DNA of 64,000 bases from Syntrophales bacterium. Lineage in GTDB: Bacteria > Desulfobacterota > Syntrophia > Syntrophales > UBA5619. The position numbers were made by a program, and so were the translations under genes. The notes beneath the pieces were generated by a model that worked only from the letters and a program-made list of their open reading frames with translations, did not search any database and was not told the origin of the DNA. Within the stretch, counting starts at the first letter, position 1; each line of letters starts with the position of its first letter. The stretch lies in NCBI GenBank assembly GCA_023229765.1, contig JALNYO010000010.1, positions 40,003-104,002 on the forward strand, in the 5' to 3' direction. Positions 1 to 64,000 of this stretch are shown piece by piece.

Positions 1-1640
1 AGGGCGCCGGCTGCCGTTACCGCCTGCAACAGCCACTGCCAAGATATTGCAATTATTCCAAATAGTTCAAGGTAAAGGGTGGCGTCCGCCAGGAACAGCT
101 CCATTTCGCCTTTTGACCTTATCTCTAACAACGCTGTCGTGATTTCCCTTAGAGTTTCCATCGCCTCGGCTAAGGCTGCGGCGCAACTCTCGCACTCCGG
201 AATGGCCTTTCCTGCCGCGATGGTCTTTTCGAGTTCTCCCAGAAACAAAAGGAACGCCTTGCCGTCTTTCATGACCACCTTGCGTCCCAAAAGGTCTATC
301 CCCTGGATGCCGGTTGTTCCTTCGTGGATCGGGTGGATCCGGACATCGCGGTAGTACTGCTCCAAGGGAAACTCGTCGCAGTAGCCATATCCGCCGAGGC
401 ACTGGAGACCCTGGCTGACCGAGAGAATGCCCATCTCTGCCGGATAGCTCTTGGCGATCGGCGTGAGAAGATCAAGCAGGAGCGAATATCTTTCCCGCTC
501 CTCCCCCGTTGTAACGGACGACAAATCAACATAGCGTGCACATTGGAGAGTCAGGGAAAGCGAACCTTCGACGACCGCGCGCTGAAAGAGAAGCATCCTT
601 TTTACATCGGCATGCTCTATGATCGGAACCTGAGGCGTCAGCGGCTCTTTGGCCATTACTGGGCGGCCCTGAGGTCTCTGTTTTGCGTATTCCCAAGACG
701 CGTAATAGGCTGCGGAGGCGATCGCCGCCGCCCCCATCCCCGCATAGATTCTCTCTTCGTTCATCATCTGGAACATATAACTCAATCCATTGTTGGGTTT
801 ACCGACCAGCCAGCCCCGGCAGTCGTCGTTGTCGCCCAAAGAAAGTTGGGTTATCGGGGCGCCGCGGTAACCGAGCTTATGGTATATCCCTATGCATTCC
901 AGATCGTTGGTAATTATCCCGCCGTTCCCATCTGGTCTCTTTTTAGGGACAACAAAAAGGGATATCCCTTTTACACCGGGAGGCGCTCCCTCAATTCTGG
1001 CCAGCAGTAAATTTACAATGTTCTCCGTTGATTCATATTCGGAACAGGAGATAAATATTTTCTGCCCTTTGATTTTGTAATAGCCTTCAGAGGTAGGATA
1101 GGCCGTAGTAGTGAGGTCGGTAAGCGAAGAGCCGGCCTGAGGCTCTGTCAGGGCCATCGTTCCCTGCCACTCGCCCGCAAACATCTTAGGTACATAAGTT
1201 TTAAGCAGTTCGGGAGAGCCGAAGGAGGTGATAAGATGGGCGGCATCGGCTGTCAGAAAAGGATAAACGGAAGCCGAGTAATTAGCCGCGCAAAAGATCC
1301 CCCAGAAGGATGTCATTATTATATTGGGAATCTGCTGCCCTCCGTGTTCATACGAATCCTGCGCGCCGATCCACCCCCCCTCGCCGCAGGCCTTCATAAC
1401 CTGCGCGGCCAAAGGATGCACAAACACCTTTCCCTCTCTGAACTCAGGAGGTTTCTTGTCCATTTCGTTCAAGTATGGATAAAGCAAGTCTTTTCCCATT
1501 CTCATCGCTGTATCTATAACCATATCGAATGTTTCTTTGCTGTGATCCTCAAAATAGGGATATTTTGTAAGCGCGGTCGCATCGAACATTTCGTGCAATA
1601 AAAATTGAAGATTTCTCAAACTGATAAACTTTTCTGCCAT
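1..1640 (-). CDS. Acyl-CoA dehydrogenase, long (>540 aa) type; C-terminus truncated by window edge
   Basis: Own reverse-strand translation from ATG at 1640-1638 reads MAEKFISLRNLQFLLHEMFD...GEWQGTMALTEPQAGSSLTDL...YRDVRIHPIHEGTTGIQGIDLLGRK and stays open to nt 1. It is absent from the ORF track because it has no stop in the window. A purine-rich RBS (AAGAGGATGAGGGAAAGG) lies upstream. The short ORFs listed in 67-1601 are out of frame or antisense to it. Confidence 0.85.
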   Translation of the reverse strand, partial: MAEKFISLRNLQFLLHEMFDATALTKYPYFEDHSKETFDMVIDTAMRMGKDLLYPYLNEMDKKPPEFREGKVFVHPLAAQVMKACGEGGWIGAQDSYEHGGQQIPNIIMTSFWGIFCAANYSASVYPFLTADAAHLITSFGSPELLKTYVPKMFAGEWQGTMALTEPQAGSSLTDLTTTAYPTSEGYYKIKGQKIFISCSEYESTENIVNLLLARIEGAPPGVKGISLFVVPKKRPDGNGGIITNDLECIGIYHKLGYRGAPITQLSLGDNDDCRGWLVGKPNNGLSYMFQMMNEERIYAGMGAAAIASAAYYASWEYAKQRPQGRPVMAKEPLTPQVPIIEHADVKRMLLFQRAVVEGSLSLTLQCARYVDLSSVTTGEERERYSLLLDLLTPIAKSYPAEMGILSVSQGLQCLGGYGYCDEFPLEQYYRDVRIHPIHEGTTGIQGIDLLGRKVVMKDGKAFLLFLGELEKTIAAGKAIPECESCAAALAEAMETLREITTALLEIRSKGEMELFLADATLYLELFGIIAISWQWLLQAVTAAGA

Positions 1641-1659
1641 TGCCTTTCCCTCATCCTCT

Positions 1660-2031
1660 TTAAAGTTGCAACATTCGGGACAAAAAATCGTTCAAATCCG
1701 TTGAGTCCACCTGCCCCAGGAGACGGCCTTTTTCAATTCCATTCATAAATAGCAGGAAAGTCGGAGTCCCCTTGACAGCAAAACTTTCCCTGAATGTTCT
1801 TAAAGCCTCATCCCCTAACAAATATACCTTCAATCTTCCTGCATAGTTTGTGCAAATATCTTTAATGGAGCCTATTTGTTCTTTGAATTCTGGGTCATGG
1901 CGCATAAATAAAACCAATACCGGGTTGCTGTCTTTAAGAACCTTCTCCTCGAATTCATCCAACCCAAGGGAAGCGATTGTCTTTTCGCTGTCTGAAAATT
2001 CATTTTCATTGGTTTTTTCTACAAGGATCAT
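1660..2031 (-). CDS. Thioredoxin-fold protein lacking the CxxC redox motif
   Basis: 123 aa with a thioredoxin-like pattern (PVLVLFMRHD...GTPTFLLF). The position of the WCGPC motif reads FMRHDPEFK, so no redox cysteines are present. It sits 19 nt upstream of the acyl-CoA dehydrogenase gene on the same strand. Confidence 0.5.
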   Translation of the reverse strand: MILVEKTNENEFSDSEKTIASLGLDEFEEKVLKDSNPVLVLFMRHDPEFKEQIGSIKDICTNYAGRLKVYLLGDEALRTFRESFAVKGTPTFLLFMNGIEKGRLLGQVDSTDLNDFLSRMLQL

Positions 2032-2165
2032 CTAATCTCTCGCCGTTCCTGGCTTGCAGAGGCATGAGCATTCACTCACAGCTTTGACAGGCTATCTTTT
2101 CATGGACATTTTCCCTTCCGGTTCCAGCTCATTTTGTAAATTTACAGCGTTTCATGCCTGGCGTA

Positions 2166-2181
2166 TGCAATCGGAATACCA
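2166..2181 (-). promoter_or_regulatory. Candidate sigma-54 (-24/-12) promoter for the thioredoxin-like/acyl-CoA dehydrogenase operon
   Basis: The minus strand reads TGGTATTCCGATTGCA, against the consensus TGGCAC-N5-TTGCW. GG and GC have the correct 12-nt register. The site is about 135 nt upstream of the ATG at 2031. Confidence 0.45.
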
Positions 2182-2319
2182 AAAGAAAGATATGGAGCGG
2201 TAAGTTTTTTTATCTAATGATTGAACGATATTAAACAAAGAAAATAACGGCGGATTACCACAATTGGGATGGATAATGTCGCATGCAACAATTGTGTATC
2301 ACTACATCTTTGTCGCATA

Positions 2320-4113
2320 CTACACATTCTCGGGTTTTGAGATATGATGCATTTTGATTTTTCTGTACAGGGTGCTTCGATCCATTCTTAAAAGACGGGC
2401 AGCTTTTGCTTTGTTCCAGTCGGTCTTGTGCAGCGCCTCGATAATCGCTCCCGGTCCCTCTTTGGACTCTTTTTTGAGTATCGACATCTTGCCTGTCAAA
2501 TATGCTGTTATTTCGGGTGGGATGTTCTCAATAACTATCAGCGGTCCCCGGCAAATGACAAAAGCGCTTTCCAAACTATGCTCCAGCTCTCGAACGTTTC
2601 CGGGCCAGGGATAGCTCATAAATGCCTTAAACACCCGGTCCGAAACCCCTTCTACATTCTTGTGGAATCTCTTGTTGAACAAATTACAGAAACTGCCAAC
2701 CAGCAGAGGAATGTCGTCGAGCCTTTCCCGGAGCGGCGGCATCGGCACCTCGACTACTTTCAGACGATAATAAAGGTCCTCCCGGAATTCCCCCAACCTG
2801 ATTTTTTCTTTCAGGTTTGCGTTTGTACAGGCAATAACTCGCACGTCAACCTTGATGGGGATAGATTCTCCAACCCTTTCAAATTCCTTTTCTTCAAGGA
2901 TTCTCAAAAGCTTCAACTGTATTCTGGGTGAAACGTCGCCTATTTCGTCTAAAATGATCGTCCCGCCCTGCGCAGACAGGAAGCGACCCTGGGAGTCTTT
3001 TATGGCGCCTGTAAAGGCCCCTTTGACATGGCCAAACAGCTCACTTTCCAGTAATGTTTCCGGCAACGCGGAGCAATTCACCGTTACCACGGGCTTGAGA
3101 ACCCTATTGCCGCTGTAATGGATGGCCTTGGCCGCCAATGATTTCCCCGTTCCGCTCTCTCCCGTAATCAGGACATTGGTTTCTAAATTAGCCAGATCTT
3201 CCAGCAGTTCATAGATGTTTTGCATCTTTTTGCTCTTGCCAATAATATTCTGAAATTGGTGTCTCTCTCTGAGCTCACGCTCCAGGTTGCTGAGGTGGGT
3301 TATATCCCTTATGACAAGAACCGTCCCATTGAATTCACCTTTCCTTCCCAGCAGCGGCAAACTTGTTGCGACGACTATCTGGAGCGGTTTTTTTGCATGT
3401 TCACATTCAATTCTGTATTCTTTGACATTGGCATCCTTCCTGAACGGCTGATTAAATAATTCCAGGCAGGATTTATTGCAGTCTGTCAGGCATTCGCTGA
3501 ATCGCTCCCCAATAATCGTCTTACGCTCTATCCCGCAAATATTATTGGTGGCATCATTTGCCTCAATCGCCACCCCGTCCTTATCTACGGTAATTATCGC
3601 ATCTTTTACGCTTCCAAAAATTGCCTGCATGAGATTGCGGTGTTTTTCCAAATCTTCTTCGGTCCGCTTCCGCTCTGTAATATCCCTCACAACACTTCTG
3701 AACCCAACCGGCCGGCCTTGCGAATCCTTTATCAGAGAGATTGAGTTTTCGATATTTCGGCTGATCCCGTCTTTTCTATTTATTTCGTATGTGAATGACT
3801 TGTTGGGCATTCCCGTCCGGAAGGTTTTATTGTATGCGTCATAAACGACTGTCGCCATACCTTCTTCCATGTACTTGCGAAAATCAAGGCCAAGAAGCTC
3901 CTCCTCCGGATATCCGATAATGTCGCGAAACGAATCATTCCAGAATACCAGTCTGCCCTTAAGATCAACCTCTATGTAACCCTCTTCAATATTCTGAAGG
4001 ACCGCCTGCTGCCTTCCCTCGACGTCTGGCATTGCCGCCTCAAATTTTTCCGCTTCCGGAACAGAGCTATTCGAAGGTGTGGTCATTTTTTTTAAATTAT
4101 AGTCGTATGCCAT
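2320..4113 (-). CDS. Sigma-54-dependent transcriptional activator (PAS-PAS-AAA+-Fis HTH)
   Basis: 597 aa. Two PAS-like segments sit at the N-terminus. The AAA+ domain has Walker A GESGTGKSLAAKAIH and the sigma-54 contact loop KGAFTGA. The C-terminal Fis-type HTH reads AARLLRMDRSTLYRKIK. Confidence 0.9.
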   Translation of the reverse strand: MAYDYNLKKMTTPSNSSVPEAEKFEAAMPDVEGRQQAVLQNIEEGYIEVDLKGRLVFWNDSFRDIIGYPEEELLGLDFRKYMEEGMATVVYDAYNKTFRTGMPNKSFTYEINRKDGISRNIENSISLIKDSQGRPVGFRSVVRDITERKRTEEDLEKHRNLMQAIFGSVKDAIITVDKDGVAIEANDATNNICGIERKTIIGERFSECLTDCNKSCLELFNQPFRKDANVKEYRIECEHAKKPLQIVVATSLPLLGRKGEFNGTVLVIRDITHLSNLERELRERHQFQNIIGKSKKMQNIYELLEDLANLETNVLITGESGTGKSLAAKAIHYSGNRVLKPVVTVNCSALPETLLESELFGHVKGAFTGAIKDSQGRFLSAQGGTIILDEIGDVSPRIQLKLLRILEEKEFERVGESIPIKVDVRVIACTNANLKEKIRLGEFREDLYYRLKVVEVPMPPLRERLDDIPLLVGSFCNLFNKRFHKNVEGVSDRVFKAFMSYPWPGNVRELEHSLESAFVICRGPLIVIENIPPEITAYLTGKMSILKKESKEGPGAIIEALHKTDWNKAKAARLLRMDRSTLYRKIKMHHISKPENV

Positions 4114-4297
4114 AAGGGTTCTGCCTCTGCAGGGAGCATCTGCTCAGCACTACAAAAAAACGGTTTTTGTGAATTAAGAAAATATAAATATCACGGCAGT
4201 TAATTCGTGAAGACCTTACTTTGTTTATGAGTAGTATATCCCCCGCTTCAAATGCAAGCAAAAAGTAAATTTACTTTCGAGGCAATTGCAAAACCAT

Positions 4298-4406
4298 TTG
4301 TCATTCCCGAATGTCTCTATCGGGAAAGCGAAGCTTAATGTTCATAATATGGTTTTTCAAGCAGTTAGAACCAGATTCCCGCTCAGAATCGTTGCGGGCA
4401 TGACAA
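4298..4406. mobile_element. MITE-like element copy B (109 bp) with about 30-nt hairpin-containing terminal inverted repeats
   Basis: The left end is TTGTCATTCCCGAATGTCTCTATCGGGAA and the right end is CCCGCTCAGAATCGTTGCGGGCATGACAA. The left end is near-identical to the copy at 61856-61936. No coding capacity is credible. Confidence 0.5.
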
Positions 4407-4516
4407 GAATGGGGAGTTTTGCAATTACCTCTTTTTTCTGTACAATTGCGGCGGACGGGAATAATATTATGCCCAGATGCGGCGGTTAGCGTACGACCAC
4501 ATTAAAATTATCAAAG

Positions 4517-4553
4517 TGATAGCGTATTATGTATCATGATGATAGCATATCAT
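4517..4553. promoter_or_regulatory. Tandem inverted repeats, candidate enhancer (UAS) for the sigma-54 activator
   Basis: TGATA-N10-TATCA at 4517-4536 and ATGATA-N3-TATCAT at 4539-4553. They lie 90-125 nt upstream of the -24/-12 element at 4641-4656. Confidence 0.35.
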
Positions 4554-4640
4554 ATATTTACGACTTAGTTTTAAGTTTATTCAATGCTTATTATTTCATA
4601 ATTATATGAAATTAAATGCAAAAAAATTATTTTCTCCCAT

Positions 4641-4656
4641 GGGCATGCCTATTGCT
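4641..4656 (+). promoter_or_regulatory. Candidate sigma-54 (-24/-12) promoter for the molybdopterin oxidoreductase gene
   Basis: GGGCATGCCTATTGCT matches TGGCAC-N5-TTGCW at GG, CA, G, TTGC and T with exact spacing. It is about 185 nt upstream of the start at 4840. The activator gene is divergent. Confidence 0.6.
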
Positions 4657-4839
4657 TTAAATATAATGGAATTGTTTTTAGAAAAGGAAGGTTCTTTGCA
4701 GCAGATGGAGAGCGTTAATACGTAAGGCATAAAGGAACCCCTGTCCCAAAGCCTGTTTTGTCTGAGAGGGTGTCGTTTCAGGAGAGATATTTCCCGGCAG
4801 GGTTTCGGAAACCAACAGAGATAGAAAGGAGATAGGAAA

Positions 4840-6888
4840 TTGGCGCAAACAGTTGAAGTGCTCACGGATTGCAGTCTATGTTATCATAGCTGCGGGTGCA
4901 AAGTCACCGTGGAGGATGGGAAGGCAGTAAAGGTTGAGGGTCTGGAGTCGCATCCTCTCAACCATGGTCAGCTCTGCCCGAAGGGATTAGGCACGCTGGA
5001 TAATGTGTACAGCCCGGCACGGATAAAGCACCCATTGAAGAAGGTGGGAGGGGTATTTCAGGAGATTTCGTGGGATCAAGCCCTGGACGAGATTGCGGCT
5101 AAACTTAAGGGTCTCAAGGAGCAGTTTGGCGCCCAGGTTTTGGGTGTTTTCTCCGGTTCGATCGGCGTGGAGAATCTGGAGATGGCAAGCCTGGTGCAGT
5201 TGTTTAAGGCCGCTTTCGGATCGCCCAATTTTTTCTCGGTGGAAAGCGTCTGCTACCGGATGCGCATTCGCACCCGACAGATCACCTTTGGCAAATACCC
5301 TACTGAAGAATTGGATTCCAAGCTTTACATTATCTGGGGACACAACCCCGAGCAATCGGATTTTCCACTCGAGCTTGCCCTTGAGGAGAATTTAGCCAAG
5401 GGCGCCAAACTGGTTGTCATTGATCCCAGGCGCATCAAGCTTGCCGACCGCGCCGACATGTATATGCAGATCAGGCCGGGAACGGATGGCGCCATGGCCC
5501 TGGCAATGATGAATGTAATCATCAATGAGAAGCTTTATGACCAGGATTTCATCGATAAGTACACGATGGGATTCGACAAGCTGGTTCCGCATGTGCAGCA
5601 ATACACCCCGGAATGGGCAGAGAAGATCACATGGGTCAAGGCGGAGGATATCCGGAAGTTAGCCCGAATGTTCGCAGGCACAAAAGGGGCAAGCATCTTT
5701 CAGGGCACCTGCACGCAGGATCAGACGGCCAATGGCACGCAGAACAGTCGCGCCTTTGCGATCCTGCAAATCATTACGGGCAACATCAATGTTCCCGGCG
5801 CCTGGACAATCAGCCCGCGCATTGCCTTTGGCAACGCGGGGATTCGTGTGGATGGAGATCCGATAGGTTCACATAAGTATCCTCTCTTCTTTGAGGTATG
5901 GGGCCGCAAAAGCCCCTATGGGGTGGTGACGCTGGTTCCCGAAAGCATCCCCGACAAGCTGAAGGCATTCATTGTGGTAGGCGGCAATCCCCTTGTCTCC
6001 ATGCCTGATACAAATGCCTTCACGGAAGCTTTCCGGAAGCTGGATCTTTTAGTGGTGCACGACCTGTTCATGACCGATACCGCCCGGGAGGCCCATTATG
6101 TGCTTCCGGCCTGTTCCCATCTCGAAAAATGGGGAGTGGCTTATACCTACAATGTTTGCCACTGCCTGCCTTTTTTGATGTTGCGGAAGAAATGCATTGA
6201 GCCGTATTACGACAGCTGGTCGGAATGGAAGCTTCTTACCGAACTTGCCCGGAGACTGGGCTTGGACGAATTCTTTCCCTGGAAGACGGAAGAAGAGCTT
6301 GTGGCTTTTGAACTTTCCAAGACAGGCCTTTCCTTCGATTACCTGCTTCATGAAAAGCCCGAAGGAGATTACTATCAACAGAAGGAATACGGCTTCAAGA
6401 GCGACCAGTTTTCAACCCCCTCGAAAAAGATAGAAATCTACAGCGAGGCACTGGAGAAGGTCGGGTTCGACCCGCTCCCCACCTATCTGGAGCCGTTGAG
6501 AAGTCCGGTGAACAGTTCCCCGGCATCGCTGAAGAAATATCCGCTGATACTTTCTACCGGGTTAAGAAGTCTCTATTACACCCACAGCCAGCACCGGGGA
6601 ATTTCGGAGCTGCATGAAAAGAATCCGGAGCCCTTCTTTGAAATGGGTCCCCTTACCGCTGCGCAGTATGGGGTTATGGATGGAGATGGAGTGGAGGTTG
6701 AAACGAATCGGGGTAAAGTGACGATGAAAGCCCACGTGGACGAAAGGGTTGCAGAAGGAATGGTGATTGTGCCGCACGGCTGGACCGGTAAGGCCAACGT
6801 CAATCTGCTTACGGATGTTAAATGTCTGGAGCCCATCATGGGCTATCCGGATATGAAATCACTGATGTGTTCAATAAGAAAGATTTAG
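4840..6888 (+). CDS. Cytoplasmic molybdopterin (bis-MGD, DMSO-reductase superfamily) oxidoreductase, substrate unknown
   Basis: 682 aa. The N-terminal motif CSLCYHSCGC...CPKG is a 4Fe-4S motif typical of formate-dehydrogenase/acetylene-hydratase-like enzymes. No Tat or Sec signal is present. TTG start at 4840, 8 nt after AAGGAG. Confidence 0.8.
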   Translation: MAQTVEVLTDCSLCYHSCGCKVTVEDGKAVKVEGLESHPLNHGQLCPKGLGTLDNVYSPARIKHPLKKVGGVFQEISWDQALDEIAAKLKGLKEQFGAQVLGVFSGSIGVENLEMASLVQLFKAAFGSPNFFSVESVCYRMRIRTRQITFGKYPTEELDSKLYIIWGHNPEQSDFPLELALEENLAKGAKLVVIDPRRIKLADRADMYMQIRPGTDGAMALAMMNVIINEKLYDQDFIDKYTMGFDKLVPHVQQYTPEWAEKITWVKAEDIRKLARMFAGTKGASIFQGTCTQDQTANGTQNSRAFAILQIITGNINVPGAWTISPRIAFGNAGIRVDGDPIGSHKYPLFFEVWGRKSPYGVVTLVPESIPDKLKAFIVVGGNPLVSMPDTNAFTEAFRKLDLLVVHDLFMTDTAREAHYVLPACSHLEKWGVAYTYNVCHCLPFLMLRKKCIEPYYDSWSEWKLLTELARRLGLDEFFPWKTEEELVAFELSKTGLSFDYLLHEKPEGDYYQQKEYGFKSDQFSTPSKKIEIYSEALEKVGFDPLPTYLEPLRSPVNSSPASLKKYPLILSTGLRSLYYTHSQHRGISELHEKNPEPFFEMGPLTAAQYGVMDGDGVEVETNRGKVTMKAHVDERVAEGMVIVPHGWTGKANVNLLTDVKCLEPIMGYPDMKSLMCSIRKI

Positions 6889-6971
6889 AAAAGCGGAAGG
6901 CGGATGTCGATCTTCAATGGTCGGCATCCAACCGCTCCTGCCGCCAGGGATTTTTGATAAACCTGATAAAA

Positions 6972-7027
6972 GCGGCGTGAGACAGACACCCTAACCCGGG
7001 TCTTGTCTCACACCGCTTTTAAAAAAA
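6972..7027. terminator. Bidirectional rho-independent terminator between convergent Mo-enzyme gene and bamI
   Basis: The stem is GCGGCGTGAGACA / TGTCTCACACCGC (13 bp, one mismatch). It is followed by TTTTAAAAAAA and preceded by an A-run, which gives a U-tract on both strands. Confidence 0.65.
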
Positions 7028-7045
7028 CTCGATAGAGACTGTTTC

Positions 7046-7660
7046 CTATTTATCCGCAGCCGACGCCTGGGAAATCTGGGGAAACGCAAACGCTTCGGCT
7101 AAGACGAAAGCGGACTGCAAGGCCGATGTAGGACAGAGCGAGAAGCATTCCTTGCAGCTATCACACTCCTTAGAGGCTATCTCCGGCACAAAAACTATCT
7201 CTCTTGTCGTCCCCCTGTCAACAAAAGTAACAGCGTTTTTCTTCTTTATTTCAGCGCAATATCTTACACATAGGCCGCAAAGAATGCAAAAAGAAGGCTC
7301 TTTCCCAAAGCGGTTTTTGTCTGCCCCATACTCCGTTGTCAATGCTTGCAAAACCGGCGCATCAGGGGCATGTGCCAGCATCAGCTCCAGAATGGTTCTG
7401 CGAATATTGATTACATTCTCCGATTTTGTTCTTACCACTAAATTATCTTCTACCGGGCAGGAGCAGGCAGTGTCGAGATTTATTCTACCCTTTTTTTCTA
7501 TTTCCACCGTGCAAATTCTACAGGCAGTATAGGGTTTCAACTTCTCATGATGACAAAGGGTAGGGATGGCGATGCCGGCGCTGAGCGCCGCTTCAAGAAC
7601 GGTCATGCCCTCTTTTGCTTTTACCTCTTTGTCATCAATCTTCAAGGTGACTGCACCCAT
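7046..7660 (-). CDS. bamI: Class II benzoyl-CoA reductase subunit BamI (NuoG-N-terminal-like 2Fe-2S/4Fe-4S protein)
   Basis: 204 aa with plant-type ferredoxin and 4Fe-4S cysteine patterns (TLCHH...CRICTVE...CILCGLCVRYC...CDSCKECFSLCP). It is the last gene of the bamB-I-ordered cluster. Confidence 0.75.
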   Translation of the reverse strand: MGAVTLKIDDKEVKAKEGMTVLEAALSAGIAIPTLCHHEKLKPYTACRICTVEIEKKGRINLDTACSCPVEDNLVVRTKSENVINIRRTILELMLAHAPDAPVLQALTTEYGADKNRFGKEPSFCILCGLCVRYCAEIKKKNAVTFVDRGTTREIVFVPEIASKECDSCKECFSLCPTSALQSAFVLAEAFAFPQISQASAADK

Positions 7661-7680
7661 TTTTTTACCTCACTTGTCTA

Positions 7681-9375
7681 TTATGATGGAGTAGAAGATA
7701 TCAATTCCTTGCATACAAGCGCTGGGCAGCGTTTTTGCTCAATATGAGCCTCATACTCATCCCTGAAATATTTAAGGCTGCTGAGCAGTGGGTTAGCGGC
7801 GCCTTTGCCCAGAGCGCATAATGCCGCCCCTTGCTGAGCCGCAGCTATCATTTCTAAAAGCGCGATGTCGCCTTTTTTCCCCTTGCCCTCGGTAATGTTA
7901 TTCAGAATCTTTATCATCTGCCGGAGGCCTTCCCGACAAGGGGTACACTTCCCACAGGATTCATTCGACAGGAACTTCAGAAAATATTTAACCATATCAA
8001 CGATACAGGTATTTTCGGCCGTGACAATCAAACCAGGCCCCATTGTCAAGCCGACTTTCGTCAATTCCTCAAAATCAACCGGCAAGTCAAGCATGCTCTC
8101 CGGCACGAAACCTCCCAAGGGGCCGCCTACCTGGACTGCCTTGAATTTTTTATCTCCCGGAATGCCGCCGCCGATATCAAAGACAATCTTTCTAAAGGTC
8201 GTTCCCATCGGCACTTCCACCAAGCCGCTGTTGTTAATCATCCCGGCCAGCGAAAAAACCCTTGTTCCCTTGCTGCGGCTGGTTCCTATCTTCCCATACC
8301 AATCAGCGCCCCGATTGATTATAAGCGGAACATTGGCCCATGTCTGTAAATTGTTCAGGTCGGTCGGGCTAGCCCACAGACCCCTTTCCGTCGCGTGATC
8401 ATACTTTGTGATGGGCTCGCCTACCCGGCCCTCCATTGAAGCCATAAGCGCCGTCGATTCTCCGCAGACATAGCCCCCGCCATCGATGCTAATCCGGATA
8501 TTGAGATCAAAACCGCAACCTAAAATATTTTTACCCAGCAGGCCGTACTCCTCTGCTTGCTTAATGGCGGTCTGGGTATTTTCTACAGTCAGGGGAAATT
8601 CATCCCCCACAAAGACATATCCCTCATTCGCCCCGATAGCATAGGCGCCGATTATCATCCCCTCTAAAATACTGTGAGGATTTCCTTCCATCATTCTTCT
8701 ATCGACAAAAGCGCCCGGGTCGCCCTCATGACAGTTGCAGATAATATACTTGGTTTCAGCCTCAGCATTGCGGCACGCTTCCCACTTTATGCCGGCAGGA
8801 AAACCGCCGCCGCTGCGTCCGCGCAGGTTAGACTGCTTGATTTCGGCGATCACCTGTTCCGGCGACATGTTCAGGAGCGCGTTCACCAAAGCGGAATAGC
8901 CGCCTATCGCCAGATAATCATCGATACTTTTAGGATCAATCTTGTTATTGTCGCCGATAAGAAGCGGCAACTGGTTTTTGTAAAAGGGTATTTCCTGCTG
9001 ATGCACTATTTTTTCGCCGGTATGGGGGTCAGTATAGAGCAGCCGGTCAATGACTTTCTTCCCAACTACAGTCTGAGAAATAATCTCCGGGGCATCTTCC
9101 GGAGTTACACCCAGATAGCAGATCCCCTCGGGATAAATAATAACGATAGGTCCTTTTTCCCCAAATTCAGGGCAGCCAGTTTTTTTGACATCAACCTTGT
9201 TTTGTAAATCCTGTTTTTTAATTTCTTTTTCAAGGGCGCTGATAACGCTATCGTTACCGAGGCCGATGCAGCCGGTTCCGTCATATATCGCAAGAAAAGG
9301 CTTATCGGGATTTCTTTTCGATAAGACGCCTTTCCTGATTTCTTCCAATTCGGCAGGTGAATTTATCCTCGGCAT
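7681..9375 (-). CDS. bamH: BamH (NuoF-like FMN/NAD(P)H-binding, 4Fe-4S subunit)
   Basis: 564 aa with NuoF signatures GRSGGGFPAGIKWE and ESCGKCTPCREG. The position matches bamH. Confidence 0.8.
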   Translation of the reverse strand: MPRINSPAELEEIRKGVLSKRNPDKPFLAIYDGTGCIGLGNDSVISALEKEIKKQDLQNKVDVKKTGCPEFGEKGPIVIIYPEGICYLGVTPEDAPEIISQTVVGKKVIDRLLYTDPHTGEKIVHQQEIPFYKNQLPLLIGDNNKIDPKSIDDYLAIGGYSALVNALLNMSPEQVIAEIKQSNLRGRSGGGFPAGIKWEACRNAEAETKYIICNCHEGDPGAFVDRRMMEGNPHSILEGMIIGAYAIGANEGYVFVGDEFPLTVENTQTAIKQAEEYGLLGKNILGCGFDLNIRISIDGGGYVCGESTALMASMEGRVGEPITKYDHATERGLWASPTDLNNLQTWANVPLIINRGADWYGKIGTSRSKGTRVFSLAGMINNSGLVEVPMGTTFRKIVFDIGGGIPGDKKFKAVQVGGPLGGFVPESMLDLPVDFEELTKVGLTMGPGLIVTAENTCIVDMVKYFLKFLSNESCGKCTPCREGLRQMIKILNNITEGKGKKGDIALLEMIAAAQQGAALCALGKGAANPLLSSLKYFRDEYEAHIEQKRCPALVCKELISSTPS

Positions 9376-9384
9376 AATCTTCCT

Positions 9385-9873
9385 CTAATCGTAGTTTTTC
9401 AATATATCTTTTGCCTTGTCGGGGGTCATATTGCTGTAATAATTTCCATCCACTATCATTACCGGACCGGGCGCACCGTAGCCGAGGCAGTTAACTGTCT
9501 CCAGACTGAACTTCAGCTCTGTATCCGTTTCCCCCGGTTTAATGCCAAGCATTTCCTCAACTGCAGCGAGGATGCGCGGCGCACCCTGCACATAACAGGC
9601 AGTGCCCATGCAAATTTGAACTTCATGACGTCCCTTGGGCATTAAACTAAAGGCCTTATAAAAGCTTGCTATATGCTGTAGTTTGCTTAACGGCAAAGGA
9701 GTTTGCAATTCCTTATTGACCTTCTCCAGCACTTCCTTGGAAAGCCAATGATGTTCTTTCTGAATATCCAGTAATATTTGGATCAGTGAGCCGGCATCAC
9801 CCTGATATTTATTAACAATCTGATCGATTTTATCGTCATCCATAACTACTGTTTTCACCTTCTTCCTTCCCAT
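9385..9873 (-). CDS. bamG: BamG (NuoE-like thioredoxin-fold 2Fe-2S subunit)
   Basis: 162 aa with a NuoE/HoxE-like pattern ICMGTACYVQGA...NCLGYGAPGPVMIVDG. Only three cysteines are present in the whole protein (see findings). Confidence 0.75.
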   Translation of the reverse strand: MGRKKVKTVVMDDDKIDQIVNKYQGDAGSLIQILLDIQKEHHWLSKEVLEKVNKELQTPLPLSKLQHIASFYKAFSLMPKGRHEVQICMGTACYVQGAPRILAAVEEMLGIKPGETDTELKFSLETVNCLGYGAPGPVMIVDGNYYSNMTPDKAKDILKNYD

Positions 9874-9892
9874 AATCCCTATGCATACTCCT

Positions 9893-10678
9893 TCACTTTA
9901 AGACGGGAGAAAAGCGCTTCCGGCTTTCATCGAACCGGACTAAGCCCTGTCTTGCCGAAACCTTCAGGTGTCTGGATACGTCAGAGGGGTTTATGCCTAA
10001 AGTACTGGATATTTCTGCTGCGGAAAGGGGACTTTTTCGCAGCAAAAACATAATTTGGGCGATTGCCAATTTCTCTGCAACTAACTCCCGAAACATCATC
10101 TCGACATCGTCGCTGGCGAAATACTCATCATATTCTTCAACTGTTTCAAAATGAACCCTCAGCCGTTCCCTTTCGACCAGCTTGAGTTGGGGAACCAAAT
10201 TTTTCCCTGTTTCCAGTTTGAAATTCAATTCATCCCTGTCCATCCCCTCGCTCGCGCCGATTGGGCCTAACTCCTTGAGTTTATGCGTAAAGTCAGTTAC
10301 TACTTCGGCAAAACGGATCCCCTCAGAGGCAGAGACCCACTCGATCCTTAGCCTTTCAGGGTTAATCCCCAGCAGTTTCAGCAATTTTCTTAGTATATGC
10401 ATCATGCTCAAGGCATGGTAATTCCCCTCCACGCCATAATGGCATTCACCAAGCCAGCAACCGCCGATAAAAACCCCATCTGCCCCGTTGGCGAAGGCCT
10501 GAAGGATAAATTCCGGATCGACTCTGCCGGAGCACATCAGTCTTATCACTCTTATGTTAGATGGATATTGATACCGCGCAACCCCCGCAAGGTCTGCCCC
10601 GGCGTAGCAGCACCAATTGCATAAAAATCCCAAAATATTCGGTTCAAACTTGTGCCCAATAGCCATTCTTAACTCCAT
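9893..10678 (-). CDS. bamF: BamF (MvhD-like 2Fe-2S domain fused to a C-terminal winged-helix domain)
   Basis: 261 aa. The N-terminal MvhD signature reads FLCNWCCYAGADLAG...RLMCSGRVD. The C-terminal ~60 aa resemble an ArsR-type wHTH (LLRKSPLSAAEISSTLGINPSDVSRHLKVSARQGLV). Confidence 0.75.
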   Translation of the reverse strand: MELRMAIGHKFEPNILGFLCNWCCYAGADLAGVARYQYPSNIRVIRLMCSGRVDPEFILQAFANGADGVFIGGCWLGECHYGVEGNYHALSMMHILRKLLKLLGINPERLRIEWVSASEGIRFAEVVTDFTHKLKELGPIGASEGMDRDELNFKLETGKNLVPQLKLVERERLRVHFETVEEYDEYFASDDVEMMFRELVAEKLAIAQIMFLLRKSPLSAAEISSTLGINPSDVSRHLKVSARQGLVRFDESRKRFSPVLK

Positions 10679-10706
10679 TCCTTGGCAGTAATCCCTGTTT
10701 TTCCCA

Positions 10707-13700
10707 TTATTGCACTTCTACAGGAGCTGGGAATGCCACGTTAATCTGGGAAAGTATCTCTTTATTGGTATAGTGTTTCAGGGAGATAGCGCCTACCGGA
10801 CACTTTGAGTTGCAAAGCCCGCATCCTTTGCAGAGGATGGAGTTGACCCGCACCCTGCTGCCCTGCGGCGTCTCATGAAACTCTATAGCGCCGTCCGTAC
10901 AGGCAGAAAGACACGCCCCGCAGGCAATGCACTCGTTCTCATTCACCTCGCAAACAGCGCCCGAGGCGATAAGCGTATCCCGCGCGAGAATAGTTACCGC
11001 CCGGCTGGCAGCCCCATAAGCCTGGCTGATCGTCTCGGATATGTGCTTGGGATAATGGGCCATCCCGCACAGAAAAACGCCGCTCGTAGAAAAATCAACC
11101 GGCCTTAATTTTACATGGGCTTCCTGGAAGAAGCCGTCCTGGTTCAAAGGCACCTTGAAGAATTGTGATATTTCTTCACTCGTCGCCGCCGGAATGACGG
11201 CAGCGGCCAAAGCAAGCAAATCAGCATCAAGAGCCAGCTTCTTTCCCAAAACCGGATCGGTGACGGTAACCCGGAGGATTTTCCGGCCCTCCTCCTCGGC
11301 GGCCTCCACAACCGGTTTGTCATTGGCCTCATAGCGGACGAACTTTATCTCCTGATTGGCCGCTTCCCGGTAATAATCCTCACTGAACCCGTAGGTTCGC
11401 ATATCCCGAAAGAGAATATAGACATCCATCTGGGGGTTTATCTCTTTTAACTTCAGGGCATTCTTGACAGCCTGGCTGCAACAGACCCGGCTGCAGTAAT
11501 TGCGATCTGCCTGTCGGCAACCGACGCACTGAATCATCACCAGGCTCTGAGCGTTCATCAGCCTTTCTTCCTTTTTGACGATTTTCTCCTCTAATTCCAG
11601 CAGGGTCAATACCCTGTCGTCTTTGCCATAGAGGTACTCGGCAGGCTTATATTCTTCGGCGCCTATAGCAATAATGGATACCCCATGATGTAGCTCCTTG
11701 ACGCTTCCCCCGGATTTTACCCTGGTTGTAAAATTCCCCACGAACCCGGAAACTTCCATGATGGCGGCGCCCTTGGATACATGAATGAGGGGGTGCTGAT
11801 AAACCTTGCGGATCGTGTCACGCAAATATTCTTGAACATCCAAACCTTCCAGGGTGTATGCAAGTCTGCGCGCCACCCCTCCCAGTTCCTTGTCTTTTTC
11901 CAGCAGATAAACCTCAAATCCCTGATTGGCCAAGGCGAGCGCACTGGTCATGCCGGCGATGCCCCCTCCGACCACCAAAGCCCTTTTGTCAACCGGCAGC
12001 TCAAATTCCTGGAGCGGCTGCAAAAGCGAAGCCCGCGATACCGACATCCGGATTAAATCCTTTGCCTTTTTGGTGGCAGATTCCTGCTCGCGGGAGTGCA
12101 CCCAGGCGCAATGCTCCCGAATATTGGCAAATTCAAAGAAATAGGGATTAATCCCCCCTTCACGAACCGTATCCCGGAAGAGCGGCTCATGGGTGCGGGG
12201 GGTGCAGGCGGCGACAACCACGCGATTGAGTCCTTTTTCCCGGATTGTATCCGAGATCTGCCGGGCATTGTCAGTAGAGCACGCAAAGAGGCTTTCCTGA
12301 GCATGAACAACGTTTTTCAGGGTCGAAGCATATTCCGCCACAGAGGGAACATCCACAACTCTTCCGATATTGGTCCCGCAGCGGCACACAAAGACGCCTA
12401 CCCGCGCCTCCTCATCCGAGACATCCTTTTCCACGGGATACATTCTTGCTCTGGCCAGGTCCCCCCGCTGAAAGGCAAGAATTTGACCGCAAAGGGACGC
12501 AGCCCCGCTGGCCCCCATAACCGATTCGGGGATATCCATCGGCCCCTGAAAGGCGCCGCTTACAAAAATCCCCGGACGAGTGGTCTCCATCGGGTTAACA
12601 GGGTTGGTTTTACAGAATCCCTGGGCATTAAGCTCTATGCCGAATTTATTTGCAAATTCCACGGCGCCGGCAGGAGGCGTTAATCCTACGGATAATACCA
12701 CCAGATCGAATTCCTCCTCCTTTACCCCATCTTCGAGAGTCGAGTACCGGATCGTTACATTCTTGCTGTCCGGGATTTCTTTTCCTATCGATACATAGCT
12801 TCTGATAAATCGCACCCCGGGAAGCCCTTCCGCCCGTTGGTAAAATCGCTCGAAATCCTTGCCATAGGCCCTGATGTCGTTATGAAATACCGTACACTCG
12901 ACTGCCGGGTCATGGTCTTTTGTTAAAATTACCTGTTTCTGGGTATATGTGCAGCAGACAGCGGAACAATAGCTGTGTCCGCCCGGGACAACCTGTCGGG
13001 AGCCGACACACTGAATCCAGGCCAGCTTGTGGGGATACTTCCTGTCCGAAGGACGCAGAACCTCGCCTGCGAACGGCCCGGTGGAAGACAGCAGCCTCTC
13101 AAAATCAAGGCTGGTTATTACATTCTGCATCTGACCGTAGCCGTAGTCGCCCCGTGGCTTGGGATCAAATATCTCATAACCCGGCGCCAGAACTATTGCC
13201 CCAACGCTTATTTCCAGCTCCTCCGGCTTTTGTGTAAAATCTATGGCGCCGTTCTTACATATTCCCAGGCAAATGCTGCATTTTTCGTCGTTCAGGTAAA
13301 GGCAGGCTTCCGGGTCAATGTAAGAGATAAGCGGCACTGCCTGAGAAAAATGGATGTGGATTGCTTTGCTCAACGATAATTTTTGGTTATATGGATCAGG
13401 GACCTTCACCGGACAGTACTCTGAACAGGCCGTGCAGCCCGTGCATTTGTCCACATCAACGTACCGGGGCTTTTTAATCAGGGTGGCCTTGAAGTCCCCT
13501 GCTACGCCTTTGACTTTGTCAACTTCCGTGTAGGTCAGGATCTCTATATTGGGATGTCTGTCGCATTCGATAAACTTTGGCGATTCAATGCACATGGAAC
13601 AGTCATTCGTGGGGAACGTCTTATCAAACTGGGACATCTTGCCGCCAATTGTCGTTGATTTCTCAACCAGATAAACCTTGAACCCCATATCCGCAAGGTC

Positions 13701-13808
13701 GAGGGCAGCCTGAATGCCGCTGATCCCTGCGCCGACGACCATCACATCGCCCCAATTGCTTTCTGTGAGACTTTTGCAAGGCTGTCCCGCCACTGCTTCT
13801 TTTCCCAT
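10707..13808 (-). CDS. bamE: BamE (double HdrA-like FAD/FeS protein with ferredoxin inserts)
   Basis: 1033 aa. Two FAD-binding Rossmann starts are present (VMVVGAGISGIQAALDLA and ALVVGGGIAGMTSALALA), along with several CxxCxxCxxxCP ferredoxin motifs. Size and position match bamE. Confidence 0.8.
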   Translation of the reverse strand: MGKEAVAGQPCKSLTESNWGDVMVVGAGISGIQAALDLADMGFKVYLVEKSTTIGGKMSQFDKTFPTNDCSMCIESPKFIECDRHPNIEILTYTEVDKVKGVAGDFKATLIKKPRYVDVDKCTGCTACSEYCPVKVPDPYNQKLSLSKAIHIHFSQAVPLISYIDPEACLYLNDEKCSICLGICKNGAIDFTQKPEELEISVGAIVLAPGYEIFDPKPRGDYGYGQMQNVITSLDFERLLSSTGPFAGEVLRPSDRKYPHKLAWIQCVGSRQVVPGGHSYCSAVCCTYTQKQVILTKDHDPAVECTVFHNDIRAYGKDFERFYQRAEGLPGVRFIRSYVSIGKEIPDSKNVTIRYSTLEDGVKEEEFDLVVLSVGLTPPAGAVEFANKFGIELNAQGFCKTNPVNPMETTRPGIFVSGAFQGPMDIPESVMGASGAASLCGQILAFQRGDLARARMYPVEKDVSDEEARVGVFVCRCGTNIGRVVDVPSVAEYASTLKNVVHAQESLFACSTDNARQISDTIREKGLNRVVVAACTPRTHEPLFRDTVREGGINPYFFEFANIREHCAWVHSREQESATKKAKDLIRMSVSRASLLQPLQEFELPVDKRALVVGGGIAGMTSALALANQGFEVYLLEKDKELGGVARRLAYTLEGLDVQEYLRDTIRKVYQHPLIHVSKGAAIMEVSGFVGNFTTRVKSGGSVKELHHGVSIIAIGAEEYKPAEYLYGKDDRVLTLLELEEKIVKKEERLMNAQSLVMIQCVGCRQADRNYCSRVCCSQAVKNALKLKEINPQMDVYILFRDMRTYGFSEDYYREAANQEIKFVRYEANDKPVVEAAEEEGRKILRVTVTDPVLGKKLALDADLLALAAAVIPAATSEEISQFFKVPLNQDGFFQEAHVKLRPVDFSTSGVFLCGMAHYPKHISETISQAYGAASRAVTILARDTLIASGAVCEVNENECIACGACLSACTDGAIEFHETPQGSRVRVNSILCKGCGLCNSKCPVGAISLKHYTNKEILSQINVAFPAPVEVQ

Positions 13809-13841
13809 TTTTATCTGTCCTTATCAGGTTGCTTCGGTTAC

Positions 13842-14993
13842 CTAAATCAGCTCCTGGATGATTTCCGTAATATCTTTAATCGCCAGCGCTTCGCTATCCT
13901 GCATGTTCAAGCGGCTGTCCTCGAAATTGGTGATGCAGTAAGGACAGGCCGTTACCAGCTCCTCGGCCCCTGCCTCCACCGCCTGCGCCAACCGCAGATC
14001 GGAGAACCGCTCGCTCTTGGGCGTCTCCATCCAGATCCGCCCTCCGCCCCCGCCGCAGCACAGACTGTCCTGCCGGTAATCGGCCATCTCCAAAAGCTCC
14101 AGTCCGTCTATCTTCTTCAAAACCTCCCGCGGCTCGTCGTATATCCCGTTGTGCCGTCCCAGGTAACAGGGATCATGCCAGGCAACCTTCTTTTCGTAAC
14201 CCTTCGCAAGCTTCAGCCGGCCTGAATTGATCAGCTCAAACAGGTACTGGGTGCTGTGAACCAGCTCAAAGTGCACCATGAATTCGGGATATTCGTTCTT
14301 GAAGGTGTGGTAGCAGTGAGGCGAGGAAACCAGAATCTTCTTCACCCCGTTTTCGATAAAAGTCTTGATGTTGGCCCGGGCCAGACGTTTGAATAACTCC
14401 TCATCCCCCGCCTTGCGGATGCTCTCCCCGCAGCAGCCTGCCTGCGCACCCAGAATCCCGAAATCAACCCCTGCCTTGTTGAGGATATTAACCGTCGCGA
14501 CCGCAACCTTTTTCATCCGGGGGTCATAGCTGGGATAGCAGCCGGGAAAATAAAGCAGCTCCATCCCCTCGGCAAACGTCTTTACAGACAGACCTTTTGC
14601 CCAGTCCCCCCGCTTCTCCCGCTTTTCATTCAACGGATTGCCCTCGGCCATCAGGCTGGAGCTGATGCCGCGGAGCGGGCGGACGGAAGTGGGGAACACC
14701 CCGTATTCCGTGGCAACCCGGCGCAGGGAAACCCCCAGCTCGATGATCTTGACGCCGCGGGGACAACGCTGCGGGCAGCGGCCGCAGGTGGTGCAGCGCC
14801 ACATATCGTCGCTTTCGATCTCCGTCAAACCGAAGGTGGCCTGGCGGATGAGCTTGCGCATGCTGAACTTGATCACCCGGTTCCACGGACAGACAGAGTC
14901 GCACATCCCGCATTGATAGCAGAACTTGAAAACCTCTCCGCCGTTTTCCTTGATGACGTCTATTATCTCCCTGTAAGGAGCTACTGTCTCCAT
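13842..14993 (-). CDS. bamD: BamD (HdrD-like FeS protein with CCG domains)
   Basis: 383 aa with two 4Fe-4S motifs (CYQCGMCDSVCP, CTTCGRCPQRCP) and two CCG motifs (AGCCGES, SLCCGGGGG). Confidence 0.8.
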   Translation of the reverse strand: METVAPYREIIDVIKENGGEVFKFCYQCGMCDSVCPWNRVIKFSMRKLIRQATFGLTEIESDDMWRCTTCGRCPQRCPRGVKIIELGVSLRRVATEYGVFPTSVRPLRGISSSLMAEGNPLNEKREKRGDWAKGLSVKTFAEGMELLYFPGCYPSYDPRMKKVAVATVNILNKAGVDFGILGAQAGCCGESIRKAGDEELFKRLARANIKTFIENGVKKILVSSPHCYHTFKNEYPEFMVHFELVHSTQYLFELINSGRLKLAKGYEKKVAWHDPCYLGRHNGIYDEPREVLKKIDGLELLEMADYRQDSLCCGGGGGRIWMETPKSERFSDLRLAQAVEAGAEELVTACPYCITNFEDSRLNMQDSEALAIKDITEIIQELI

Positions 14994-15029
14994 TGCGTTC
15001 CTCTATGCTCTTGTTTCGCCTTAATAATT

Positions 15030-15602
15030 TCAGCCCTTCTGGGACATGGACATCCGGGCAACGGCATCGGTTACCTTCTGCGAGCCATATTTGTTTACCA
15101 AGGACTCCAAGCCTATTTTCAAATCTTCCGGCTTTGCCTCTTTTTCCTTCCCCTCTTCCTCAAACGTTTCTTCATAAGTCAGGGCGCCGAAAGTGCAAGC
15201 CTGCACGCACATCGGCTCCGACAGGGGCGGTTCGTCTTCACACATATCGCATTTTAGAGGAAGACCTGAATCGGGTTCCTTAAAGTGATCCCTGGAGGGG
15301 CAGGAAGCGCCGCAGAAGCTGCACTGGCTGTATTCTTTTTTATCGATAATATAAGATTGTCTGCCGCTGCATTCGGCTGGCGTATAATTAGTGGCGCGCA
15401 CCGGAACGTACAAATCAGTCCGTTCATAAATGAAAACCCGAATCCGGGCCCTCGCCGGATTAATGCTGCTATATCTTGGCGAAGCGTGGAATGCGGCGCA
15501 GGAAAGCTCACAAGCCCGGCAGCCAGTGCACTTATCAACATTAACTTTTATTTCTTTAACTGTTTTCTTTTTTACCCCACCATTCACGGTTAGCACCCCC
15601 AT
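15030..15602 (-). CDS. bamC: BamC (poly-ferredoxin electron-transfer subunit)
   Basis: 190 aa with CTGCRACELSC, CSFCGASCP and CDMCEDE...CVQAC cluster motifs. It lies directly downstream of bamB. Confidence 0.8.
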   Translation of the reverse strand: MGVLTVNGGVKKKTVKEIKVNVDKCTGCRACELSCAAFHASPRYSSINPARARIRVFIYERTDLYVPVRATNYTPAECSGRQSYIIDKKEYSQCSFCGASCPSRDHFKEPDSGLPLKCDMCEDEPPLSEPMCVQACTFGALTYEETFEEEGKEKEAKPEDLKIGLESLVNKYGSQKVTDAVARMSMSQKG

Positions 15603-15625
15603 AGACTTTATTGATGAACATGAAG

Positions 15626-17575
15626 CTACGCTTTTTTCTCTTTTCCGGCCGAAGCAGCTTCGTTATCCTTCAGGATTCCCTTCTGGAGGAAGTCTTCGCT
15701 GACGTAGTCCAAGCCCAGTTTGTCCAACGTCTCTTTGGTAGGAATACCGTCTTTATTCCATCCCTTGAATTCATAATAATCGTCAAGCAGCTTTTGCTCA
15801 TAATCATGGTCTCTGATTGCCCAATGGTCTTCAGGAGGCTTTTCATCAATTCTTCTCATGCCCCTTCGGACATTTAGGGCTCTGACCAGGGTCCGGTTCC
15901 TTTGAAACACTTCCCACAGCAGGGTTTCATCCATCTTTATCCCTGTCGCAAACGATATTAAAGGCGGCATATTATGGATATGGTAAGCCGACCTTCCGCC
16001 AAACTGACCGCCTCGGAATGATGAAAGAAATCCGCAGATCCCGGTGGCATCATCCAGGTAATGCATCGCCTCGTTCCAATCGCAAATGGCGCAAGACGCC
16101 TCATTGGAGATGGTGTCGCGCTTTTCCCATTCCATAAAATATTTTTTAAACTTTTCATCAGGCACCGAAACCCACCCATTTACAAACTCTTTTCTCTGCT
16201 CTATGGTGGGAAGGGGATCCTGGGGGAAGGAGCCTTCAATCTGGGTAATCGCCATCTTCTCACCCGTGGCCAACATGAGAAAATAAACGGGATTCAGCCT
16301 TCCCAGCTTGATAGGCAACTGCTCAAATCTTTTGATGGTGTTATGATCATACGCCTCGGCGCCGTTGCCGATCTGACGCGCCGCCAAAGAAACGCCATTG
16401 GCTAAGATATCCCCGATCCCTTCCCGGTGAACAATTTTTTCCAGCAGATAGAAGAATCGTTCCCTGACGTTTACCGGCATTCCCGGAAAATCATGGTCTT
16501 TCAAAATGCCGGCTTCGTACAGCTCAAGGGCAAAGGCGATAACCTGCGGCGTTGAGTATGAGTCCAAACCGTACTCCTGAGAAATGCCGAGTATCTCATA
16601 ACTGAAGTCCAACTCTTGAAAGGCCGCCATATGATAGGTGTCTTTCCCGTAGCATTTATAGGAGAATGTTGGTTTTCCCGGAAAGGAGATCACATTGTGG
16701 CAGACCTTGGGGCAGTTATAGCAGCTTGTCTGCCGGTTCATATACTTATATTTGAGATTGCGCCATCTCTCTTCGAGTTCCTTGCTCCAGAAATCCCTTC
16801 TTCGCACCCGCGCATTGCCCCAGGAAAAATTGTTGTGGTGAAAACTGTCATCCTCATCAGTCGCCATCCAGTCTCCGACATACGGGTTTTCAGCAATTGA
16901 CTTCCTTAGGTTTTGGCACATCTCAAAAAGCTCTGTCGGCCTTGCGATATTCAGGTCCTTCGTCCCGCGAATCGCTATCGCCTTCAGCCGTTTATCGCCC
17001 ATGATCGAGCCTACGCCGCGGGCCGCGCTGGAGTGGCTGTGATCGATGGAAGCCATATTGACCCTGTTTTCGCCGGCCGGGCCGATAGCCGCCACCTGAA
17101 TTTTTTCGCTCTTCAAATCTCTTTTAATTTGTTCGGCAGTTTCCTGGCAGCCCATACCCCGCAGATGACTGGCATCGCGTATTTCCACCTTGTCATTGTT
17201 TATCCACAAATAAACCAGCTCGGATGATCTGCCACTGATGACTATTTTGTCATAACCGGCATGCTTGAGTTCCGCTCCAAAATATCCCCCCAATAATGAA
17301 TGGGCATGCAAGTTGGTCTGGGAGGAAAAGGTATTAACAATGGTGCGGTTGGCGCCGGGAACAGGGGTTCCTACTAAAAGACCTGAGCTGAAAATTAATA
17401 CATTTTCGGGGGAGAAGGGTTCAACTTCCGCAGGAACCCTGTCCCACAGTATCTTGTCGGCAGTGCCCTGACCACCCAGAAAAAGCTCGGTTAATTTCGG
17501 GTCAGTTTCGACCCTGTCAATGCTTCCCTGGGATAGATCAATCTCTAAATTAAAACCTGTCTCTCCGTACCTCAT
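15626..17575 (-). CDS. bamB: BamB, tungsten-containing aldehyde:ferredoxin-oxidoreductase-family catalytic subunit of class II benzoyl-CoA reductase
   Basis: 649 aa. The N-terminus MRYGETGFNLEIDLSQGSIDRVETDP...ILWDRVPAEVEPFSPEN...VYLWINNDKVEIRDASHLRG is near-colinear with my recollection of Geobacter metallireducens BamB. The gene order B-C-D-E-F-G-H-I is retained. Confidence 0.9.
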   Translation of the reverse strand: MRYGETGFNLEIDLSQGSIDRVETDPKLTELFLGGQGTADKILWDRVPAEVEPFSPENVLIFSSGLLVGTPVPGANRTIVNTFSSQTNLHAHSLLGGYFGAELKHAGYDKIVISGRSSELVYLWINNDKVEIRDASHLRGMGCQETAEQIKRDLKSEKIQVAAIGPAGENRVNMASIDHSHSSAARGVGSIMGDKRLKAIAIRGTKDLNIARPTELFEMCQNLRKSIAENPYVGDWMATDEDDSFHHNNFSWGNARVRRRDFWSKELEERWRNLKYKYMNRQTSCYNCPKVCHNVISFPGKPTFSYKCYGKDTYHMAAFQELDFSYEILGISQEYGLDSYSTPQVIAFALELYEAGILKDHDFPGMPVNVRERFFYLLEKIVHREGIGDILANGVSLAARQIGNGAEAYDHNTIKRFEQLPIKLGRLNPVYFLMLATGEKMAITQIEGSFPQDPLPTIEQRKEFVNGWVSVPDEKFKKYFMEWEKRDTISNEASCAICDWNEAMHYLDDATGICGFLSSFRGGQFGGRSAYHIHNMPPLISFATGIKMDETLLWEVFQRNRTLVRALNVRRGMRRIDEKPPEDHWAIRDHDYEQKLLDDYYEFKGWNKDGIPTKETLDKLGLDYVSEDFLQKGILKDNEAASAGKEKKA

Positions 17576-17931
17576 TTTTTCCCCCTTCTTGATTGCCTGA
17601 ACCCGTTGTAGATTAAATACTTATCTAACTGGATCATGCATTTCATGCAAAACGGCCTGCGCCTGCACAAGGCCAAGACTTAAATACTGGTTAAATTTAT
17701 AAAGCTTTGCTACATTAATATTTATGCCATGGTTTCAGTAACGAATACAACTCTGGCGGCCCCTTTGAAAAGCGACCCAAGGAAAAACCTGATTTATGAC
17801 ATAAGAACCATTCCAACACTCCAAACTCGGTCGGGACTTACAAACAGATTTAAAAAATAATGTCAAGTTTTTTGTATGCAGTATCAAAGCCCGGAGGAAA
17901 ATTTTTCATTAGCGCCGTGCGGCATCGATAT

Positions 17932-18963
17932 TTACACATTAAACCGGAAATTGATGATCTCGCCGTCCTGAACAATATACTCCTTGCCCTCGAGACGGAG
18001 TTTCCCCTGGCTTCTGACCCCGACGTAGCTGCCGCCGCAGGCGATGAACTCCTCGTAGCCAATAACCTCGGCCTTGATGAACCCCCGTTCGAAATCGTTA
18101 TGGATGACCCCGGCGGCTTTCGGGGCCTTTGTTCCGGCGGGGATTACCCAGGCCTTGACCTCGTCCTCGCCGACGGTGAAGTAGGAAATCTGGCCGAGGA
18201 GGGAGAAAGCGGCTTTAATCACCCGTCCAAAGGCGGCCTCGGCGATGCCAAGCGACTGGAGAAATTCATTGCGTTCTCCAACGGGCAGGGCGATCAGTTC
18301 CGCCTCGATTTCACAGCAGATGCCGATGCCGGGAACATCCGTTCCCAATGCCTGCAAAAAGGCAACGGCGACCGATGGATCGTCCTCCGGGGTATTGACG
18401 ACCACAAGTTCCGGGCGAATTGTCCAGAAGGAAAAGCTCCTCAGGCCGTGCTTCTCTTCATCGGAAAGCGGCAATCCCCGGAGCGGCTTGCCGCCCTCAA
18501 GCTGTTCCAGAAGCCTCGGCAGGACCGCGGCGTGCAGGGCATCCTGCGGGGTCATCGGTTTTTTTGCCGTTTTGGCGAGCCGTTCCAGGCGGTTTTCCAC
18601 GATCAGCAGGTCGGAAAGAATCAGCTCGTCTTCAAGCTTGCGGTAGCGGCCAAGCGCCTCCGCTAGATCAAGCGCGGTGAAGGCGTCAACGATATGGACA
18701 AGCCCATCGGCACCGGAGAGGCTCTGACGGACGGCATTCCATGCCTTCTCACCTGCGGCGTTAACATCGCTGAAGGGGATTCTGGCGGGTGAAACCTTGA
18801 CCGGCGCGAAGATTTCGACCAGCCTCTCGAAGCGTGGGTCGGGCACGGCAGCGAGCCCTCGCACGCAGGTCTCACCGTGCAGATCGCGGCTCTTGACGCC
18901 GGTCATGATCTCAAACAGGGTGCTTTTCCCGCTTTGCGGCAGGCCGATAATTCCAATTTCCAT
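17932..18963 (-). CDS. ychF: Ribosome-associated ATPase/GTPase YchF
   Basis: 343 aa with P-loop GIIGLPQSGKSTLF and the typical C-terminal TGS-like end GKEYIVQDGEIINFRFNV. Confidence 0.85.
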   Translation of the reverse strand: MEIGIIGLPQSGKSTLFEIMTGVKSRDLHGETCVRGLAAVPDPRFERLVEIFAPVKVSPARIPFSDVNAAGEKAWNAVRQSLSGADGLVHIVDAFTALDLAEALGRYRKLEDELILSDLLIVENRLERLAKTAKKPMTPQDALHAAVLPRLLEQLEGGKPLRGLPLSDEEKHGLRSFSFWTIRPELVVVNTPEDDPSVAVAFLQALGTDVPGIGICCEIEAELIALPVGERNEFLQSLGIAEAAFGRVIKAAFSLLGQISYFTVGEDEVKAWVIPAGTKAPKAAGVIHNDFERGFIKAEVIGYEEFIACGGSYVGVRSQGKLRLEGKEYIVQDGEIINFRFNV

Positions 18964-18998
18964 TTATTGTTTCCTCAGGCAAAGGCCTTTTATGAACA

Positions 18999-20168
18999 TT
19001 AAGCTACGCTCTCAATACGGGCCATCGCCTCTTCCAGCCGTTTATCCGGTACAGTCAGCGAGATGCGGACAAATCCTTCGCCGTACTGCCCATAGGCGGT
19101 GCCGGAGGCCACGACAACGGCCGCCTTCTCGAACAGGTGGTTGGTGAATTCAAGAGAACTCATCCCTTGCGGGGTCGGAATCCACAGGTAGAAGGTACCC
19201 TTTGGCGGATTGAAGTCTATCCCGATCTTGGCGAGCGTCTGTAAAACCCGTTTGCGTCGGGCAGCGTAGATCTGGAGCATGCGGTCTATGTTTCCGCCTT
19301 CGCTTCGCAGCGCTTGAATCCCCGCGAACTGGATCGGGTTGAAGATGCCGGAGTCGGTGTTTTCCTTGACTTTGCTCATCGCGGCAATCAGCTCCCTGTT
19401 GCCGATGGCCATGCCGATCCGCCAGCCGGCCATGTTGTAAGGTTTGGAAAGGGAGTTCAGCTCAACGCCCACCTCCTTCGCCCCCGCGGCGGACATGAAG
19501 CTCAATCGCTCCTGGCCTGCGAAGACAACCTCGCTGTACGGGTTGTCGTAGCAAACGGCGATGTTGTTTTTCTTCGCGAAGATGACCAGTTTATCAAAAA
19601 AGTCACGGGTCGCGCAGGCCCCTGTCGGGTTATTCGGATAGTTCAAAAACATCCCCCGGGCCTTTTGCAGCACATCTCCGGGTATTTCCTCAAAGACGGG
19701 CAGATATCCATTTTCCGGCCGGATAGGAACACTCCAGGGAATGCCGCCTCCCAGCAGGATGCTTGCCCGGTAAGCCGGGTATCCGGGATCGGTCATCAGC
19801 ACAATGTCCCCGGGGTTTATGCAGGCCATGATAAAATGGTGACAACCCTCCTTGGAACCGATGAGACCAAGTATCTCAGTCGCCGGGTCAAGGCTGACAT
19901 CATATCGCTTCTTGTACCAGGAGGCGACCTCCTGGCGAAAGGCGAACATCCCCTTCTCCTCGTCCGTCGGATAGCGGTGGTTCTCCGGGTCGCGAGCCTG
20001 AAGGCAGAGCTCCGCGATGATCGCCTCTGGGGTCGGCTCGACCGGATCCCCGATCGCGAGGCTGATCACGTCAACGCCGGCCGCCTTGGCGGCGGCGATC
20101 TTTTTCCTCAATTCCATAAACAGATAAGGCGGTATTTTTGTCAAACGCTCGGCAATCTGCACGCTCAT
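18999..20168 (-). CDS. dapL: LL-diaminopimelate aminotransferase-type class I aminotransferase
   Basis: The sequence reads IPPYLFMELRKKI...NNPTG...SLSKPYNMAGWRIG (PLP lysine motif). It lies directly downstream of dapF with an ATGA start/stop overlap. I prefer the ATG at 20168 (preceded by GGAGGAAGGGGGA) over the track start at 20183. Confidence 0.65.
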   Translation of the reverse strand: MSVQIAERLTKIPPYLFMELRKKIAAAKAAGVDVISLAIGDPVEPTPEAIIAELCLQARDPENHRYPTDEEKGMFAFRQEVASWYKKRYDVSLDPATEILGLIGSKEGCHHFIMACINPGDIVLMTDPGYPAYRASILLGGGIPWSVPIRPENGYLPVFEEIPGDVLQKARGMFLNYPNNPTGACATRDFFDKLVIFAKKNNIAVCYDNPYSEVVFAGQERLSFMSAAGAKEVGVELNSLSKPYNMAGWRIGMAIGNRELIAAMSKVKENTDSGIFNPIQFAGIQALRSEGGNIDRMLQIYAARRKRVLQTLAKIGIDFNPPKGTFYLWIPTPQGMSSLEFTNHLFEKAAVVVASGTAYGQYGEGFVRISLTVPDKRLEEAMARIESVA

Positions 20169-20992
20169 TCCCCCTTCCTCCATGCTTCATCCCACAGTTT
20201 TCCCTGATATACGACAGTGACCTTTCCCTCTAAATAAACATCCGTAAAGCCGTCGTTTGTCTTTTTAAAGTATATTGTCAGTATTTCGCCGCTCTTGACA
20301 TGGACCGCAACCGGCGACTGGACGAACCCCTTGCGGGCGGCGATCAGGGCCGAGGCTACGGAGCCGGTTCCACAGGCGAGGGTTTCATTCTCGACGCCCC
20401 GCTCATAAGTCCGCACCCGGAGCGTGTGGTCGTCAACAATCAGGACAAAATTGGCGTTAGTCCCGGCTGGCTGGTAATGGGCATGCCGGCGTATTTCCCG
20501 TCCGACATGAAAGACGTCGAACTGATCAATATCTTCTATAAAATGAATCGCATGGGGGACTCCGGTATCCACGCTGTGGATGGCAATGTCGCTTCCTCCC
20601 ACCTTGATCTGGTCATCCATCGCCAGGCTGTGCGGGGCGGTCAGGTGAATCTTGGCGACATCATTTTTTACCTCGGCATCAATGACGCCTGCAATCGTTT
20701 CAAAGGACATCCGCGCTCCGGCGATTCCCTTGAGGAAGGCAAAGCGCGCGGCGCAGCGCCCTCCGTTGCCGCACATCGCCGCTTCCGAACCATCGGCGTT
20801 GAAAAAACGCCAACGGAAATCGACCTTGTCGGAAGGTTCGATCACAATAAGGCCGTCCGCTCCAACGGAAACCTGCCGCGCACAGACGGTTTTTGCAAAG
20901 GAAGCCAGCTCTCCGACCTGAAGATTTCTGTCCATATTGTCGATAAATATGAAATCATTGCCGCTGCCGCTTAGCTTATAAAATTCAATCAT
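20165..20992 (-). CDS. dapF: Diaminopimelate epimerase
   Basis: 275 aa. The N-terminal FYKLSGSGNDFIFID and the two catalytic Cys contexts (MCGNGGRC, ACGTGS) are typical of DapF. Confidence 0.9.
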   Translation of the reverse strand: MIEFYKLSGSGNDFIFIDNMDRNLQVGELASFAKTVCARQVSVGADGLIVIEPSDKVDFRWRFFNADGSEAAMCGNGGRCAARFAFLKGIAGARMSFETIAGVIDAEVKNDVAKIHLTAPHSLAMDDQIKVGGSDIAIHSVDTGVPHAIHFIEDIDQFDVFHVGREIRRHAHYQPAGTNANFVLIVDDHTLRVRTYERGVENETLACGTGSVASALIAARKGFVQSPVAVHVKSGEILTIYFKKTNDGFTDVYLEGKVTVVYQGKLWDEAWRKGE

Positions 20993-21004
20993 CAGAACCT
21001 TTCT

Positions 21005-21032
21005 GTACGAGCGGTTCGCGAACCGCCCCTAC
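21005..21032 (-). repeat. REP-like element (GTAG + palindrome), copy 1
   Basis: The minus strand reads GTAGGGGCGGTTCGCGAACCGCTCGTAC. The 16-nt perfect palindrome GCGGTTCGCGAACCGC lies in the dapF/PBP1A intergenic gap. Confidence 0.45.
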
Positions 21033-21040
21033 CCAAACGA

Positions 21041-23098
21041 TCAATCCGACTCCTCTTCCGCTCTCGGGATTGCTGTGGGCAGGTTTTCCGGGAGGATCGT
21101 CTCGACGCCATCGGGGGTTGTCCCTTCGAGGAAACACTCATAGATCACATCCTTGCCCGATCCTTGAGCCGGCAAACCGGTTTTTTGCCTGACCTTGACG
21201 AAAACGATTCCCTCCGGGGCGGGAAATTGCTCGGCAGGCGATTCTTCCAGAGCCTTTTGTGCAAAATAGAGCCAGATCGGCGCCGCCGCCCGGCCACCCA
21301 CCTCCTGTCGCGCCATCGATCTTTCCTGATCGAATCCCACCCATGCCCCTGCAACCAGCGACGGGGTGAAGCCAAGGAACCAGGCGTCGCGGGTATCGTC
21401 GGTTGTTCCGGTTTTTCCGGCAACCGGTCTTCCGAGCTTCTTTATCATCTGCGCCGTACCACTTTCAACAACATCCTGCATGACCCATGTCGTCATGAAC
21501 GCGATCCGCGGGTCCATCACCTGTTCAGACTTTGGCTGGGTCTCTTCAAAGACATGTCCGGTGCGATCGACGATCTTTTTGATGAAGAAGGGCTGAACCC
21601 GCTGCCCCCCGTTGGCAAGCACGCCGTAAGCCTGGACAAGTTCCTGCAGGGTAACGCCGGCGGTGCCGAGGGCCAGTGAGAGGTTGCGTGCCAGGGGCGA
21701 GGTTATTCCCATGTTTTTAGCATAGGCAATCGCATAATCCACCCCTATTTCTTCCAGAATCTTGATCGAGATGATGTTCCGGGAATGGATCAAGCCATTG
21801 TGCAAAGTCGTCGGTCCGAGAAATTTCCGGTCAAAATTTTGAGGCGTCCACACCCCATCCGGCTGCTGGGGATCGGGATAGACGATCGGGGAATCAACGA
21901 TAACCGTGGAGGGCGTCATTCCCTTGTCGAAGGCGGCGGTGTAGATCAGCGGTTTAAAAGCCGAACCCGGCTGGCGCCTGGACTGAGTCGCCCGGTTGAA
22001 CTCGCTGTGTTGGAAATTACGTCCTCCCACCATCGCCAGCACGGCGCCTGTTTTCGGATTCATCGCGTACAGGGAACCCTGAAGCTCCCCTTTTTTGTAG
22101 CCTTCCCGCTCTTCTACTTCACTTACACCGCGTTCAACGGCATCTCGCGCCGCCATCTGCATCTTGATGTCGAGCGTTGTGTAAACCTCCAGACCTTCCT
22201 TGTAAAGGACGTCTCCGCCGTATTTTTCCAGGATGTAGCGGCGAATGTTTTCGATGAAATAAGCGGCGATCTTGTCTTTTGGCTTTATCGAGCGCAACCG
22301 CACCTTTGTCGCCAGCGCCCGGTCCCGCTCTTTGGCCGTTATGTATCCATCCTCCAGCATCCTGTCGAGGACGTAGGCCTGCCGCTGGTAAGATTTATCA
22401 GGGTGCAGGTAGGGGGAATAAGCACTGGGCGCCTTTGGAAGTCCGGCCAGGATCGCGACTTCGGCAAGCGTCAGCTCTTTTGCGCTTTTCCCGAAATATC
22501 CCTGGGAGGCCGCCTCTATCCCGTAGGTCCCGTGGCCGAGATAGATATGGTTCAAATAGAGGGTGATAATCTCCTCTTTGGTCAGATATTTTTCAATCTT
22601 GAGGGCGAGGAGCGCCTCCCTGATCTTGCGCGTGTAGCTCTTCTCCGGGGAGAGGTAAAGCAGTTTTGCCACCTGCTGGGTAATAGTGCTTCCCCCTTGG
22701 ACGATGTGTCCCGCCCGGACATTCTTGAAAAAAGCCCGAAACAGGCTCTGCGTGTCGAAGCCGCCATGCTGGAAAAAACGCGAGTCTTCGGCGGCGATAA
22801 AGGCCTGGATAGCTATCTTCGGGATATCCTCGTACTTGACAACCTTGCGGTCCTCGAGAAAAAACTCGTCGATCAGTTCGTTGTTGTCCGCATAGACCCT
22901 GGTCGTGATGCTCGGGCGGTAATCCTTCAGGGCTGCAATACTGGGCAGCTCCTGCAGCAGCGCGAAATATACCAGACTGCTTCCCGCGAGGGCGGCGCCT
23001 ACGAAAAGCACTATAAAAGCAATAACGGCGATCCCCAGAAGGGAGCGGCGCGAGGCTGAGCGCTTCTTCTTTGGCAGGGTGGAATGTCTAATCGTCAT
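21041..23098 (-). CDS. mrcA: Penicillin-binding protein 1A (bifunctional glycosyltransferase/transpeptidase)
   Basis: 685 aa with an N-terminal membrane anchor. GT51 motifs are EDSRFFQHGG and GGSTITQQVAK. The transpeptidase motifs are SAFKP and KTGTT. Confidence 0.85.
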   Translation of the reverse strand: MTIRHSTLPKKKRSASRRSLLGIAVIAFIVLFVGAALAGSSLVYFALLQELPSIAALKDYRPSITTRVYADNNELIDEFFLEDRKVVKYEDIPKIAIQAFIAAEDSRFFQHGGFDTQSLFRAFFKNVRAGHIVQGGSTITQQVAKLLYLSPEKSYTRKIREALLALKIEKYLTKEEIITLYLNHIYLGHGTYGIEAASQGYFGKSAKELTLAEVAILAGLPKAPSAYSPYLHPDKSYQRQAYVLDRMLEDGYITAKERDRALATKVRLRSIKPKDKIAAYFIENIRRYILEKYGGDVLYKEGLEVYTTLDIKMQMAARDAVERGVSEVEEREGYKKGELQGSLYAMNPKTGAVLAMVGGRNFQHSEFNRATQSRRQPGSAFKPLIYTAAFDKGMTPSTVIVDSPIVYPDPQQPDGVWTPQNFDRKFLGPTTLHNGLIHSRNIISIKILEEIGVDYAIAYAKNMGITSPLARNLSLALGTAGVTLQELVQAYGVLANGGQRVQPFFIKKIVDRTGHVFEETQPKSEQVMDPRIAFMTTWVMQDVVESGTAQMIKKLGRPVAGKTGTTDDTRDAWFLGFTPSLVAGAWVGFDQERSMARQEVGGRAAAPIWLYFAQKALEESPAEQFPAPEGIVFVKVRQKTGLPAQGSGKDVIYECFLEGTTPDGVETILPENLPTAIPRAEEESD

Positions 23099-23874
23099 GA
23101 TTGGTCGGCTTCCTCGTTTTCGGCTTCTTCGGGGGATGATTTTTTCTTGCCGGCGAATTTTGTCAGAACAATGCTGACCTCGTAGAGAATCAGGAGCGGA
23201 CCTGCCATTAGAATCTGACTGATTGCGTCCGGAGAAGGTGTGAGAACGGCGGCGGCAATAAAAATAATCAGAATGGCATAGCGCCGCTGCTTTGCCAGCA
23301 TTTTTGAGTTGACGATCCCGATCTTGGCAAGAAAAAACAGGAATACCGGCATCTCGAAACTGAGACCGAAGGCAAGCAGAAATTTAAGCGTCAAACTCAG
23401 ATATTCACGGAACGAGATCATCGGCTTTAAAAAGTCTGTCGAAAAGCTGACAAAAAAACGAAAGGCCGGCGGCAGGGCAATAAAATAACCGAACAGCACC
23501 CCGCCGGCGAAAAGCAGTGAGGAGAAGAAGACAAACGGAACGACCGCCCGTTTCTCTTTTTTGTAAAGCCCGGGAGAGATGAAGCGCCAGATCTCGAACA
23601 GGGTATAGGGGGCAGTCAGCAGCAGAGAGGCAAAAAGGGCGATCTTCATGTGGATGAAGAATGCCTCTGGAAGTCCCGTGAAGATCATCGAACTTTGCGC
23701 CGGCATCGCCTCGACCAGCGGCTTGGTGATTACCTTGAAAGACCAGTCCTTAAACAGATAGCAGACCCCGAAGCCGATGGCGACAACGATCAGCACCCGG
23801 ATCAGGCGCGCCTTCAGCTCTTCGAGATGCGAGGTCAGGGGCAGTTTTTCTTCTTCTGAATTTTCCGTTTCCAT
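23095..23874 (-). CDS. tatC: Twin-arginine translocase subunit TatC
   Basis: 259 aa polytopic protein with an N-terminal LTSHLEELKARLIRV motif typical of TatC. It overlaps the PBP gene start by 4 nt. Confidence 0.9.
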   Translation of the reverse strand: METENSEEEKLPLTSHLEELKARLIRVLIVVAIGFGVCYLFKDWSFKVITKPLVEAMPAQSSMIFTGLPEAFFIHMKIALFASLLLTAPYTLFEIWRFISPGLYKKEKRAVVPFVFFSSLLFAGGVLFGYFIALPPAFRFFVSFSTDFLKPMISFREYLSLTLKFLLAFGLSFEMPVFLFFLAKIGIVNSKMLAKQRRYAILIIFIAAAVLTPSPDAISQILMAGPLLILYEVSIVLTKFAGKKKSSPEEAENEEADQS

Positions 23875-23916
23875 AGATTTATCGGTAAAAAAATGTTTAG
23901 AGGCGCCGTCGGAAGG

Positions 23917-24246
23917 CTATACATGAGGTTTGCGTTCGTCGCCTTTGGGGGAATTCTTTTTATCCTCGGCCGCGGTAGAATCGGGAGCGGCGTTTTTTGT
24001 CTCTTCCTTGCCACCATGTTCCTTGCCACCATGAAGCAGGGCATCTTTTATGCCGTCCATGTCCTTTTTCAGCTCGTCGGTTTTCAGCGTCTCCTTGATC
24101 GTTTCCGTTGCGCCGTCGGCCGCCCTGCGAAATTCGGAAAGCCCTTTTCCCAATGCTTTGGCAATATCCGGCAGCTTCTTGGGACCAACCACAAGCAGGG
24201 CGACTACCGCGATTACCAACAACTCCGGCATACCAATACCAAACAT
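23917..24246 (-). CDS. tatA: Twin-arginine translocase TatA/TatB-family protein
   Basis: 109 aa. The sequence MFGIGMPELLVIAVVALLVVGPKKLPDIAKALGKG is the TatA/E/B TM helix plus amphipathic helix signature. Confidence 0.85.
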   Translation of the reverse strand: MFGIGMPELLVIAVVALLVVGPKKLPDIAKALGKGLSEFRRAADGATETIKETLKTDELKKDMDGIKDALLHGGKEHGGKEETKNAAPDSTAAEDKKNSPKGDERKPHV

Positions 24247-24615
24247 GACCGCACCTCTAACGAATCTAACATCCCTTTATTGCGGGACCATGAAAATTCC
24301 CAAACGCATTTTCCCGAGGCGCTTATAACCGCAGCAGGAAAATTTTGTCAATATCTTTTCCGGGGTTGTAATTTTATAGAGTTGCCGCTTCGTCCCGGAT
24401 ATTTATCGGCGAAAAGAGTTTGACAGCGGGCAGCCTCCTATATTACTAATGGCCGCGTTTCTTCCGGGAGCGGTAATGTTCAGGAATGAGCCAGAAACCT
24501 TTTCTGACGTTCTCCCTGTCGTTCGTGTTTTAACCCCGACATATGTTCCGGCGGTTGTACATGAGCTTTTCCCCGGAAGCGGCCTGAAAAACTTGACCGG
24601 CAGCAAAGGAGCCAG

Positions 24616-25677
24616 ATGGCAAAAAATACCGGAATCGTCAAGAATGCGCAATATGTGCGGCACGGCGGCGTCTTTAGCCAGCCCGAGTCTCCCGAGCGGC
24701 TGAGCGCCATCTACGATATGCTCGAAAATCCAGATATGTCATGGAAATTCAACAACATCGATGCGCGATACGCCACGCGCAGAGAACTGGAGATGGTGCA
24801 TCTCCCCTCGTATATCGATGCTATCGCCGCTACGGCCGGGAAAAACCTGACAATGCTCGATCCCGACACCGCCGCAACCGCCGACACGTTTGATGCGGCA
24901 AGACTGGCCGCAGGCGGGTTTATCGCCGCCATTGACAGCGTTGTTTCTGGAGAGACGGACAACGCCTTCGCTATGGTGCGACCGCCCGGTCATCATGCGG
25001 CAGCAAATGCGGCGGCTGGTTTTTGCATCTTCAATAACATTGCCATCGGGGCCAGATACGCCCTGGATCGGCTGGGGATGAAACGGGTATTGATCGTGGA
25101 CTGGGATCTCCATCACGGCAATGGCACCCAGCAGGCCTTCTACGAAGATGACAATGTGTTGTATTTTTCGACGCATCAGTCTCCTGCCTATCCGTGGACG
25201 GGCCGCCCGGAGGAAACCGGAAAGGGGGAGGGCGCCGGCTATACGATCAACGTTCCTCTGCGGCCCGGTGCGGGTGATGCCATGTACATACGCGTCTTTC
25301 AAGATATTCTTCTGCCGGTAGCCCATAAATTCCGCCCGGAGATTATCCTGGTTTCGGCAGGGTTCGACCCCTATGAAGGCGATCCGCTCGGAGAGATGAA
25401 GGTGACGCCGGCGGGATTTGCCGGCCTTGCCCGGATTCTGCTCGATCTGGCGGAAGAGGTTTGCGGCGGCCGCGTTGTGGCGGCGCTGGAGGGCGGGTAT
25501 AACGTCTTGGGGTTGGTAAAGTGCGTCCGGGCGGTTTTACTGGAGTTTCTGGGAGAAACCCGGGCCACGCAAGAAGCGGTGGCGCGTCTTGCGAGCAAGG
25601 CCGATTTGGATAACGAACCGGCAATAGAAAACGTGCGGAAGCTGCAAGCGGCATATTGGCCGATTTTGAATGGATAA
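24616..25677 (+). CDS. Histone-deacetylase-family (AcuC/Aph-like) deacetylase
   Basis: 353 aa with motifs RPPGHHA, DWDLHHGNGTQ and EGGY, which are characteristic of zinc-dependent class I/II deacetylases. Confidence 0.85.
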   Translation: MAKNTGIVKNAQYVRHGGVFSQPESPERLSAIYDMLENPDMSWKFNNIDARYATRRELEMVHLPSYIDAIAATAGKNLTMLDPDTAATADTFDAARLAAGGFIAAIDSVVSGETDNAFAMVRPPGHHAAANAAAGFCIFNNIAIGARYALDRLGMKRVLIVDWDLHHGNGTQQAFYEDDNVLYFSTHQSPAYPWTGRPEETGKGEGAGYTINVPLRPGAGDAMYIRVFQDILLPVAHKFRPEIILVSAGFDPYEGDPLGEMKVTPAGFAGLARILLDLAEEVCGGRVVAALEGGYNVLGLVKCVRAVLLEFLGETRATQEAVARLASKADLDNEPAIENVRKLQAAYWPILNG

Positions 25678-25785
25678 CGCCATCAATGTCTTATCCCGGC
25701 AATCCGCGTTGCCATAGCGCAAGGTCAGGAGATTGGGAAGCCTTCGGCAGCGGCGCCGCAATCGCTTGATCAGTTTGTCGTATCG

Positions 25786-25805
25786 CCAATAAATTTGCCT
25801 TGACA
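25786..25805 (+). promoter_or_regulatory. Half-site AAATTTGCC overlapping a TTGACA -35 box upstream of the ArsR-type gene
   Basis: CCAATAAATTTGCCTTGACA shares AAATTTGCC with the perfect palindrome at 26196-26211. Confidence 0.35.
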
Positions 25806-25861
25806 AAAGATTGGTTGGAAGGCATATCGACGGCGGCTTAGCGATTTGAAGGAGCAAGTAT

Positions 25862-26179
25862 TTGATAACATTTTCCGAAGCGGAATTGAGGGCTAAGGTT
25901 GTTAAGGCGATGGGCCATCCCGTGCGGATGATGGTCATCGGATTTATCCTGGATGGTGAACGCTCCTTTTCCGAAATATTCAAATTATTCAATTTGGATA
26001 AATCCACTATTTCCAAACATCTGCTTGTTCTGAAAGAATCAGGCATCATTTCTTCACGGAAAGTCGGCAGGGAAATGATCTATAGACTCGAAGAGACATG
26101 TGTGGCGAATTTCTTTTCATGTGCGACGGCCGTTGTTCAGAACAAGGTGGAGAAGCAATTGGAGGGGCTGAAGAGATAA
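25862..26179 (+). CDS. ArsR/SmtB-family transcriptional regulator
   Basis: 105 aa with wHTH GHPVRMMVIGFILDGERSFSEIFKLFNLDKSTISKHLLVLKESGII. It has no alpha-3 CxC metal site but does have a C-terminal CVANFFSC (C-X7-C) pair. TTG start after AGGAG. Confidence 0.8.
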   Translation: MITFSEAELRAKVVKAMGHPVRMMVIGFILDGERSFSEIFKLFNLDKSTISKHLLVLKESGIISSRKVGREMIYRLEETCVANFFSCATAVVQNKVEKQLEGLKR

Positions 26180-26195
26180 TTTTTTTTACGTTATG

Positions 26196-26211
26196 TTGGC
26201 AAATTTGCCAA
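26196..26211. promoter_or_regulatory. Perfect 16-nt palindrome TTGGCAAATTTGCCAA, candidate ArsR-type operator upstream of the extH-like operon
   Basis: It lies between the ArsR-family gene stop (26179) and the extH-like start (26332). The dyad symmetry is typical of ArsR/SmtB operators. Confidence 0.45.
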
Positions 26212-26331
26212 TCAACCTTTTGCGGGTAAGCGTCTATAGAACTGAAAAGACAGTCCAAGAGAAGAAGGGGGGTGAAGGCGGGCACTTTGTAACGTCAGGA
26301 GGAAAATCCATCAATGATATGAGGAGGAGGT

Positions 26332-27774
26332 ATGTATAAAGACATGTTGAAAAATGGCAAAATGCGTTTGGTTTCATTGTTAGGTGCGATAGCAATAGTT
26401 TTTTTTGTTCTCTGGGGCTGCGGCGGTGGGACATCAAGTTATGATGCTGTCAATTACGACCCGGTGTTGACAAAAACCGCCAATGCGTTAGTCGATGCCA
26501 CAACATTGAAGGGCTGGATGGATCAGGGGCTTGTACAGGGAGTGTCTTCTCCATTCGTTGCAGGTGAAAAAGTCGTTATCCTTGATTACAAGGATGCAAC
26601 GGCCTATGCCAGTGGTCACATTCCGGGTGCCGTCAGGGTGGACGGCGGCGAACTGCTGCTTACCCGTCTCGAAGGCGTTGCGGAAATGGGGTCGCTTGTC
26701 ACTGACGGTCCGCATATGGATGCAATTATACAAAGGGCCGGCATCGATGCAAATACAACAATTGTTTTCACAAGCTCCAGTGTTTCCAACGCAACCAGAG
26801 CATATGCCACATTCCGCTATTGGGGATTCCCTAAGAGCCGGTTGAAAGTGCTCGATGGGGTCGATACCGTCTGGAAGGCTGCAAATCCAATGAGTCTGGC
26901 CACCCCGACTATAAAGCCCTCCAGTTATTGCGTTACGCCGAACGGCGTCAATCGCGTCCAGACGCAGCTTCGCGCTTCGCTGGGCGAAATGATGCATGCA
27001 GTTCAGAATTATGATGGGACGAAACACGCCATCATCGACGATCTGAGCAATCCGGCGAACGGCCTGGCAGTGCCGGTGACTTCGACTTCCACCTGGTCGG
27101 GGAATATTTACAAGGGGATTCCCGGATCGACATCGGGGTTACTTCCCTATGCAGTCAGCGCCACGACGGAATATGTGGTTTTTGAAGGACATATGAAAAA
27201 TGCCGTAAATTTGTACGCTACGAACATGTATGCTGGCAACGTATTCTTCCCCGCAGACGATGGCACTCCCGCCAGCCTCAAAAGCAAGTTCAACGCCGTC
27301 GGGATGGACGAGACAAAAACCGCTTATATCTACTGCCGCGCTGGCAACTTCGCGACGATTGAATTCTTTGCCCTGGATGGCATCTTGAACTGGAACGTCG
27401 TATGGTATGACGGTTCCTGGGGACAGTGGGCGCTCATGGCGGACAAGAAGGGCGGCAAACTAAAAGCGGGATCGATCTGGTCAACATACCCGCTCAGCGT
27501 TTCCGATCCCGTGCCGAACACTACCGATACGCTTCTGCCGAAATATGTAAGGGATGCGGTTGACGGAGTCACCTACAACACGGACAACACACCGGTCGGA
27601 AGTGCCGTAAAATATCCGATACAGCCTTTGCCCTATTACATTAATCTGGATGTCTTTACCTCGGTCACCGATCCGGCGGCAAACCAGATAGAAGCGACGG
27701 ACAAGGCTTACAAAAGCCCGCTTAGCTCACCCTCGGGCGGTTCTTCCGGCGGTTCCTCCGGCGGCGGCTGCTAA
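26332..27774 (+). CDS. extH: Tandem-rhodanese lipoprotein (ExtH-like) with Gly/Ser tail ending in Cys
   Basis: 480 aa. The lipobox is VLWGC. The first rhodanese domain is inactive and the second carries the catalytic loop YCRAGNFAT. The C-terminus reads SSPSGGSSGGSSGGGC-stop. The rhodanese-porin-small protein-pentaheme order matches my recollection of Geobacter ExtHIJK. Confidence 0.7.
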   Translation: MYKDMLKNGKMRLVSLLGAIAIVFFVLWGCGGGTSSYDAVNYDPVLTKTANALVDATTLKGWMDQGLVQGVSSPFVAGEKVVILDYKDATAYASGHIPGAVRVDGGELLLTRLEGVAEMGSLVTDGPHMDAIIQRAGIDANTTIVFTSSSVSNATRAYATFRYWGFPKSRLKVLDGVDTVWKAANPMSLATPTIKPSSYCVTPNGVNRVQTQLRASLGEMMHAVQNYDGTKHAIIDDLSNPANGLAVPVTSTSTWSGNIYKGIPGSTSGLLPYAVSATTEYVVFEGHMKNAVNLYATNMYAGNVFFPADDGTPASLKSKFNAVGMDETKTAYIYCRAGNFATIEFFALDGILNWNVVWYDGSWGQWALMADKKGGKLKAGSIWSTYPLSVSDPVPNTTDTLLPKYVRDAVDGVTYNTDNTPVGSAVKYPIQPLPYYINLDVFTSVTDPAANQIEATDKAYKSPLSSPSGGSSGGSSGGGC

Positions 27775-27844
27775 AAGGAAGGCTATGGATTGAGTCTGCT
27801 CGTGAAAAGAAAAAATTAAAACAACCTAATAAAAGGAGAACCCT

Positions 27845-29053
27845 ATGCCAAAAAACAGAATAACAGCAAAACTCGCAGCAGTTGTCCTTGGTGTGGCGCT
27901 GCTCGCCGGGACCGCCTATGCCGGTCCGCAAGTGAAGTTCGGGCCGAAAGATGAAGGTCTGCTGCAACTCGACTACAAGGGGCAATTGCAGATGACCATG
28001 CGCGACAATGGTTCCGGGACCAACAAGGAATCTGCCACCTATGATTTCAACTTTCGCCGCAACCGCCTGGCTCTCATGGGCAAATATGGCGAGCTGATAA
28101 GCATTTATGTGCAGACGGAGTACACCGAGCATCAGGATCTTGGCACGCTCACTGTAAGCGATACCGACAGCGGTTACGAGTTTCAGATGCTCGACGCGGT
28201 AGTGCGGTTCAACTTCGCTGATGCGTTCAAGGTGAACGCCGGCAAGTTCAAATACAACCTTTCGCGTGAAAACCTGGAAGCATGTGAAATGCCTCTTACC
28301 CTCGATCGGTCTCTCTTCATCCGCGCCCCCTATGTGACCACCCGTGACAAGGGTATCGCGATCTGGGGGAACCTGTTTGATGACATGTTCCAGTATCGGG
28401 CCGATGTCATGGAGGGGAGAAATGCCACTACCGCGGCCGCTCCCCAGCCGGAATCGAGTTTCCGGTATTCGGTGCGCGGCCATGTGACGCTTCTGGATCC
28501 GGAAAACGACTATGGCTATAAAGGGACCTATCTGGGGAATAAACAGGTTCTGACCATCGGCGCCGCCTATCAGTTTGAACCAGACGTCGCTTATGCGGAT
28601 ACCGTTGCCAAAACCGACGCGAAGGATTACAAGGCGTGGACGGCCGACATCTTTTTTGAATACCCCATAGAGAATTTTGGCACGGTTACCGCTTCCGCCG
28701 CCTATGAGGATATCGATCTCGGCAACGCATACAAGGGTTTTAATCCCGATCCAGATACGATTGGATTAAAGGGGGAGAAGAACGGTTTTTACGTAAAGGC
28801 CGGCTACATGCTGCCGAATACCCCGCTGCAGTTCTTTGCCAGATATGAAAAGTGGGCGTTTGCAAACCTGAATGGCATTGTCGACCAGGAGGTGGAATGG
28901 TACGGTGGAGGCTTCAATTACTACATCCGGGGCCAGAACCTGAAGATCACGCTTGAAGCGAGCAATACAAGTTTTGACAAGGGGACCGGGACCAGCGCCG
29001 ACAGTACCGAAAGTTTTATGACTTTCGTCGCGCAGCTTCAGGTTATCTTCTAA
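27845..29053 (+). CDS. extI: Outer-membrane beta-barrel porin (ExtI-like)
   Basis: 402 aa. The signal peptide ends in AGTAYA-GP. Alternating beta-strand periodicity is visible, and the C-terminal FVAQLQVIF has the terminal Phe typical of OMPs. Confidence 0.75.
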   Translation: MPKNRITAKLAAVVLGVALLAGTAYAGPQVKFGPKDEGLLQLDYKGQLQMTMRDNGSGTNKESATYDFNFRRNRLALMGKYGELISIYVQTEYTEHQDLGTLTVSDTDSGYEFQMLDAVVRFNFADAFKVNAGKFKYNLSRENLEACEMPLTLDRSLFIRAPYVTTRDKGIAIWGNLFDDMFQYRADVMEGRNATTAAAPQPESSFRYSVRGHVTLLDPENDYGYKGTYLGNKQVLTIGAAYQFEPDVAYADTVAKTDAKDYKAWTADIFFEYPIENFGTVTASAAYEDIDLGNAYKGFNPDPDTIGLKGEKNGFYVKAGYMLPNTPLQFFARYEKWAFANLNGIVDQEVEWYGGGFNYYIRGQNLKITLEASNTSFDKGTGTSADSTESFMTFVAQLQVIF

Positions 29054-29071
29054 GAAAAAAAGATCATATCC

Positions 29072-29114
29072 ATACGCCAGGCCGCATAATTTCGAATACG
29101 GCGGCTTGGCGTAT
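29072..29114 (+). other. Strong intercistronic stem-loop between porin and small-protein genes
   Basis: ATACGCCAGGCCGC pairs with GCGGCTTGGCGTAT (14 bp including one G-U) around a 15-nt loop. No U-tract follows. Confidence 0.5.
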
Positions 29115-29142
29115 CAAAACACTAAATGAAAAGGAGGATAAG

Positions 29143-29463
29143 ATGTCCGGAAGAATCAGGATCGGGATTATGGCGTTTTTGCTGGTTGTTTTAATGTCGG
29201 CATCGGCGATTGCGGCGGAGAAAATTAACTGCAAGGTTGCGAAGGTATCCGGGGACAAGGTTACCGTGGCAATCGAGGGAGCGGTTCCCCCGTGGGTGAA
29301 GAGCGGGGCTACGGTTATCGGCGGCGGCGGCGCCCCGAAGATTGTTTCAATGAAGGGCAATGAAGTTGTTCTGCGCTTCAGCAGAGCCAAGGCTGCCAAA
29401 ATCAAGGTTGACTCAACGATTTCCCTGGAAGAGTCGTCTGGGGATGAGCTTCAGGGCTGCTGA
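29143..29463 (+). CDS. extJ: Small secreted protein (ExtJ-like) ending in Cys
   Basis: 106 aa. The signal peptide reads MAFLLVVLMSASAIA-AEK and the mature protein is about 80 aa. The C-terminus is SSGDELQGC-stop. RBS AAAGGAGG lies upstream. Confidence 0.6.
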   Translation: MSGRIRIGIMAFLLVVLMSASAIAAEKINCKVAKVSGDKVTVAIEGAVPPWVKSGATVIGGGGAPKIVSMKGNEVVLRFSRAKAAKIKVDSTISLEESSGDELQGC

Positions 29464-29552
29464 TTCTAAAGAGGGGGGCGACCGCACTTTCGCGTGTAAG
29501 GAGCTTTCAACATGCGGTTGTCTTCCCTAAAACAGGTTAGAGAGAGGTGGGT

Positions 29553-30905
29553 ATGATAAAAATACCAATGAAAGGTCTGCTGTTGGCGGTTATAGGGATC
29601 ATCGCCTTCGCTTCTCTTTCGTTTGCGGAAAAGGCCGGGATCGGTTGGAAAGAAACCATCGTCGCCAAATCCGGAAAGGCAAAGAGCGTTGCAGAGCTGG
29701 CAAAGATGTATGATTCGAGCTCGTGCGTTGAATGTCACAAGGAGCAGCATGACGAGGCTCAGAAGTCTATTCATTCGCGCTCGATTTTCGGCACGGCGCG
29801 TACAGCGATGACGATCATGAGCTCTATTGAAAATGGCTGGATGGAACAGCCTTATTCGGGGGTGAAGAGTCCGAAAGATGTGAAGGTGGAGCATCTGATG
29901 GGATGTGCGAAGTGCCATCTGCCGCAGCTTGCGGACGCCGAGGACTCGGTTGCCCAGGAGATTGTTACGTCTCTTTACCGCTGGAAAGACGCTCTGAAGA
30001 GGAAGGACAAGGAGACGGCGCAGAAGGAAGAAGCCAAACTGAAGAGCGTTTCCATTAACTGTCTTGTCTGCCATAACCGTAACGCCATCACCCATAAATG
30101 GCAGGATGGCTATCCGAAGGCGGGCGTTGTTTACGGCTCGAAGGATGGGGATCATCCCTCGGATGCTTTTCCGAAGATGGCAGTCAGTCCCATTATGAAA
30201 GAGGCGATTCAGTGCGGCCAGTGCCACGGGCTCGGCCCGAATTTCGAGCTGGACGAACCGACCCAGTGCTGCACTTCTTACGGCAGCTATCTTTGGTCGT
30301 ACAAATCCGAGGTGGGACAAGAGTCCTGTCAGGGTTGCCACATGGAAAAGAGCAAGCTCGGTCATAATATCCAGGGATATAGGGACCCGGCGATGATTAA
30401 GGATGCGGTCGACTTCAAGGTCGAGGCATTCGGATACTACTGGCGCGACATAACCGACCTTGTTCCGAAGGTTGTGGTGAAGGTGGAGATGATCAACCGG
30501 TCGGGACACTCCATCCCCGATGGGTGACCGACCCCCAACCGACTGGTTCTGTCGGTAATTGCAACAACGAAGGATGGCGAAGAGGTTTTCAATCAGGAAA
30601 AGGTTTACATGCCGGTGCCGCAGCAATTGGCCCGGGGGGACCGGATGGGACGAGGCCCTTATGAAAAGAGCGGGATAATCGAGGATACTGGTCTCCCTCC
30701 CGGCAAGGCTGTTCATGAGCGTTTCGATATTCTTTATCCGTTCGGCGATGTAAAGGAGAACGGGAAGACGGTCAATAAACAGCTGGCGCACGATCTGAAT
30801 GTCGAAGTGAAGCTCTGGTACCTTCCGTTCGGGTCGATGAATTCGAATGCGTTTCTCTGGCGTGAATTCAAAAAGACCGTCAGCGTCAGCACGAAAGGGA
30901 AATAG
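29553..30905 (+). CDS. extK: Periplasmic pentaheme c-type cytochrome (ExtK-like), probable selenoprotein with UGA at 30525-30527 read as Sec
   Basis: Signal peptide plus five CxxCH motifs (CVECH, CAKCH, CLVCH, CGQCH, CQGCH). Track ORFs 29547-30527 and 30609-30905 share one frame. The 81 nt between them contain no stop. The UGA falls inside a contiguous beta-rich domain (VKVEMINRSGHSIPDG-U-PTPNRLVLSVIATTKDGEEV). A SECIS-like hairpin follows (see feature 30525-30556). Confidence 0.65.
30525..30556 (+). other. In-frame UGA plus SECIS-like hairpin
   Basis: The UGA is at 30525-30527. The stem ACCGAC (30538-30543) pairs with GTCGGT (30551-30556) around the 7-nt loop UGGUUCU, which contains GGUU. 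The first loop G is 20 nt from the U of UGA. Confidence 0.55.
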
Positions 30906-30959
30906 CAGACACGGGGACAGTTAAGTCCGGTGTCGGACAACAGCAAGCAGTTGAAAGCG

Positions 30960-30992
30960 ACCGACGGGGGGAAATCCCGTCGGTTCTTTTTT
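30960..30992 (+). terminator. Rho-independent terminator ending the extHIJK-like operon
   Basis: ACCGACGGG-GGGAAAT-CCCGTCGGT (9-bp GC-rich stem) is followed by TCTTTTTT, 55 nt after the stop at 30905. Confidence 0.75.
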
Positions 30993-31092
30993 GAGAATTC
31001 GTGCAAACAGCTTGACTGAGCGATGAGTTGATTATAGAAGCATTCCGTAAAGACGATCAGCGCAACTGCTGACATAACCGTGATCGACGCCA

Positions 31093-32931
31093 ATGGTTTA
31101 TAACCGGCTTTTTCCGTCATTTTTGATTCTGCTGTCTCTTCTCGGCTGTAACCAGCCGGATATGCGGACATCGACCTGCGAATCCTGCCACAGGGGCATC
31201 GAGATACTCTCTCCTGCTCACCATTCCTGTGTTTCCTGCCATCGCGGAGACGACCGGACGCTCGATGCCAAAAAAAGTCATCAGAACATGCTGGGACCGA
31301 AGAATCCATCCGCTCCCGATACCTGGGAAAAGGGCTGCGGAGAGTGTCACTACCACCAGCTAAGCCGCATGCGTTCCAATCTGATGTACACGACGACTGG
31401 CATGATCAAGAATATCCAGTTGACCTGGGAAGGTGAAAACGGGCGTCTTTACGCGGGCAAGGCCGACCGGGTGTTCGACGCCCGGGGGCATGAGCTGCTG
31501 CTCAACGGTGTCGCCGATCTCGATCATCTCTCCGGCGAATTGTACCGCAAGTTCTGTTCCCAGTGCCATGTGGGGATCGATACCACCAACGTTTACACGG
31601 CGAGCCACGCGGCTGGCTGCGCGGCCTGCCATTTCCCATACAACGACCGGGCGACTTACGAAGGGAAGGAGCCGTCGCTCAAAGGTAAATCACCCTATTC
31701 CGCAAGCCACCAGATGGAAAAACTTCCAGACAACAAGGTTTGCGTTCGCTGTCACAACCGCAGCGGCCGGATCGCCCTTTACTACGAGGGATTCAATGAT
31801 GGCAGCAACTCTCTCGTGCCGACCAGAAACGGATCTCCCGGACCGGTCATGTTGAGCGGCAACCGCAATGCCACCCACATCGCCCCGGACGTTCATTTTG
31901 TCGCGGGCATGGACTGCATAGACTGTCATACTTCGCGGGACGTCATGGGGGACGGTTACGCGTATGAAAACATGTATCTCCAGACGGAGATCAGTTGCGA
32001 GGATTGCCATGGCGGGGGAGATTCCCGGCCCCGGTACCGCGAAATAACGAGGGAAAGCGATGAGGCGCTGCGCGAGTCTCAGCAGTACAAGATCAAGATG
32101 CGTCCGGGGATGAAGATGATGCTTACCGCCAAAGGGCGGATGTATTCCAATGTTTTTTACCAGGATGGGATTGTCTATGTTCTCGGCAAAAGGAGCGGGA
32201 AACTGTTCAAAAGCAAGGTTATTTCCGGAACTCCGGAGCATGCCGTCTTCGGGCATGACCGTCTGGAATGCTATGCCTGCCATTCGCGCACGGTGGCCCA
32301 GTGTTATGGATGCCACACCAACTATGACAAAACAAAGCCGGGGATAGATTATATCAAGCAAATGGTCACCCCCGGCCGCTTCAGCGAGACCGAGGATTAC
32401 CGGGCGCTCTATCCGTTTCCACTGGCGCTGAATCAGCGGGGCAAGATTTCCCCTGTCACGCCCGGTTGTCAGACTTTTGTCACCGTCATCGAGGCGGATG
32501 GAACTGTTTCCAAAAACGAATACGTGGCAAAGTTCAAAGGAAAGAGTCAGTTGCGTTTTGCCCCGTTTTATTCGCATAATACCGGAACGAAGGCGATCGG
32601 GTGCAATGAATGCCACGCCAATCCATCATTTCTCGGTTTCGGCCAGCATGTGGTCGAGGGAAACAGCATAAACGCCACGATGATCTGCGAAAAATCGGAG
32701 AGCAAGCCGCTGGACGGCTATATCACCATGGAACAGGGAAAGGTGCGGTCCTTCTCCGCCATCACCCGTGAAAATTCCCGCCCTTTGAACGGAAAAGAGG
32801 TGCGGCGCACGCTCGCCGCCAATCTCTGCATCGTTTGTCATGACAAGGCAAAAGACCCGATTTACCGAAAGGAACTTGATTATAATGCGCTTGATGATAA
32901 GCTGCATCGCCGCCTGCTTGCTGTTCATTAA
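31093..32931 (+). CDS. Dodecaheme c-type cytochrome lipoprotein
   Basis: 612 aa. The lipobox is LSLLGC. I counted 12 CxxCH motifs: CESCH, CVSCH, CGECH, CSQCH, CAACH, CVRCH, CIDCH, CEDCH, CYACH, CYGCH, CNECH, CIVCH. Confidence 0.85.
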   Translation: MVYNRLFPSFLILLSLLGCNQPDMRTSTCESCHRGIEILSPAHHSCVSCHRGDDRTLDAKKSHQNMLGPKNPSAPDTWEKGCGECHYHQLSRMRSNLMYTTTGMIKNIQLTWEGENGRLYAGKADRVFDARGHELLLNGVADLDHLSGELYRKFCSQCHVGIDTTNVYTASHAAGCAACHFPYNDRATYEGKEPSLKGKSPYSASHQMEKLPDNKVCVRCHNRSGRIALYYEGFNDGSNSLVPTRNGSPGPVMLSGNRNATHIAPDVHFVAGMDCIDCHTSRDVMGDGYAYENMYLQTEISCEDCHGGGDSRPRYREITRESDEALRESQQYKIKMRPGMKMMLTAKGRMYSNVFYQDGIVYVLGKRSGKLFKSKVISGTPEHAVFGHDRLECYACHSRTVAQCYGCHTNYDKTKPGIDYIKQMVTPGRFSETEDYRALYPFPLALNQRGKISPVTPGCQTFVTVIEADGTVSKNEYVAKFKGKSQLRFAPFYSHNTGTKAIGCNECHANPSFLGFGQHVVEGNSINATMICEKSESKPLDGYITMEQGKVRSFSAITRENSRPLNGKEVRRTLAANLCIVCHDKAKDPIYRKELDYNALDDKLHRRLLAVH

Positions 32932-34135
32932 CCCGGCGGGCGGCGCTGCCGGTAAAAACTGCACATCCTGTCATCAGGTTGTATTGAAAGGCATCCATGC
33001 GGCGCTTTCGTGCGCATCCTGCCACCGCGAAAAGCCGGACGTCATCGCCGATCCGGCATCCGGAAAGCATCATGCCGCCGGCTGCGTCGGCTGCCATCAG
33101 GGTTACGGCGCCCTGTTCGATCATGCCATGGCGACCAGAAGCAGGGAGAAGCTCTTTGTTCAGCGAACTATCGGCAACAGCGACTCCGGTTTTTTCGGAA
33201 AAAACTGCGGCTCCTGCCACCTGAAGAGTTGCACCGACTGCCACGGGGGGAAGGGGCACAACATCGTCAAGGCAGCGGACAAAAGCTGCATGGCCTGTCA
33301 CAAGGGGTATTACGTCGGGATGGAGTACTACGGGATGGCGCCCCGGGAAGACAGCAGCCGTTACCAGAGAGGCAAGGCAGCTTTTGGCGAAAAATCCCTG
33401 AAAATGCTCCCGGACGTTCACGCGGAGGCGGGCATGACCTGCGGGGCCTGTCACTCCATGAAAAGCCTCGTTACGGGGGCGAAGTCTTCCCGGAAATGCG
33501 TCGATTGCCATCAGGCGCAGAAAACCGTCGTCGAGCACCGCATAAAGGCTCACATGGAAAAGCTGGAATGTTATGCCTGCCATTCCGCCTGGGCGGCGCA
33601 GGAGTACGGAACCTTCTATCTCCGTTTTATAAACAGCCCAGTGCAGAGGGAGTTTGAGGCAGTCAAAAACAGAGGGGAATATGTGAAAAGTTCCTATCTC
33701 AAGAAACAGGATGCCCCGCCTTTGGGGGTCAATGCCGCAGGCAGAGTCAGTCCAATCCGGCCCGAGTTTATTTTCTACGGAACGACCGTCAAAAACAACC
33801 GGCCGGAAGGAAAGGAAAGCCGGCTGCTTGCCGCCGAATGGAAGGCCTTTTTCCCGCATACGATAAGGCGGGGGACTCTCATGTGCGATGGCTGCCATGA
33901 AAATTCCCGGCGTTTTATTATGGAAAAAAAAGAGGACAGGATTTATAACCTTCCTGCCGACGGGATGACGCTCCCCTCTTTCTGGGAGCGAACTGGCCAG
34001 AAGGTTGTCAATGGAGATTTTCTGCCCCGTGAACGCTATCTGCGGATGTCGAAAAAAACGCCGGCTTATTGGAGAGGATACCTGGAAAAATGGCAAAAAC
34101 TGGTCAATCGCGTCGACGGTTCCTCGTCGCATTAG
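32885..34135 (+). CDS. Decaheme c-type cytochrome
   Basis: I counted 10 CxxCH motifs: CTSCH, CASCH, CVGCH, CGSCH, CTDCH, CMACH, CGACH, CVDCH, CYACH, CDGCH. I prefer the start at ATG 32885 (MRLMISCIAACLLF..., a short signal or possible lipobox IAAC), which overlaps the upstream gene end. Confidence 0.8.
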   Translation: MRLMISCIAACLLFINPAGGAAGKNCTSCHQVVLKGIHAALSCASCHREKPDVIADPASGKHHAAGCVGCHQGYGALFDHAMATRSREKLFVQRTIGNSDSGFFGKNCGSCHLKSCTDCHGGKGHNIVKAADKSCMACHKGYYVGMEYYGMAPREDSSRYQRGKAAFGEKSLKMLPDVHAEAGMTCGACHSMKSLVTGAKSSRKCVDCHQAQKTVVEHRIKAHMEKLECYACHSAWAAQEYGTFYLRFINSPVQREFEAVKNRGEYVKSSYLKKQDAPPLGVNAAGRVSPIRPEFIFYGTTVKNNRPEGKESRLLAAEWKAFFPHTIRRGTLMCDGCHENSRRFIMEKKEDRIYNLPADGMTLPSFWERTGQKVVNGDFLPRERYLRMSKKTPAYWRGYLEKWQKLVNRVDGSSSH

Positions 34136-34482
34136 CGTTTCTGGCAACAGGGCTTCTCTCGCTGACGAGGTTTTTGAAACCGGCCGCCAAGAGCAAAAAG
34201 ACGTTGCTCGCCGTGGCCGAGAAAGACATTCCGAGTAACGGCGCCCTCGTGTATAAGGAGGCGCGAGTCGCCATCATCAGGGAGTCGGGTAAAATATCTG
34301 CCGTCAGTCTGGTTTGCACCCATCTGGGCTGCACCGTTTCCGCGACGACCGATGAGCTTGTCTGTCCGTGCCACGGAAGCAGTTTTGACTGGAAGGGAAT
34401 CGTCATCAAGGGACCGGCGGACCGGCCTTTGCCGCAGTACAAGGTGGAAGAACGCGACGGACGGATTGTGGTACTGCTGTAA
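34090..34482 (+). CDS. Rieske 2Fe-2S protein with Tat signal and membrane anchor
   Basis: The twin-arginine motif SRRRFLVALAFLATG is present. Rieske boxes are CTHLGC and CPCHGS (bc1/b6f type). I prefer ATG 34090 over the TTG at 34069. Confidence 0.85.
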   Translation: MAKTGQSRRRFLVALAFLATGLLSLTRFLKPAAKSKKTLLAVAEKDIPSNGALVYKEARVAIIRESGKISAVSLVCTHLGCTVSATTDELVCPCHGSSFDWKGIVIKGPADRPLPQYKVEERDGRIVVLL

Positions 34483-34515
34483 TTATGGATTGACAGAGAC
34501 AAGAAGCGGAAACAT

Positions 34516-35178
34516 TTGCCAATTTTGACGGCAATCCCTCAGCGAGGAGAAGATTTTTTGTTCAAGGATTTTTTTAAACACATATTTCCCCGGATTGTAC
34601 TGCTGGGCAATCTGCGGATAACCTATACCTTCTGCCTGGGCGGGCTGGCCTTTACCACGTTTTTACTGCTTATCGCCTCCGGGCTGCTGCTCCTTTTTTA
34701 TTACCAGCCTGCGCCGGAACGGGCGTTTCAATCCATCCTGTTTCTGGAAGAATCGGTCTGGGGGGGGCGGTATCTGCGGAGCCTGCACCGGCTTTCTTCC
34801 CACTTTTTTCTCGTCCTCATTTTTCTCCACACCCTGCGGGTCATACTTACCGGGGCCTACCGCAAGCCGCGTGAGTTCAACTGGGCGATCGGGTTTTCAC
34901 TCCTCTGCATTACGATTTTCGATGCGTACACCGGCTATCTGCTGCCAATGGACCAGCTCAGCCTGTGGGCGACCCAGACGGGGATGGAGCTGGTCGGGAC
35001 AACGTTTCCGGGACCGCAGGTACGGGGGATCCTTGTGCCCGACGGAGTCGGCCAGCCGATGTCGCTGCTGCGTTTTTATATACTGCACATCGTGCTGCTG
35101 CCACTGTCGGTACTTTCTCTTTCCGTTCTCCATTTCTACCGCATCCGGAAAGACCGGGGACTTTTGCCGTATCTGTGA
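34516..35178 (+). CDS. Cytochrome b (b6-like N-terminal half, four-helix heme-b domain)
   Basis: The sequence carries RSLHRLSSHFFLVLIFLHTLRVILTGAY and RFYILHIVLLPLSVLSLSVLHFYRIRK, the conserved His pairs of helices B and D. The start is uncertain: TTG 34516, or TTG 34558 preceded by GAGGAG. Confidence 0.85.
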   Translation: MPILTAIPQRGEDFLFKDFFKHIFPRIVLLGNLRITYTFCLGGLAFTTFLLLIASGLLLLFYYQPAPERAFQSILFLEESVWGGRYLRSLHRLSSHFFLVLIFLHTLRVILTGAYRKPREFNWAIGFSLLCITIFDAYTGYLLPMDQLSLWATQTGMELVGTTFPGPQVRGILVPDGVGQPMSLLRFYILHIVLLPLSVLSLSVLHFYRIRKDRGLLPYL

Positions 35179-35211
35179 GTCTTTTTTCATCTTAGTCGCT
35201 GAGGTGCGATT

Positions 35212-35628
35212 GTGAAAGATTACATAAAGAGTTCGCCGCATTTTTTTCGCCTGATAAAACTGGCGGCAGCGCTTTTCTGCGGGGCGGTTTTCGTGCTGGC
35301 GTTCTTTATCACGGCGCCGCTTCAGGCGCCGGCAGACATCCGCCATGTTCCCAATCCGGTCAAGTCGGCATGGTTTCTGCTCTGGATTCAGGAACTTGTC
35401 AGCTATTCCCGCTATCTTTCGTATCTGGTCGCCGCGATCGGAGCTTTTTTTCTGCTCATCCCCTGGCTGCCGATCAGCCCCCCGGCCACCCGGGCCAGAT
35501 GGTTTGCCGGCGGCCAGTTCCCGGTGACAGTCATCACGGTTGTCACGTTTACGGCCATTTTAGCGTTGACGATTATAGCCATGTTCTTCAGGGGTGAAAA
35601 TTGGTCTTTTATCGCGCCTGTCTGGTAG
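35212..35628 (+). CDS. Cytochrome b C-terminal-half / subunit-IV-like membrane protein
   Basis: 138 aa with 3 predicted TM helices. PNPVKSAWFLLWIQELVSY occupies the position of the PEWYF-type motif of PetD/cytochrome b C-terminal domains. GTG start after GAGGTG. Confidence 0.6.
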   Translation: MKDYIKSSPHFFRLIKLAAALFCGAVFVLAFFITAPLQAPADIRHVPNPVKSAWFLLWIQELVSYSRYLSYLVAAIGAFFLLIPWLPISPPATRARWFAGGQFPVTVITVVTFTAILALTIIAMFFRGENWSFIAPVW

Positions 35629-36422
35629 CAATATTACTTGCGGTCTCTCTCGCGGATTACGCCTTTCCCGCCCGGCAGAGCGTCTGTATCACCTGCCACC
35701 AGCCTCACTATTCCGGCAAGGGGAGCTGTGTGAGCTGTCACAGGGGTGACGACCGTACCGGGCGTAAGGAAATCGCCCATTATGATCTTGTTGCCGGCAG
35801 ATTTGCCCACTATAAAATCGAGGGGAGTCCGGTGGCGGAGCGGGGGAAAAAACTTCTGGAGCGATTCTCCTGCCGGCGCTGTCATCGTTACGCGGAAAAG
35901 GGGAACCATCTGGCGGGGAGTCTCGATGTGACGGGAGCGACTGGAAAGGTCCGTGATATCTACGAGTCAATCAGGGTGCCGGTGCTCTTCATGCCGAACT
36001 TCCATGCGAACGACGCCCAGATTGCCGATCTGGTGAACGCCATCCTGGCGCGTGCAAAATTTCAAAAGCCGCCGGTGGGAGAAACCGCCCTTATAGTTCA
36101 TTTTCAGGACGTGAAAAATATCCGGAAGAACGTATTTGCCGGAAAATGCGGCAAGTGCCACAAAATCCTCAGCGAACAATCGGGCGGGCTGGGGAGCGGC
36201 TATATTGGTCCGAACCTGTCCGGGCTTTTTTCCGAATTTTATCCCAGGACGTATCGCGACGCGGAATCATGGAATCCCGACAAGCTCAAGAAATGGCTGG
36301 AAAATCCACGTGATATCAGGATAAACGCCATGATGCCGCCGGTGCGGCTTGCACCCGAGGAGTTTGAGCAGCTGCGGGGAATCATCCAGCTCGATAAATC
36401 CTTGCCCGATGCACCCAGGTAG
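35601..36422 (+). CDS. Tetraheme c-type cytochrome (last domain class-I-like with Met ligand region)
   Basis: 273 aa with a signal/anchor ACLVAILLAVSLA. Four CxxCH motifs are present (CITCH, CVSCH, CRRCH, CGKCH). The C-terminal GPNLSG...WLENP...MMPP is typical of class I cytochrome c. Confidence 0.8.
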   Translation: MVFYRACLVAILLAVSLADYAFPARQSVCITCHQPHYSGKGSCVSCHRGDDRTGRKEIAHYDLVAGRFAHYKIEGSPVAERGKKLLERFSCRRCHRYAEKGNHLAGSLDVTGATGKVRDIYESIRVPVLFMPNFHANDAQIADLVNAILARAKFQKPPVGETALIVHFQDVKNIRKNVFAGKCGKCHKILSEQSGGLGSGYIGPNLSGLFSEFYPRTYRDAESWNPDKLKKWLENPRDIRINAMMPPVRLAPEEFEQLRGIIQLDKSLPDAPR

Positions 36423-36665
36423 TTTTTAAGCGTTGAATATTCGGTTGATTGAAGTGAGCTCCCCCCTTCTCTTACATGTTGTAAGTACAGCGATTCCTTT
36501 TTGATGGCATTATCAGAAAATAAGAACCCTTTGGGCCTGCCCTTTGCTCTATAGCCAATTGCATTGTCTTCAGAAATGTGTATATATACATCTACACATG
36601 AAGTGTATGGTCTGCTTTTTATGATTGTTAAACCTCTATAAGAGAAAGGGCTGAAGGAACAAATC

Positions 36666-36938
36666 ATGAAAAATGTTAACGCGTTGAAGATAAGAAATCA
36701 GTTAGGCGCAATCTTGGAGGAACTCAGCGAAACCGGAGAGCCGGTTCTTATCAGCAAGGGACGAAAGGTTCGGGCCGTGTTGGTTACACCCGAACAGTTT
36801 GAAAGACGGTTTCTCGATTTTCAGACGGAAGAAAAAAAGCGGGAGCTTCTTGAGAAGATAGAATCCCTTCGGGCCGGGCGAATCGGGGGAAAAAGCAGCA
36901 CGGATGTGCTACGAGAGTTAAGAGGGTATGAAGTATGA
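36666..36938 (+). CDS. Type II antitoxin, Phd/YefM family
   Basis: 90 aa. The N-terminus VNALKIRNQLGAILEELSETGEPVLISKGRKVRAVLV is the Phd/YefM fold signature. It overlaps the downstream PIN gene by 4 nt (ATGA). Confidence 0.8.
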   Translation: MKNVNALKIRNQLGAILEELSETGEPVLISKGRKVRAVLVTPEQFERRFLDFQTEEKKRELLEKIESLRAGRIGGKSSTDVLRELRGYEV

Positions 36939-37363
36939 TCTGGATCGTTGATGCCTCCGTTACCGTGAAGTGGTTCCTTGCAGAAGAGCGCAATTCCCCT
37001 GCCGATGCCGTGTTGAAGCGCTGGATCGATCAGCCGGAATTTTTTGCGATTCCGGAGCTGTTCTGTTTTGAGGTGTTTTCCGTTCTCTGTCGCATTCATC
37101 CCCGCGGGCGTGAAGTTTTCGTCGAGGGCGTTCTGCCGCTGATTCAGGGTGGAGTTCTCCGGCAGCCAATGACCGAGCAACTGGCCAGCGATGCGGCAAA
37201 CTTAGTGGCGGACGGGCTCACCGGTTACGACGCGTGTTACGCGGCGCTTGCCCGCCAGTTGGGAGGCATGTGGCTCACCTTCGATGCGCGTGCTCATCGC
37301 CTGATCGCCTCCGAGGCCATTTCCCACAATCTGGCCGAAGGCCTGCCGGCGGGGTGGCTTTAA
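36935..37363 (+). CDS. vapC: PIN-domain toxin VapC
   Basis: 142 aa. The sequence MIWIVDASVTVKWFLAEE carries the first acidic PIN residue, and further conserved D/E positions are present (E in ELFCFEV, D in YDACY). Confidence 0.8.
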   Translation: MIWIVDASVTVKWFLAEERNSPADAVLKRWIDQPEFFAIPELFCFEVFSVLCRIHPRGREVFVEGVLPLIQGGVLRQPMTEQLASDAANLVADGLTGYDACYAALARQLGGMWLTFDARAHRLIASEAISHNLAEGLPAGWL

Positions 37364-37597
37364 TTGCTTAAATATCTCTAACAGAAAATGAAAAACTTGA
37401 CGCTGCCGTGTGCATCTTTGCCGCCGAGGTATTGATGTAGCTCGCCCGAATAAAAATTATCTTAAAACCCGTTTGGACACCATTCGGTAAAAACGGCTTG
37501 ATTTTCACGGCTGAAAGAAATATTACTCCCGAACATTATAAGGGTAAGTTGGCAGCGCGTTTTCGCCGTTGGATAATTGAAAAACGAGGTGATTTAA

Positions 37598-37894
37598 TTG
37601 GATAATATCAAGATCAGCAAGGATGAAGTCGCCTATGTGGCCCATCTGGCACGTCTCGAATTCAAGGAAGAGGAAACGGAAAAATTCACCGCCCAGATGA
37701 ACGATATCCTCAGTTATATGGATAAGCTCTCCGAGGTGGATACGGCAGGGGTGACGCCGCTGGCCAACGCGACCCTGCGCAAGAACGCCTTCCGGACGGA
37801 CGTCGTCGGAGAGTCCCTTCCCCCGGAGCAGTCGCTCGCCAATGCGCCGGAGACACGCGGCGGGTTTTTCCAGGTGCCGAAGATAATCGAATAA
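37598..37894 (+). CDS. gatC: Asp/Glu-tRNA(Asn/Gln) amidotransferase subunit C
   Basis: 98 aa. The sequence ISKDEVAYVAHLARLEFKEEETEKFTAQMNDILSYMDKLSEVDT is canonical GatC. TTG start. Confidence 0.9.
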   Translation: MDNIKISKDEVAYVAHLARLEFKEEETEKFTAQMNDILSYMDKLSEVDTAGVTPLANATLRKNAFRTDVVGESLPPEQSLANAPETRGGFFQVPKIIE

Positions 37895-37991
37895 CGAGGA
37901 GAAATCGTAACAAATCGTCACGCCGGTGCAAACCGGGGGTCACGAAAGATCAGTGGCTGTCCCCAATTAAGAGAAGAAAGAGAAATGCTTT

Positions 37992-39449
37992 ATGGAATTG
38001 AATCAACTGACAATTCACGAACTTAAAGAAAAACTCCGTTCCGGCGCGACCACCGCCGAGGAGATAACGGCCTCATCCTTTGCCCGAATTGAGGCGGTGG
38101 AAAAGGATGTCCATGCGTATATCACGCTGATGAAAGAGACGGCTTTTGCCGAGGCGAAACGGGCTGACGAGGCGATTAAAAAAGGCGAAGGCGGGCTGCT
38201 GGCCGGCATCCCGATCGCGCTGAAGGACATCGCCTGCACAAAGGGAACCCTTACGACCTGCGGCTCCCGGATGCTTTCCAATTTCGTGCCGCCGTACGAC
38301 GCGGCCGTCATTGAGAAACTGCGCGAGGCGGGGGCGGTATTCACCGGTAAGACCAACATGGATGAATTTGCAATGGGCTCCTCCACCGAGACATCGTTTT
38401 ATGGCACATCCAGAAACCCGTGGGATTTAGAGAGAATTCCCGGCGGCTCCAGCGGCGGTTCGGCGGCGGCTGTAGCGGCAGACGAGTGCATCGCCGCGAT
38501 CGGCTCTGACACGGGCGGCTCAATTCGCCAGCCGGCGGCTCTTTGCGGCATCGTCGGAATGAAGCCTACCTACGGCCGGGTTTCCCGGTATGGGCTCATT
38601 GCCTTTGCCTCCTCTCTCGACCAGATCGGCCCGTTCACAAAGGATGTGGAGGACTGCGCGCTCATGATGAATGTCCTTTCCGGCTACGACAGACGCGATT
38701 CGACGTCGGCTGATCAGGAAGTACCCGATTACCGGCAGTTTCTCGGCAAGGGAATCGCTGGCTGGAAAGTTGGCATTCCGAAGGAGTATTTTGTAGGCGG
38801 GCTCGACCCCGAGGTTGAGGAGGCGGTCCGCGGGGCAATCAAAACCATCGAGGAAGCCGGCGCCCAATGCGTGGAGGTTTCGCTTCCCCATACGGAATAC
38901 TGCCTCGCCGTTTACTATATCGTGGCGCCGGCGGAGGCCTCCTCGAATCTCGCCCGTTACGACGGCGTTAAATATGGCTTCCGTTTTCCGGAGGGGCGCG
39001 ACCTTTTAGACATGTATAAAAAAACCCGTTCGGCAGGGTTTGGAAACGAGGTAAAAAGGCGCATTATGATAGGTACTTATGCGCTTTCATCGGGGTATTA
39101 TGACGCCTATTATAAGAAGGCCTCTCAGGTGCGCTCGCTGATCAAGCGGGATTTCGACGAGGCGTTCAAGACCTGCGACGCGCTTCTGACGCCGACGACG
39201 CCGACCCCAGCCTTCCGCATCGGCGAAAAAACGGACGACCCGATGCAGATGTATCTTTCCGATCTTTTTACCATTTCGACAAATCTGGCGGGAATTCCCG
39301 GGATATCCGTACCCTGCGGCTACAGCGCCTCCGGTCTGCCGATTGGGGTACAGTTTCTGGCGGGGCACTTCCAAGAGGGCCGTCTGCTCCAGATCGCCTC
39401 GGAGTACGAAAAACACGCCCAAATCGAGAAAAGGAGACCTAATCTCTAA
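37992..39449 (+). CDS. gatA: Amidotransferase subunit A
   Basis: 485 aa with the amidase signature [13 protein letters not shown]...[13 protein letters not shown]. Confidence 0.95.
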
Positions 39450-40882
39450 TGAATTTTGAACCTGTAATCGGGCTGGAGGTGCACGCCCAGCTTTTGACTG
39501 ATACCAAGATCTTCTGCGACTGCTCCACCAAATTCGGCGCGGAGCCGAACAGCCATACCTGCCCGGTCTGCCTCGGGATGCCCGGGGTGCTGCCGGTGCT
39601 GAACAAAAAGGTCGTCGATTTTCTGCTGAAAATGGCGATGGCAACCAATTGCAAGATCAACCGGGAATCGAGTTTCGCCCGAAAAAACTATTTTTATCCA
39701 GATCTTCCGAAGGGCTACCAGATATCCCAATACGCCGAGCCGCCCGTTGAACATGGCTGGATCGATATCGAAACCGAGGGCGGCAAAAAGCGGATCGGGA
39801 TAACCCGCATCCACATGGAGGAGGATGCGGGCAAGCTGATTCACGACGAAAACAGTCCGGCGAGCTATGTCGATCTGAACCGCACCGGGGTGCCCCTGAT
39901 CGAGATCGTGGGCGATCCGGACCTTCGCAGCGCTGAGGAAGCGGCGGCTTATCTCCGGCGGATTCACGAAATCCTTGTCTATCTGGAGATCTGCGACGGC
40001 AACATGGAGGAGGGGAGCTTCCGCTGCGACGCGAATATCTCCCTGCGTCCGGTCGGACAGAAGGAATTCGGCACCAGGACCGAGCTCAAGAACATGAATT
40101 CCTTCCGGAATGTTCAGCGCGCCCTCGAATACGAGATCAAACGTCAGCAATACCTGCTCGAAAGCGGCGGCGTGGTGGTGCAGGAAACCCGCCTGTGGGA
40201 CGACGCTGCGGGGGTGACCAAATCGATGCGGAGCAAGGAGGAGGCCCACGACTACCGCTATTTCCCCGAACCTGATCTTGTTCCCATAGTGGTTGACGAC
40301 GAGTGGCAAGACGAAATCCGCCGCGCCATGCCGGAGTTGCCCCTGGAAAAGCGGGAGCGTTTTTCCAGCGAATACCAGCTTTCCGCCTATGACGCCGGGG
40401 TGCTTACCCAAAGCCGGGCGCTTGCCGACTATTTCGAAGAGGTCGCCCGCCTTTCCGGACAGCCGAAGGCGGCCGCGAACTGGGTAATGGGCGATATCCT
40501 GCGGTTTTTGAACGACGAGAAGAAAACCGTCGGGGAGTGCCCGGTTTCCCCAGCCAACCTCGCCGCGATGATCAGGCTGATTCAGGAGGGGACGATCAGC
40601 GGCAAGATGGCCAAGGATATCAGCGAGGCGATGTACAAAACCGGCGGAACGCCGGAAGAGATCATCAAGGAAAAGGGTCTCGTCCAGATCACCGACGGGG
40701 ATGCCCTCGCGGCAACACTTTCCGCAATCCTGGCAAAAAACCCCGGGCAGGTCGCCCAGTATCAGTCCGGAAAGGAAAAGCTCTTCGGTTTCTTTGTCGG
40801 TCAGGCGATGAAGGCGACCGGAGGCAAGGCCAATCCCCAGATGCTTAACGACCTGCTGAAAAAAATGCTGGCAAAACATTAA
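39449..40882 (+). CDS. gatB: Amidotransferase subunit B
   Basis: 477 aa. The sequence [15 protein letters not shown]...KIFC...[13 protein letters not shown] is canonical GatB. Its start overlaps the gatA stop by 1 nt. Confidence 0.95.
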
Positions 40883-42024
40883 TGGATCCCCTGAAGGACC
40901 CGATCCAGACGCTTTTCTGGAAAGACAACGCCGTCATCCTGCTTGATCAGCGGGCCCTGCCGATCGAGGAGAATTATCTGACCTGCACCGATTACCGGCA
41001 GATTGTCGCTGCGATCAAAAACCTGACGGTCCGCGGCGCTCCGGCCATCGGCGTCGCGGCGGCAATGGGAATCGCCCTCGGCGCCCTTTCCCTCTCCGGC
41101 GAGTCACCCCTCCAGATAGAGCATAATTTTGACGAAATATGCAGTCAATTCTCGGCCTCCCGCCCGACCGCCCGGAACCTGTTCTGGGGGATAGAGCGAA
41201 TGCGCGGCCGTTTTAACGAATCCCTGAAGCAGTTGTCAAAAAACGGTCAAAGTTTGGAAAATCACAATTATTTATCCCCAGCCAGTTCTCCCCAGTCAAT
41301 CAGTGCAACGGATATCGCGGTTATTCAAAATATCCTGATCGCCGAGGCCATTCAGATATGCGAGGAGGATATCGCGATCAACATCCGCCTCGGCCAAAAC
41401 GGCAGCGATTTAATACCCGACGGCGCCCGGATCCTTACCCACTGCAACGCCGGGGCGCTCGCCACCGCCGGCTATGGAACGGCCCTCGGCGTCGTTCGGG
41501 CGGCCTGGGAAAAAGGCAAAAAACTCCACGTTTACGCCGACGAAACACGCCCGGTTCTCCAGGGGGCAAGGCTTACCGCATGGGAACTGACCCGCGAAGG
41601 CATCCCCTGCACACTGATTACCGACAATATGGCGGCTTTTCTGATGAAACAAAAGAAGGTCGATCTGGTGATCGTTGGGGCCGACCGCATCGCCGCGAAC
41701 GGCGATACTGCAAACAAGATCGGTACTTATGGACTCGCAGTCCTTGCCCGCGCCCACGGACTCCCCCTCTATGTCGCCGCCCCCCTCTCGACAATCGATA
41801 CCTCCCTCGCCGATGGCAGCCAGATCCCCATCGAGGAGCGGGATCACGCCGAGGTAACTCACTGCGGCGGCGCCCAGACCGCCCCGGCAGGCGTCTGCGT
41901 CTGGAATCCCGCCTTCGACGTCACCCCGGCAGACCTCATAACCGCGATCATCACCGAAAAGGGCGTCATCCGTCCGCCCTTTGACGCCGGCATCAAATCT
42001 CTTCATCAGCCGTCCGCAAAATAA
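40882..42024 (+). CDS. mtnA: S-methyl-5-thioribose-1-phosphate isomerase (eIF-2B alpha/beta/delta family)
   Basis: 380 aa with the sequences LDQRALP...VRGAPAIGVAAAMG...THCNAGALAT...VGADRIAANGDTANKIGTY. It is translationally coupled to gatB (TAATG). Confidence 0.85.
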   Translation: MDPLKDPIQTLFWKDNAVILLDQRALPIEENYLTCTDYRQIVAAIKNLTVRGAPAIGVAAAMGIALGALSLSGESPLQIEHNFDEICSQFSASRPTARNLFWGIERMRGRFNESLKQLSKNGQSLENHNYLSPASSPQSISATDIAVIQNILIAEAIQICEEDIAINIRLGQNGSDLIPDGARILTHCNAGALATAGYGTALGVVRAAWEKGKKLHVYADETRPVLQGARLTAWELTREGIPCTLITDNMAAFLMKQKKVDLVIVGADRIAANGDTANKIGTYGLAVLARAHGLPLYVAAPLSTIDTSLADGSQIPIEERDHAEVTHCGGAQTAPAGVCVWNPAFDVTPADLITAIITEKGVIRPPFDAGIKSLHQPSAK

Positions 42025-42086
42025 TTCGACCGGGGTTTTTGCTGTGGCGCCGACCCTGCGGTCCGGGAAGCCTGAGCCGATTTCTC

Positions 42087-42115
42087 TTGACACATCCCTG
42101 CCTTATTTCTATAAC
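42087..42115 (+). promoter_or_regulatory. Candidate sigma-70 promoter for kup
   Basis: TTGACA (42087-42092) - 17 nt - TATAAC (42110-42115), about 47 nt upstream of the kup start. Confidence 0.45.
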
Positions 42116-42161
42116 TGCCCGGCCGGAAAAAGATTAGACATGAAGAAAGGTTGTTATTGAA

Positions 42162-44225
42162 TTGAATTCTTCTCCCGCAGCAACAGACGTTGAGGGCGGC
42201 GTTTCCAAAAAGACAAGCTTGCTGGTGCTGGGCATTTCCGCGCTGGGGGTGGTGTACGGCGATATCGGGACGAGCCCCCTATATGCGATAAAACAGACCT
42301 TCTTCGGGGCGCATCCGCTGGCGCGGAATCTGGAAAATGTTCTGGGCGTTCTGTCACTGGTTTTCTGGACTTTGCTGCTTATCGTGTGCCTCAAGTATGT
42401 TCTTTTGGTGCTGCGCGCCGACTTTCACGGCGAAGGGGGCATCTTCGCCCTCCTCGGGATCATCAGGGAACAGCATGCCAAAGACGTAAAGCCCAAAAGG
42501 TTTATGTGGGTAGTTACTACTGCCGTCATGATCGGCGCGGCCACTCTTTACGGCGATGGCGTCATCACTCCGGCGATCTCGGTGCTTTCGGCCTATGAGG
42601 GGCTCGAGGTGATAACGTCGGCCTTCAAACCTGCCATCATCTGGCTGACCGCGGTTACGCTGCTGCTGCTTTTTCTGTTCCAGAGTCGCGGCACGGCGCG
42701 CGTCGGCGGCACCTTCGGACCGATCATGGTCGTCTGGTTCATCACCATCGGCGTGGCTGGGCTCGTCTGGATCATCGCTCATCCCGTTGTGCTTAAGGCG
42801 GTCAATCCGCTGTATGCCCTCCAATTTCTCCATGCCCACGGCATCCGGGTGGTCTTCGTGCTGGGGGCGATTGTGCTCGCCATCACCGGCGTTGAGGCCC
42901 TTTATGCCGACATGGGCCATTTCGGTCGCCGGGCAGTCCAGTTTTCCTGGTACTCGTTCGTTTTTCCCTGCCTGCTTTTAAACTATTTTGGTCAGGGGGC
43001 GCGGCTGCTCGACAGTGCGCCCGTTCCCAACAACAATCTCTTCTATGCCCTCTTTCCGCAGTACGATCCGATCATCTATCTGGTCGTCGCGTTGGCGACT
43101 ATGGCCACGGTGATCGCCTCGCAGGCGCTGATTTCGGGCGCCTTCAGCATGACCAGGCAGGGAATTGTCCTGGGGTTTTTCCCCCGCATCAACATTGTCT
43201 TCACGTCGGCCGAAATCGAAGGGCAGATTTACATCCCCGCGGTGAACTGGCTTCTCCTGGCCGGCTGCCTGCTTCTGGTGATAGGCTTCAGAACGTCGAG
43301 TTCGCTGGCTGCGGCTTATGGCATCGCGGTTACGGCAACAATGGCCATCACAACGTTCATCTTTTATTTGGTAGCGCGGGGCTGGAGATGGAAGCGGCAG
43401 TTGATCGGTCCGGCCTGCCTTTTGTTCCTCCTGATCGAGCTTGCCTACTTTTCCGCCAACACCCTGAAGTTCCTTGACGGCGGTTTCGTTCCGATCGTGA
43501 TCGCCCTGTTCCTTTTTTATCTGATGAAGACCTGGCAGTGGGGGAGGGCGCAATTGGCCTTCGCCTTTTCCGAGTTTCTGAATGTTCCCCTCCAGCGTTA
43601 CCTGGAGTTGAAGCAGCAAATGACCGAAAGCCCGCACCTGCGCACCCAGTTTGGCATGCGCAGCATAGCCCAGGTCGAACGGGCCATTGTTTTTATGACC
43701 TCCAGACCCATCCTGTCGCCCGCAGACCCCTGCCCAATCGGCCTGAGAATCTATATCCGGCGCAACGGCGCAATGCCCAAACACATTATCCTGCTGAACG
43801 TCGCCCAGTTAAGCAGGCCGGTCGTTCCCGACGCGGAGCGCTTTGACGTGATTTCACTCGGCGTGAATACCGTAGCTGTCAACGCCCGCTATGGCTACAC
43901 GCAGAAACCCGATGTTCCTGTTCTGCTGCGGACGCTCAAGAGGAAAGGGCTCTTACGGATAAATGAGAGGCGCTGGACCATTCAAGTCGGCGAGGAGGAG
44001 ATATTGCTCGACTCCTCTTTACGGCTTTTCCGACGGCTGATGTTGAGATTTTTCCTGACGATCATGCGCTTTACCAATTCCGCCGATCGCTATTTTGGTC
44101 TGCGCGAGTTTGCCGGGCGCAACAAAACGATCATCCCGGTTGTCATCGGGCGCAAATTCGCCCACGTGATCGTCCTCGACGACGATCCCGCCGAGCTGAA
44201 ATCAGGCATGGATTTAAAGAAATAA
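42162..44225 (+). CDS. kup: KUP-family potassium transporter
   Basis: 687 aa with the hallmark LGVVYGDIGTSPLYA followed by about 12 TM segments and a cytoplasmic C-terminal domain. TTG start. Confidence 0.9.
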   Translation: MNSSPAATDVEGGVSKKTSLLVLGISALGVVYGDIGTSPLYAIKQTFFGAHPLARNLENVLGVLSLVFWTLLLIVCLKYVLLVLRADFHGEGGIFALLGIIREQHAKDVKPKRFMWVVTTAVMIGAATLYGDGVITPAISVLSAYEGLEVITSAFKPAIIWLTAVTLLLLFLFQSRGTARVGGTFGPIMVVWFITIGVAGLVWIIAHPVVLKAVNPLYALQFLHAHGIRVVFVLGAIVLAITGVEALYADMGHFGRRAVQFSWYSFVFPCLLLNYFGQGARLLDSAPVPNNNLFYALFPQYDPIIYLVVALATMATVIASQALISGAFSMTRQGIVLGFFPRINIVFTSAEIEGQIYIPAVNWLLLAGCLLLVIGFRTSSSLAAAYGIAVTATMAITTFIFYLVARGWRWKRQLIGPACLLFLLIELAYFSANTLKFLDGGFVPIVIALFLFYLMKTWQWGRAQLAFAFSEFLNVPLQRYLELKQQMTESPHLRTQFGMRSIAQVERAIVFMTSRPILSPADPCPIGLRIYIRRNGAMPKHIILLNVAQLSRPVVPDAERFDVISLGVNTVAVNARYGYTQKPDVPVLLRTLKRKGLLRINERRWTIQVGEEEILLDSSLRLFRRLMLRFFLTIMRFTNSADRYFGLREFAGRNKTIIPVVIGRKFAHVIVLDDDPAELKSGMDLKK

Positions 44226-44361
44226 GCGACTTTTAAATATCTTTTTTTATAGACTGAAATTCCTCAAAACCATGCTGTCTCCTCAAGCCAACATCTTGTT
44301 TTCGCCATGTCCGCCCAGAGCATTGCGAAATTACATCAAAAGAAATGCAGGGTCCCGAAGT

Positions 44362-45960
44362 TCAAGTCCTTTTTTTATATTCCGCATCCAACGCCTCTTT
44401 TGCCGGTTTTACATAAAAATCCCGTAGTTTGGGTTTTTCAATCTTACCGGAGGGGTTACGGGGAACAGGGGCAAAAATGATCTTTTCCGGCCATTTGTAT
44501 TTCGCAAAATCACTCTTTTTGCAGAAATCAAGGATCTCGCCTTCGGTTAGCGTTTCGCCTTCTTTGGCCTCGATTACGGCAAAGACAATTTCCACGAGCC
44601 GGACATGGGGGAAGCCCATAACGGCGACGTCCCGCACCTTCGGATGCCTTCTTAGGAAATCCTCGATCTCGACGGGAAAGATGTTTTCTCCCCCCCGGAT
44701 GATGAGATCCTTGGCCCGGTCGGCAAAGAAAATGAACCCCTCCTCATCCTTGTAGGCAAGATCGCCGGTATGGAGCCAGCCGTCAACAATGGTCTTAGCC
44801 GTCATCTCGGGGTTGAAGGCGTATTCCTTCATCAGTCGGGGCCCCTTGAGGAGCAGCTCGCCGATTACTCCCGGCGGAACCTCCTTGTCGTTGCTGTCAA
44901 CAATTCTGATCTCCATAAAGGCGGTAGCCTTGCCGATAGAGCCCGGCTTCTCCAAAAGATGCTCGTCCTGGCAGAGTGCGGTGAACCCTCCCCCCCCTTC
45001 GGTGATTCCATAGGTAATGCCAAACTTGATCTTGGGGAATATTCGCTTGGAATCTTCCAGAAGCACGTGGGGCACCGGCTGGGCGCCCAGCTCTATATGT
45101 TTCAAGGCCGAAAGATCATAGTCTTTAAGGTCAATCTTTCCCGCCTTGATGGCATTAATCAGGTCAGACCAGGTGGGAACGGTATTGAATCCCCCCGTGC
45201 ATTTTTCTTCTGCCAGGGATCTTATGTAATACTCCGGTTTAAACTCCATCGGCATCAGTATTTTGCCGGCGGCGATGTAAGAGGGGAATGAATGGAAGAG
45301 CGAACCGCTGTGATAGAAAGGATGAGGTGTAAGATAAACGCTGTAATAGCCGTCGTTTAAGGAAAGGCCGTTGCCTATCCCTGTAAAGAAAAGGCTTTTA
45401 TGGGTATGGGAGACCGGCTTCGGCGCCCCGGTGGTGCCGGAGGTAAACATCAGCTCCGCCATGTCGTCGTCGGCCGTTTCCACGCAAATCTCTGTGCTGT
45501 CGCCCTTTTCCGCTATCTCCCGATAGGAGATCATCCCCTCCGGGACGTTGTCGCCGAGGCAGATGAAATATTTGCAGTAGTCCATTTCCTTCATGAGGGG
45601 CTGAATTTTCGGCAGGAAAACCTCATCGAAGATGAAGACCCTGCATTTGGCGACGTCGGCGGCATACTTGATATCGCCGCTCGCGAAGCGGAAGTTCAAA
45701 GGGGTCACCGTCGTTCCTGTCTTTAATACCCCGATGTAGCTTGCGTGCCATTCTATCGAGTTCATCATCAGGTGCAGGACGATGTCGCCTTTTTTAATGC
45801 CGCAGTTTTTCAGCAGGTAATTGGCAATCCGGTTGGCCTGCTCGTTGTACTGCCGCCAGGTGAAGCTTCTCCGGAAATTCCGGGAAGGATAACTCTCGAT
45901 AATGAATTCTCTTTCCGGAAATTTACTCGCGTTCAATCCTGAAAATGTTGCAAGATTCAA
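44362..45960 (-). CDS. AMP-forming acyl/aryl-CoA ligase
   Basis: 532 aa with adenylate-forming motifs FTSGTTGAPKPVSHTH, YGITEGGG, GWLHTGDL and the C-terminal PRNPSGKIEK. The context suggests an aromatic acid substrate. Confidence 0.85.
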   Translation of the reverse strand: MNLATFSGLNASKFPEREFIIESYPSRNFRRSFTWRQYNEQANRIANYLLKNCGIKKGDIVLHLMMNSIEWHASYIGVLKTGTTVTPLNFRFASGDIKYAADVAKCRVFIFDEVFLPKIQPLMKEMDYCKYFICLGDNVPEGMISYREIAEKGDSTEICVETADDDMAELMFTSGTTGAPKPVSHTHKSLFFTGIGNGLSLNDGYYSVYLTPHPFYHSGSLFHSFPSYIAAGKILMPMEFKPEYYIRSLAEEKCTGGFNTVPTWSDLINAIKAGKIDLKDYDLSALKHIELGAQPVPHVLLEDSKRIFPKIKFGITYGITEGGGGFTALCQDEHLLEKPGSIGKATAFMEIRIVDSNDKEVPPGVIGELLLKGPRLMKEYAFNPEMTAKTIVDGWLHTGDLAYKDEEGFIFFADRAKDLIIRGGENIFPVEIEDFLRRHPKVRDVAVMGFPHVRLVEIVFAVIEAKEGETLTEGEILDFCKKSDFAKYKWPEKIIFAPVPRNPSGKIEKPKLRDFYVKPAKEALDAEYKKRT

Positions 45961-45982
45961 TGTCGTTCCTCCCTTATCAGCC

Positions 45983-46008
45983 GAGGCGGGTGTGAAACCC
46001 GCCCCTAC
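45983..46008 (-). repeat. REP-like element (GTAG + palindrome), copy 2
   Basis: The minus strand reads GTAGGGGCGGGTTTCACACCCGCCTC, with stem GGCGGG/CCCGCC. It lies in the iorB/CoA-ligase intergenic gap. Confidence 0.45.
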
Positions 46009-46024
46009 ATTTTATAATATGTCG

Positions 46025-46624
46025 TTAATGAATAGCGCCGGAGCTTACGGCATAGCCCAGATCAAAGGCCTTGAGGTTCATTTCCAGAAAGGCCTTCTTT
46101 GTTTTTTCGCTGATCGTCTGTTTCAGCATGTCCGCCGAGACGGGTATCAGCCCGGTTCCGGCCAGAGCGCCCAGCATCACCATGTTAAGACTCAATAAAG
46201 TTCCCGCTTGGCGAGCCAGACTCGAGGCGTCGAAGGCGATGTTTTTCCTAACCTGCGCGCCGATCAGGTTCATCGTTTCCTCAACCGGCGGATAGACGCC
46301 CATGCCGATTGCCACGGTGAAGGGGGGCAAAGGCGCGGTGTTGGAAAGGACTATAGAGTCTTTATTGCATTTTCCAATGGCTCTTAGGGTTTCCAGCGGT
46401 TCAAAACTAACCAGGATATCCGCTTCGCCTGGGGAGATTATATTGCTTTGCGCTTTGCCCAGCAGGATGGAGGATTCTACAACCCCGCCCCTTTGCGCCA
46501 TCCCGTGAATTTCGCTGATCTGCACAGGCACCTCATGCGCCAGGGCCGCTTCTCCCAACAGGTGGGAGGCAAGGAGGTTCCCCTGGCCGCCCACGGCAAC
46601 AATGACAATTCTTATCATATCCAT
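46025..46624 (-). CDS. iorB: Indolepyruvate:ferredoxin oxidoreductase beta subunit-type 2-oxoacid oxidoreductase
   Basis: 199 aa. The sequence IVIVAVGGQGNLLASHLLGEAA...MAQRGG is an IorB/PorC-gamma-like signature. It lies 2 nt after iorA. Confidence 0.8.
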   Translation of the reverse strand: MDMIRIVIVAVGGQGNLLASHLLGEAALAHEVPVQISEIHGMAQRGGVVESSILLGKAQSNIISPGEADILVSFEPLETLRAIGKCNKDSIVLSNTAPLPPFTVAIGMGVYPPVEETMNLIGAQVRKNIAFDASSLARQAGTLLSLNMVMLGALAGTGLIPVSADMLKQTISEKTKKAFLEMNLKAFDLGYAVSSGAIH

Positions 46625-46626
46625 TA

Positions 46627-48477
46627 TTATTCTCCTATCTTATTGAGTCTTATGGCATTTTCCGGGCAGACCTGAACGCAGAGCGTACAGCCGATGCAGC
46701 TTGCTTCATCAATTTCCACCTGCTCCCCTTCCAGATAGAACGCCGGGCAGGCCAGCGTATTGAGGCAAACCCGATGATTCTTGCACTTGCTGTGGTCAAC
46801 AAAGTATGACCGTTTTTCCTGTTTTTTGAAGGTCTTTTCATACATGGGGCATATTTCGCGGGAAATGATTACGGAAAGCCCCGGGAAGGCGATGGCCTCC
46901 TTGATTTGCTCCACCGTCTTTTTGAACTTGAACGGTTTGACGACGGTCACATGCTTGACCCCGATGCCGTTCACCAGGGCTTCGATCGAGACGCTCAGGT
47001 TGTTGAAGCCCATATTTTCCATGGCTGTGCCGGGATCAGGCTGAAAGCCGGTCATCGAGGTTGTCCCGTTGTCCATGATGACGACCGTCTGGTTGTGGCC
47101 GTTATGCAAGGCGTTTATCAGCCCCGGGATTCCCGAATGAAAGAAGGTGGAGTCGCCGATGAAGGAGACAACCTTTCTGCCCGTTGCCGTGCCTATGCCG
47201 GAGCCCATGCCGATGCTGGCCCCCATGCAGATGGACAAATCCGACATGCTTAAGGGGGGAAGCACCCCCAGCGTGTAACAGCCGATATCGTTTGTGTAAA
47301 TCGGTTCGTCTCCGCAGGCCTGACGCATGGCGGCATAGGTTGCCCGATGGGGACAGCCGGCGCACAGGTTGGGGGGGCGCTGAGGAATATTGGGGATGTC
47401 GATGTTTACCGCCTCCTTCGTCGGGCACGCTACCCCAAAGTAGGAAGCGATAACCTTGCGCACCATGCTGGGGCTGAATTCATAGGCCCGGGAAAAAAGC
47501 CCGTAGCCCTTCCCCTTGATCGGGATGACGCTGCCGATTTCCTGGGCTTTAACCTTCACCCCCTCTTCCAGATAGGGTTCCAGCTCTTCAACGACCAGAA
47601 TTTTCTCACATTTGGCGATAAAATCCTTGATCAGCCTGTCCGGCAGCGGATGGGAAAAACCGATGCGCAGGACGCTTACCCGGGATGTCAGCGCGAGATC
47701 CTGCAGGGCGTCGCTCACGTAATTGAAGCTTACGCCGCTGGTGATTATCCCCAACTTGCCCTCGCCGGAAACAAAATTGTACGGGGATTGGTCGGATTCC
47801 CCGGCGGCCTTTTCATAATTGGCAAGCAGGACCTTGTGCAATTTCGTCGAAACGCTCGGAATAAGGGTATTTCTCAAGGGTTCCTTCGGAAAAGAGCCTT
47901 TGGAATTTTTCCCGGCGATCGGTCCCAGCGAAATAACCCCGGTGGAATGGTTAATGCGCGTGGTGGTTCTCAGGATAACCGGTTCCTGCAGCATTTCGGA
48001 AAGGTCAAAGGCATAGCGGGCCATCTCTTTGGCTTCGGCAATGGAGGACGGCTCCAGAACCGGCAGGCCGGAGAACTTGCCGTACATGCGGTTATCCTGT
48101 TCGTTTTGGCTGGAAAACATGGAGGGGTCGTCCGCCGAGACAAGGACAAAGCCGCCCTTCACCCCCTCGTAGGCAAGCGACATCAGGAAATCAGCGGCAA
48201 CATTCACGCCGACATGCTTCATGCTGCACATCGCCCGTACCCCTGCAATGGCCGCCGCAGCGGCAACCTCCATGGCGACCATTTCGTTGATGGCGTATTC
48301 GAAATAAACGCCGCTTTCCTTTTGGATTTTGAAAAAGGTGTCCCCGATCTCCGAAGAGGGGGTTCCGGGGTAGCAGGTTGCAACCGCCACGCCCGCCTCG
48401 ATTGCGCCCCGGACAATGGCTTCATTGCCGAGCATCAGCATTTTTTTCTCTGGACTATCCAGCAATAACTCGTTCAT
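46627..48477 (-). CDS. iorA: Indolepyruvate:ferredoxin oxidoreductase alpha subunit-type (TPP, 2x4Fe-4S)
   Basis: 616 aa. The N-terminal LMLGNEAIVRGAIEAGV, the TPP motif GDSTFFHSG and the C-terminal CxxCxxCxxxCP pair (CIGCTLCVQVCP) are all present. Confidence 0.85.
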   Translation of the reverse strand: MNELLLDSPEKKMLMLGNEAIVRGAIEAGVAVATCYPGTPSSEIGDTFFKIQKESGVYFEYAINEMVAMEVAAAAAIAGVRAMCSMKHVGVNVAADFLMSLAYEGVKGGFVLVSADDPSMFSSQNEQDNRMYGKFSGLPVLEPSSIAEAKEMARYAFDLSEMLQEPVILRTTTRINHSTGVISLGPIAGKNSKGSFPKEPLRNTLIPSVSTKLHKVLLANYEKAAGESDQSPYNFVSGEGKLGIITSGVSFNYVSDALQDLALTSRVSVLRIGFSHPLPDRLIKDFIAKCEKILVVEELEPYLEEGVKVKAQEIGSVIPIKGKGYGLFSRAYEFSPSMVRKVIASYFGVACPTKEAVNIDIPNIPQRPPNLCAGCPHRATYAAMRQACGDEPIYTNDIGCYTLGVLPPLSMSDLSICMGASIGMGSGIGTATGRKVVSFIGDSTFFHSGIPGLINALHNGHNQTVVIMDNGTTSMTGFQPDPGTAMENMGFNNLSVSIEALVNGIGVKHVTVVKPFKFKKTVEQIKEAIAFPGLSVIISREICPMYEKTFKKQEKRSYFVDHSKCKNHRVCLNTLACPAFYLEGEQVEIDEASCIGCTLCVQVCPENAIRLNKIGE

Positions 48478-48502
48478 GTTAGCTTTCTCCTTTTTTTATA
48501 TT

Positions 48503-49279
48503 TTAAGCAACGTTCTCTTCGGCTATGATGGCCGCTCCATAAGCCGCCATGATTTGAGGTTCGAGGGGGACGATAAATTCATGCCCCGCTATCTCCTGTA
48601 TGGCCTTGATTAGACCCATATCTTTAGCCCCGCCCCCGATCAATGCGCAATCCTGCTCGATGCCGATCCGTTCCGCAAGGGTATAGAGCTGCGCCGCCAG
48701 GGCCAGATGGATGCCGGCCAGCAGGTCTTCTTTGGCCAGGCCCTCGGCAATTCTCGAGACAGCTTCTGTTTCTGCAAAGACGGCGCACTGCGTATTAAAT
48801 CTGACGGGGTTTTGCGAGGTAAGCGACAAAGGGCCTATTTCCTCAATCTTTACCTGTAAAACCCGCGCAATCACCTGCAGAATTCGGGCGCTTCCCCCCG
48901 CGCATTTGCCGCTCAACAAAAAAGCGACTGTTTTTCCGCTTTGGTCAATCCGGGAGACCTTGCTGGAAAGGTCTCCCACGTCAACAATCGTTCGCACCGA
49001 CGGATGAAAACGGGAAACCGCCCGTCCCTGGCATAAAATATCAGACGAAGTCTTGTCTGCGCAAGCTACATTGACTGCCCCGCCGCCCGTGGCGACTATG
49101 CAGGCGATATCGCCGCGGGAGAGCTCCGCCTTTTTCAGCGCGGCGTCAAGAACAACTTCTGCCGCCATTTTGTAGTTTCCACCCGAGGGGATTATGTGCC
49201 GGGAAAGCAGCTTGCCGTTGGCAACTATAACCGCCTTTGAAGAACCTGCCCCGATATCAATGCCGGCTACGTGCTGCAT
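48503..49279 (-). CDS. BcrA/BcrD/HgdC-family ATPase subunit (BzdQ-like) of an ATP-dependent aryl-CoA reductase
   Basis: 258 aa acetate/sugar-kinase-fold ATPase (GIDIGAGSSKAVIV...GGGAKD). It is the fourth gene in an N-O-P-Q-like order. Confidence 0.75.
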   Translation of the reverse strand: MQHVAGIDIGAGSSKAVIVANGKLLSRHIIPSGGNYKMAAEVVLDAALKKAELSRGDIACIVATGGGAVNVACADKTSSDILCQGRAVSRFHPSVRTIVDVGDLSSKVSRIDQSGKTVAFLLSGKCAGGSARILQVIARVLQVKIEEIGPLSLTSQNPVRFNTQCAVFAETEAVSRIAEGLAKEDLLAGIHLALAAQLYTLAERIGIEQDCALIGGGAKDMGLIKAIQEIAGHEFIVPLEPQIMAAYGAAIIAEENVA

Positions 49280-49303
49280 CCGTCCGGTTTTCCTTCCCCA
49301 ATG

Positions 49304-50164
49304 CTAATTAAAAAACGTTACTTCACCCCAATTGCGGGGTCTTTTCGGCAGTTCCCCGGCAGGCGTCGCCTGGAATTTATCCTTTCCCAGCAGCGCCGCG
49401 CCGATGGCCCCGGTTACCAGCGGCTCCGGGGGAACCAGAACCGCATATCCCAACCTTTCCGCGAGCACCTTCACCAGATGCCCGTTTTTGGCGCCGCCGC
49501 CGGTAACAACAACCTCTTTTTCCACAGCAAGCCGGCTGACTGTACGGAGAATGCGCTCGGCGACCGATTGGTGGATGCCGGCGACCAGATCGCCCAAGAG
49601 CGCTCCTTCGGATAAGCGGGACGCCACCTCCTGGGCGGCAAAAACGGTGCATAAGCTGCTTATCCGTGCCGGGTTTTTGCTTTCCTCGGCAGTTTTGCTC
49701 AGCGCGACCAGCTCTATCCCCAGCGTTCCGGCAATAACCTCCAGAAATCTGCCGGTGCCGGCCGCGCACTTGTCATTCATCACAAAATCGACTGGTTTGC
49801 CCTTGGCGTCTATCTTGATCCCCTTGACATCCTGCCCGCCGATATCGATTATCGTTCTTGCCTGCGGAAAGATACTGTTTACGCCCCGGGCGTGGCAGGA
49901 GATTTCCGTTATCTGCTTGTCCGCGAAAGGCACGTTGATTCTGCCATAGCCGGTAGCGACCAGATAGCTTATTTCCTCAAAGGAAAGGCCGGCCTTCTTC
50001 AAGGCTTCCTGCATTACTTTACCCGCCAGTTTCCTTTGTTCCGGGCCGGTTGGGCCGATCACGGAACATACTATTCCCCCATTAACTATTACTGCCTTGG
50101 TCATGGTAGAGCCGATATCAATGCCGGCGAAATATTTTGAAGATGAAGCCTTGCTTTCTGTCAC
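49304..50164 (-). CDS. Second BcrA/BcrD-family ATPase subunit (BzdP-like)
   Basis: 286 aa paralog of the previous gene (GIDIGSTMTKAVIV...DKCAAGTGRFLE...TGGGAKN). Having two distinct ATPase genes argues for a heterodimeric benzoyl-CoA-reductase-type module rather than a single dehydratase activator. Confidence 0.75.
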   Translation of the reverse strand: MTESKASSSKYFAGIDIGSTMTKAVIVNGGIVCSVIGPTGPEQRKLAGKVMQEALKKAGLSFEEISYLVATGYGRINVPFADKQITEISCHARGVNSIFPQARTIIDIGGQDVKGIKIDAKGKPVDFVMNDKCAAGTGRFLEVIAGTLGIELVALSKTAEESKNPARISSLCTVFAAQEVASRLSEGALLGDLVAGIHQSVAERILRTVSRLAVEKEVVVTGGGAKNGHLVKVLAERLGYAVLVPPEPLVTGAIGAALLGKDKFQATPAGELPKRPRNWGEVTFFN

Positions 50165-51540
50165 GACGCCTCTTTATGGGCCTTCAGCGATTCCAGCGTT
50201 TCGATGAAGGCGTCTATCTTGCTCCTGGTTTCCACCTCGGAGTAGGAGCTCATATCGACGATGTCGCTTTCCAGGATGAGCGAGGGGTTTTCCCTGTTCA
50301 CCGTCTTACCGAGGCTCAAAACCGGGATCGGCCGGTAAATCTTTTTCAATTGGTTCAACTGCCAGATCAGCCCCAGATGCCAGGTTCGGCAGGAAAAAGC
50401 CTCGTGCATGACAATGCCGTCAATCTGATAATCTTCAATATACTGGATTAAACGTTCTACATCCGGCTCCGATCCGGGCCGTTTTTTTGCCTTGTCATAC
50501 CAGTACGTCCAGTAGCGGAGCCATCGCCAGGCGAGTCGCTCAACGGGGTCGCTGGTTCTGGGGATGTTCAGCCGGTCGATGGGCTCAATCATGCGGTATG
50601 TCGTCTCTGCCGGGAAGACCGCCCCTTTGCTGTTGAAATAATTAAAATCGGTAAGCGCAAACCAGGAGGGGAGCCCTCCGCCCCAGAGCAGCCGGTATTT
50701 TTCATCCTCGATGACGCCCTCTTTACGGGCAATTCTTTCCTCCAGCTCCCGGTGCAGATCCAAATAAAAATCATACGCCTCCTGGGTTCCCATCATGAAC
50801 ACCATGGGGACCATCGTGTTCATTGCGTCGCCCGTGTCCATCGGGGTCGGCACAGCCCTTCTTAATTCATAGGTCTCCCAGATCAAATCCCAGGTGCGTT
50901 CGCTCAAGGCAACAATTTCAGCGAGCCGGTCATAGTCCATCTTCCGGCCGGTCTGCTTCTCCAGAAAACTGATCAGTCCGTGCAGTTCCTCCATAATATG
51001 CTTTATATAATAATCGGCGACATCGGCCACTTCGACATTATCCTCGTACAGCGGCCACGGCAGGTCAACATTATAAACGGGGACGTCCGGCATAAACTGC
51101 TGTGCGGCCTGGTACCATTTGTTTCTCGGGTCGCACAGGATCTGGCCGCTCGAAAGCATCATGTCGGGTCTTGTCTGTCCGCCCCAGGGGGCATTGGGAG
51201 GCATGCCGCCGAGCTCTTCGCGCATATGGTCAAAGCCGAGCCCGCACAGCGCATACGTGCATAAAGAGCGGGAAAGTCCCAAAGACTCCGCCCTTTCCAG
51301 GAACCTGTTGACGTCGCGCTTTACGCCGCAGATGCCGGCATAATTCTCCGTCCAGACGGGGACTATGTCCATTGCCCGGATTATCTCATCGTAACTGGAA
51401 CTTATAAAGGTGTAGGCAGACTTTTTTCCTTCCTGCCGGGCCTTCAGGGCGCCGCCGATGGTCGCCTTTACCATGCCGCCGATTCTGCCGGCGGCCGCGG
51501 TTGCTGTCCTTCTTTTCTTTTTCTCCGCTACTTCAGCCAT
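50161..51540 (-). CDS. Benzoyl-CoA reductase/2-hydroxyacyl-CoA dehydratase family large subunit (BzdO/BcrB-like)
   Basis: 459 aa with family-typical segments (DIVPVWTENYAG, SRSLCTYA, ESDIVDMSSYSE...IDAFIETL). Confidence 0.75.
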   Translation of the reverse strand: MAEVAEKKKRRTATAAAGRIGGMVKATIGGALKARQEGKKSAYTFISSSYDEIIRAMDIVPVWTENYAGICGVKRDVNRFLERAESLGLSRSLCTYALCGLGFDHMREELGGMPPNAPWGGQTRPDMMLSSGQILCDPRNKWYQAAQQFMPDVPVYNVDLPWPLYEDNVEVADVADYYIKHIMEELHGLISFLEKQTGRKMDYDRLAEIVALSERTWDLIWETYELRRAVPTPMDTGDAMNTMVPMVFMMGTQEAYDFYLDLHRELEERIARKEGVIEDEKYRLLWGGGLPSWFALTDFNYFNSKGAVFPAETTYRMIEPIDRLNIPRTSDPVERLAWRWLRYWTYWYDKAKKRPGSEPDVERLIQYIEDYQIDGIVMHEAFSCRTWHLGLIWQLNQLKKIYRPIPVLSLGKTVNRENPSLILESDIVDMSSYSEVETRSKIDAFIETLESLKAHKEAS

Positions 51541-51570
51541 TTGTCAGCGCCTCCCCAAAGTGAATCGGCA

Positions 51571-52740
51571 TTACTCAATTACCTCGAGAAACGCCTGAAT
51601 CCTTGTTCTCAGGCTGCCGATGGTACCTGCGGAATACTCATCTTCAATATAGAGAACCGGCACATTCAGCGATTCAAGGTAGGCCTTTCTTGCCGGAATC
51701 TCAAACCCGAAGGGATCGCAGTATTTGTAGATGTAGAGGATTACCCCGTCCACGGCGTAATCCCGGATCAAGGCGCCCATATCGCCGAATCTCGACTCCA
51801 GATCGTCGGCAAAGGTCTCTCCCTCTTTTCGCTCTTTGCAGGTCCGCGGGCAATTTATCCTTTTCAGATAACGATCAGCAATGCCGTCCAGAGGATCAGC
51901 CGTGATCGGCGTTTGCGGCCAGAATTCCCTTGTCCCGATGCAGAGATTGTCCACAACGACATTGGCCCCGCTCTCTTCTATGAGACTCATGAAGGCGGGA
52001 TTGTCTATCGTACTGCCGAAGACCATTATCCGGGGCAGCTTTTTGATGCCGTTTTCCTTTCTCCCGCTGATTTCCTCATGCACTTCAATAAGCAATTGAT
52101 TCGCTTCCTGAACCGGCAAGCTCAAACATGCCAGCAGAATCTTAATCATTTCCGAGCCGGCAAGCAGGGGCGGATCCTGCCTTCTCAACTCGTACAGGGC
52201 CCTTACCTTTCGTCTGTTCTCGTTGTACAGCTCAACATAATGGGCCAGGTCAGAGTCGGATATTTTTTTATTCGCAAATTGTTCCAGGCTTTTGCGGAAA
52301 TTTTCGATATCCGCCCTGAAAAAATCCAGAGAGGAGCCATTGGCGGTATGGGGGACATTAACAAAATGGGAGTAGGGGAAGTCGAGCACATACCGCCAGA
52401 CGCTGTAGGTTCTGGCGATGCTGTCGCAACTGTGGGGGATTGCCAAACCGTCGCAAAAGCTGTACCGGCCCTTCACGGAAACGTCAAAGCAGCTTCTTGC
52501 GTAGGGGCAGGCGATTGTCTCCAGGTTAACGTCGCCTTTGGTAATCGGCTCATTGACGTCGCCCCTTATCCGGAGCGGGATGAAGCCCGCGGCCGCGATG
52601 ATCTCCAAGGGAACGAGGGCGCAGACGTAGGCAATAACCTTTTGCCCCTGCTCCTTCAGCTCTTTTACCCTGACACCATAGTTCCAGTATAATCCCTCCG
52701 CTTTGGATAAGCCATAGCCGGCGATCTTCTCTTCTGACAT
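51571..52740 (-). CDS. Benzoyl-CoA reductase/2-hydroxyacyl-CoA dehydratase family subunit (BzdN/BcrC-like)
   Basis: 389 aa with the sequences VIAYVCALVPLEIIAAAGFIPLRIRG...CPYARSCFD...HSCDSI. It is the first gene of the four-gene operon. Confidence 0.75.
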   Translation of the reverse strand: MSEEKIAGYGLSKAEGLYWNYGVRVKELKEQGQKVIAYVCALVPLEIIAAAGFIPLRIRGDVNEPITKGDVNLETIACPYARSCFDVSVKGRYSFCDGLAIPHSCDSIARTYSVWRYVLDFPYSHFVNVPHTANGSSLDFFRADIENFRKSLEQFANKKISDSDLAHYVELYNENRRKVRALYELRRQDPPLLAGSEMIKILLACLSLPVQEANQLLIEVHEEISGRKENGIKKLPRIMVFGSTIDNPAFMSLIEESGANVVVDNLCIGTREFWPQTPITADPLDGIADRYLKRINCPRTCKERKEGETFADDLESRFGDMGALIRDYAVDGVILYIYKYCDPFGFEIPARKAYLESLNVPVLYIEDEYSAGTIGSLRTRIQAFLEVIE

Positions 52741-52766
52741 AGGTTACCTTTTCCAGTCGCTTCGCT

Positions 52767-52775
52767 TTATGGATA
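52767..52775 (+). promoter_or_regulatory. TTATGGATA motif, site 1 (27-35 nt upstream of the Bzd-like operon start codon)
   Basis: Exact 9-mer shared with sites at 52976, 53131 and 60136. Confidence 0.4.
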
Positions 52776-52956
52776 TGAAGCTTCGCTTGATTACTAATAA
52801 CATTCTCAATATTGGACAACGAATGATGAGAACATGCATAATTCAGTAAACAATTTCACGTAAATTCCGAGTAAGTGGAGAGGCGTGTTCTCAGACGAAA
52901 TCGCTAATGCTTTCTCCCGGGCAGGTGCTGAATGCATGATCATTTTATAGCCATAG

Positions 52957-52984
52957 ATAAGTTTAATGCTGGGACTTATGGATA
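52957..52984 (+). promoter_or_regulatory. ATAAGT-N11-ACTTATGGATA, motif site 2 with dyad symmetry
   Basis: A perfect 6-bp inverted repeat is separated by 11 nt and carries the shared CTTATGGATA. Confidence 0.4.
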
Positions 52985-53119
52985 AATTTTCCTTCCTTGT
53001 CAAGAGCTTTTTTCTTTCAGGATGTTGACTCCACTGACCCCAATGACAGGAATTTGAACGCGCATCATCAGCGCATCTGTTACGGCCTGCCGGACGTCCA
53101 GTTCGGGTGCGCATATTTC

Positions 53120-53139
53120 ATAAGTTTATCTTATGGATA
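53120..53139 (+). promoter_or_regulatory. ATAA-N7-TTATGGATA (LysR T-N11-A type box), motif site 3
   Basis: ATAAGTTTATCTTATGGATA has the same architecture and spacing as the site at 60125-60144. It lies just upstream of a TTGACA box (53157). Confidence 0.45.
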
Positions 53140-53460
53140 TTATAAAAATAATAGCGTTGACAAGGGGATTTTCTCTATAATATAAGGCCAGCCATAGAGG
53201 GATATCCTCAAATCTCAAGAACTGCCACTTTACAACAACAGAATATGATTTTCCGCGTATGCTTTTTACGGGCTATAAAGCATGCGCGGCCTTTTCACAA
53301 TGGAGGATGTTGATAAGTATTTCAGCATGCTGATGATTGGAAATTACAATTATCTGACCATTAGTCGAGGAAGGAGGGGGCAGACAGGTCAATTATGCTG
53401 GCCGCGTAGCGTGGAATTCAGGAGACCGGAACAATTTTTTATAAAAAGGGGGGTTTTATT

Positions 53461-55305
53461 ATGGCAGAAGAAAAAAAGTTTCCTTATGCAGAAGAAGTAA
53501 AGTTCCCGCCGGCAATGGCAGGCTGGGAGGAGATGTACCCGCCGCATCGTTTATTCAGCAGTGATAGAGATGATTGGGAAAAGAGGCATTTCTGGTATCA
53601 GGATAAGATCCATGATCCGGAAGCGCTGTATCCGCTCGATGATATCTTCAATGAGGCATGGCAGATATCTCTTTCCCAATATACCACGAGGGTTTTCTGT
53701 ATCCCTCCTGCCCAGGGGGTGCAGCAGAGGATGTTAGGCTGCTATATGTATATATCGGCTGTTGAACCGCCGCCGCCAGAGGTTATCGGAGAAAAGGCGG
53801 AAGTTTTTGGGAAAAGGCTGCCCTACATCCTGCAGAATTACGATATGCTATGGGAGAAATGGCTTGAGAAGTTCAAGGCTCTCGGAAGGGATATGCAAAA
53901 TGTAAAGGTGCCGGAAGAACTTCCAAAGTATGTGCCGGATGAGGATATTTTCCCTGTGACAAAAGGCTATACCCCGGCGTATGAAGTGATAGCGGCGTTC
54001 AATACATTAGTAAACCAGATATTTTTAGGATGGCAGTACCACTTTGAGTATCTGAACCTCGCTTACCTTGCCTATCTGATGTTTGTGGATACAGCCAAAA
54101 AATTATTCCCGGGTATAAAAGAGGGCGCGGTTATGAAAATGGTTGCTGGCATTGATGCAGCCATGTTCCGCCCTGATGAAGAGTTGTGCAGATTAAGCAG
54201 ATTGGCTGTGGCGCAGCGGCCTGTTGGCGACATTCTTAAAAAGAATATATCGGCTGACGAGAAGATGAAAGAATTGCAGAGCACACACGAGGGCCGGGCA
54301 TGGCTGGAGGAGCTTGAGAAGATAAAGGATCCATGGTTCTTTGTATCCTGTGCAAGCGGCTGGTTTCACTATGAAGGTAGTTGGATAACCAAACTGGACG
54401 TGCCTTTCAGCTATATGCAGAGCTACGTGGAAAGGCTTGAGAAAGGGGAAAAGATCGAGCGGTCGTTCGCGGCCATCGAAAAAGAGAGGGAAGGCATTGT
54501 TGAAGAGTACAAAAAGCTCATAATGGCTGAGGATGATAGAAAGTCTTTTGAAGATGCCTATAATGCGGTCAGAACAATATATCAGTTCACCGAAAACCAC
54601 ATCTTCTGGGTAGAGAACTGGTTCCATACGATATGGTTCGATAAGGTAAGGAAGTTTGGAAATCTGCTGGTAAAGTATAATGTATTGAAGAAGACGGACG
54701 ATATCTTTCTCTTCAATAGATTTGAAGTGCCAATGCTGCTGGAGGATATGGTGACCGCCTGGGCATTGGGCGTGGGCGCCCCTACGAGAAGTAAATACTG
54801 GATGGAGAAGGTAGAGAAGAGAGAAAAGATACTTGCGGCTGCAAGAGAATGGGAGCCTGTCCCCGGACTGGGAATGCCGCCTGAAGAGGTGTCAGAGCCA
54901 TTTACCGTGATGCTTTGGGGTATAACCAGCGACAAGGTTGAAGAGTGGCTGAAGGGCGCCGATTTATCTGCAAACGAAATAAAAGGATTTGCATCATCGT
55001 CAGGGGTTGTTGAAGGACCGGCAAGGGTAATCAAACTTGCCCAAAATATTGTTGAACTCAAAGCCGGCGAGATTCTGGTTTGTCCATCCACCAACCCATC
55101 ATGGGCGCCGGTCTTTACAAAGATAAAGGCTGCCGTGACCGACATTGGCGGACTTACATGTCACGCTTCCATAGTCGCGCGCGAGTATGGCTTGCCCTCT
55201 GTAACGGGCACTGGAGTTGCAACCTCAATCATTAAGACAGGCGACATATTAAGGGTTGATGGCGGTAATGGGATTGTCACAATAGTGAAAAGGGCAGGAG
55301 CTTAA
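53461..55305 (+). CDS. Phenylphosphate-synthase alpha-subunit-like protein (PEP-utilizing phosphohistidine swivel domain at C-terminus)
   Basis: 614 aa. The segments GWEEMYPPHRLF...FWYQDKIHDPEALYPLDDIFNEAWQISLSQYTTRVFCIPPAQG...CWQYHFEYLNL are colinear with my recollection of Thauera aromatica PpsA. The C-terminal GGLTCHASIVAREYGLPSVTG carries the phospho-His. Confidence 0.8.
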   Translation: MAEEKKFPYAEEVKFPPAMAGWEEMYPPHRLFSSDRDDWEKRHFWYQDKIHDPEALYPLDDIFNEAWQISLSQYTTRVFCIPPAQGVQQRMLGCYMYISAVEPPPPEVIGEKAEVFGKRLPYILQNYDMLWEKWLEKFKALGRDMQNVKVPEELPKYVPDEDIFPVTKGYTPAYEVIAAFNTLVNQIFLGWQYHFEYLNLAYLAYLMFVDTAKKLFPGIKEGAVMKMVAGIDAAMFRPDEELCRLSRLAVAQRPVGDILKKNISADEKMKELQSTHEGRAWLEELEKIKDPWFFVSCASGWFHYEGSWITKLDVPFSYMQSYVERLEKGEKIERSFAAIEKEREGIVEEYKKLIMAEDDRKSFEDAYNAVRTIYQFTENHIFWVENWFHTIWFDKVRKFGNLLVKYNVLKKTDDIFLFNRFEVPMLLEDMVTAWALGVGAPTRSKYWMEKVEKREKILAAAREWEPVPGLGMPPEEVSEPFTVMLWGITSDKVEEWLKGADLSANEIKGFASSSGVVEGPARVIKLAQNIVELKAGEILVCPSTNPSWAPVFTKIKAAVTDIGGLTCHASIVAREYGLPSVTGTGVATSIIKTGDILRVDGGNGIVTIVKRAGA

Positions 55306-55306
55306 A

Positions 55307-55353
55307 GATGCACTTGTTGTCTGGGGGTACAAGAACAGTACCCCCAGTGCATC
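55307..55353 (+). other. Extended 16-bp hairpin immediately after the PpsA-like stop codon
   Basis: GATGCAC/GTGCATC (7 bp) and TGGGGGTAC/GTACCCCCA (9 bp) pair around the loop AAGAACA, with an 8-nt left bulge. No clear U-tract follows. Confidence 0.5.
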
Positions 55354-55478
55354 ATCAGAGGGTTTTGTTAATAGTGCCGGAAGGAAGGGATATTATTAAT
55401 CAGGAAGAATTATTGTCACTTATTGCGTGGTATTGCAGCAGAAAGTTCCAGCAAAAATAAAAAATAGGGGGGTGCATT

Positions 55479-56582
55479 ATGAATCAAAAAGGAGAAATTA
55501 CGCAGCCTTTATTGGGTATTTTGGGAACAGCGGTTGTATTTTTCATCGCCTTTGGCATTATCACCTGGTTTAAGCCAGAGACATTTATCCCCTGGGCAGG
55601 GGAGCTGGCCATGTGCCTCATCCCATTTTCCATCATCATAGGAATGGTCTGGAAAGCCGACTACCCGGCGCCCGCGGCAAAATTAGAGCAACCCTTGAAA
55701 GGGCTGTATCTTTTATTGTTAAACATGATCGTCGGGTCTGTTGTCGCTGCATGGTCGATCAAGACCGTGGGAGGCTTCGTGACGCCACCCACGCCGCCTC
55801 TTATATTCTTCACGATTATGACAGTTATTATGACATTTTGGTGCGTCGTTGTATGGGGCTGCTGGCCGGCATCCGGCATCAAGGGCGACCACCCCGCCTT
55901 CGTGGGTTTTGGCACGCTTATAGTTGCTTACGCATTATCCTGGATACTCTTCAAGACATTATTCAATTTTGATTTCATGAATGGCGCCCCTTTCTACGCA
56001 GCGGTTATGCCCCCAAGCGGAGCGTTTAATGCCTTTTCGAGCTTAGCCTTCTTTCTTACGGCCCTGGCCGTCATTCTGGCCTGGGTGGAACTCGACTTCT
56101 GGCCATTAAGCCTTATTCCGCCGAAGGCCCCTGCCTTTGGCAAACAACCCATCTGGGGAATTGTGGTCAGTATCGTGGCAATCATCAGCGCGTATATAAT
56201 CAAGGTGATTTTTGTAGATAACATGGGAATGGACGTGTTTGCATTCACTGTGAGAGTTCCGATCAGCATAATCTTTGGAGAGTTCATTATGCTTCTTTTG
56301 CTGCAGACTTCTCCGGTGCAGACTATGAAACAACCAGGAAAAGGGATAATCCTGATCATCCTCAATATCATTCTCGCAGTCGTCATGTACTATCTCTATC
56401 GCTGGTTCAGCTTGCTCATCGCCGGTCCTCTGCCAAGTGGAAGCGCCGCTGGTTATGTGCAGGAACTCTGGATCGCCACCGCACTTTTGGGCTTTACCTT
56501 TCCTGTTATTGCCGCTTACACGGGGTTTTTCAATTTCTGGCCGCTGACTGAGCCAAAACCGCCAGCGCCGCCAAAGGCGTAA
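55479..56582 (+). CDS. Polytopic membrane protein of unknown family (about 9-10 TM helices), Pro-rich C-terminal tail
   Basis: 367 aa, strongly hydrophobic throughout, ending in EPKPPAPPKA. RBS GGGGGG lies before the ATG. I recognise no family motif. Confidence 0.7.
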   Translation: MNQKGEITQPLLGILGTAVVFFIAFGIITWFKPETFIPWAGELAMCLIPFSIIIGMVWKADYPAPAAKLEQPLKGLYLLLLNMIVGSVVAAWSIKTVGGFVTPPTPPLIFFTIMTVIMTFWCVVVWGCWPASGIKGDHPAFVGFGTLIVAYALSWILFKTLFNFDFMNGAPFYAAVMPPSGAFNAFSSLAFFLTALAVILAWVELDFWPLSLIPPKAPAFGKQPIWGIVVSIVAIISAYIIKVIFVDNMGMDVFAFTVRVPISIIFGEFIMLLLLQTSPVQTMKQPGKGIILIILNIILAVVMYYLYRWFSLLIAGPLPSGSAAGYVQELWIATALLGFTFPVIAAYTGFFNFWPLTEPKPPAPPKA

Positions 56583-56640
56583 AGGGTAAGGAAGCTTGCG
56601 GATAATTAAAGGGGCTTGCGCCCTGAAGTCAAAGCAACCC

Positions 56641-56675
56641 GGAAGCGCGGTCGCCGTGCGACCGTGCTTCCCTAC
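56641..56675 (-). repeat. REP-like element (GTAG + palindrome), copy 3
   Basis: The minus strand reads GTAGGGAAGCACGGTCGCACGGCGACCGCGCTTCC, a 14-bp stem (one G-U) with a 3-nt loop. It lies between the membrane gene and the PpsB-like gene. Confidence 0.45.
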
Positions 56676-56698
56676 TGTATTCACCGACATAAGGGGGT

Positions 56699-57778
56699 AT
56701 GAAGATGGCGGAAAAATGGATATACTGGCTAAAAGATGTTTGTCAGGAACACAACAATATTATTGGTAAAAAATGCGCCAACCTTGGAGAGTTGACGAAG
56801 GCGGGGTTTAACGTCCCCCCTGGTTATGCCCTTGGCGTGGACGCCTACAGCAGATTTATGAACGAGACAGAAGCCACAAAACTTATATTGAAGTATTTAG
56901 AGGACTTTAAGGCTGATCCCAACGATTTGGCGGAGACCCTGAAATACGAAAAGGCGGCCCAGGATATAAGGGAAATTGTGGAAAGGATAAAAATGCCTCC
57001 TGATATGGAGGAGACCGTAAAAAGCCACTACGGGGAATTGTGCAAAATTGCGGGATGTGAAAATATATATGTAGCTACCCGTTCCGCAGGGCCTGCAAGC
57101 CATCCCGGGCAGTATGAGACATATTTGAATGTAAGCGGGGCAGATGATGTTGTTGCCAATGTGGTGCGCGTCTGGGGGAGCACGTTCAATGCCCGCTCTA
57201 TAATAGCAAGGGCAAGGCTCAATTTGCCGCTGCATTATGACCCGATAGGAGTGGCTGTATTGACAATGGTTGATGCAAAGGCGGCCGGGGTTATGTTTAC
57301 CATAAACCCTGTTAATGGCGATGTATTAAAGGTAGCGATAGAAGGGAGCTTCGGTTTTGGTGAAGCTGTGGTTTCCGGGAATGTAACGCCTGACAGGTAT
57401 CTGGTTGATAAAGTTAGTTTGACGATTGAAGAAAAGATAATTTCCGATAAGGGAAGTGAATTTGTCTATAACCCGGAGACCAAAGAGATGGAATATACAG
57501 AGCTGCCTCCGGAGCAAAGGAAGGCTCAGTGTCTGGAAGATAGAGAAGTTATCGAGCTTACGAGGATTGCGAAAAGGGTTGAAGCGCATTTCGGCTGCCC
57601 CCAGGATACAGAGTGGTCTATCTCGAGAAGCCTTCCCTTTCCGGATAATATCTTTCTGGTGCAGGCTCGTCCGGAGAGCGTGTGGGGCAAGAAAAAGAGG
57701 GGTTCTGTGCTTGGTAAAAAGACTGGGTTGGAGTTGCTGCTTGAAAAGGCTGTCACCCCAACTAAAGTTAGAATTTAG
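56699..57778 (+). CDS. Phenylphosphate-synthase beta-subunit-like protein (PEP synthase/PPDK N-terminal ATP-grasp domain)
   Basis: 359 aa. The sequence IGKKCANLGELTKAGFNVPPGYALGVDAY...DTEWSI is the PPDK_N nucleotide-binding domain. Its size matches the roughly 40-kDa PpsB type. Confidence 0.8.
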   Translation: MKMAEKWIYWLKDVCQEHNNIIGKKCANLGELTKAGFNVPPGYALGVDAYSRFMNETEATKLILKYLEDFKADPNDLAETLKYEKAAQDIREIVERIKMPPDMEETVKSHYGELCKIAGCENIYVATRSAGPASHPGQYETYLNVSGADDVVANVVRVWGSTFNARSIIARARLNLPLHYDPIGVAVLTMVDAKAAGVMFTINPVNGDVLKVAIEGSFGFGEAVVSGNVTPDRYLVDKVSLTIEEKIISDKGSEFVYNPETKEMEYTELPPEQRKAQCLEDREVIELTRIAKRVEAHFGCPQDTEWSISRSLPFPDNIFLVQARPESVWGKKKRGSVLGKKTGLELLLEKAVTPTKVRI

Positions 57779-57813
57779 ATTTGGAGCGTAGGAACAGAAG
57801 CGCAGGAGCGGCG

Positions 57814-59034
57814 ATGGAAGAGGATAGGGCAATTGCAGTAATAGGAACATTTGATTCGAAGGCGGAAGAACATCTGTTTCTGAGGGACGTCATTCAAGAG
57901 CGGGGTTTTAAAACAGCAATGGTTCACCTGGGGACAAAGGGGCCGTCCCCCTTTAAGGCCGACTATGACCTGTATGCGGACGTTATCGCCCCGAATCCGC
58001 GAAAAAATCTCAGCAGGGATGAGGCAATTGAACTGGTCATTGACCATGCCGGGCCATTAATCAGAAAACTGCACTCGCAGGGGCGCATTTGCGGCCTGAT
58101 ATCGGCCGGCGGAGGAACCGGAACGTATATCAGCACTGCCCTGATGCGTCAGCTCCCCATAGGAGTCCCCAAGGTGATGGTTTCTACCGTGGCGTCTCGC
58201 GATATGGCGAAAACTGTCGGCACCAAGGACATCACGATGATTCATAGCGTGGTGGATATTTTGGGCGTCAACAGCATTTCGGGCAGGATTCTGGATATGG
58301 CTGCCGGCGCCGTCTGCGGCATGGCCGCAAGGAAGTGGAGCCCCGCTTGCGAAAAGCCTCGAATTGCCATGTCTTTTTTTGGATTTGTCACACGTGCCGC
58401 AGAGAATATCAGGGGTCATCTGGAGTCGCAGGGATATGAGGTTATTCCGTTTCATGCCAATGGCACAGGTGGAACGGCAATGGAAGAGCTGGCCGCCGAG
58501 GGTTACTTTGCGGGTATCCTGGATCTCGCCACGCACGAGCTGGCCGATGAGCTGATGGGCGGATACTGCAAAGGGATCAAACCGAACAGACTGATGTCAA
58601 ACAATGGGAAGAGCATCCCGCGCCTGGTGATTCCCGGGGGGTTGGATTGCGCGGTCTTCGAGTTTACCCGCGAGACGATCCCCGCTGAATTTGCCGAGCG
58701 GAAGCTGTTTTTTTACGATTTTCGTTCCGCAATTCGCTTGGACTATCAGGAGACCGGGCAGATAGCTGCCCAACTGATCGAAAAACTGAATGCCGGCACG
58801 GCTTTGGTCAAGGTGCTTATTCCCAGTCGGGGCTGGTCCGAAGCTGATGGGGAAGCCTGCCCCTTATGGGATCCCGAGGTCAGTCAATCCTTTGTGGGCG
58901 CAATCAGGCAGGGGCTGCGTTCCGATATCAGCGTGATTGAGTCTGACAGCCATATTAACGATCCCTCCTTTGGCAGGCAGGCGGCGGAAGTAATGCACGG
59001 CATGGTTCAGCAGTCCGCATCTGAGCTTCTGTGA
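57814..59034 (+). CDS. UPF0261 (Tm-1-like N-terminal ATP-binding domain) family protein, copy 1
   Basis: The sequence reads MEEDRAIAVIGTFDSKAEEHLFLRDVIQERG...GGGTGTYI...VPKVMVSTVAS...HANGTGG. I prefer ATG 57814 (AGGAG 5 nt upstream) over the track TTG at 57781. Confidence 0.7.
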   Translation: MEEDRAIAVIGTFDSKAEEHLFLRDVIQERGFKTAMVHLGTKGPSPFKADYDLYADVIAPNPRKNLSRDEAIELVIDHAGPLIRKLHSQGRICGLISAGGGTGTYISTALMRQLPIGVPKVMVSTVASRDMAKTVGTKDITMIHSVVDILGVNSISGRILDMAAGAVCGMAARKWSPACEKPRIAMSFFGFVTRAAENIRGHLESQGYEVIPFHANGTGGTAMEELAAEGYFAGILDLATHELADELMGGYCKGIKPNRLMSNNGKSIPRLVIPGGLDCAVFEFTRETIPAEFAERKLFFYDFRSAIRLDYQETGQIAAQLIEKLNAGTALVKVLIPSRGWSEADGEACPLWDPEVSQSFVGAIRQGLRSDISVIESDSHINDPSFGRQAAEVMHGMVQQSASELL

Positions 59035-59035
59035 T

Positions 59036-60004
59036 TTAATCCCTGGTTGTTGGATAATATCCTGGCTGCACGCGTAGTCTGCTTATAATATCGGTGATAT
59101 CAGCGGATGCCATGTTCGCGGGGGTCATGTCAACCAGCATGTCTATGAACGCCTGAGCCGCCTTGGAAAGGGATTGGCCTCGGAGATAGGCAATGCTGAT
59201 ATTCATCCAAAGTTTGATATCGCCTATCGGGGCTGTAAGAATTTGGCCATTCTCAAGTTCCGCGGTCAACAGCGGTTTTACCAAAAAAGAAATCCCTTCG
59301 CCCCTTTTCACCATCTCGATTATTAGCCCATCATTGCTTGTCTCCATAAGAATATTGGGACTGAATTGATATTCAGCAAAAAACCTGTCGAGCACGCGGC
59401 GCGTGCCGGAACCGCCATGCTTCATGATTATTGGTTCCTGGCTGATGTCGTTCAGGGTTATGGATTCCTTTCCCGCCAGACGGTGGTCGGGGGCCATGAT
59501 GAGCATTATTTCTTCACGGGCAAAGGGGATAAATGTCAGATCAGTTCTGTTTTCAGGCGTGGCAATGAAGCCCACTTCGATCTGCAGGTCGTGCAGGCTC
59601 TGGGTAAGATCGGTTGAATTCCCTTCGTTTACATTTATCTTGACCAGGGGGTGCAGCAGATGAAAGGCATGGATAAGAAAGGGCATGATATATAGAGTGT
59701 ATGCCTTTGACGCCCCCACCCTCAGAACGCCTCTCTTTAATTGTCGCATGTCCTGGATGACATTTTCAATCTCCTTTTCATACTCAAACACCCGGAGGGC
59801 ATAAGCATAAAGGGTTTTTCCTTCATCGGTCAGGCACAGCCCCCGGCCTTTTCTCTTGAATAATTTTATATCGCAGCAGTCTTCAAGGGATTTTACCTGG
59901 GCAGTCACGGCCGGCTGAGTAATAAAAAGTTCTTTGGCCGCGAGGGTAAAACTCAAAGTTCTGGCAGCGTGATAGAATACCCGGAGCTGATTAAAATTAA
60001 GCAT
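59036..60004 (-). CDS. LysR-type transcriptional regulator
   Basis: 322 aa. The N-terminal HTH reads MLNFNQLRVFYHAARTLSFTLAAKELFITQPAVTAQVKSLE, followed by a C-terminal substrate-binding domain. It is transcribed divergently from the UbiD-like gene. Confidence 0.9.
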   Translation of the reverse strand: MLNFNQLRVFYHAARTLSFTLAAKELFITQPAVTAQVKSLEDCCDIKLFKRKGRGLCLTDEGKTLYAYALRVFEYEKEIENVIQDMRQLKRGVLRVGASKAYTLYIMPFLIHAFHLLHPLVKINVNEGNSTDLTQSLHDLQIEVGFIATPENRTDLTFIPFAREEIMLIMAPDHRLAGKESITLNDISQEPIIMKHGGSGTRRVLDRFFAEYQFSPNILMETSNDGLIIEMVKRGEGISFLVKPLLTAELENGQILTAPIGDIKLWMNISIAYLRGQSLSKAAQAFIDMLVDMTPANMASADITDIISRLRVQPGYYPTTRD

Positions 60005-60040
60005 AACCGATCAGTCCTCTTTAATATAACAATCAACCGG

Positions 60041-60062
60041 CTGATAATACTCTGATTATCAG
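60041..60062. promoter_or_regulatory. Perfect inverted repeat CTGATAAT-N6-ATTATCAG upstream of the LysR gene
   Basis: It lies 37-58 nt upstream of the LysR start codon (60004, minus strand). It is a candidate autoregulatory operator. Confidence 0.35.
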
Positions 60063-60124
60063 AGCGCTCAGCAAAACGGCAGAGTGCCTGTATTGATAAC
60101 TATGGAGATTTTCTATCGCTATTT

Positions 60125-60144
60125 ATAATTTATACTTATGGATA
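60125..60144 (+). promoter_or_regulatory. ATAA-N7-TTATGGATA (LysR T-N11-A type box), motif site 4 in the LysR/UbiD divergent region
   Basis: ATAATTTATACTTATGGATA has the same spacing as site 3. It is embedded in GCTAT-N19-ATAGC dyad symmetry. Confidence 0.45.
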
Positions 60145-60353
60145 GCATAAAAAAATTGAAATTGACAATTTTTTTTAAATCGGTAATCTAACAGTCACAT
60201 GGAAAAAACTGAATAAGCGGCAAACGTCAGCACCAATGTATGCTTCCCTGTAACGATTATTTGCAGCCCAAATTAATGATGTCGGTCCCGGCGACAAAAG
60301 GTTTTGTTCGCATATTGGCAGATTGAACCCATTTAAAGGAGGTATTGATTGCG

Positions 60354-61757
60354 ATGAAAGACATGAGAGATTTTATAGCGTTATGCGAAAAAGAAGGAAT
60401 TTTGAAGCGGATTACAGCCGAGGTTGATTGGAATCTGGAGCTTTCGACCATCGCGAAGGTCAACGAAGAGAAGGGTGGCCCGGCGCTCCTTTTTGAAAAT
60501 GTTAAAGGTTACAATACCCCGGTTCTGATGAGCGCCTTTGGCACGACCGAACGTTTGTCCCTGGTCATGGGCATGCCTATCGGCTCGACTCTGGTCGATC
60601 TGATGCGGAAATGGGTGGAAAAAGGGGGAATTAAGATTCCCCCCAAGTGGGTGGATAAGGCGCCCTGTAAAGAGAATATCCTCAAGGGCGATGATATTGA
60701 TCTGTTCAAGTTCCCGGTTCCCAAGTTTTATCCGCTGGATGGCGGTCGCTATTTCGGCACAGCCCACTATATTGTTTCGAAAGACCCGGATACGGGGTGG
60801 GTCAACCTCGGGACATACAGGGCGCAGCTTCTCAACAAGAATCACCTGGGCGTCCAGTTTATCAAAGGCAAGCATGCGGACATTATGCTGAAAAAGTATG
60901 CGGCGAGAAAACAATCCATGCCGGTTGCCTCGATCGTGGGGAGCGATCCGCTGCTCTTTCTGATGGGTGGGGCCCGTTTGTCGGCATTTGATTCCGAATA
61001 TGATTTTGCCGGCGCCTTGCGAGAGGAGCCGGTGGAGGTCATCAAGGGAGAAACGGTTGATTTGCCTATCCCTGCGCATGCGGAAATCGTTGTCGAGGGC
61101 GAGGTGGATCCCGAGGCCTTTATGGACGAAGGGCCTTTCGGCGAATATACCGGCTATTACTCCGGGGTGGGAACAGACCCACGTAATTTTATCAAGGTCA
61201 ACTGCATTACCCACCGGAACAATCCCATTTTCTGGGGAACTACCGTCGGCAAGGCTGTAACCGATACCCATATGACCCTGGCCTTGACATACGGGGCCAC
61301 TCTGTGGCAGCAGCTCGTTGCCATGAGGATTCCCGGCCTCAAGGCCGTTTACTGCCCTCCTGAAGCCGCGGGGAGATTCATAGCTATAATCTCCGTCAAA
61401 CAGATGTACCCCGGACATGCCGATCAGGTTGCCACGGCGGCCATCTCTACGGAAATGGGCGCCTATGGTCTCAAGACCGTCATTGTTGTCGATGACGATA
61501 TTGATCCTTGGGACATCCCCAGGGTCCTTTATGCGTTAGCTTTCCGCTTCCAGCCCAACCGATCGCAGGTCATCAAGCGTGGCCGCTCGACGCCGCTTGA
61601 CCCCTCGCTGCCGATTGACGCCCGGTGGATCACGGGGCGCTTGCTCATTGACGCGACTATCCCGTATGAATGGAAGGAGAAGCCGATCCCGGTCGAGCTT
61701 GATCCCGACGTCCTAAAAAGGGTAAAGGAGAGATGGTCGGAGTTGGGTTTGGCGTAG
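60354..61757 (+). CDS. UbiD-family prenylated-FMN-dependent (de)carboxylase
   Basis: The sequence reads MKDMRDFIALCEKEGILKRITAEVDWNLELSTIAKV...GGPALLFENVKGY...GPFGEYTGYY. I prefer ATG 60354 (AGGAGG 11 nt upstream) over TTG 60345. Confidence 0.85.
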   Translation: MKDMRDFIALCEKEGILKRITAEVDWNLELSTIAKVNEEKGGPALLFENVKGYNTPVLMSAFGTTERLSLVMGMPIGSTLVDLMRKWVEKGGIKIPPKWVDKAPCKENILKGDDIDLFKFPVPKFYPLDGGRYFGTAHYIVSKDPDTGWVNLGTYRAQLLNKNHLGVQFIKGKHADIMLKKYAARKQSMPVASIVGSDPLLFLMGGARLSAFDSEYDFAGALREEPVEVIKGETVDLPIPAHAEIVVEGEVDPEAFMDEGPFGEYTGYYSGVGTDPRNFIKVNCITHRNNPIFWGTTVGKAVTDTHMTLALTYGATLWQQLVAMRIPGLKAVYCPPEAAGRFIAIISVKQMYPGHADQVATAAISTEMGAYGLKTVIVVDDDIDPWDIPRVLYALAFRFQPNRSQVIKRGRSTPLDPSLPIDARWITGRLLIDATIPYEWKEKPIPVELDPDVLKRVKERWSELGLA

Positions 61758-61830
61758 TTCATGGCGTTAAGTTAAACGCATGCCCCCTCCCGTGGGAAGA
61801 AGTAATATCCCCCGGCGAGGGGCCTGATTT

Positions 61831-61962
61831 GTAACTATTCAGCACTTAAAAAAGATTGTCATCCCCGAGTGTCTCTATCGGGGATACGGGTTTAAAACCG
61901 GTACCATATTCCCGATTACACCCTCGGGAATGACAGATTTTATTATCATGCTGAATAGTTAC
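61831..61962. repeat. 14-nt perfect inverted repeat flanking MITE-like copy A
   Basis: GTAACTATTCAGCA (61831-61844) and TGCTGAATAGTTAC (61949-61962) bracket the element. Copy B is bracketed by a different 11-nt inverted repeat, AATTGCAAAAC (4284-4294) / GTTTTGCAATT (4416-4426). Confidence 0.5.
61856..61936. mobile_element. MITE-like element copy A (81 bp)
   Basis: The left end is TTGTCATCCCCGAGTGTCTCTATCGGGGATAC. The reverse complement of the right end is CTGTCATTCCCGAGGGTGTAATCGGGAATATGG. Each end contains a CCCGA...TCGGG hairpin. The left 30 nt are near-identical to the copy at 4298. Confidence 0.5.
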
Positions 61963-62027
61963 CATGATTTTTGATATCCGGCCTCCATTTCCTATCACGG
62001 CCGGACGACTTGGAGCGGAGGCAGAAG

Positions 62028-63299
62028 ATGACCATTGCAGTAATCGGCATGCTGGATGAAAGAGAAGCGGGCCTGGCCCTGATCAAGAAAACCATTGAAA
62101 AAAGAGGCCACAAAATTGCGCTGATTGATATCAGCATCGGCACCGGGGCCATTAAATCCGCCCTGAAAGCCGACATCACCAATGAAGAGCTGGCCCGAAG
62201 CGGTGGGACAACGGTTGGGGCAATCGCCGGCATGCTGGCTAAGGAGCGGGATAAAGCCACTTCCACGGTTGCGGCGGCGCTGGGGGAAAAACTCACAGAG
62301 ATGCTGGCGTCGGGAAATCTCCAGGGCGTTATTGCCGTGGGCGGCATGACGGGTACATTTATTAGTCTTTCGGCGATGAAAATGCTGCCGTTTGGCCTCC
62401 CTAAACTGCTCATTTCGAGTGTGGCGGCCATGCCTGCTTACGCCAAAAAACTTGCCGAGTTTTTCGGCGTTCGCGACATTACTGTCATGCACAGCGTGGT
62501 TGATACGGTCGGCCTCAACCCGCTGGTGCGAAACCTGATGATCAACGGCGCCGGCGCGATCTGCGGCATGGTGGAATCCTATGAACCTCGCCTGAAGGAA
62601 GGAAGGCCGGCGATTGCCATCACCGAATTTGGCTTTGCCGATAAGGGCGCCCACTATGTACGTGAATTACTTGAGGATCGTTTCGATATAATCTCCTTCC
62701 ACGCAACCGGGATGGGAGAAAAGGCGGCAGGCGACCTTGTCGGCCAGGGGCTTTTCGAGGCCTTTATCGATATAGTGCCGGGCGGGTTCAGCGAATATCT
62801 GCTGGGCGGAAACAGGGCGGCGGGGCCGGATCGCTTAGATGCGGGCTGCCGTCAGGGGAAGCCCTACATCCTCTCTCCGTGCGGTTTTGACATGATCAGT
62901 TGCGGCCCCCTTCAAAGAAGGGATGAAAAAGATCAGCTCTGGGTCTCCAGGAAGTTGGCGGAAAGAAAGCTGCTGCTTCAGGATTCCATCCGGGTGCAAG
63001 CCCGAACAAACCCGGAAGAAATGAAGATGATTGCCGAAGCTGTTGCCGAAAAGCTCAACCGGTGCCCCAACCCGAAACTCGTAAAATTTGTGATTCCGAA
63101 GAGGGGATTTTCATCCCTGAGCGTCGAAGGAGGCGCGTTATTCGACCCCGCATCCGACCAGACATTCATTGACGAGCTGAAAAAGAATCTCTCTTCCCAG
63201 ATAGAGGTGATTGAGGTAGATACCCATCTCAATACGCCTGAGTTTGCCCGGGCAGTTGTTGCCGCCCTGGATCAGGCCATCCGGGATATGCAGGCATAA
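62028..63299 (+). CDS. UPF0261 (Tm-1-like ATP-binding domain) family protein, copy 2
   Basis: The sequence reads MTIAVIGMLDEREAGLALIKKTIEKRG...GGMTGTFI...LPKLLISSVAA...HATGMGE, a paralog of 57814-59034. I prefer ATG 62028 (GGAGG upstream) over the track start at 61971. Confidence 0.7.
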   Translation: MTIAVIGMLDEREAGLALIKKTIEKRGHKIALIDISIGTGAIKSALKADITNEELARSGGTTVGAIAGMLAKERDKATSTVAAALGEKLTEMLASGNLQGVIAVGGMTGTFISLSAMKMLPFGLPKLLISSVAAMPAYAKKLAEFFGVRDITVMHSVVDTVGLNPLVRNLMINGAGAICGMVESYEPRLKEGRPAIAITEFGFADKGAHYVRELLEDRFDIISFHATGMGEKAAGDLVGQGLFEAFIDIVPGGFSEYLLGGNRAAGPDRLDAGCRQGKPYILSPCGFDMISCGPLQRRDEKDQLWVSRKLAERKLLLQDSIRVQARTNPEEMKMIAEAVAEKLNRCPNPKLVKFVIPKRGFSSLSVEGGALFDPASDQTFIDELKKNLSSQIEVIEVDTHLNTPEFARAVVAALDQAIRDMQA

Positions 63300-63310
63300 T
63301 AGGCAGTAAT

Positions 63311-63688
63311 ATGGATAGTTTTGATATTTCAGAAAAACATGGCGCCCTTGAGGTTTCTGCACGCACGATGTTTGTGGGTGCGGACGTGCTGGTTGTCCTC
63401 ACGGGCGGCCGCGCCCATATCGGCGCCGTGGCGATTGCCCAGCCGCGGCCGGGCATCAGCGACCCCAACAGGATAGGCTCAACCAGTTCGGTTTTTACCC
63501 TTGTGGGCCATAAGGAAGATGTGATTGCCAAGTCCATGTCGGAAGAGCTTTCCCGAAAGCTCAACCGGGTGGTGTCGGTTGTCGCAGGGATTCACTGGGA
63601 CAGCTTGACGCAAGCAGACATTGTCGTTGTGGTTGAGATGTGCGCGGCGATTGGGAAAAGGATTATTGGGGAGGCGGCCAAACGGTGA
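63311..63688 (+). CDS. LpdD-like small subunit / prenylated-flavin chaperone of UbiD-type decarboxylases
   Basis: 125 aa. The segments VLVVLTGGRAHIGAVAIA and VVAGIHWDSLTQADI resemble my recollection of Lactobacillus plantarum LpdD (VVTGGTNPHIGDV, AGIHVNQIT). It overlaps the ubiX start (GTGA). Confidence 0.6.
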   Translation: MDSFDISEKHGALEVSARTMFVGADVLVVLTGGRAHIGAVAIAQPRPGISDPNRIGSTSSVFTLVGHKEDVIAKSMSEELSRKLNRVVSVVAGIHWDSLTQADIVVVVEMCAAIGKRIIGEAAKR

Positions 63689-64000
63689 AACGGATTATAG
63701 TAGGAATTACCGGCGCGTCCGGGGTGATTTACGGGATACGGCTCCTGCAGGTTCTCAAGGATGCGCAGGTTGAAACGCATGCGGTTATTTCCGAGGCGGC
63801 GAAAAAGAATATCCTGATCGAAACGGATTTTTCCGTCGAGGATGTGGAGAAGCTGGCTTATAAGGTTCATGATGAAAAAAACATGGCCGCCTCGATCTCC
63901 AGCGGCTCTTTCAAGACAGACGGGATGGTCGTCGTTCCCTGCACCATCAAGACGCTGTCCGGCATCGCCAATTCCTTTAACGACAATTTGGTGATCCGCG
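63685..64000 (+). CDS. ubiX: Flavin prenyltransferase UbiX (N-terminal 105 aa; truncated by window edge)
   Basis: Own translation from GTG 63685 reads VKRIIVGITGASGVIYGIRLLQVLKD...ISSGSFKTDGMVVVPCTIKTLSGIANSFNDNLVIR, canonical UbiX/Pad1. It is absent from the ORF track because no stop lies in the window. Confidence 0.9.
   Translation, partial: MKRIIVGITGASGVIYGIRLLQVLKDAQVETHAVISEAAKKNILIETDFSVEDVEKLAYKVHDEKNMAASISSGSFKTDGMVVVPCTIKTLSGIANSFNDNLVIR

Follow-up and report, generated by a model that had tools for sequence, protein, structure and literature searches.

UPF0261 proteins linked to PpcB-type UbiD carboxylases as a probable missing component of anaerobic phenol carboxylation

Although UPF0261 proteins have long carried only a placeholder name, one of them, MarK (Saro_1862) from Novosphingobium aromaticivorans, has been known since 2025 as a multiple aromatic kinase: it phosphorylates phenolic hydroxyls while converting ATP to ADP, and its G195 and H219 hold the phenolic oxygen (PDB 9MPY; PMC12624787). 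The sole activity demonstrated for the UPF0261/MarK family is the passing of a phosphoryl group between ATP and a phenolic hydroxyl (PMC12624787) and, in this sense, the view taken in a preliminary description of the present locus, namely that the family has no established bacterial function, is outdated. The Hpe/Acv/Xcc systems combine an aryl kinase with a biotin-dependent phospho-aryl carboxylase and the phosphatase HpeD/AcvF (PMC9618137), the last of which the characterised hydroxyphenylethanone pathway requires (PMC9618137, PMC12624787). In papers on Desulfatiglans anilini, UPF0261 genes are drawn as uncharacterised, with no role assigned or discussed (PMC6114531, PMC7500099). This organism has no gamma homolog of phenylphosphate carboxylase, the protein that best matches delta is encoded away from the cluster and did not appear in the proteome, and phenylphosphate carboxylase activity could not be demonstrated in its extracts (PMC6114531); recombinant PpcB and PpcB2 converted phenylphosphoamidate without any UPF0261 protein (PMC7500099). 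In the accompanying proteome, UPF0261 protein 02057 reached 2.5e9 on phenol versus at most 5e7 on other substrates, and protein 03869 was detected only on aniline or 4-aminobenzoate (PMC7500099 supplement). Finally, LpdD is a prFMNH2-binding chaperone and not a catalytic subunit (PMC10865409).

The window, by which we mean the whole 64-kb stretch of DNA analysed here, contains the following features of interest.

44362..52740, minus strand: divergent downstream-pathway block (Pfam and NCBIfam matches), made up of the next four entries
44362-45960, minus strand: AMP-forming aryl-CoA ligase
46025-48477, minus strand: 2-oxoacid:ferredoxin oxidoreductase pair
48503-50164, minus strand: two BcrAD/BadFG ATPases
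50161-52740, minus strand: two HGD-D/BcrBC-like subunits
53461..55305, plus strand: PpsA-like, phenylphosphate-synthase-type dikinase subunit with mobile His domain, 614 aa (PF00391, 3e-23)
55479..56582, plus strand: hydrophobic, apparently membrane-bound protein between ppsA and ppsB, 367 aa
56699..57778, plus strand: PpsB-like ATP-binding subunit, 359 aa (PF01326, 3e-83)
57814..59034, plus strand: UPF0261-1 (U1), 406 aa (PF06792, 6e-52; PF23189, 6.5e-60)
59036..60004, minus strand: LysR-family regulator (PF00126, PF03466)
60005..60353, no strand: AT-rich stretch separating the divergent lysR and ubiD genes, putative control region (sequence; promoter-like matches only)
60354..61757, plus strand: PpcB-type UbiD, 467 aa (TIGR02724, 512.6 bits, cut-off 469)
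61831..61963, no strand: miniature inverted-repeat insertion in the ubiD-U2 spacer, 133 bp
62028..63299, plus strand: UPF0261-2 (U2), 423 aa, divergent 'DERE-type' paralog (Pfam, residues, synteny)
63311..63688, plus strand: LpdD-type prFMNH2-binding chaperone, 125 aa (PF21758, 6.5e-33)
63685..64000, plus strand: UbiX flavin prenyltransferase, cut by the window end (TIGR00421, 134.7 bits, cut-off 108.9)

The content, order and strands of the last six genes are as given in the preliminary description, and so are the 467 residues of UbiD, the GTGA overlap of the last two genes (UbiX begins at 63685) and the convergence of the LysR gene with U1, their stops lying 1 bp apart; the LysR gene is at the same time divergent from UbiD, and most related loci also contain one. 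The UbiD open reading frame spans 60345..61757, with a likely start at ATG 60354 preceded by an AAGGAGG site. By its match to TIGR02724, the NCBI equivalog model for phenylphosphate carboxylase subunit beta (PpcB), UbiD is a phenylphosphate-carboxylase-beta-like, presumably prFMN-dependent catalytic subunit; it reaches only 331.6 bits against a cut-off of 650 on the VdcC model, misses the PpcA cut-off likewise, and has 7PDA (8e-84) as its closest solved structure. These scores, together with a linkage to PpsA/PpsB that is kept in approximately 95% of related loci, speak against the original classification of the cluster as a hydroxyarylic-acid decarboxylase of the LpdBCD/ShdBCD/BsdBCD type. 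That said, the four-subunit PpcABCD set is indeed absent, as had been noted, with PpcA, gamma and delta not found anywhere in the 64-kb window, and there is equally no TIM-barrel partner gene of UPF0261 in the window. The 125-aa protein does show LpdD homology, matching solved LpdD chains directly (PDB 8P4W, E=1.4e-6), but it is better described as an LpdD-type prFMNH2 chaperone than as the D subunit initially proposed (PMC10865409). The window holds the first 105 of the 188 residues of UbiX; the full-length gene is present in Logan contig L001, whose proteins are 99-100% identical. There, as in the close relatives L004 and L086, only the rest of UbiX and then unrelated or convergent genes follow (MazF-like toxin, ADP-forming acyl-CoA synthetase-like), so that, contrary to the supposed continuation of the cluster, the operon ends with UbiX.

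Upstream, the PpsA-like protein scores 824.6 bits on NF006153 (cut-off 578) and has orthologs in 28 of 30 related loci; for the PpsB-like protein the figure is 29 of 30. The 367-aa protein between them has no family match in Pfam or NCBIfam, and its homologs occur in few related loci (72% identity in L014, approximately 29% in L002, L013 and L058). Taken as a whole, the divergent block at 44362..52740 resembles a class I benzoyl-CoA-reductase-type enzyme. The 133-bp insertion is bounded by perfect 14-bp terminal inverted repeats, GTAACTATTCAGCA, with an apparent target duplication of TGATTT, and has a predicted fold of -59.5 kcal/mol (z=-6.05). It occurs once in the window, L004 and L086 lack it in their orthologous spacers, and it is outside the conserved system.

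How general is the association of UPF0261 with UbiD? Starting from U2, a PpcB-like UbiD is found in 40 of 43 genomic loci that carry a U2 ortholog of at least 61% identity, and in these it lies directly upstream of U2 or is separated from it only by a gene for a receiver-domain protein of about 175 aa; with weaker U2 homologs, the count falls to 1 of 19. Starting from UbiD and taking the metagenomic loci in which 4.6 kb or more of downstream sequence is available, a same-strand UPF0261 gene follows in 43 of 44. In about 10 loci the UbiD-U2 gap is just 0-25 bp, and all partnered UbiDs tested exceed the PpcB cut-off (501-643 bits). At the level of gene order, these counts over independent loci show a conserved UPF0261-UbiD partnership that is real, functional and not confined to the source genome. 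As the preliminary description had it, no account of such a partnership was found in the searchable literature. U1 is present in 13 of 22 wide type-A loci and LpdD in 14 of 44 type-A loci, which makes the latter an accessory. 'Type B' clusters, in which a paralog, U3, replaces U2, are commoner (36/43). Either U2 or U3 consistently occupies the position between UbiD and LpdD/UbiX, many loci have aryl-CoA ligase genes interspersed with U2 or U3, and in one locus (L055) U2 stands beside UbiX with no UbiD. No recurrent small conserved ORF, the BsdD/VdcD type included, was found in 127 loci. To our knowledge, LpdD is unrelated to that short subunit.

U1 and U2 are 33% identical in pairwise comparison, each contains both Pfam UPF0261 domains, and approximately 320-400 residues of each align with MarK 9MPY (E ~1e-42; 1.3e-41 for U1 and 1.9e-42 for U2) and also with Tm-1. 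The AF2 model of U2 (pLDDT 82) has Tm-1 and MarK as its sole fold matches at E ~1e-31. Both paralogs preserve the core of the nucleotide domain, as the original proposal requires. According to our residue tables, U1 retains the ATP motif as D-S-K, has counterparts of MarK G195, H219 and D349, and reads as a canonical MarK-like paralog, albeit one with a different substrate pocket (H302F, H304Y, H348A); the same three positions are substituted in U2. What is more, U2 carries an invariant GMLDERE motif (T15E, K16R), by which D-T-K becomes D-E-R, as well as D349S, and retains G195, H219 and 43 core positions conserved across the family. The clean DERE-type switches are only K16R, D250E and D349S, plus T15E. 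The ligands that hold the phenolic oxygen in MarK are conserved in U1 and U2 alike; U3 retains the ATP motif, and its H219 is mostly replaced by Ser. Linkage and residues together mark U2 as the apparent carboxylase-linked UPF0261 partner.

The closest relatives of U2 away from UbiD are DERE-type proteins of 54-60% identity, with the same invariant GMLDERE, encoded in biotin-carboxylase clusters of the 4-hydroxyacetophenone type. The order there is DERE-type UPF0261, carboxyltransferase/BCCP, biotin carboxylase, true MarK ortholog and CoA ligase; no UbiD lies within approximately 10 kb, and UbiX occurs in just one locus (L076). Given that it stands alongside a true MarK ortholog, the DERE-type protein is not the kinase in these clusters. 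The characterised pathway requires a phosphatase, yet across 17 such loci there is no recurring HAD phosphatase, and so the one gene without an assignment matches the one function that is missing, in two carboxylase systems of unrelated mechanism. Homology, residue pattern, linkage to PpcB-type UbiD and linkage of the sister proteins to a second, unrelated aryl-phosphate carboxylase class are thereby all documented at the sequence level. Of 48 type-A loci, only about 5 contain an HAD hydrolase; the HAD search covered flanks of approximately 10 kb, and a phosphatase could sit elsewhere in the genomes. A stand-alone receiver-domain protein, which works by Asp-phosphate chemistry and is an alternative delta-like candidate, recurs in about one third of the loci and is absent from the window.

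The reading we prefer, at a probability of roughly 45%, is that of a strict-anaerobe operon for the activation and carboxylation of phenol or related phenolics, in which U1 would be a MarK-like aryl kinase and U2 an aryl-phosphate handler replacing the missing phosphatase subunit. Namely, the PpsA/PpsB-like dikinase subunits would form the aryl phosphate, to be carboxylated by a single PpcB-type, prFMN-dependent UbiD, whose cofactor would be made by UbiX and chaperoned into place by LpdD; the divergent LysR protein probably controls the operon. For U1, the likeliest activity is that of an aryl kinase releasing ADP, with a pocket unlike that of MarK. U2, with its phenolic-oxygen ligands kept and its phosphate-side residues remodelled, would most likely bind phenylphosphate for the carboxylase, remove or accept the phosphoryl group and pass the phenolate to UbiD. 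In this way it would stand in for the HAD-type delta subunit of Thauera aromatica, which is missing in these anaerobes. We infer the physical partnership itself, which way the phosphoryl group moves and what accepts it, be it water or ADP. The specific induction of D. anilini UPF0261 proteins by phenol or by aniline also favours this reading. Since UPF0261 is near-universal beside this type of carboxylase, it is probably an overlooked, missing component of the anaerobic phenol carboxylase system. Of the functions initially suggested for it, activation of the substrate is the direction to which the evidence points. That said, type B clusters use a U3 that mostly has Ser for H219, and a single mechanism shared by U2 and U3 is therefore not obvious; the turnover of phenylphosphoamidate by recombinant D. 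anilini PpcB and PpcB2 in the absence of UPF0261 likewise counts against this reading (PMC7500099).

It is also conceivable, if doubtful, that both UPF0261 proteins are stand-alone MarK-type kinases (ATP to ADP), working in parallel with PpsAB on phenol or on other substrates of this kind (cresols, hydroquinone, catechol or aniline, for example), be it to save energy or to extend the substrate range, and coupled to the carboxylase neither physically nor mechanistically. Kinase activity is, after all, the only one shown for the family (PMC12624787), U1 has all the canonical residues in place, MarK homologs are found with dikinase-type aryl kinases in many genomes, and the phenol and aniline clusters of D. 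anilini encode separate UPF0261 proteins that respond to the respective substrate. However, with PpsA/PpsB so widely kept, a second kinase would be redundant and yet nearly universal; U2 (K16/D349) and U3 (H219) deviate at residues that are invariant or near-invariant in canonical members; and neither the tight succession of UbiD and U2 nor the coexistence of DERE-type proteins with a true MarK ortholog fits it well. An improbable reading makes the UPF0261 proteins ATP-dependent helpers that load prFMN onto UbiD or mature it there anaerobically. We know of no settled route of prFMNH2 maturation in strict anaerobes, which counts in its favour. Studies of oxidative maturation have used oxygen or dedicated maturases (PMC10865409, PMC13040415), and both the position of U2 or U3 between UbiD and LpdD/UbiX and the L055 arrangement fit such helpers. 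Indeed, U2 and U3 are linked to UbiX/LpdD as tightly as to UbiD, so gene order alone cannot separate a substrate from a cofactor role. What disfavours prFMN maturation, one of the roles first suggested, is that the nearest U2 relatives sit beside biotin carboxylases, with UbiX only in L076, that LpdD already fills the chaperone role, that the phenolic-oxygen ligands are kept in U1 and U2 and that the partnered UbiDs tested are all of the PpcB type, which argues for substrate specificity and not for a general cofactor role.

Quite improbable, in our judgment, is a role on the product side, with 4-hydroxybenzoate phosphorylation pulling an unfavourable carboxylation, for instance, or as a regulator that controls the enzyme in response to ATP or aryl phosphate, much as plant Tm-1 binds protein through an ATP bridge. 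While vanillic acid and further para-substituted phenolics are adventitious substrates of MarK, many loci intersperse aryl-CoA ligase genes with U2/U3, and Tm-1 works via binding and not catalysis, a phosphorylated 4-hydroxybenzoate intermediate is without evidence among studied phenol degraders, and catalytic-core positions are so strongly conserved that an enzyme is more plausible than a binding protein. Least credible of all is an LpdBCD/BsdBCD-type three-part decarboxylase or phenol carboxylase acting on free phenol or hydroxybenzoate, somehow energised by UPF0261. The adjacency of UbiD, LpdD-family and UbiX genes and the 332 bits on the VdcC model would suit it, but UbiD passes the PpcB cut-off and fails that of VdcC, linkage to PpsA/PpsB is near-universal, no BsdD/VdcD-type ORF accompanies the 127 loci, and LpdD, present in a minority of loci, is a chaperone and not catalytic (PMC10865409).

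Compared with the known systems, the window shares with LpdBCD (Lactiplantibacillus plantarum gallate decarboxylase), VdcBCD and BsdBCD the adjacent UbiX, UbiD and LpdD-family genes; it differs in its UbiD subfamily, in having no BsdD/VdcD-type subunit, in that the LpdD chaperone occurs in only about one third of related loci, and in its kinase genes, which those systems do not have. With MarK it has in common the two-domain family and fold of U1 and U2, the D-[ST]-K motif, G195, H219 and D349 of U1, and an operon shared with a carboxylase working on an aryl phosphate. However, U1 and U2 are only about 30% identical to MarK, H302, H304 and H348 are replaced in both, and in U2 D-T-K further becomes D-E-R and D349 becomes Ser; moreover, the partner carboxylase of MarK is biotin-dependent whereas that of the window is prFMN/UbiD-type, and the window additionally has a separate dikinase, PpsAB, and a strictly anaerobic host. 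In Hpe/Acv/Xcc, the phenolic hydroxyl is phosphorylated, the aryl phosphate carboxylated and the phosphate removed (PMC9618137), presumably the same logic as here, and the nearest U2 relatives are encoded within such clusters, with a MarK ortholog; there, the carboxylase uses biotin instead of prFMN, another carbon is carboxylated, and the clusters with the U2-like protein have no recurring HAD phosphatase. As in the PpsABC/PpcABCD system of T. aromatica, PpsA/PpsB-like genes stand immediately before a UbiD recognised by the PpcB equivalog model, there is a linked UbiX-like gene, and the presumed chemistry leads from phenol via phenylphosphate to 4-hydroxybenzoate. Unlike it, the window has a single UbiD-type subunit and no PpsC; PpcA, gamma and the HAD-type delta are absent from it and from most related loci, and UPF0261 paralogs and LpdD are present instead. 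In the D. anilini phe/ani clusters, the order inferred through synteny with L085 is of type B (UbiD, 552-aa AMP ligase, 403-aa UPF0261, UbiX), and the partner paralog is, by this synteny and identical lengths, probably U3 and not the DERE-type U2. In other respects these clusters are much like the window: they share its core of PpsAB or PasAB, PpcB-type UbiD, UbiX and a UPF0261 gene (PMC6114531, PMC7500099), do so without gamma and delta, and encode UPF0261 proteins that are substrate-induced in the published proteomes.

All six genes that the preliminary description had placed at the end of the window were found again in the ORF listing and by profile searches, with the following limits:

57814-59034, plus strand: UPF0261-1 (U1), 406 aa
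59036-60004, minus strand: LysR gene, convergent with U1 and divergent from UbiD
60354-61757, plus strand: UbiD, 467 aa, counted from the ATG behind an AAGGAGG site
62028-63299, plus strand: UPF0261-2 (U2), 423 aa
63311-63688, plus strand: 125-aa protein, PF21758
63685 to window end, plus strand: UbiX, with a GTGA overlap with the preceding gene

The DNA belongs to a metagenome-assembled genome (MAG) of the Syntrophales, as NCBI MAG entries match both UPF0261 proteins at 100% identity. The expectation that the cluster would run on past the window edge was not borne out. Exact-sequence look-ups of the window UbiD and of P0001 gave no match, and we therefore took the sequence beyond the window end from L001, a Logan contig with 99-100% identical proteins, and from the close relatives L004 and L086. 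In these, only the rest of UbiX is found, followed by a gene for a MazF-like toxin and, in convergent orientation, one for an ADP-forming acyl-CoA synthetase-like protein, and UbiX is therefore the last gene of the operon. The 105 aa of UbiX inside the window already score 134.7 bits against TIGR00421, the UbiX/Pad1 subfamily model (cut-off 108.9), and the full protein of 188 aa is present in L001. The ORF listing leaves no unassigned coding space in the operon, and Rfam gives no match within 52-64 kb. Since the promoter and terminator scans yielded consensus-level matches only, we infer co-transcription from gene spacing in relatives. The spacer between ubiD and U2 holds a 133-bp element (61831-61963) with perfect 14-bp terminal inverted repeats (GTAACTATTCAGCA), an apparent TGATTT duplication and a predicted fold of -59.5 kcal/mol (z=-6.05). 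It is found in L001, is missing from the corresponding spacer in L004 and L086, the closest relatives, and looks like a MITE-type, strain-specific insertion; a conserved regulatory RNA was rejected for this hairpin on those grounds.

What kind of carboxylase does the operon encode? The UbiD scores 512.6 bits against TIGR02724, the equivalog model of phenylphosphate carboxylase (Ppc) subunit beta (cut-off 468.95), and remains below the cut-offs of NF041204 VdcC (331.6 bits against 650), of the alpha-type, PpcA model TIGR02723 (223 bits against 564.6) and of the model for UbiD proper. The 125-aa protein belongs to the LpdD family (PF21758, 6.5e-33) and aligns over residues 12-120 with the solved LpdD proteins 8P4W, 8PZH and 8PO5 at E ~1.5e-6, LpdD being a prFMNH2-binding chaperone that aids UbiD activation and not a catalytic D subunit (PMC10865409). 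As the operon, in addition, holds no ORF for a short D subunit of the BsdD/VdcD type, the assignment to the LpdBCD/BsdBCD decarboxylase class made in the preliminary description does not stand, and we consider it very improbable indeed.

Directly upstream lie a PpsA-like protein with a PEP-utilizers mobile domain (824.6 bits against NF006153, cut-off 578) and a PpsB-like ATP-binding subunit, which links the operon to genes of phenylphosphate synthase (Pps). No second, alpha-type UbiD is present in the window, related loci nearly always have a single UbiD, and none of the scanned window ORFs matches a gamma or a HAD/KdsC-like delta subunit. In a clustering of all 45-130-aa ORFs from 127 loci, no recurrent small ORF emerged as a gamma-like subunit; the clusters look like off-frame artefacts, except for a 57-aa helical ORF 5' of UbiX in 8 loci. 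A HAD_2 hydrolase occurs in only ~5/48 type-A loci, i.e. those with the window-like gene order. From the UbiD subtype, the linkage to PpsA and PpsB and the missing subunits, we therefore conclude that the locus is a phenol-activation cluster of the Pps-Ppc type, and a beta-only one. Reduced, beta-only Ppc clusters are already known from sulfate reducers, iron reducers and syntrophs (PMC6114531, PMC5946492).

Between ppsA and ppsB, at 55479-56582, is a hydrophobic, apparently membrane-bound protein of 367 aa with no Pfam or NCBIfam match. It has homologs in a small number of the related clusters (L014, 72%; L002, L013 and L058, ~29%) and might serve to transport the phenolic substrate. An aryl-CoA ligase gene, genes for a 2-oxoacid:ferredoxin oxidoreductase and a set of four genes resembling class-I benzoyl-CoA reductase lie divergently upstream. 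This class-I-like BcrABCD set (48.5-52.7 kb) shares the window with genes for a Bam-type benzoyl-CoA reductase of class II (tungsten, AFOR-like), at 7046-17575 on the minus strand: a BamB resembling AFOR, an HdrA-like protein of 1033 aa and Nuo51-, NuoE- and HoxU-like subunits. Elsewhere, at ~26300-36400, the window carries a cytochrome operon of the selenite/tellurite-reduction type with ExtP-, ExtQ- and ExtS-like genes, ExtQ and ExtS being above their NCBIfam cut-offs, next to a rhodanese-domain protein, a porin and multihaem cytochromes.

The partnership of UPF0261 with UbiD is conserved and specific, and extends well beyond this genome. Scanning one representative genome for each GTDB species with an alignment of U2 orthologs gave 80 loci, 43 of which have a U2 homolog of at least 61% identity and at least 1.5 kb of upstream sequence. 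A PpcB-like UbiD is present in 40 of these 43, either directly upstream or with a stand-alone receiver-domain gene (~175 aa) in between. Where the flank sufficed, PpsA was found in 28/30 and PpsB in 29/30 U2 loci; UbiX was seen in 35/44, LpdD in 14/44 and a U1 ortholog in 13/22. The carriers, by their MAG labels as deposited, include Syntrophales, Desulfatiglandales, Desulfobacterales, Desulfarculaceae, Anaerolineales and Dehalococcoidia, among others. A metagenome scan from the other side, with the window UbiD as the query, gave 80 loci at 76-91% identity, and a UPF0261 gene follows downstream on the same strand in 43 of the 44 with at least 4.6 kb of downstream sequence. Two orders occur among these 43: type A, in 7 loci, runs UbiD, (receiver), U2, (LpdD), UbiX, and type B, in 36, runs UbiD, (receiver), a 552-aa AMP-forming ligase, a third paralog (U3), (LpdD), UbiX. 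The partnered UbiDs that were tested all lie above the PpcB cut-off, at 501-643 bits. Earlier comparisons gave the shared core as PpsAB, PpcB and a UbiX-like gene, with the UPF0261 gene not named (PMC5946492).

Several further genes recur around these operons. The ~175-aa receiver-domain protein (L013 9316-9852; also L005, L006, L012, L028, L029, L038, L002, L003 and many of L086-L165) sits either behind PpsB or in the gap that separates UbiD from U2 or from the ligase, and is missing from the window. Receiver domains work by Asp-phosphate chemistry, and this one could be a phospho-acceptor of the pathway rather than a regulator. The 57-aa ORF, conserved, predicted to be helical and directly 5' of UbiX (L095 12293-12466 and 7 other loci), belongs to type-A loci that also have a PaaK-like aryl-CoA ligase between U2 and UbiX. 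The HAD_2 protein is a phosphoglycolate-phosphatase-like hydrolase of 244 aa, located several kb off the operon (L040 2042-2776 and ~4 other type-A loci; L106 and L117). Finally, L084 10001-21127 combines a U1-like UPF0261, an SDR, a molybdopterin oxidoreductase, an amine-oxidase-like flavoprotein, a PpsB/PpsA-like pair, a further UPF0261 of 411 aa, a receiver and a LysR, with no UbiD within 10 kb, and might encode a route that works through kinases on some other phenolic or anilinic compound.

The statement that UPF0261 proteins lack an established function in bacteria no longer holds: MarK of Novosphingobium aromaticivorans, a member of the family, phosphorylates the phenolic hydroxyl of acetovanillone and related compounds, with ATP going to ADP (PMC12624787). 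In its structure (9MPY), the phenolic oxygen is bound by the backbone of G195 and by H219, H304 stacks on the ring and H348 is the ligand of the keto group; D14-T15-K16 is the proposed site for ATP(-phosphate), and H304 is conserved in more than 90% of MarK homologs (PMC12624787). Both window proteins have the full-length domain pair PF06792 and PF23189 (U1: 6e-52 and 6.5e-60; U2: 4e-39 and 1.4e-57) and match the solved members MarK 9MPY and Tm-1 3WRW/3WRY with phmmer E-values of 1e-39 to 2e-47. The alignment with 9MPY (E ~1e-42) covers nearly the full length of U2 and ~320 residues of U1. An AF2 model of U2 (pLDDT 82) has strong fold matches only to Tm-1 and MarK (E ~1e-31, TM ~0.5), from which its domain angle differs. 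In an alignment of 121 sequences, 43 positions are conserved family-wide, and the residues at the MarK sites are as follows.

Residues of the UPF0261 paralogs at MarK positions
U1: ATP motif D-S-K (canonical); G195 and H219 kept; D349 kept; H302F, H304Y, H348A
U2: ATP motif D-E-R, in an invariant GMLDERE; G195 and H219 kept; D349 to Ser; D250E
U3 (type B): ATP motif LDTK; G195 kept, H219 mostly Ser; D349 kept

In other words, U1 has the equivalent of D-T-K, and U2 has other residues there with the positive charge kept. The FGF and FHA[NT]G motifs, and with them the G195/H219 ligands, are conserved in both; in U2 numbering, H225 corresponds to H219, and S365 occupies the place of D349. The rest of the MarK pocket is replaced: H304 is Tyr in U1, and in U2 the position holds Gln by MAFFT and Arg by pairwise HMMER, His in neither, while H348 has become Ala or Leu. 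This points to a different substrate and is compatible with family membership. A neighbour-joining tree puts U3 and the DERE-type proteins, to which U2 belongs, in one superclade, and MarK, Tm-1 and U1 in the other.

Published proteomics provides an experimental hint. The supplementary proteome of the Desulfatiglans anilini aniline study has two entries named 'Uncharacterized protein, UPF0261 family' (PMC7500099). H567DRAFT_02057 (403 aa), in the phe cluster between ubiX (02056) and the ligase (02058) and ppcB (02059), has replicate 1 areas of 0 on 4-aminobenzoate, 5.0e7 on aniline, 5.3e7 on benzoate and 2.5e9 (91 PSMs) on phenol, and H567DRAFT_03869 (411 aa), in the ani cluster, has areas of 5.4e9, 6.5e8, 0 and 0 on the same substrates, respectively (PMC7500099). 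The 175-aa receiver protein 02050 is likewise abundant and phenol-induced (PMC7500099). The phe cluster matches the type-B locus L085 in gene order and protein lengths, and judging by this synteny and the identical lengths only, 02057 is probably of the U3 type. Neither D. anilini paper discusses the UPF0261 genes (PMC6114531, PMC7500099), and in the cluster figures of the aniline paper uncharacterised genes are white arrows (PMC7500099).

Relatives of U2 also occur with a different carboxylase. The GMLDERE motif is shared by homologs at 54-60% identity, which come from Acidobacteriota, Actinomycetota and Desulfosarcina; 18 of the 19 such loci with adequate upstream flank have no UbiD nearby. 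Their clusters (L062-L083, e.g. L074 10001-17644 and L065 6880-19099) run DERE-type UPF0261, carboxyltransferase/BCCP, biotin carboxylase, second UPF0261, CoA ligase or transferase. The second UPF0261 shows the full MarK signature (LDTK, L[GS]TT, FH[ST]QG, RYH[IV]HN, SxHD) and is, by its sequence, a MarK ortholog.

Our main reading, to which we would give a probability of roughly 0.45, is that U2 is the carboxylase's partner for handling the aryl phosphate and cleaves its P-O bond, with U1 as a conventional, ADP-forming aryl kinase. U2 would thus release phenolate for para-carboxylation, in the role that the HAD-type delta subunit has in Thauera, and the phosphoryl acceptor would be water or ADP; with ADP, activating phenol would, in net terms, cost half as much. 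In a more specific form, which we find rather unlikely, U2 would be an aryl kinase working in reverse, phosphorylating ADP at the expense of phenylphosphate and releasing enzyme-bound phenolate into the prFMN carboxylase, so that one ATP would be regained per phenol carboxylated. The sister clusters would then take the same step after biotin-dependent carboxylation, in place of a wasteful phosphatase. What counts against the main reading is that U3, the commoner partner in type-B loci, has a different residue pattern. Moreover, a phosphatase gene might lie at some other place in the genomes, and the recurrent receiver-domain protein could be an alternative analogue of delta.

Other roles for the UPF0261 proteins can be imagined. 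Plain kinases running in parallel are conceivable, if on the doubtful side, given the aryl kinase activity of MarK; the idea of U2 as a kinase in place of PpsAB was rejected, as PpsAB is kept almost everywhere. A part in the maturation of prFMN or of UbiD, for which the adjacency to UbiD and UbiX might speak, is improbable and is weakened by the U2 relatives in biotin clusters. A product-side or regulatory role we hold to be quite improbable.

For sulfate reducers, iron reducers and syntrophs, the anaerobic degradation of phenol poses an open problem on two counts. The known route takes ~2 ATP equivalents, which looks too costly for such organisms, and the carboxylation of phenylphosphate to 4-hydroxybenzoate was not achieved in D. 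anilini extracts (PMC6114531). Our results point to a conserved, hitherto unrecognised family of accessory proteins in the phenylphosphate carboxylase system: an overlooked gene between UbiD and UbiX in ~98% of the sampled PpcB-type loci, from a family whose biochemistry, phosphoryl transfer to or from phenolic oxygens, has been known only since 2025. A full-text search, with most subscription-journal papers outside its coverage, gave no match joining UPF0261 or Tm-1-like proteins to UbiD, a carboxylase or phenylphosphate carboxylase, and the recent prFMN and Ppc literature makes no mention of UPF0261. U2, or more generally UPF0261, is thus a specific candidate for the missing component. ADP as the acceptor, if true, would bear on both the energy puzzle and the undetected carboxylase activity of PMC6114531. 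In particular, a reverse kinase would account for the ability of sulfate reducers and syntrophs to meet the cost of activating phenol, and also for the fact that phenylphosphate carboxylase activity has never been reconstituted from them, as the assays went without the partner protein and ADP. What is more, the same paralog type beside prFMN- and biotin-dependent carboxylases suggests a general module for aryl-phosphate hand-off, of possible use in engineering CO2 fixation onto phenolics and in lignin-monomer pathways.

A known parallel is the hydroxyphenylethanone pathway, in which a kinase works together with a biotin carboxylase that takes the phosphorylated substrate and with the phosphatase HpeD/AcvF, the phosphatase being essential in N. 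aromaticivorans (PMC9618137). The biotin clusters share this layout and look like a variant, so far undescribed, of the acetovanillone/4-hydroxyacetophenone pathway. A survey of 99 ORFs in the neighbourhood, from 17 biotin loci, showed no HAD family in two or more members; the kinase role is taken, the phosphatase role is vacant, and the DERE-type protein is the gene left over. UbiD-linked U2 proteins are nested inside the biotin-linked DERE proteins in the tree, which suggests recruitment between the two carboxylase systems. The Ppc clusters are alike, with PpsAB in the kinase role, the delta phosphatase of Thauera missing and the near-universal U2 left over.
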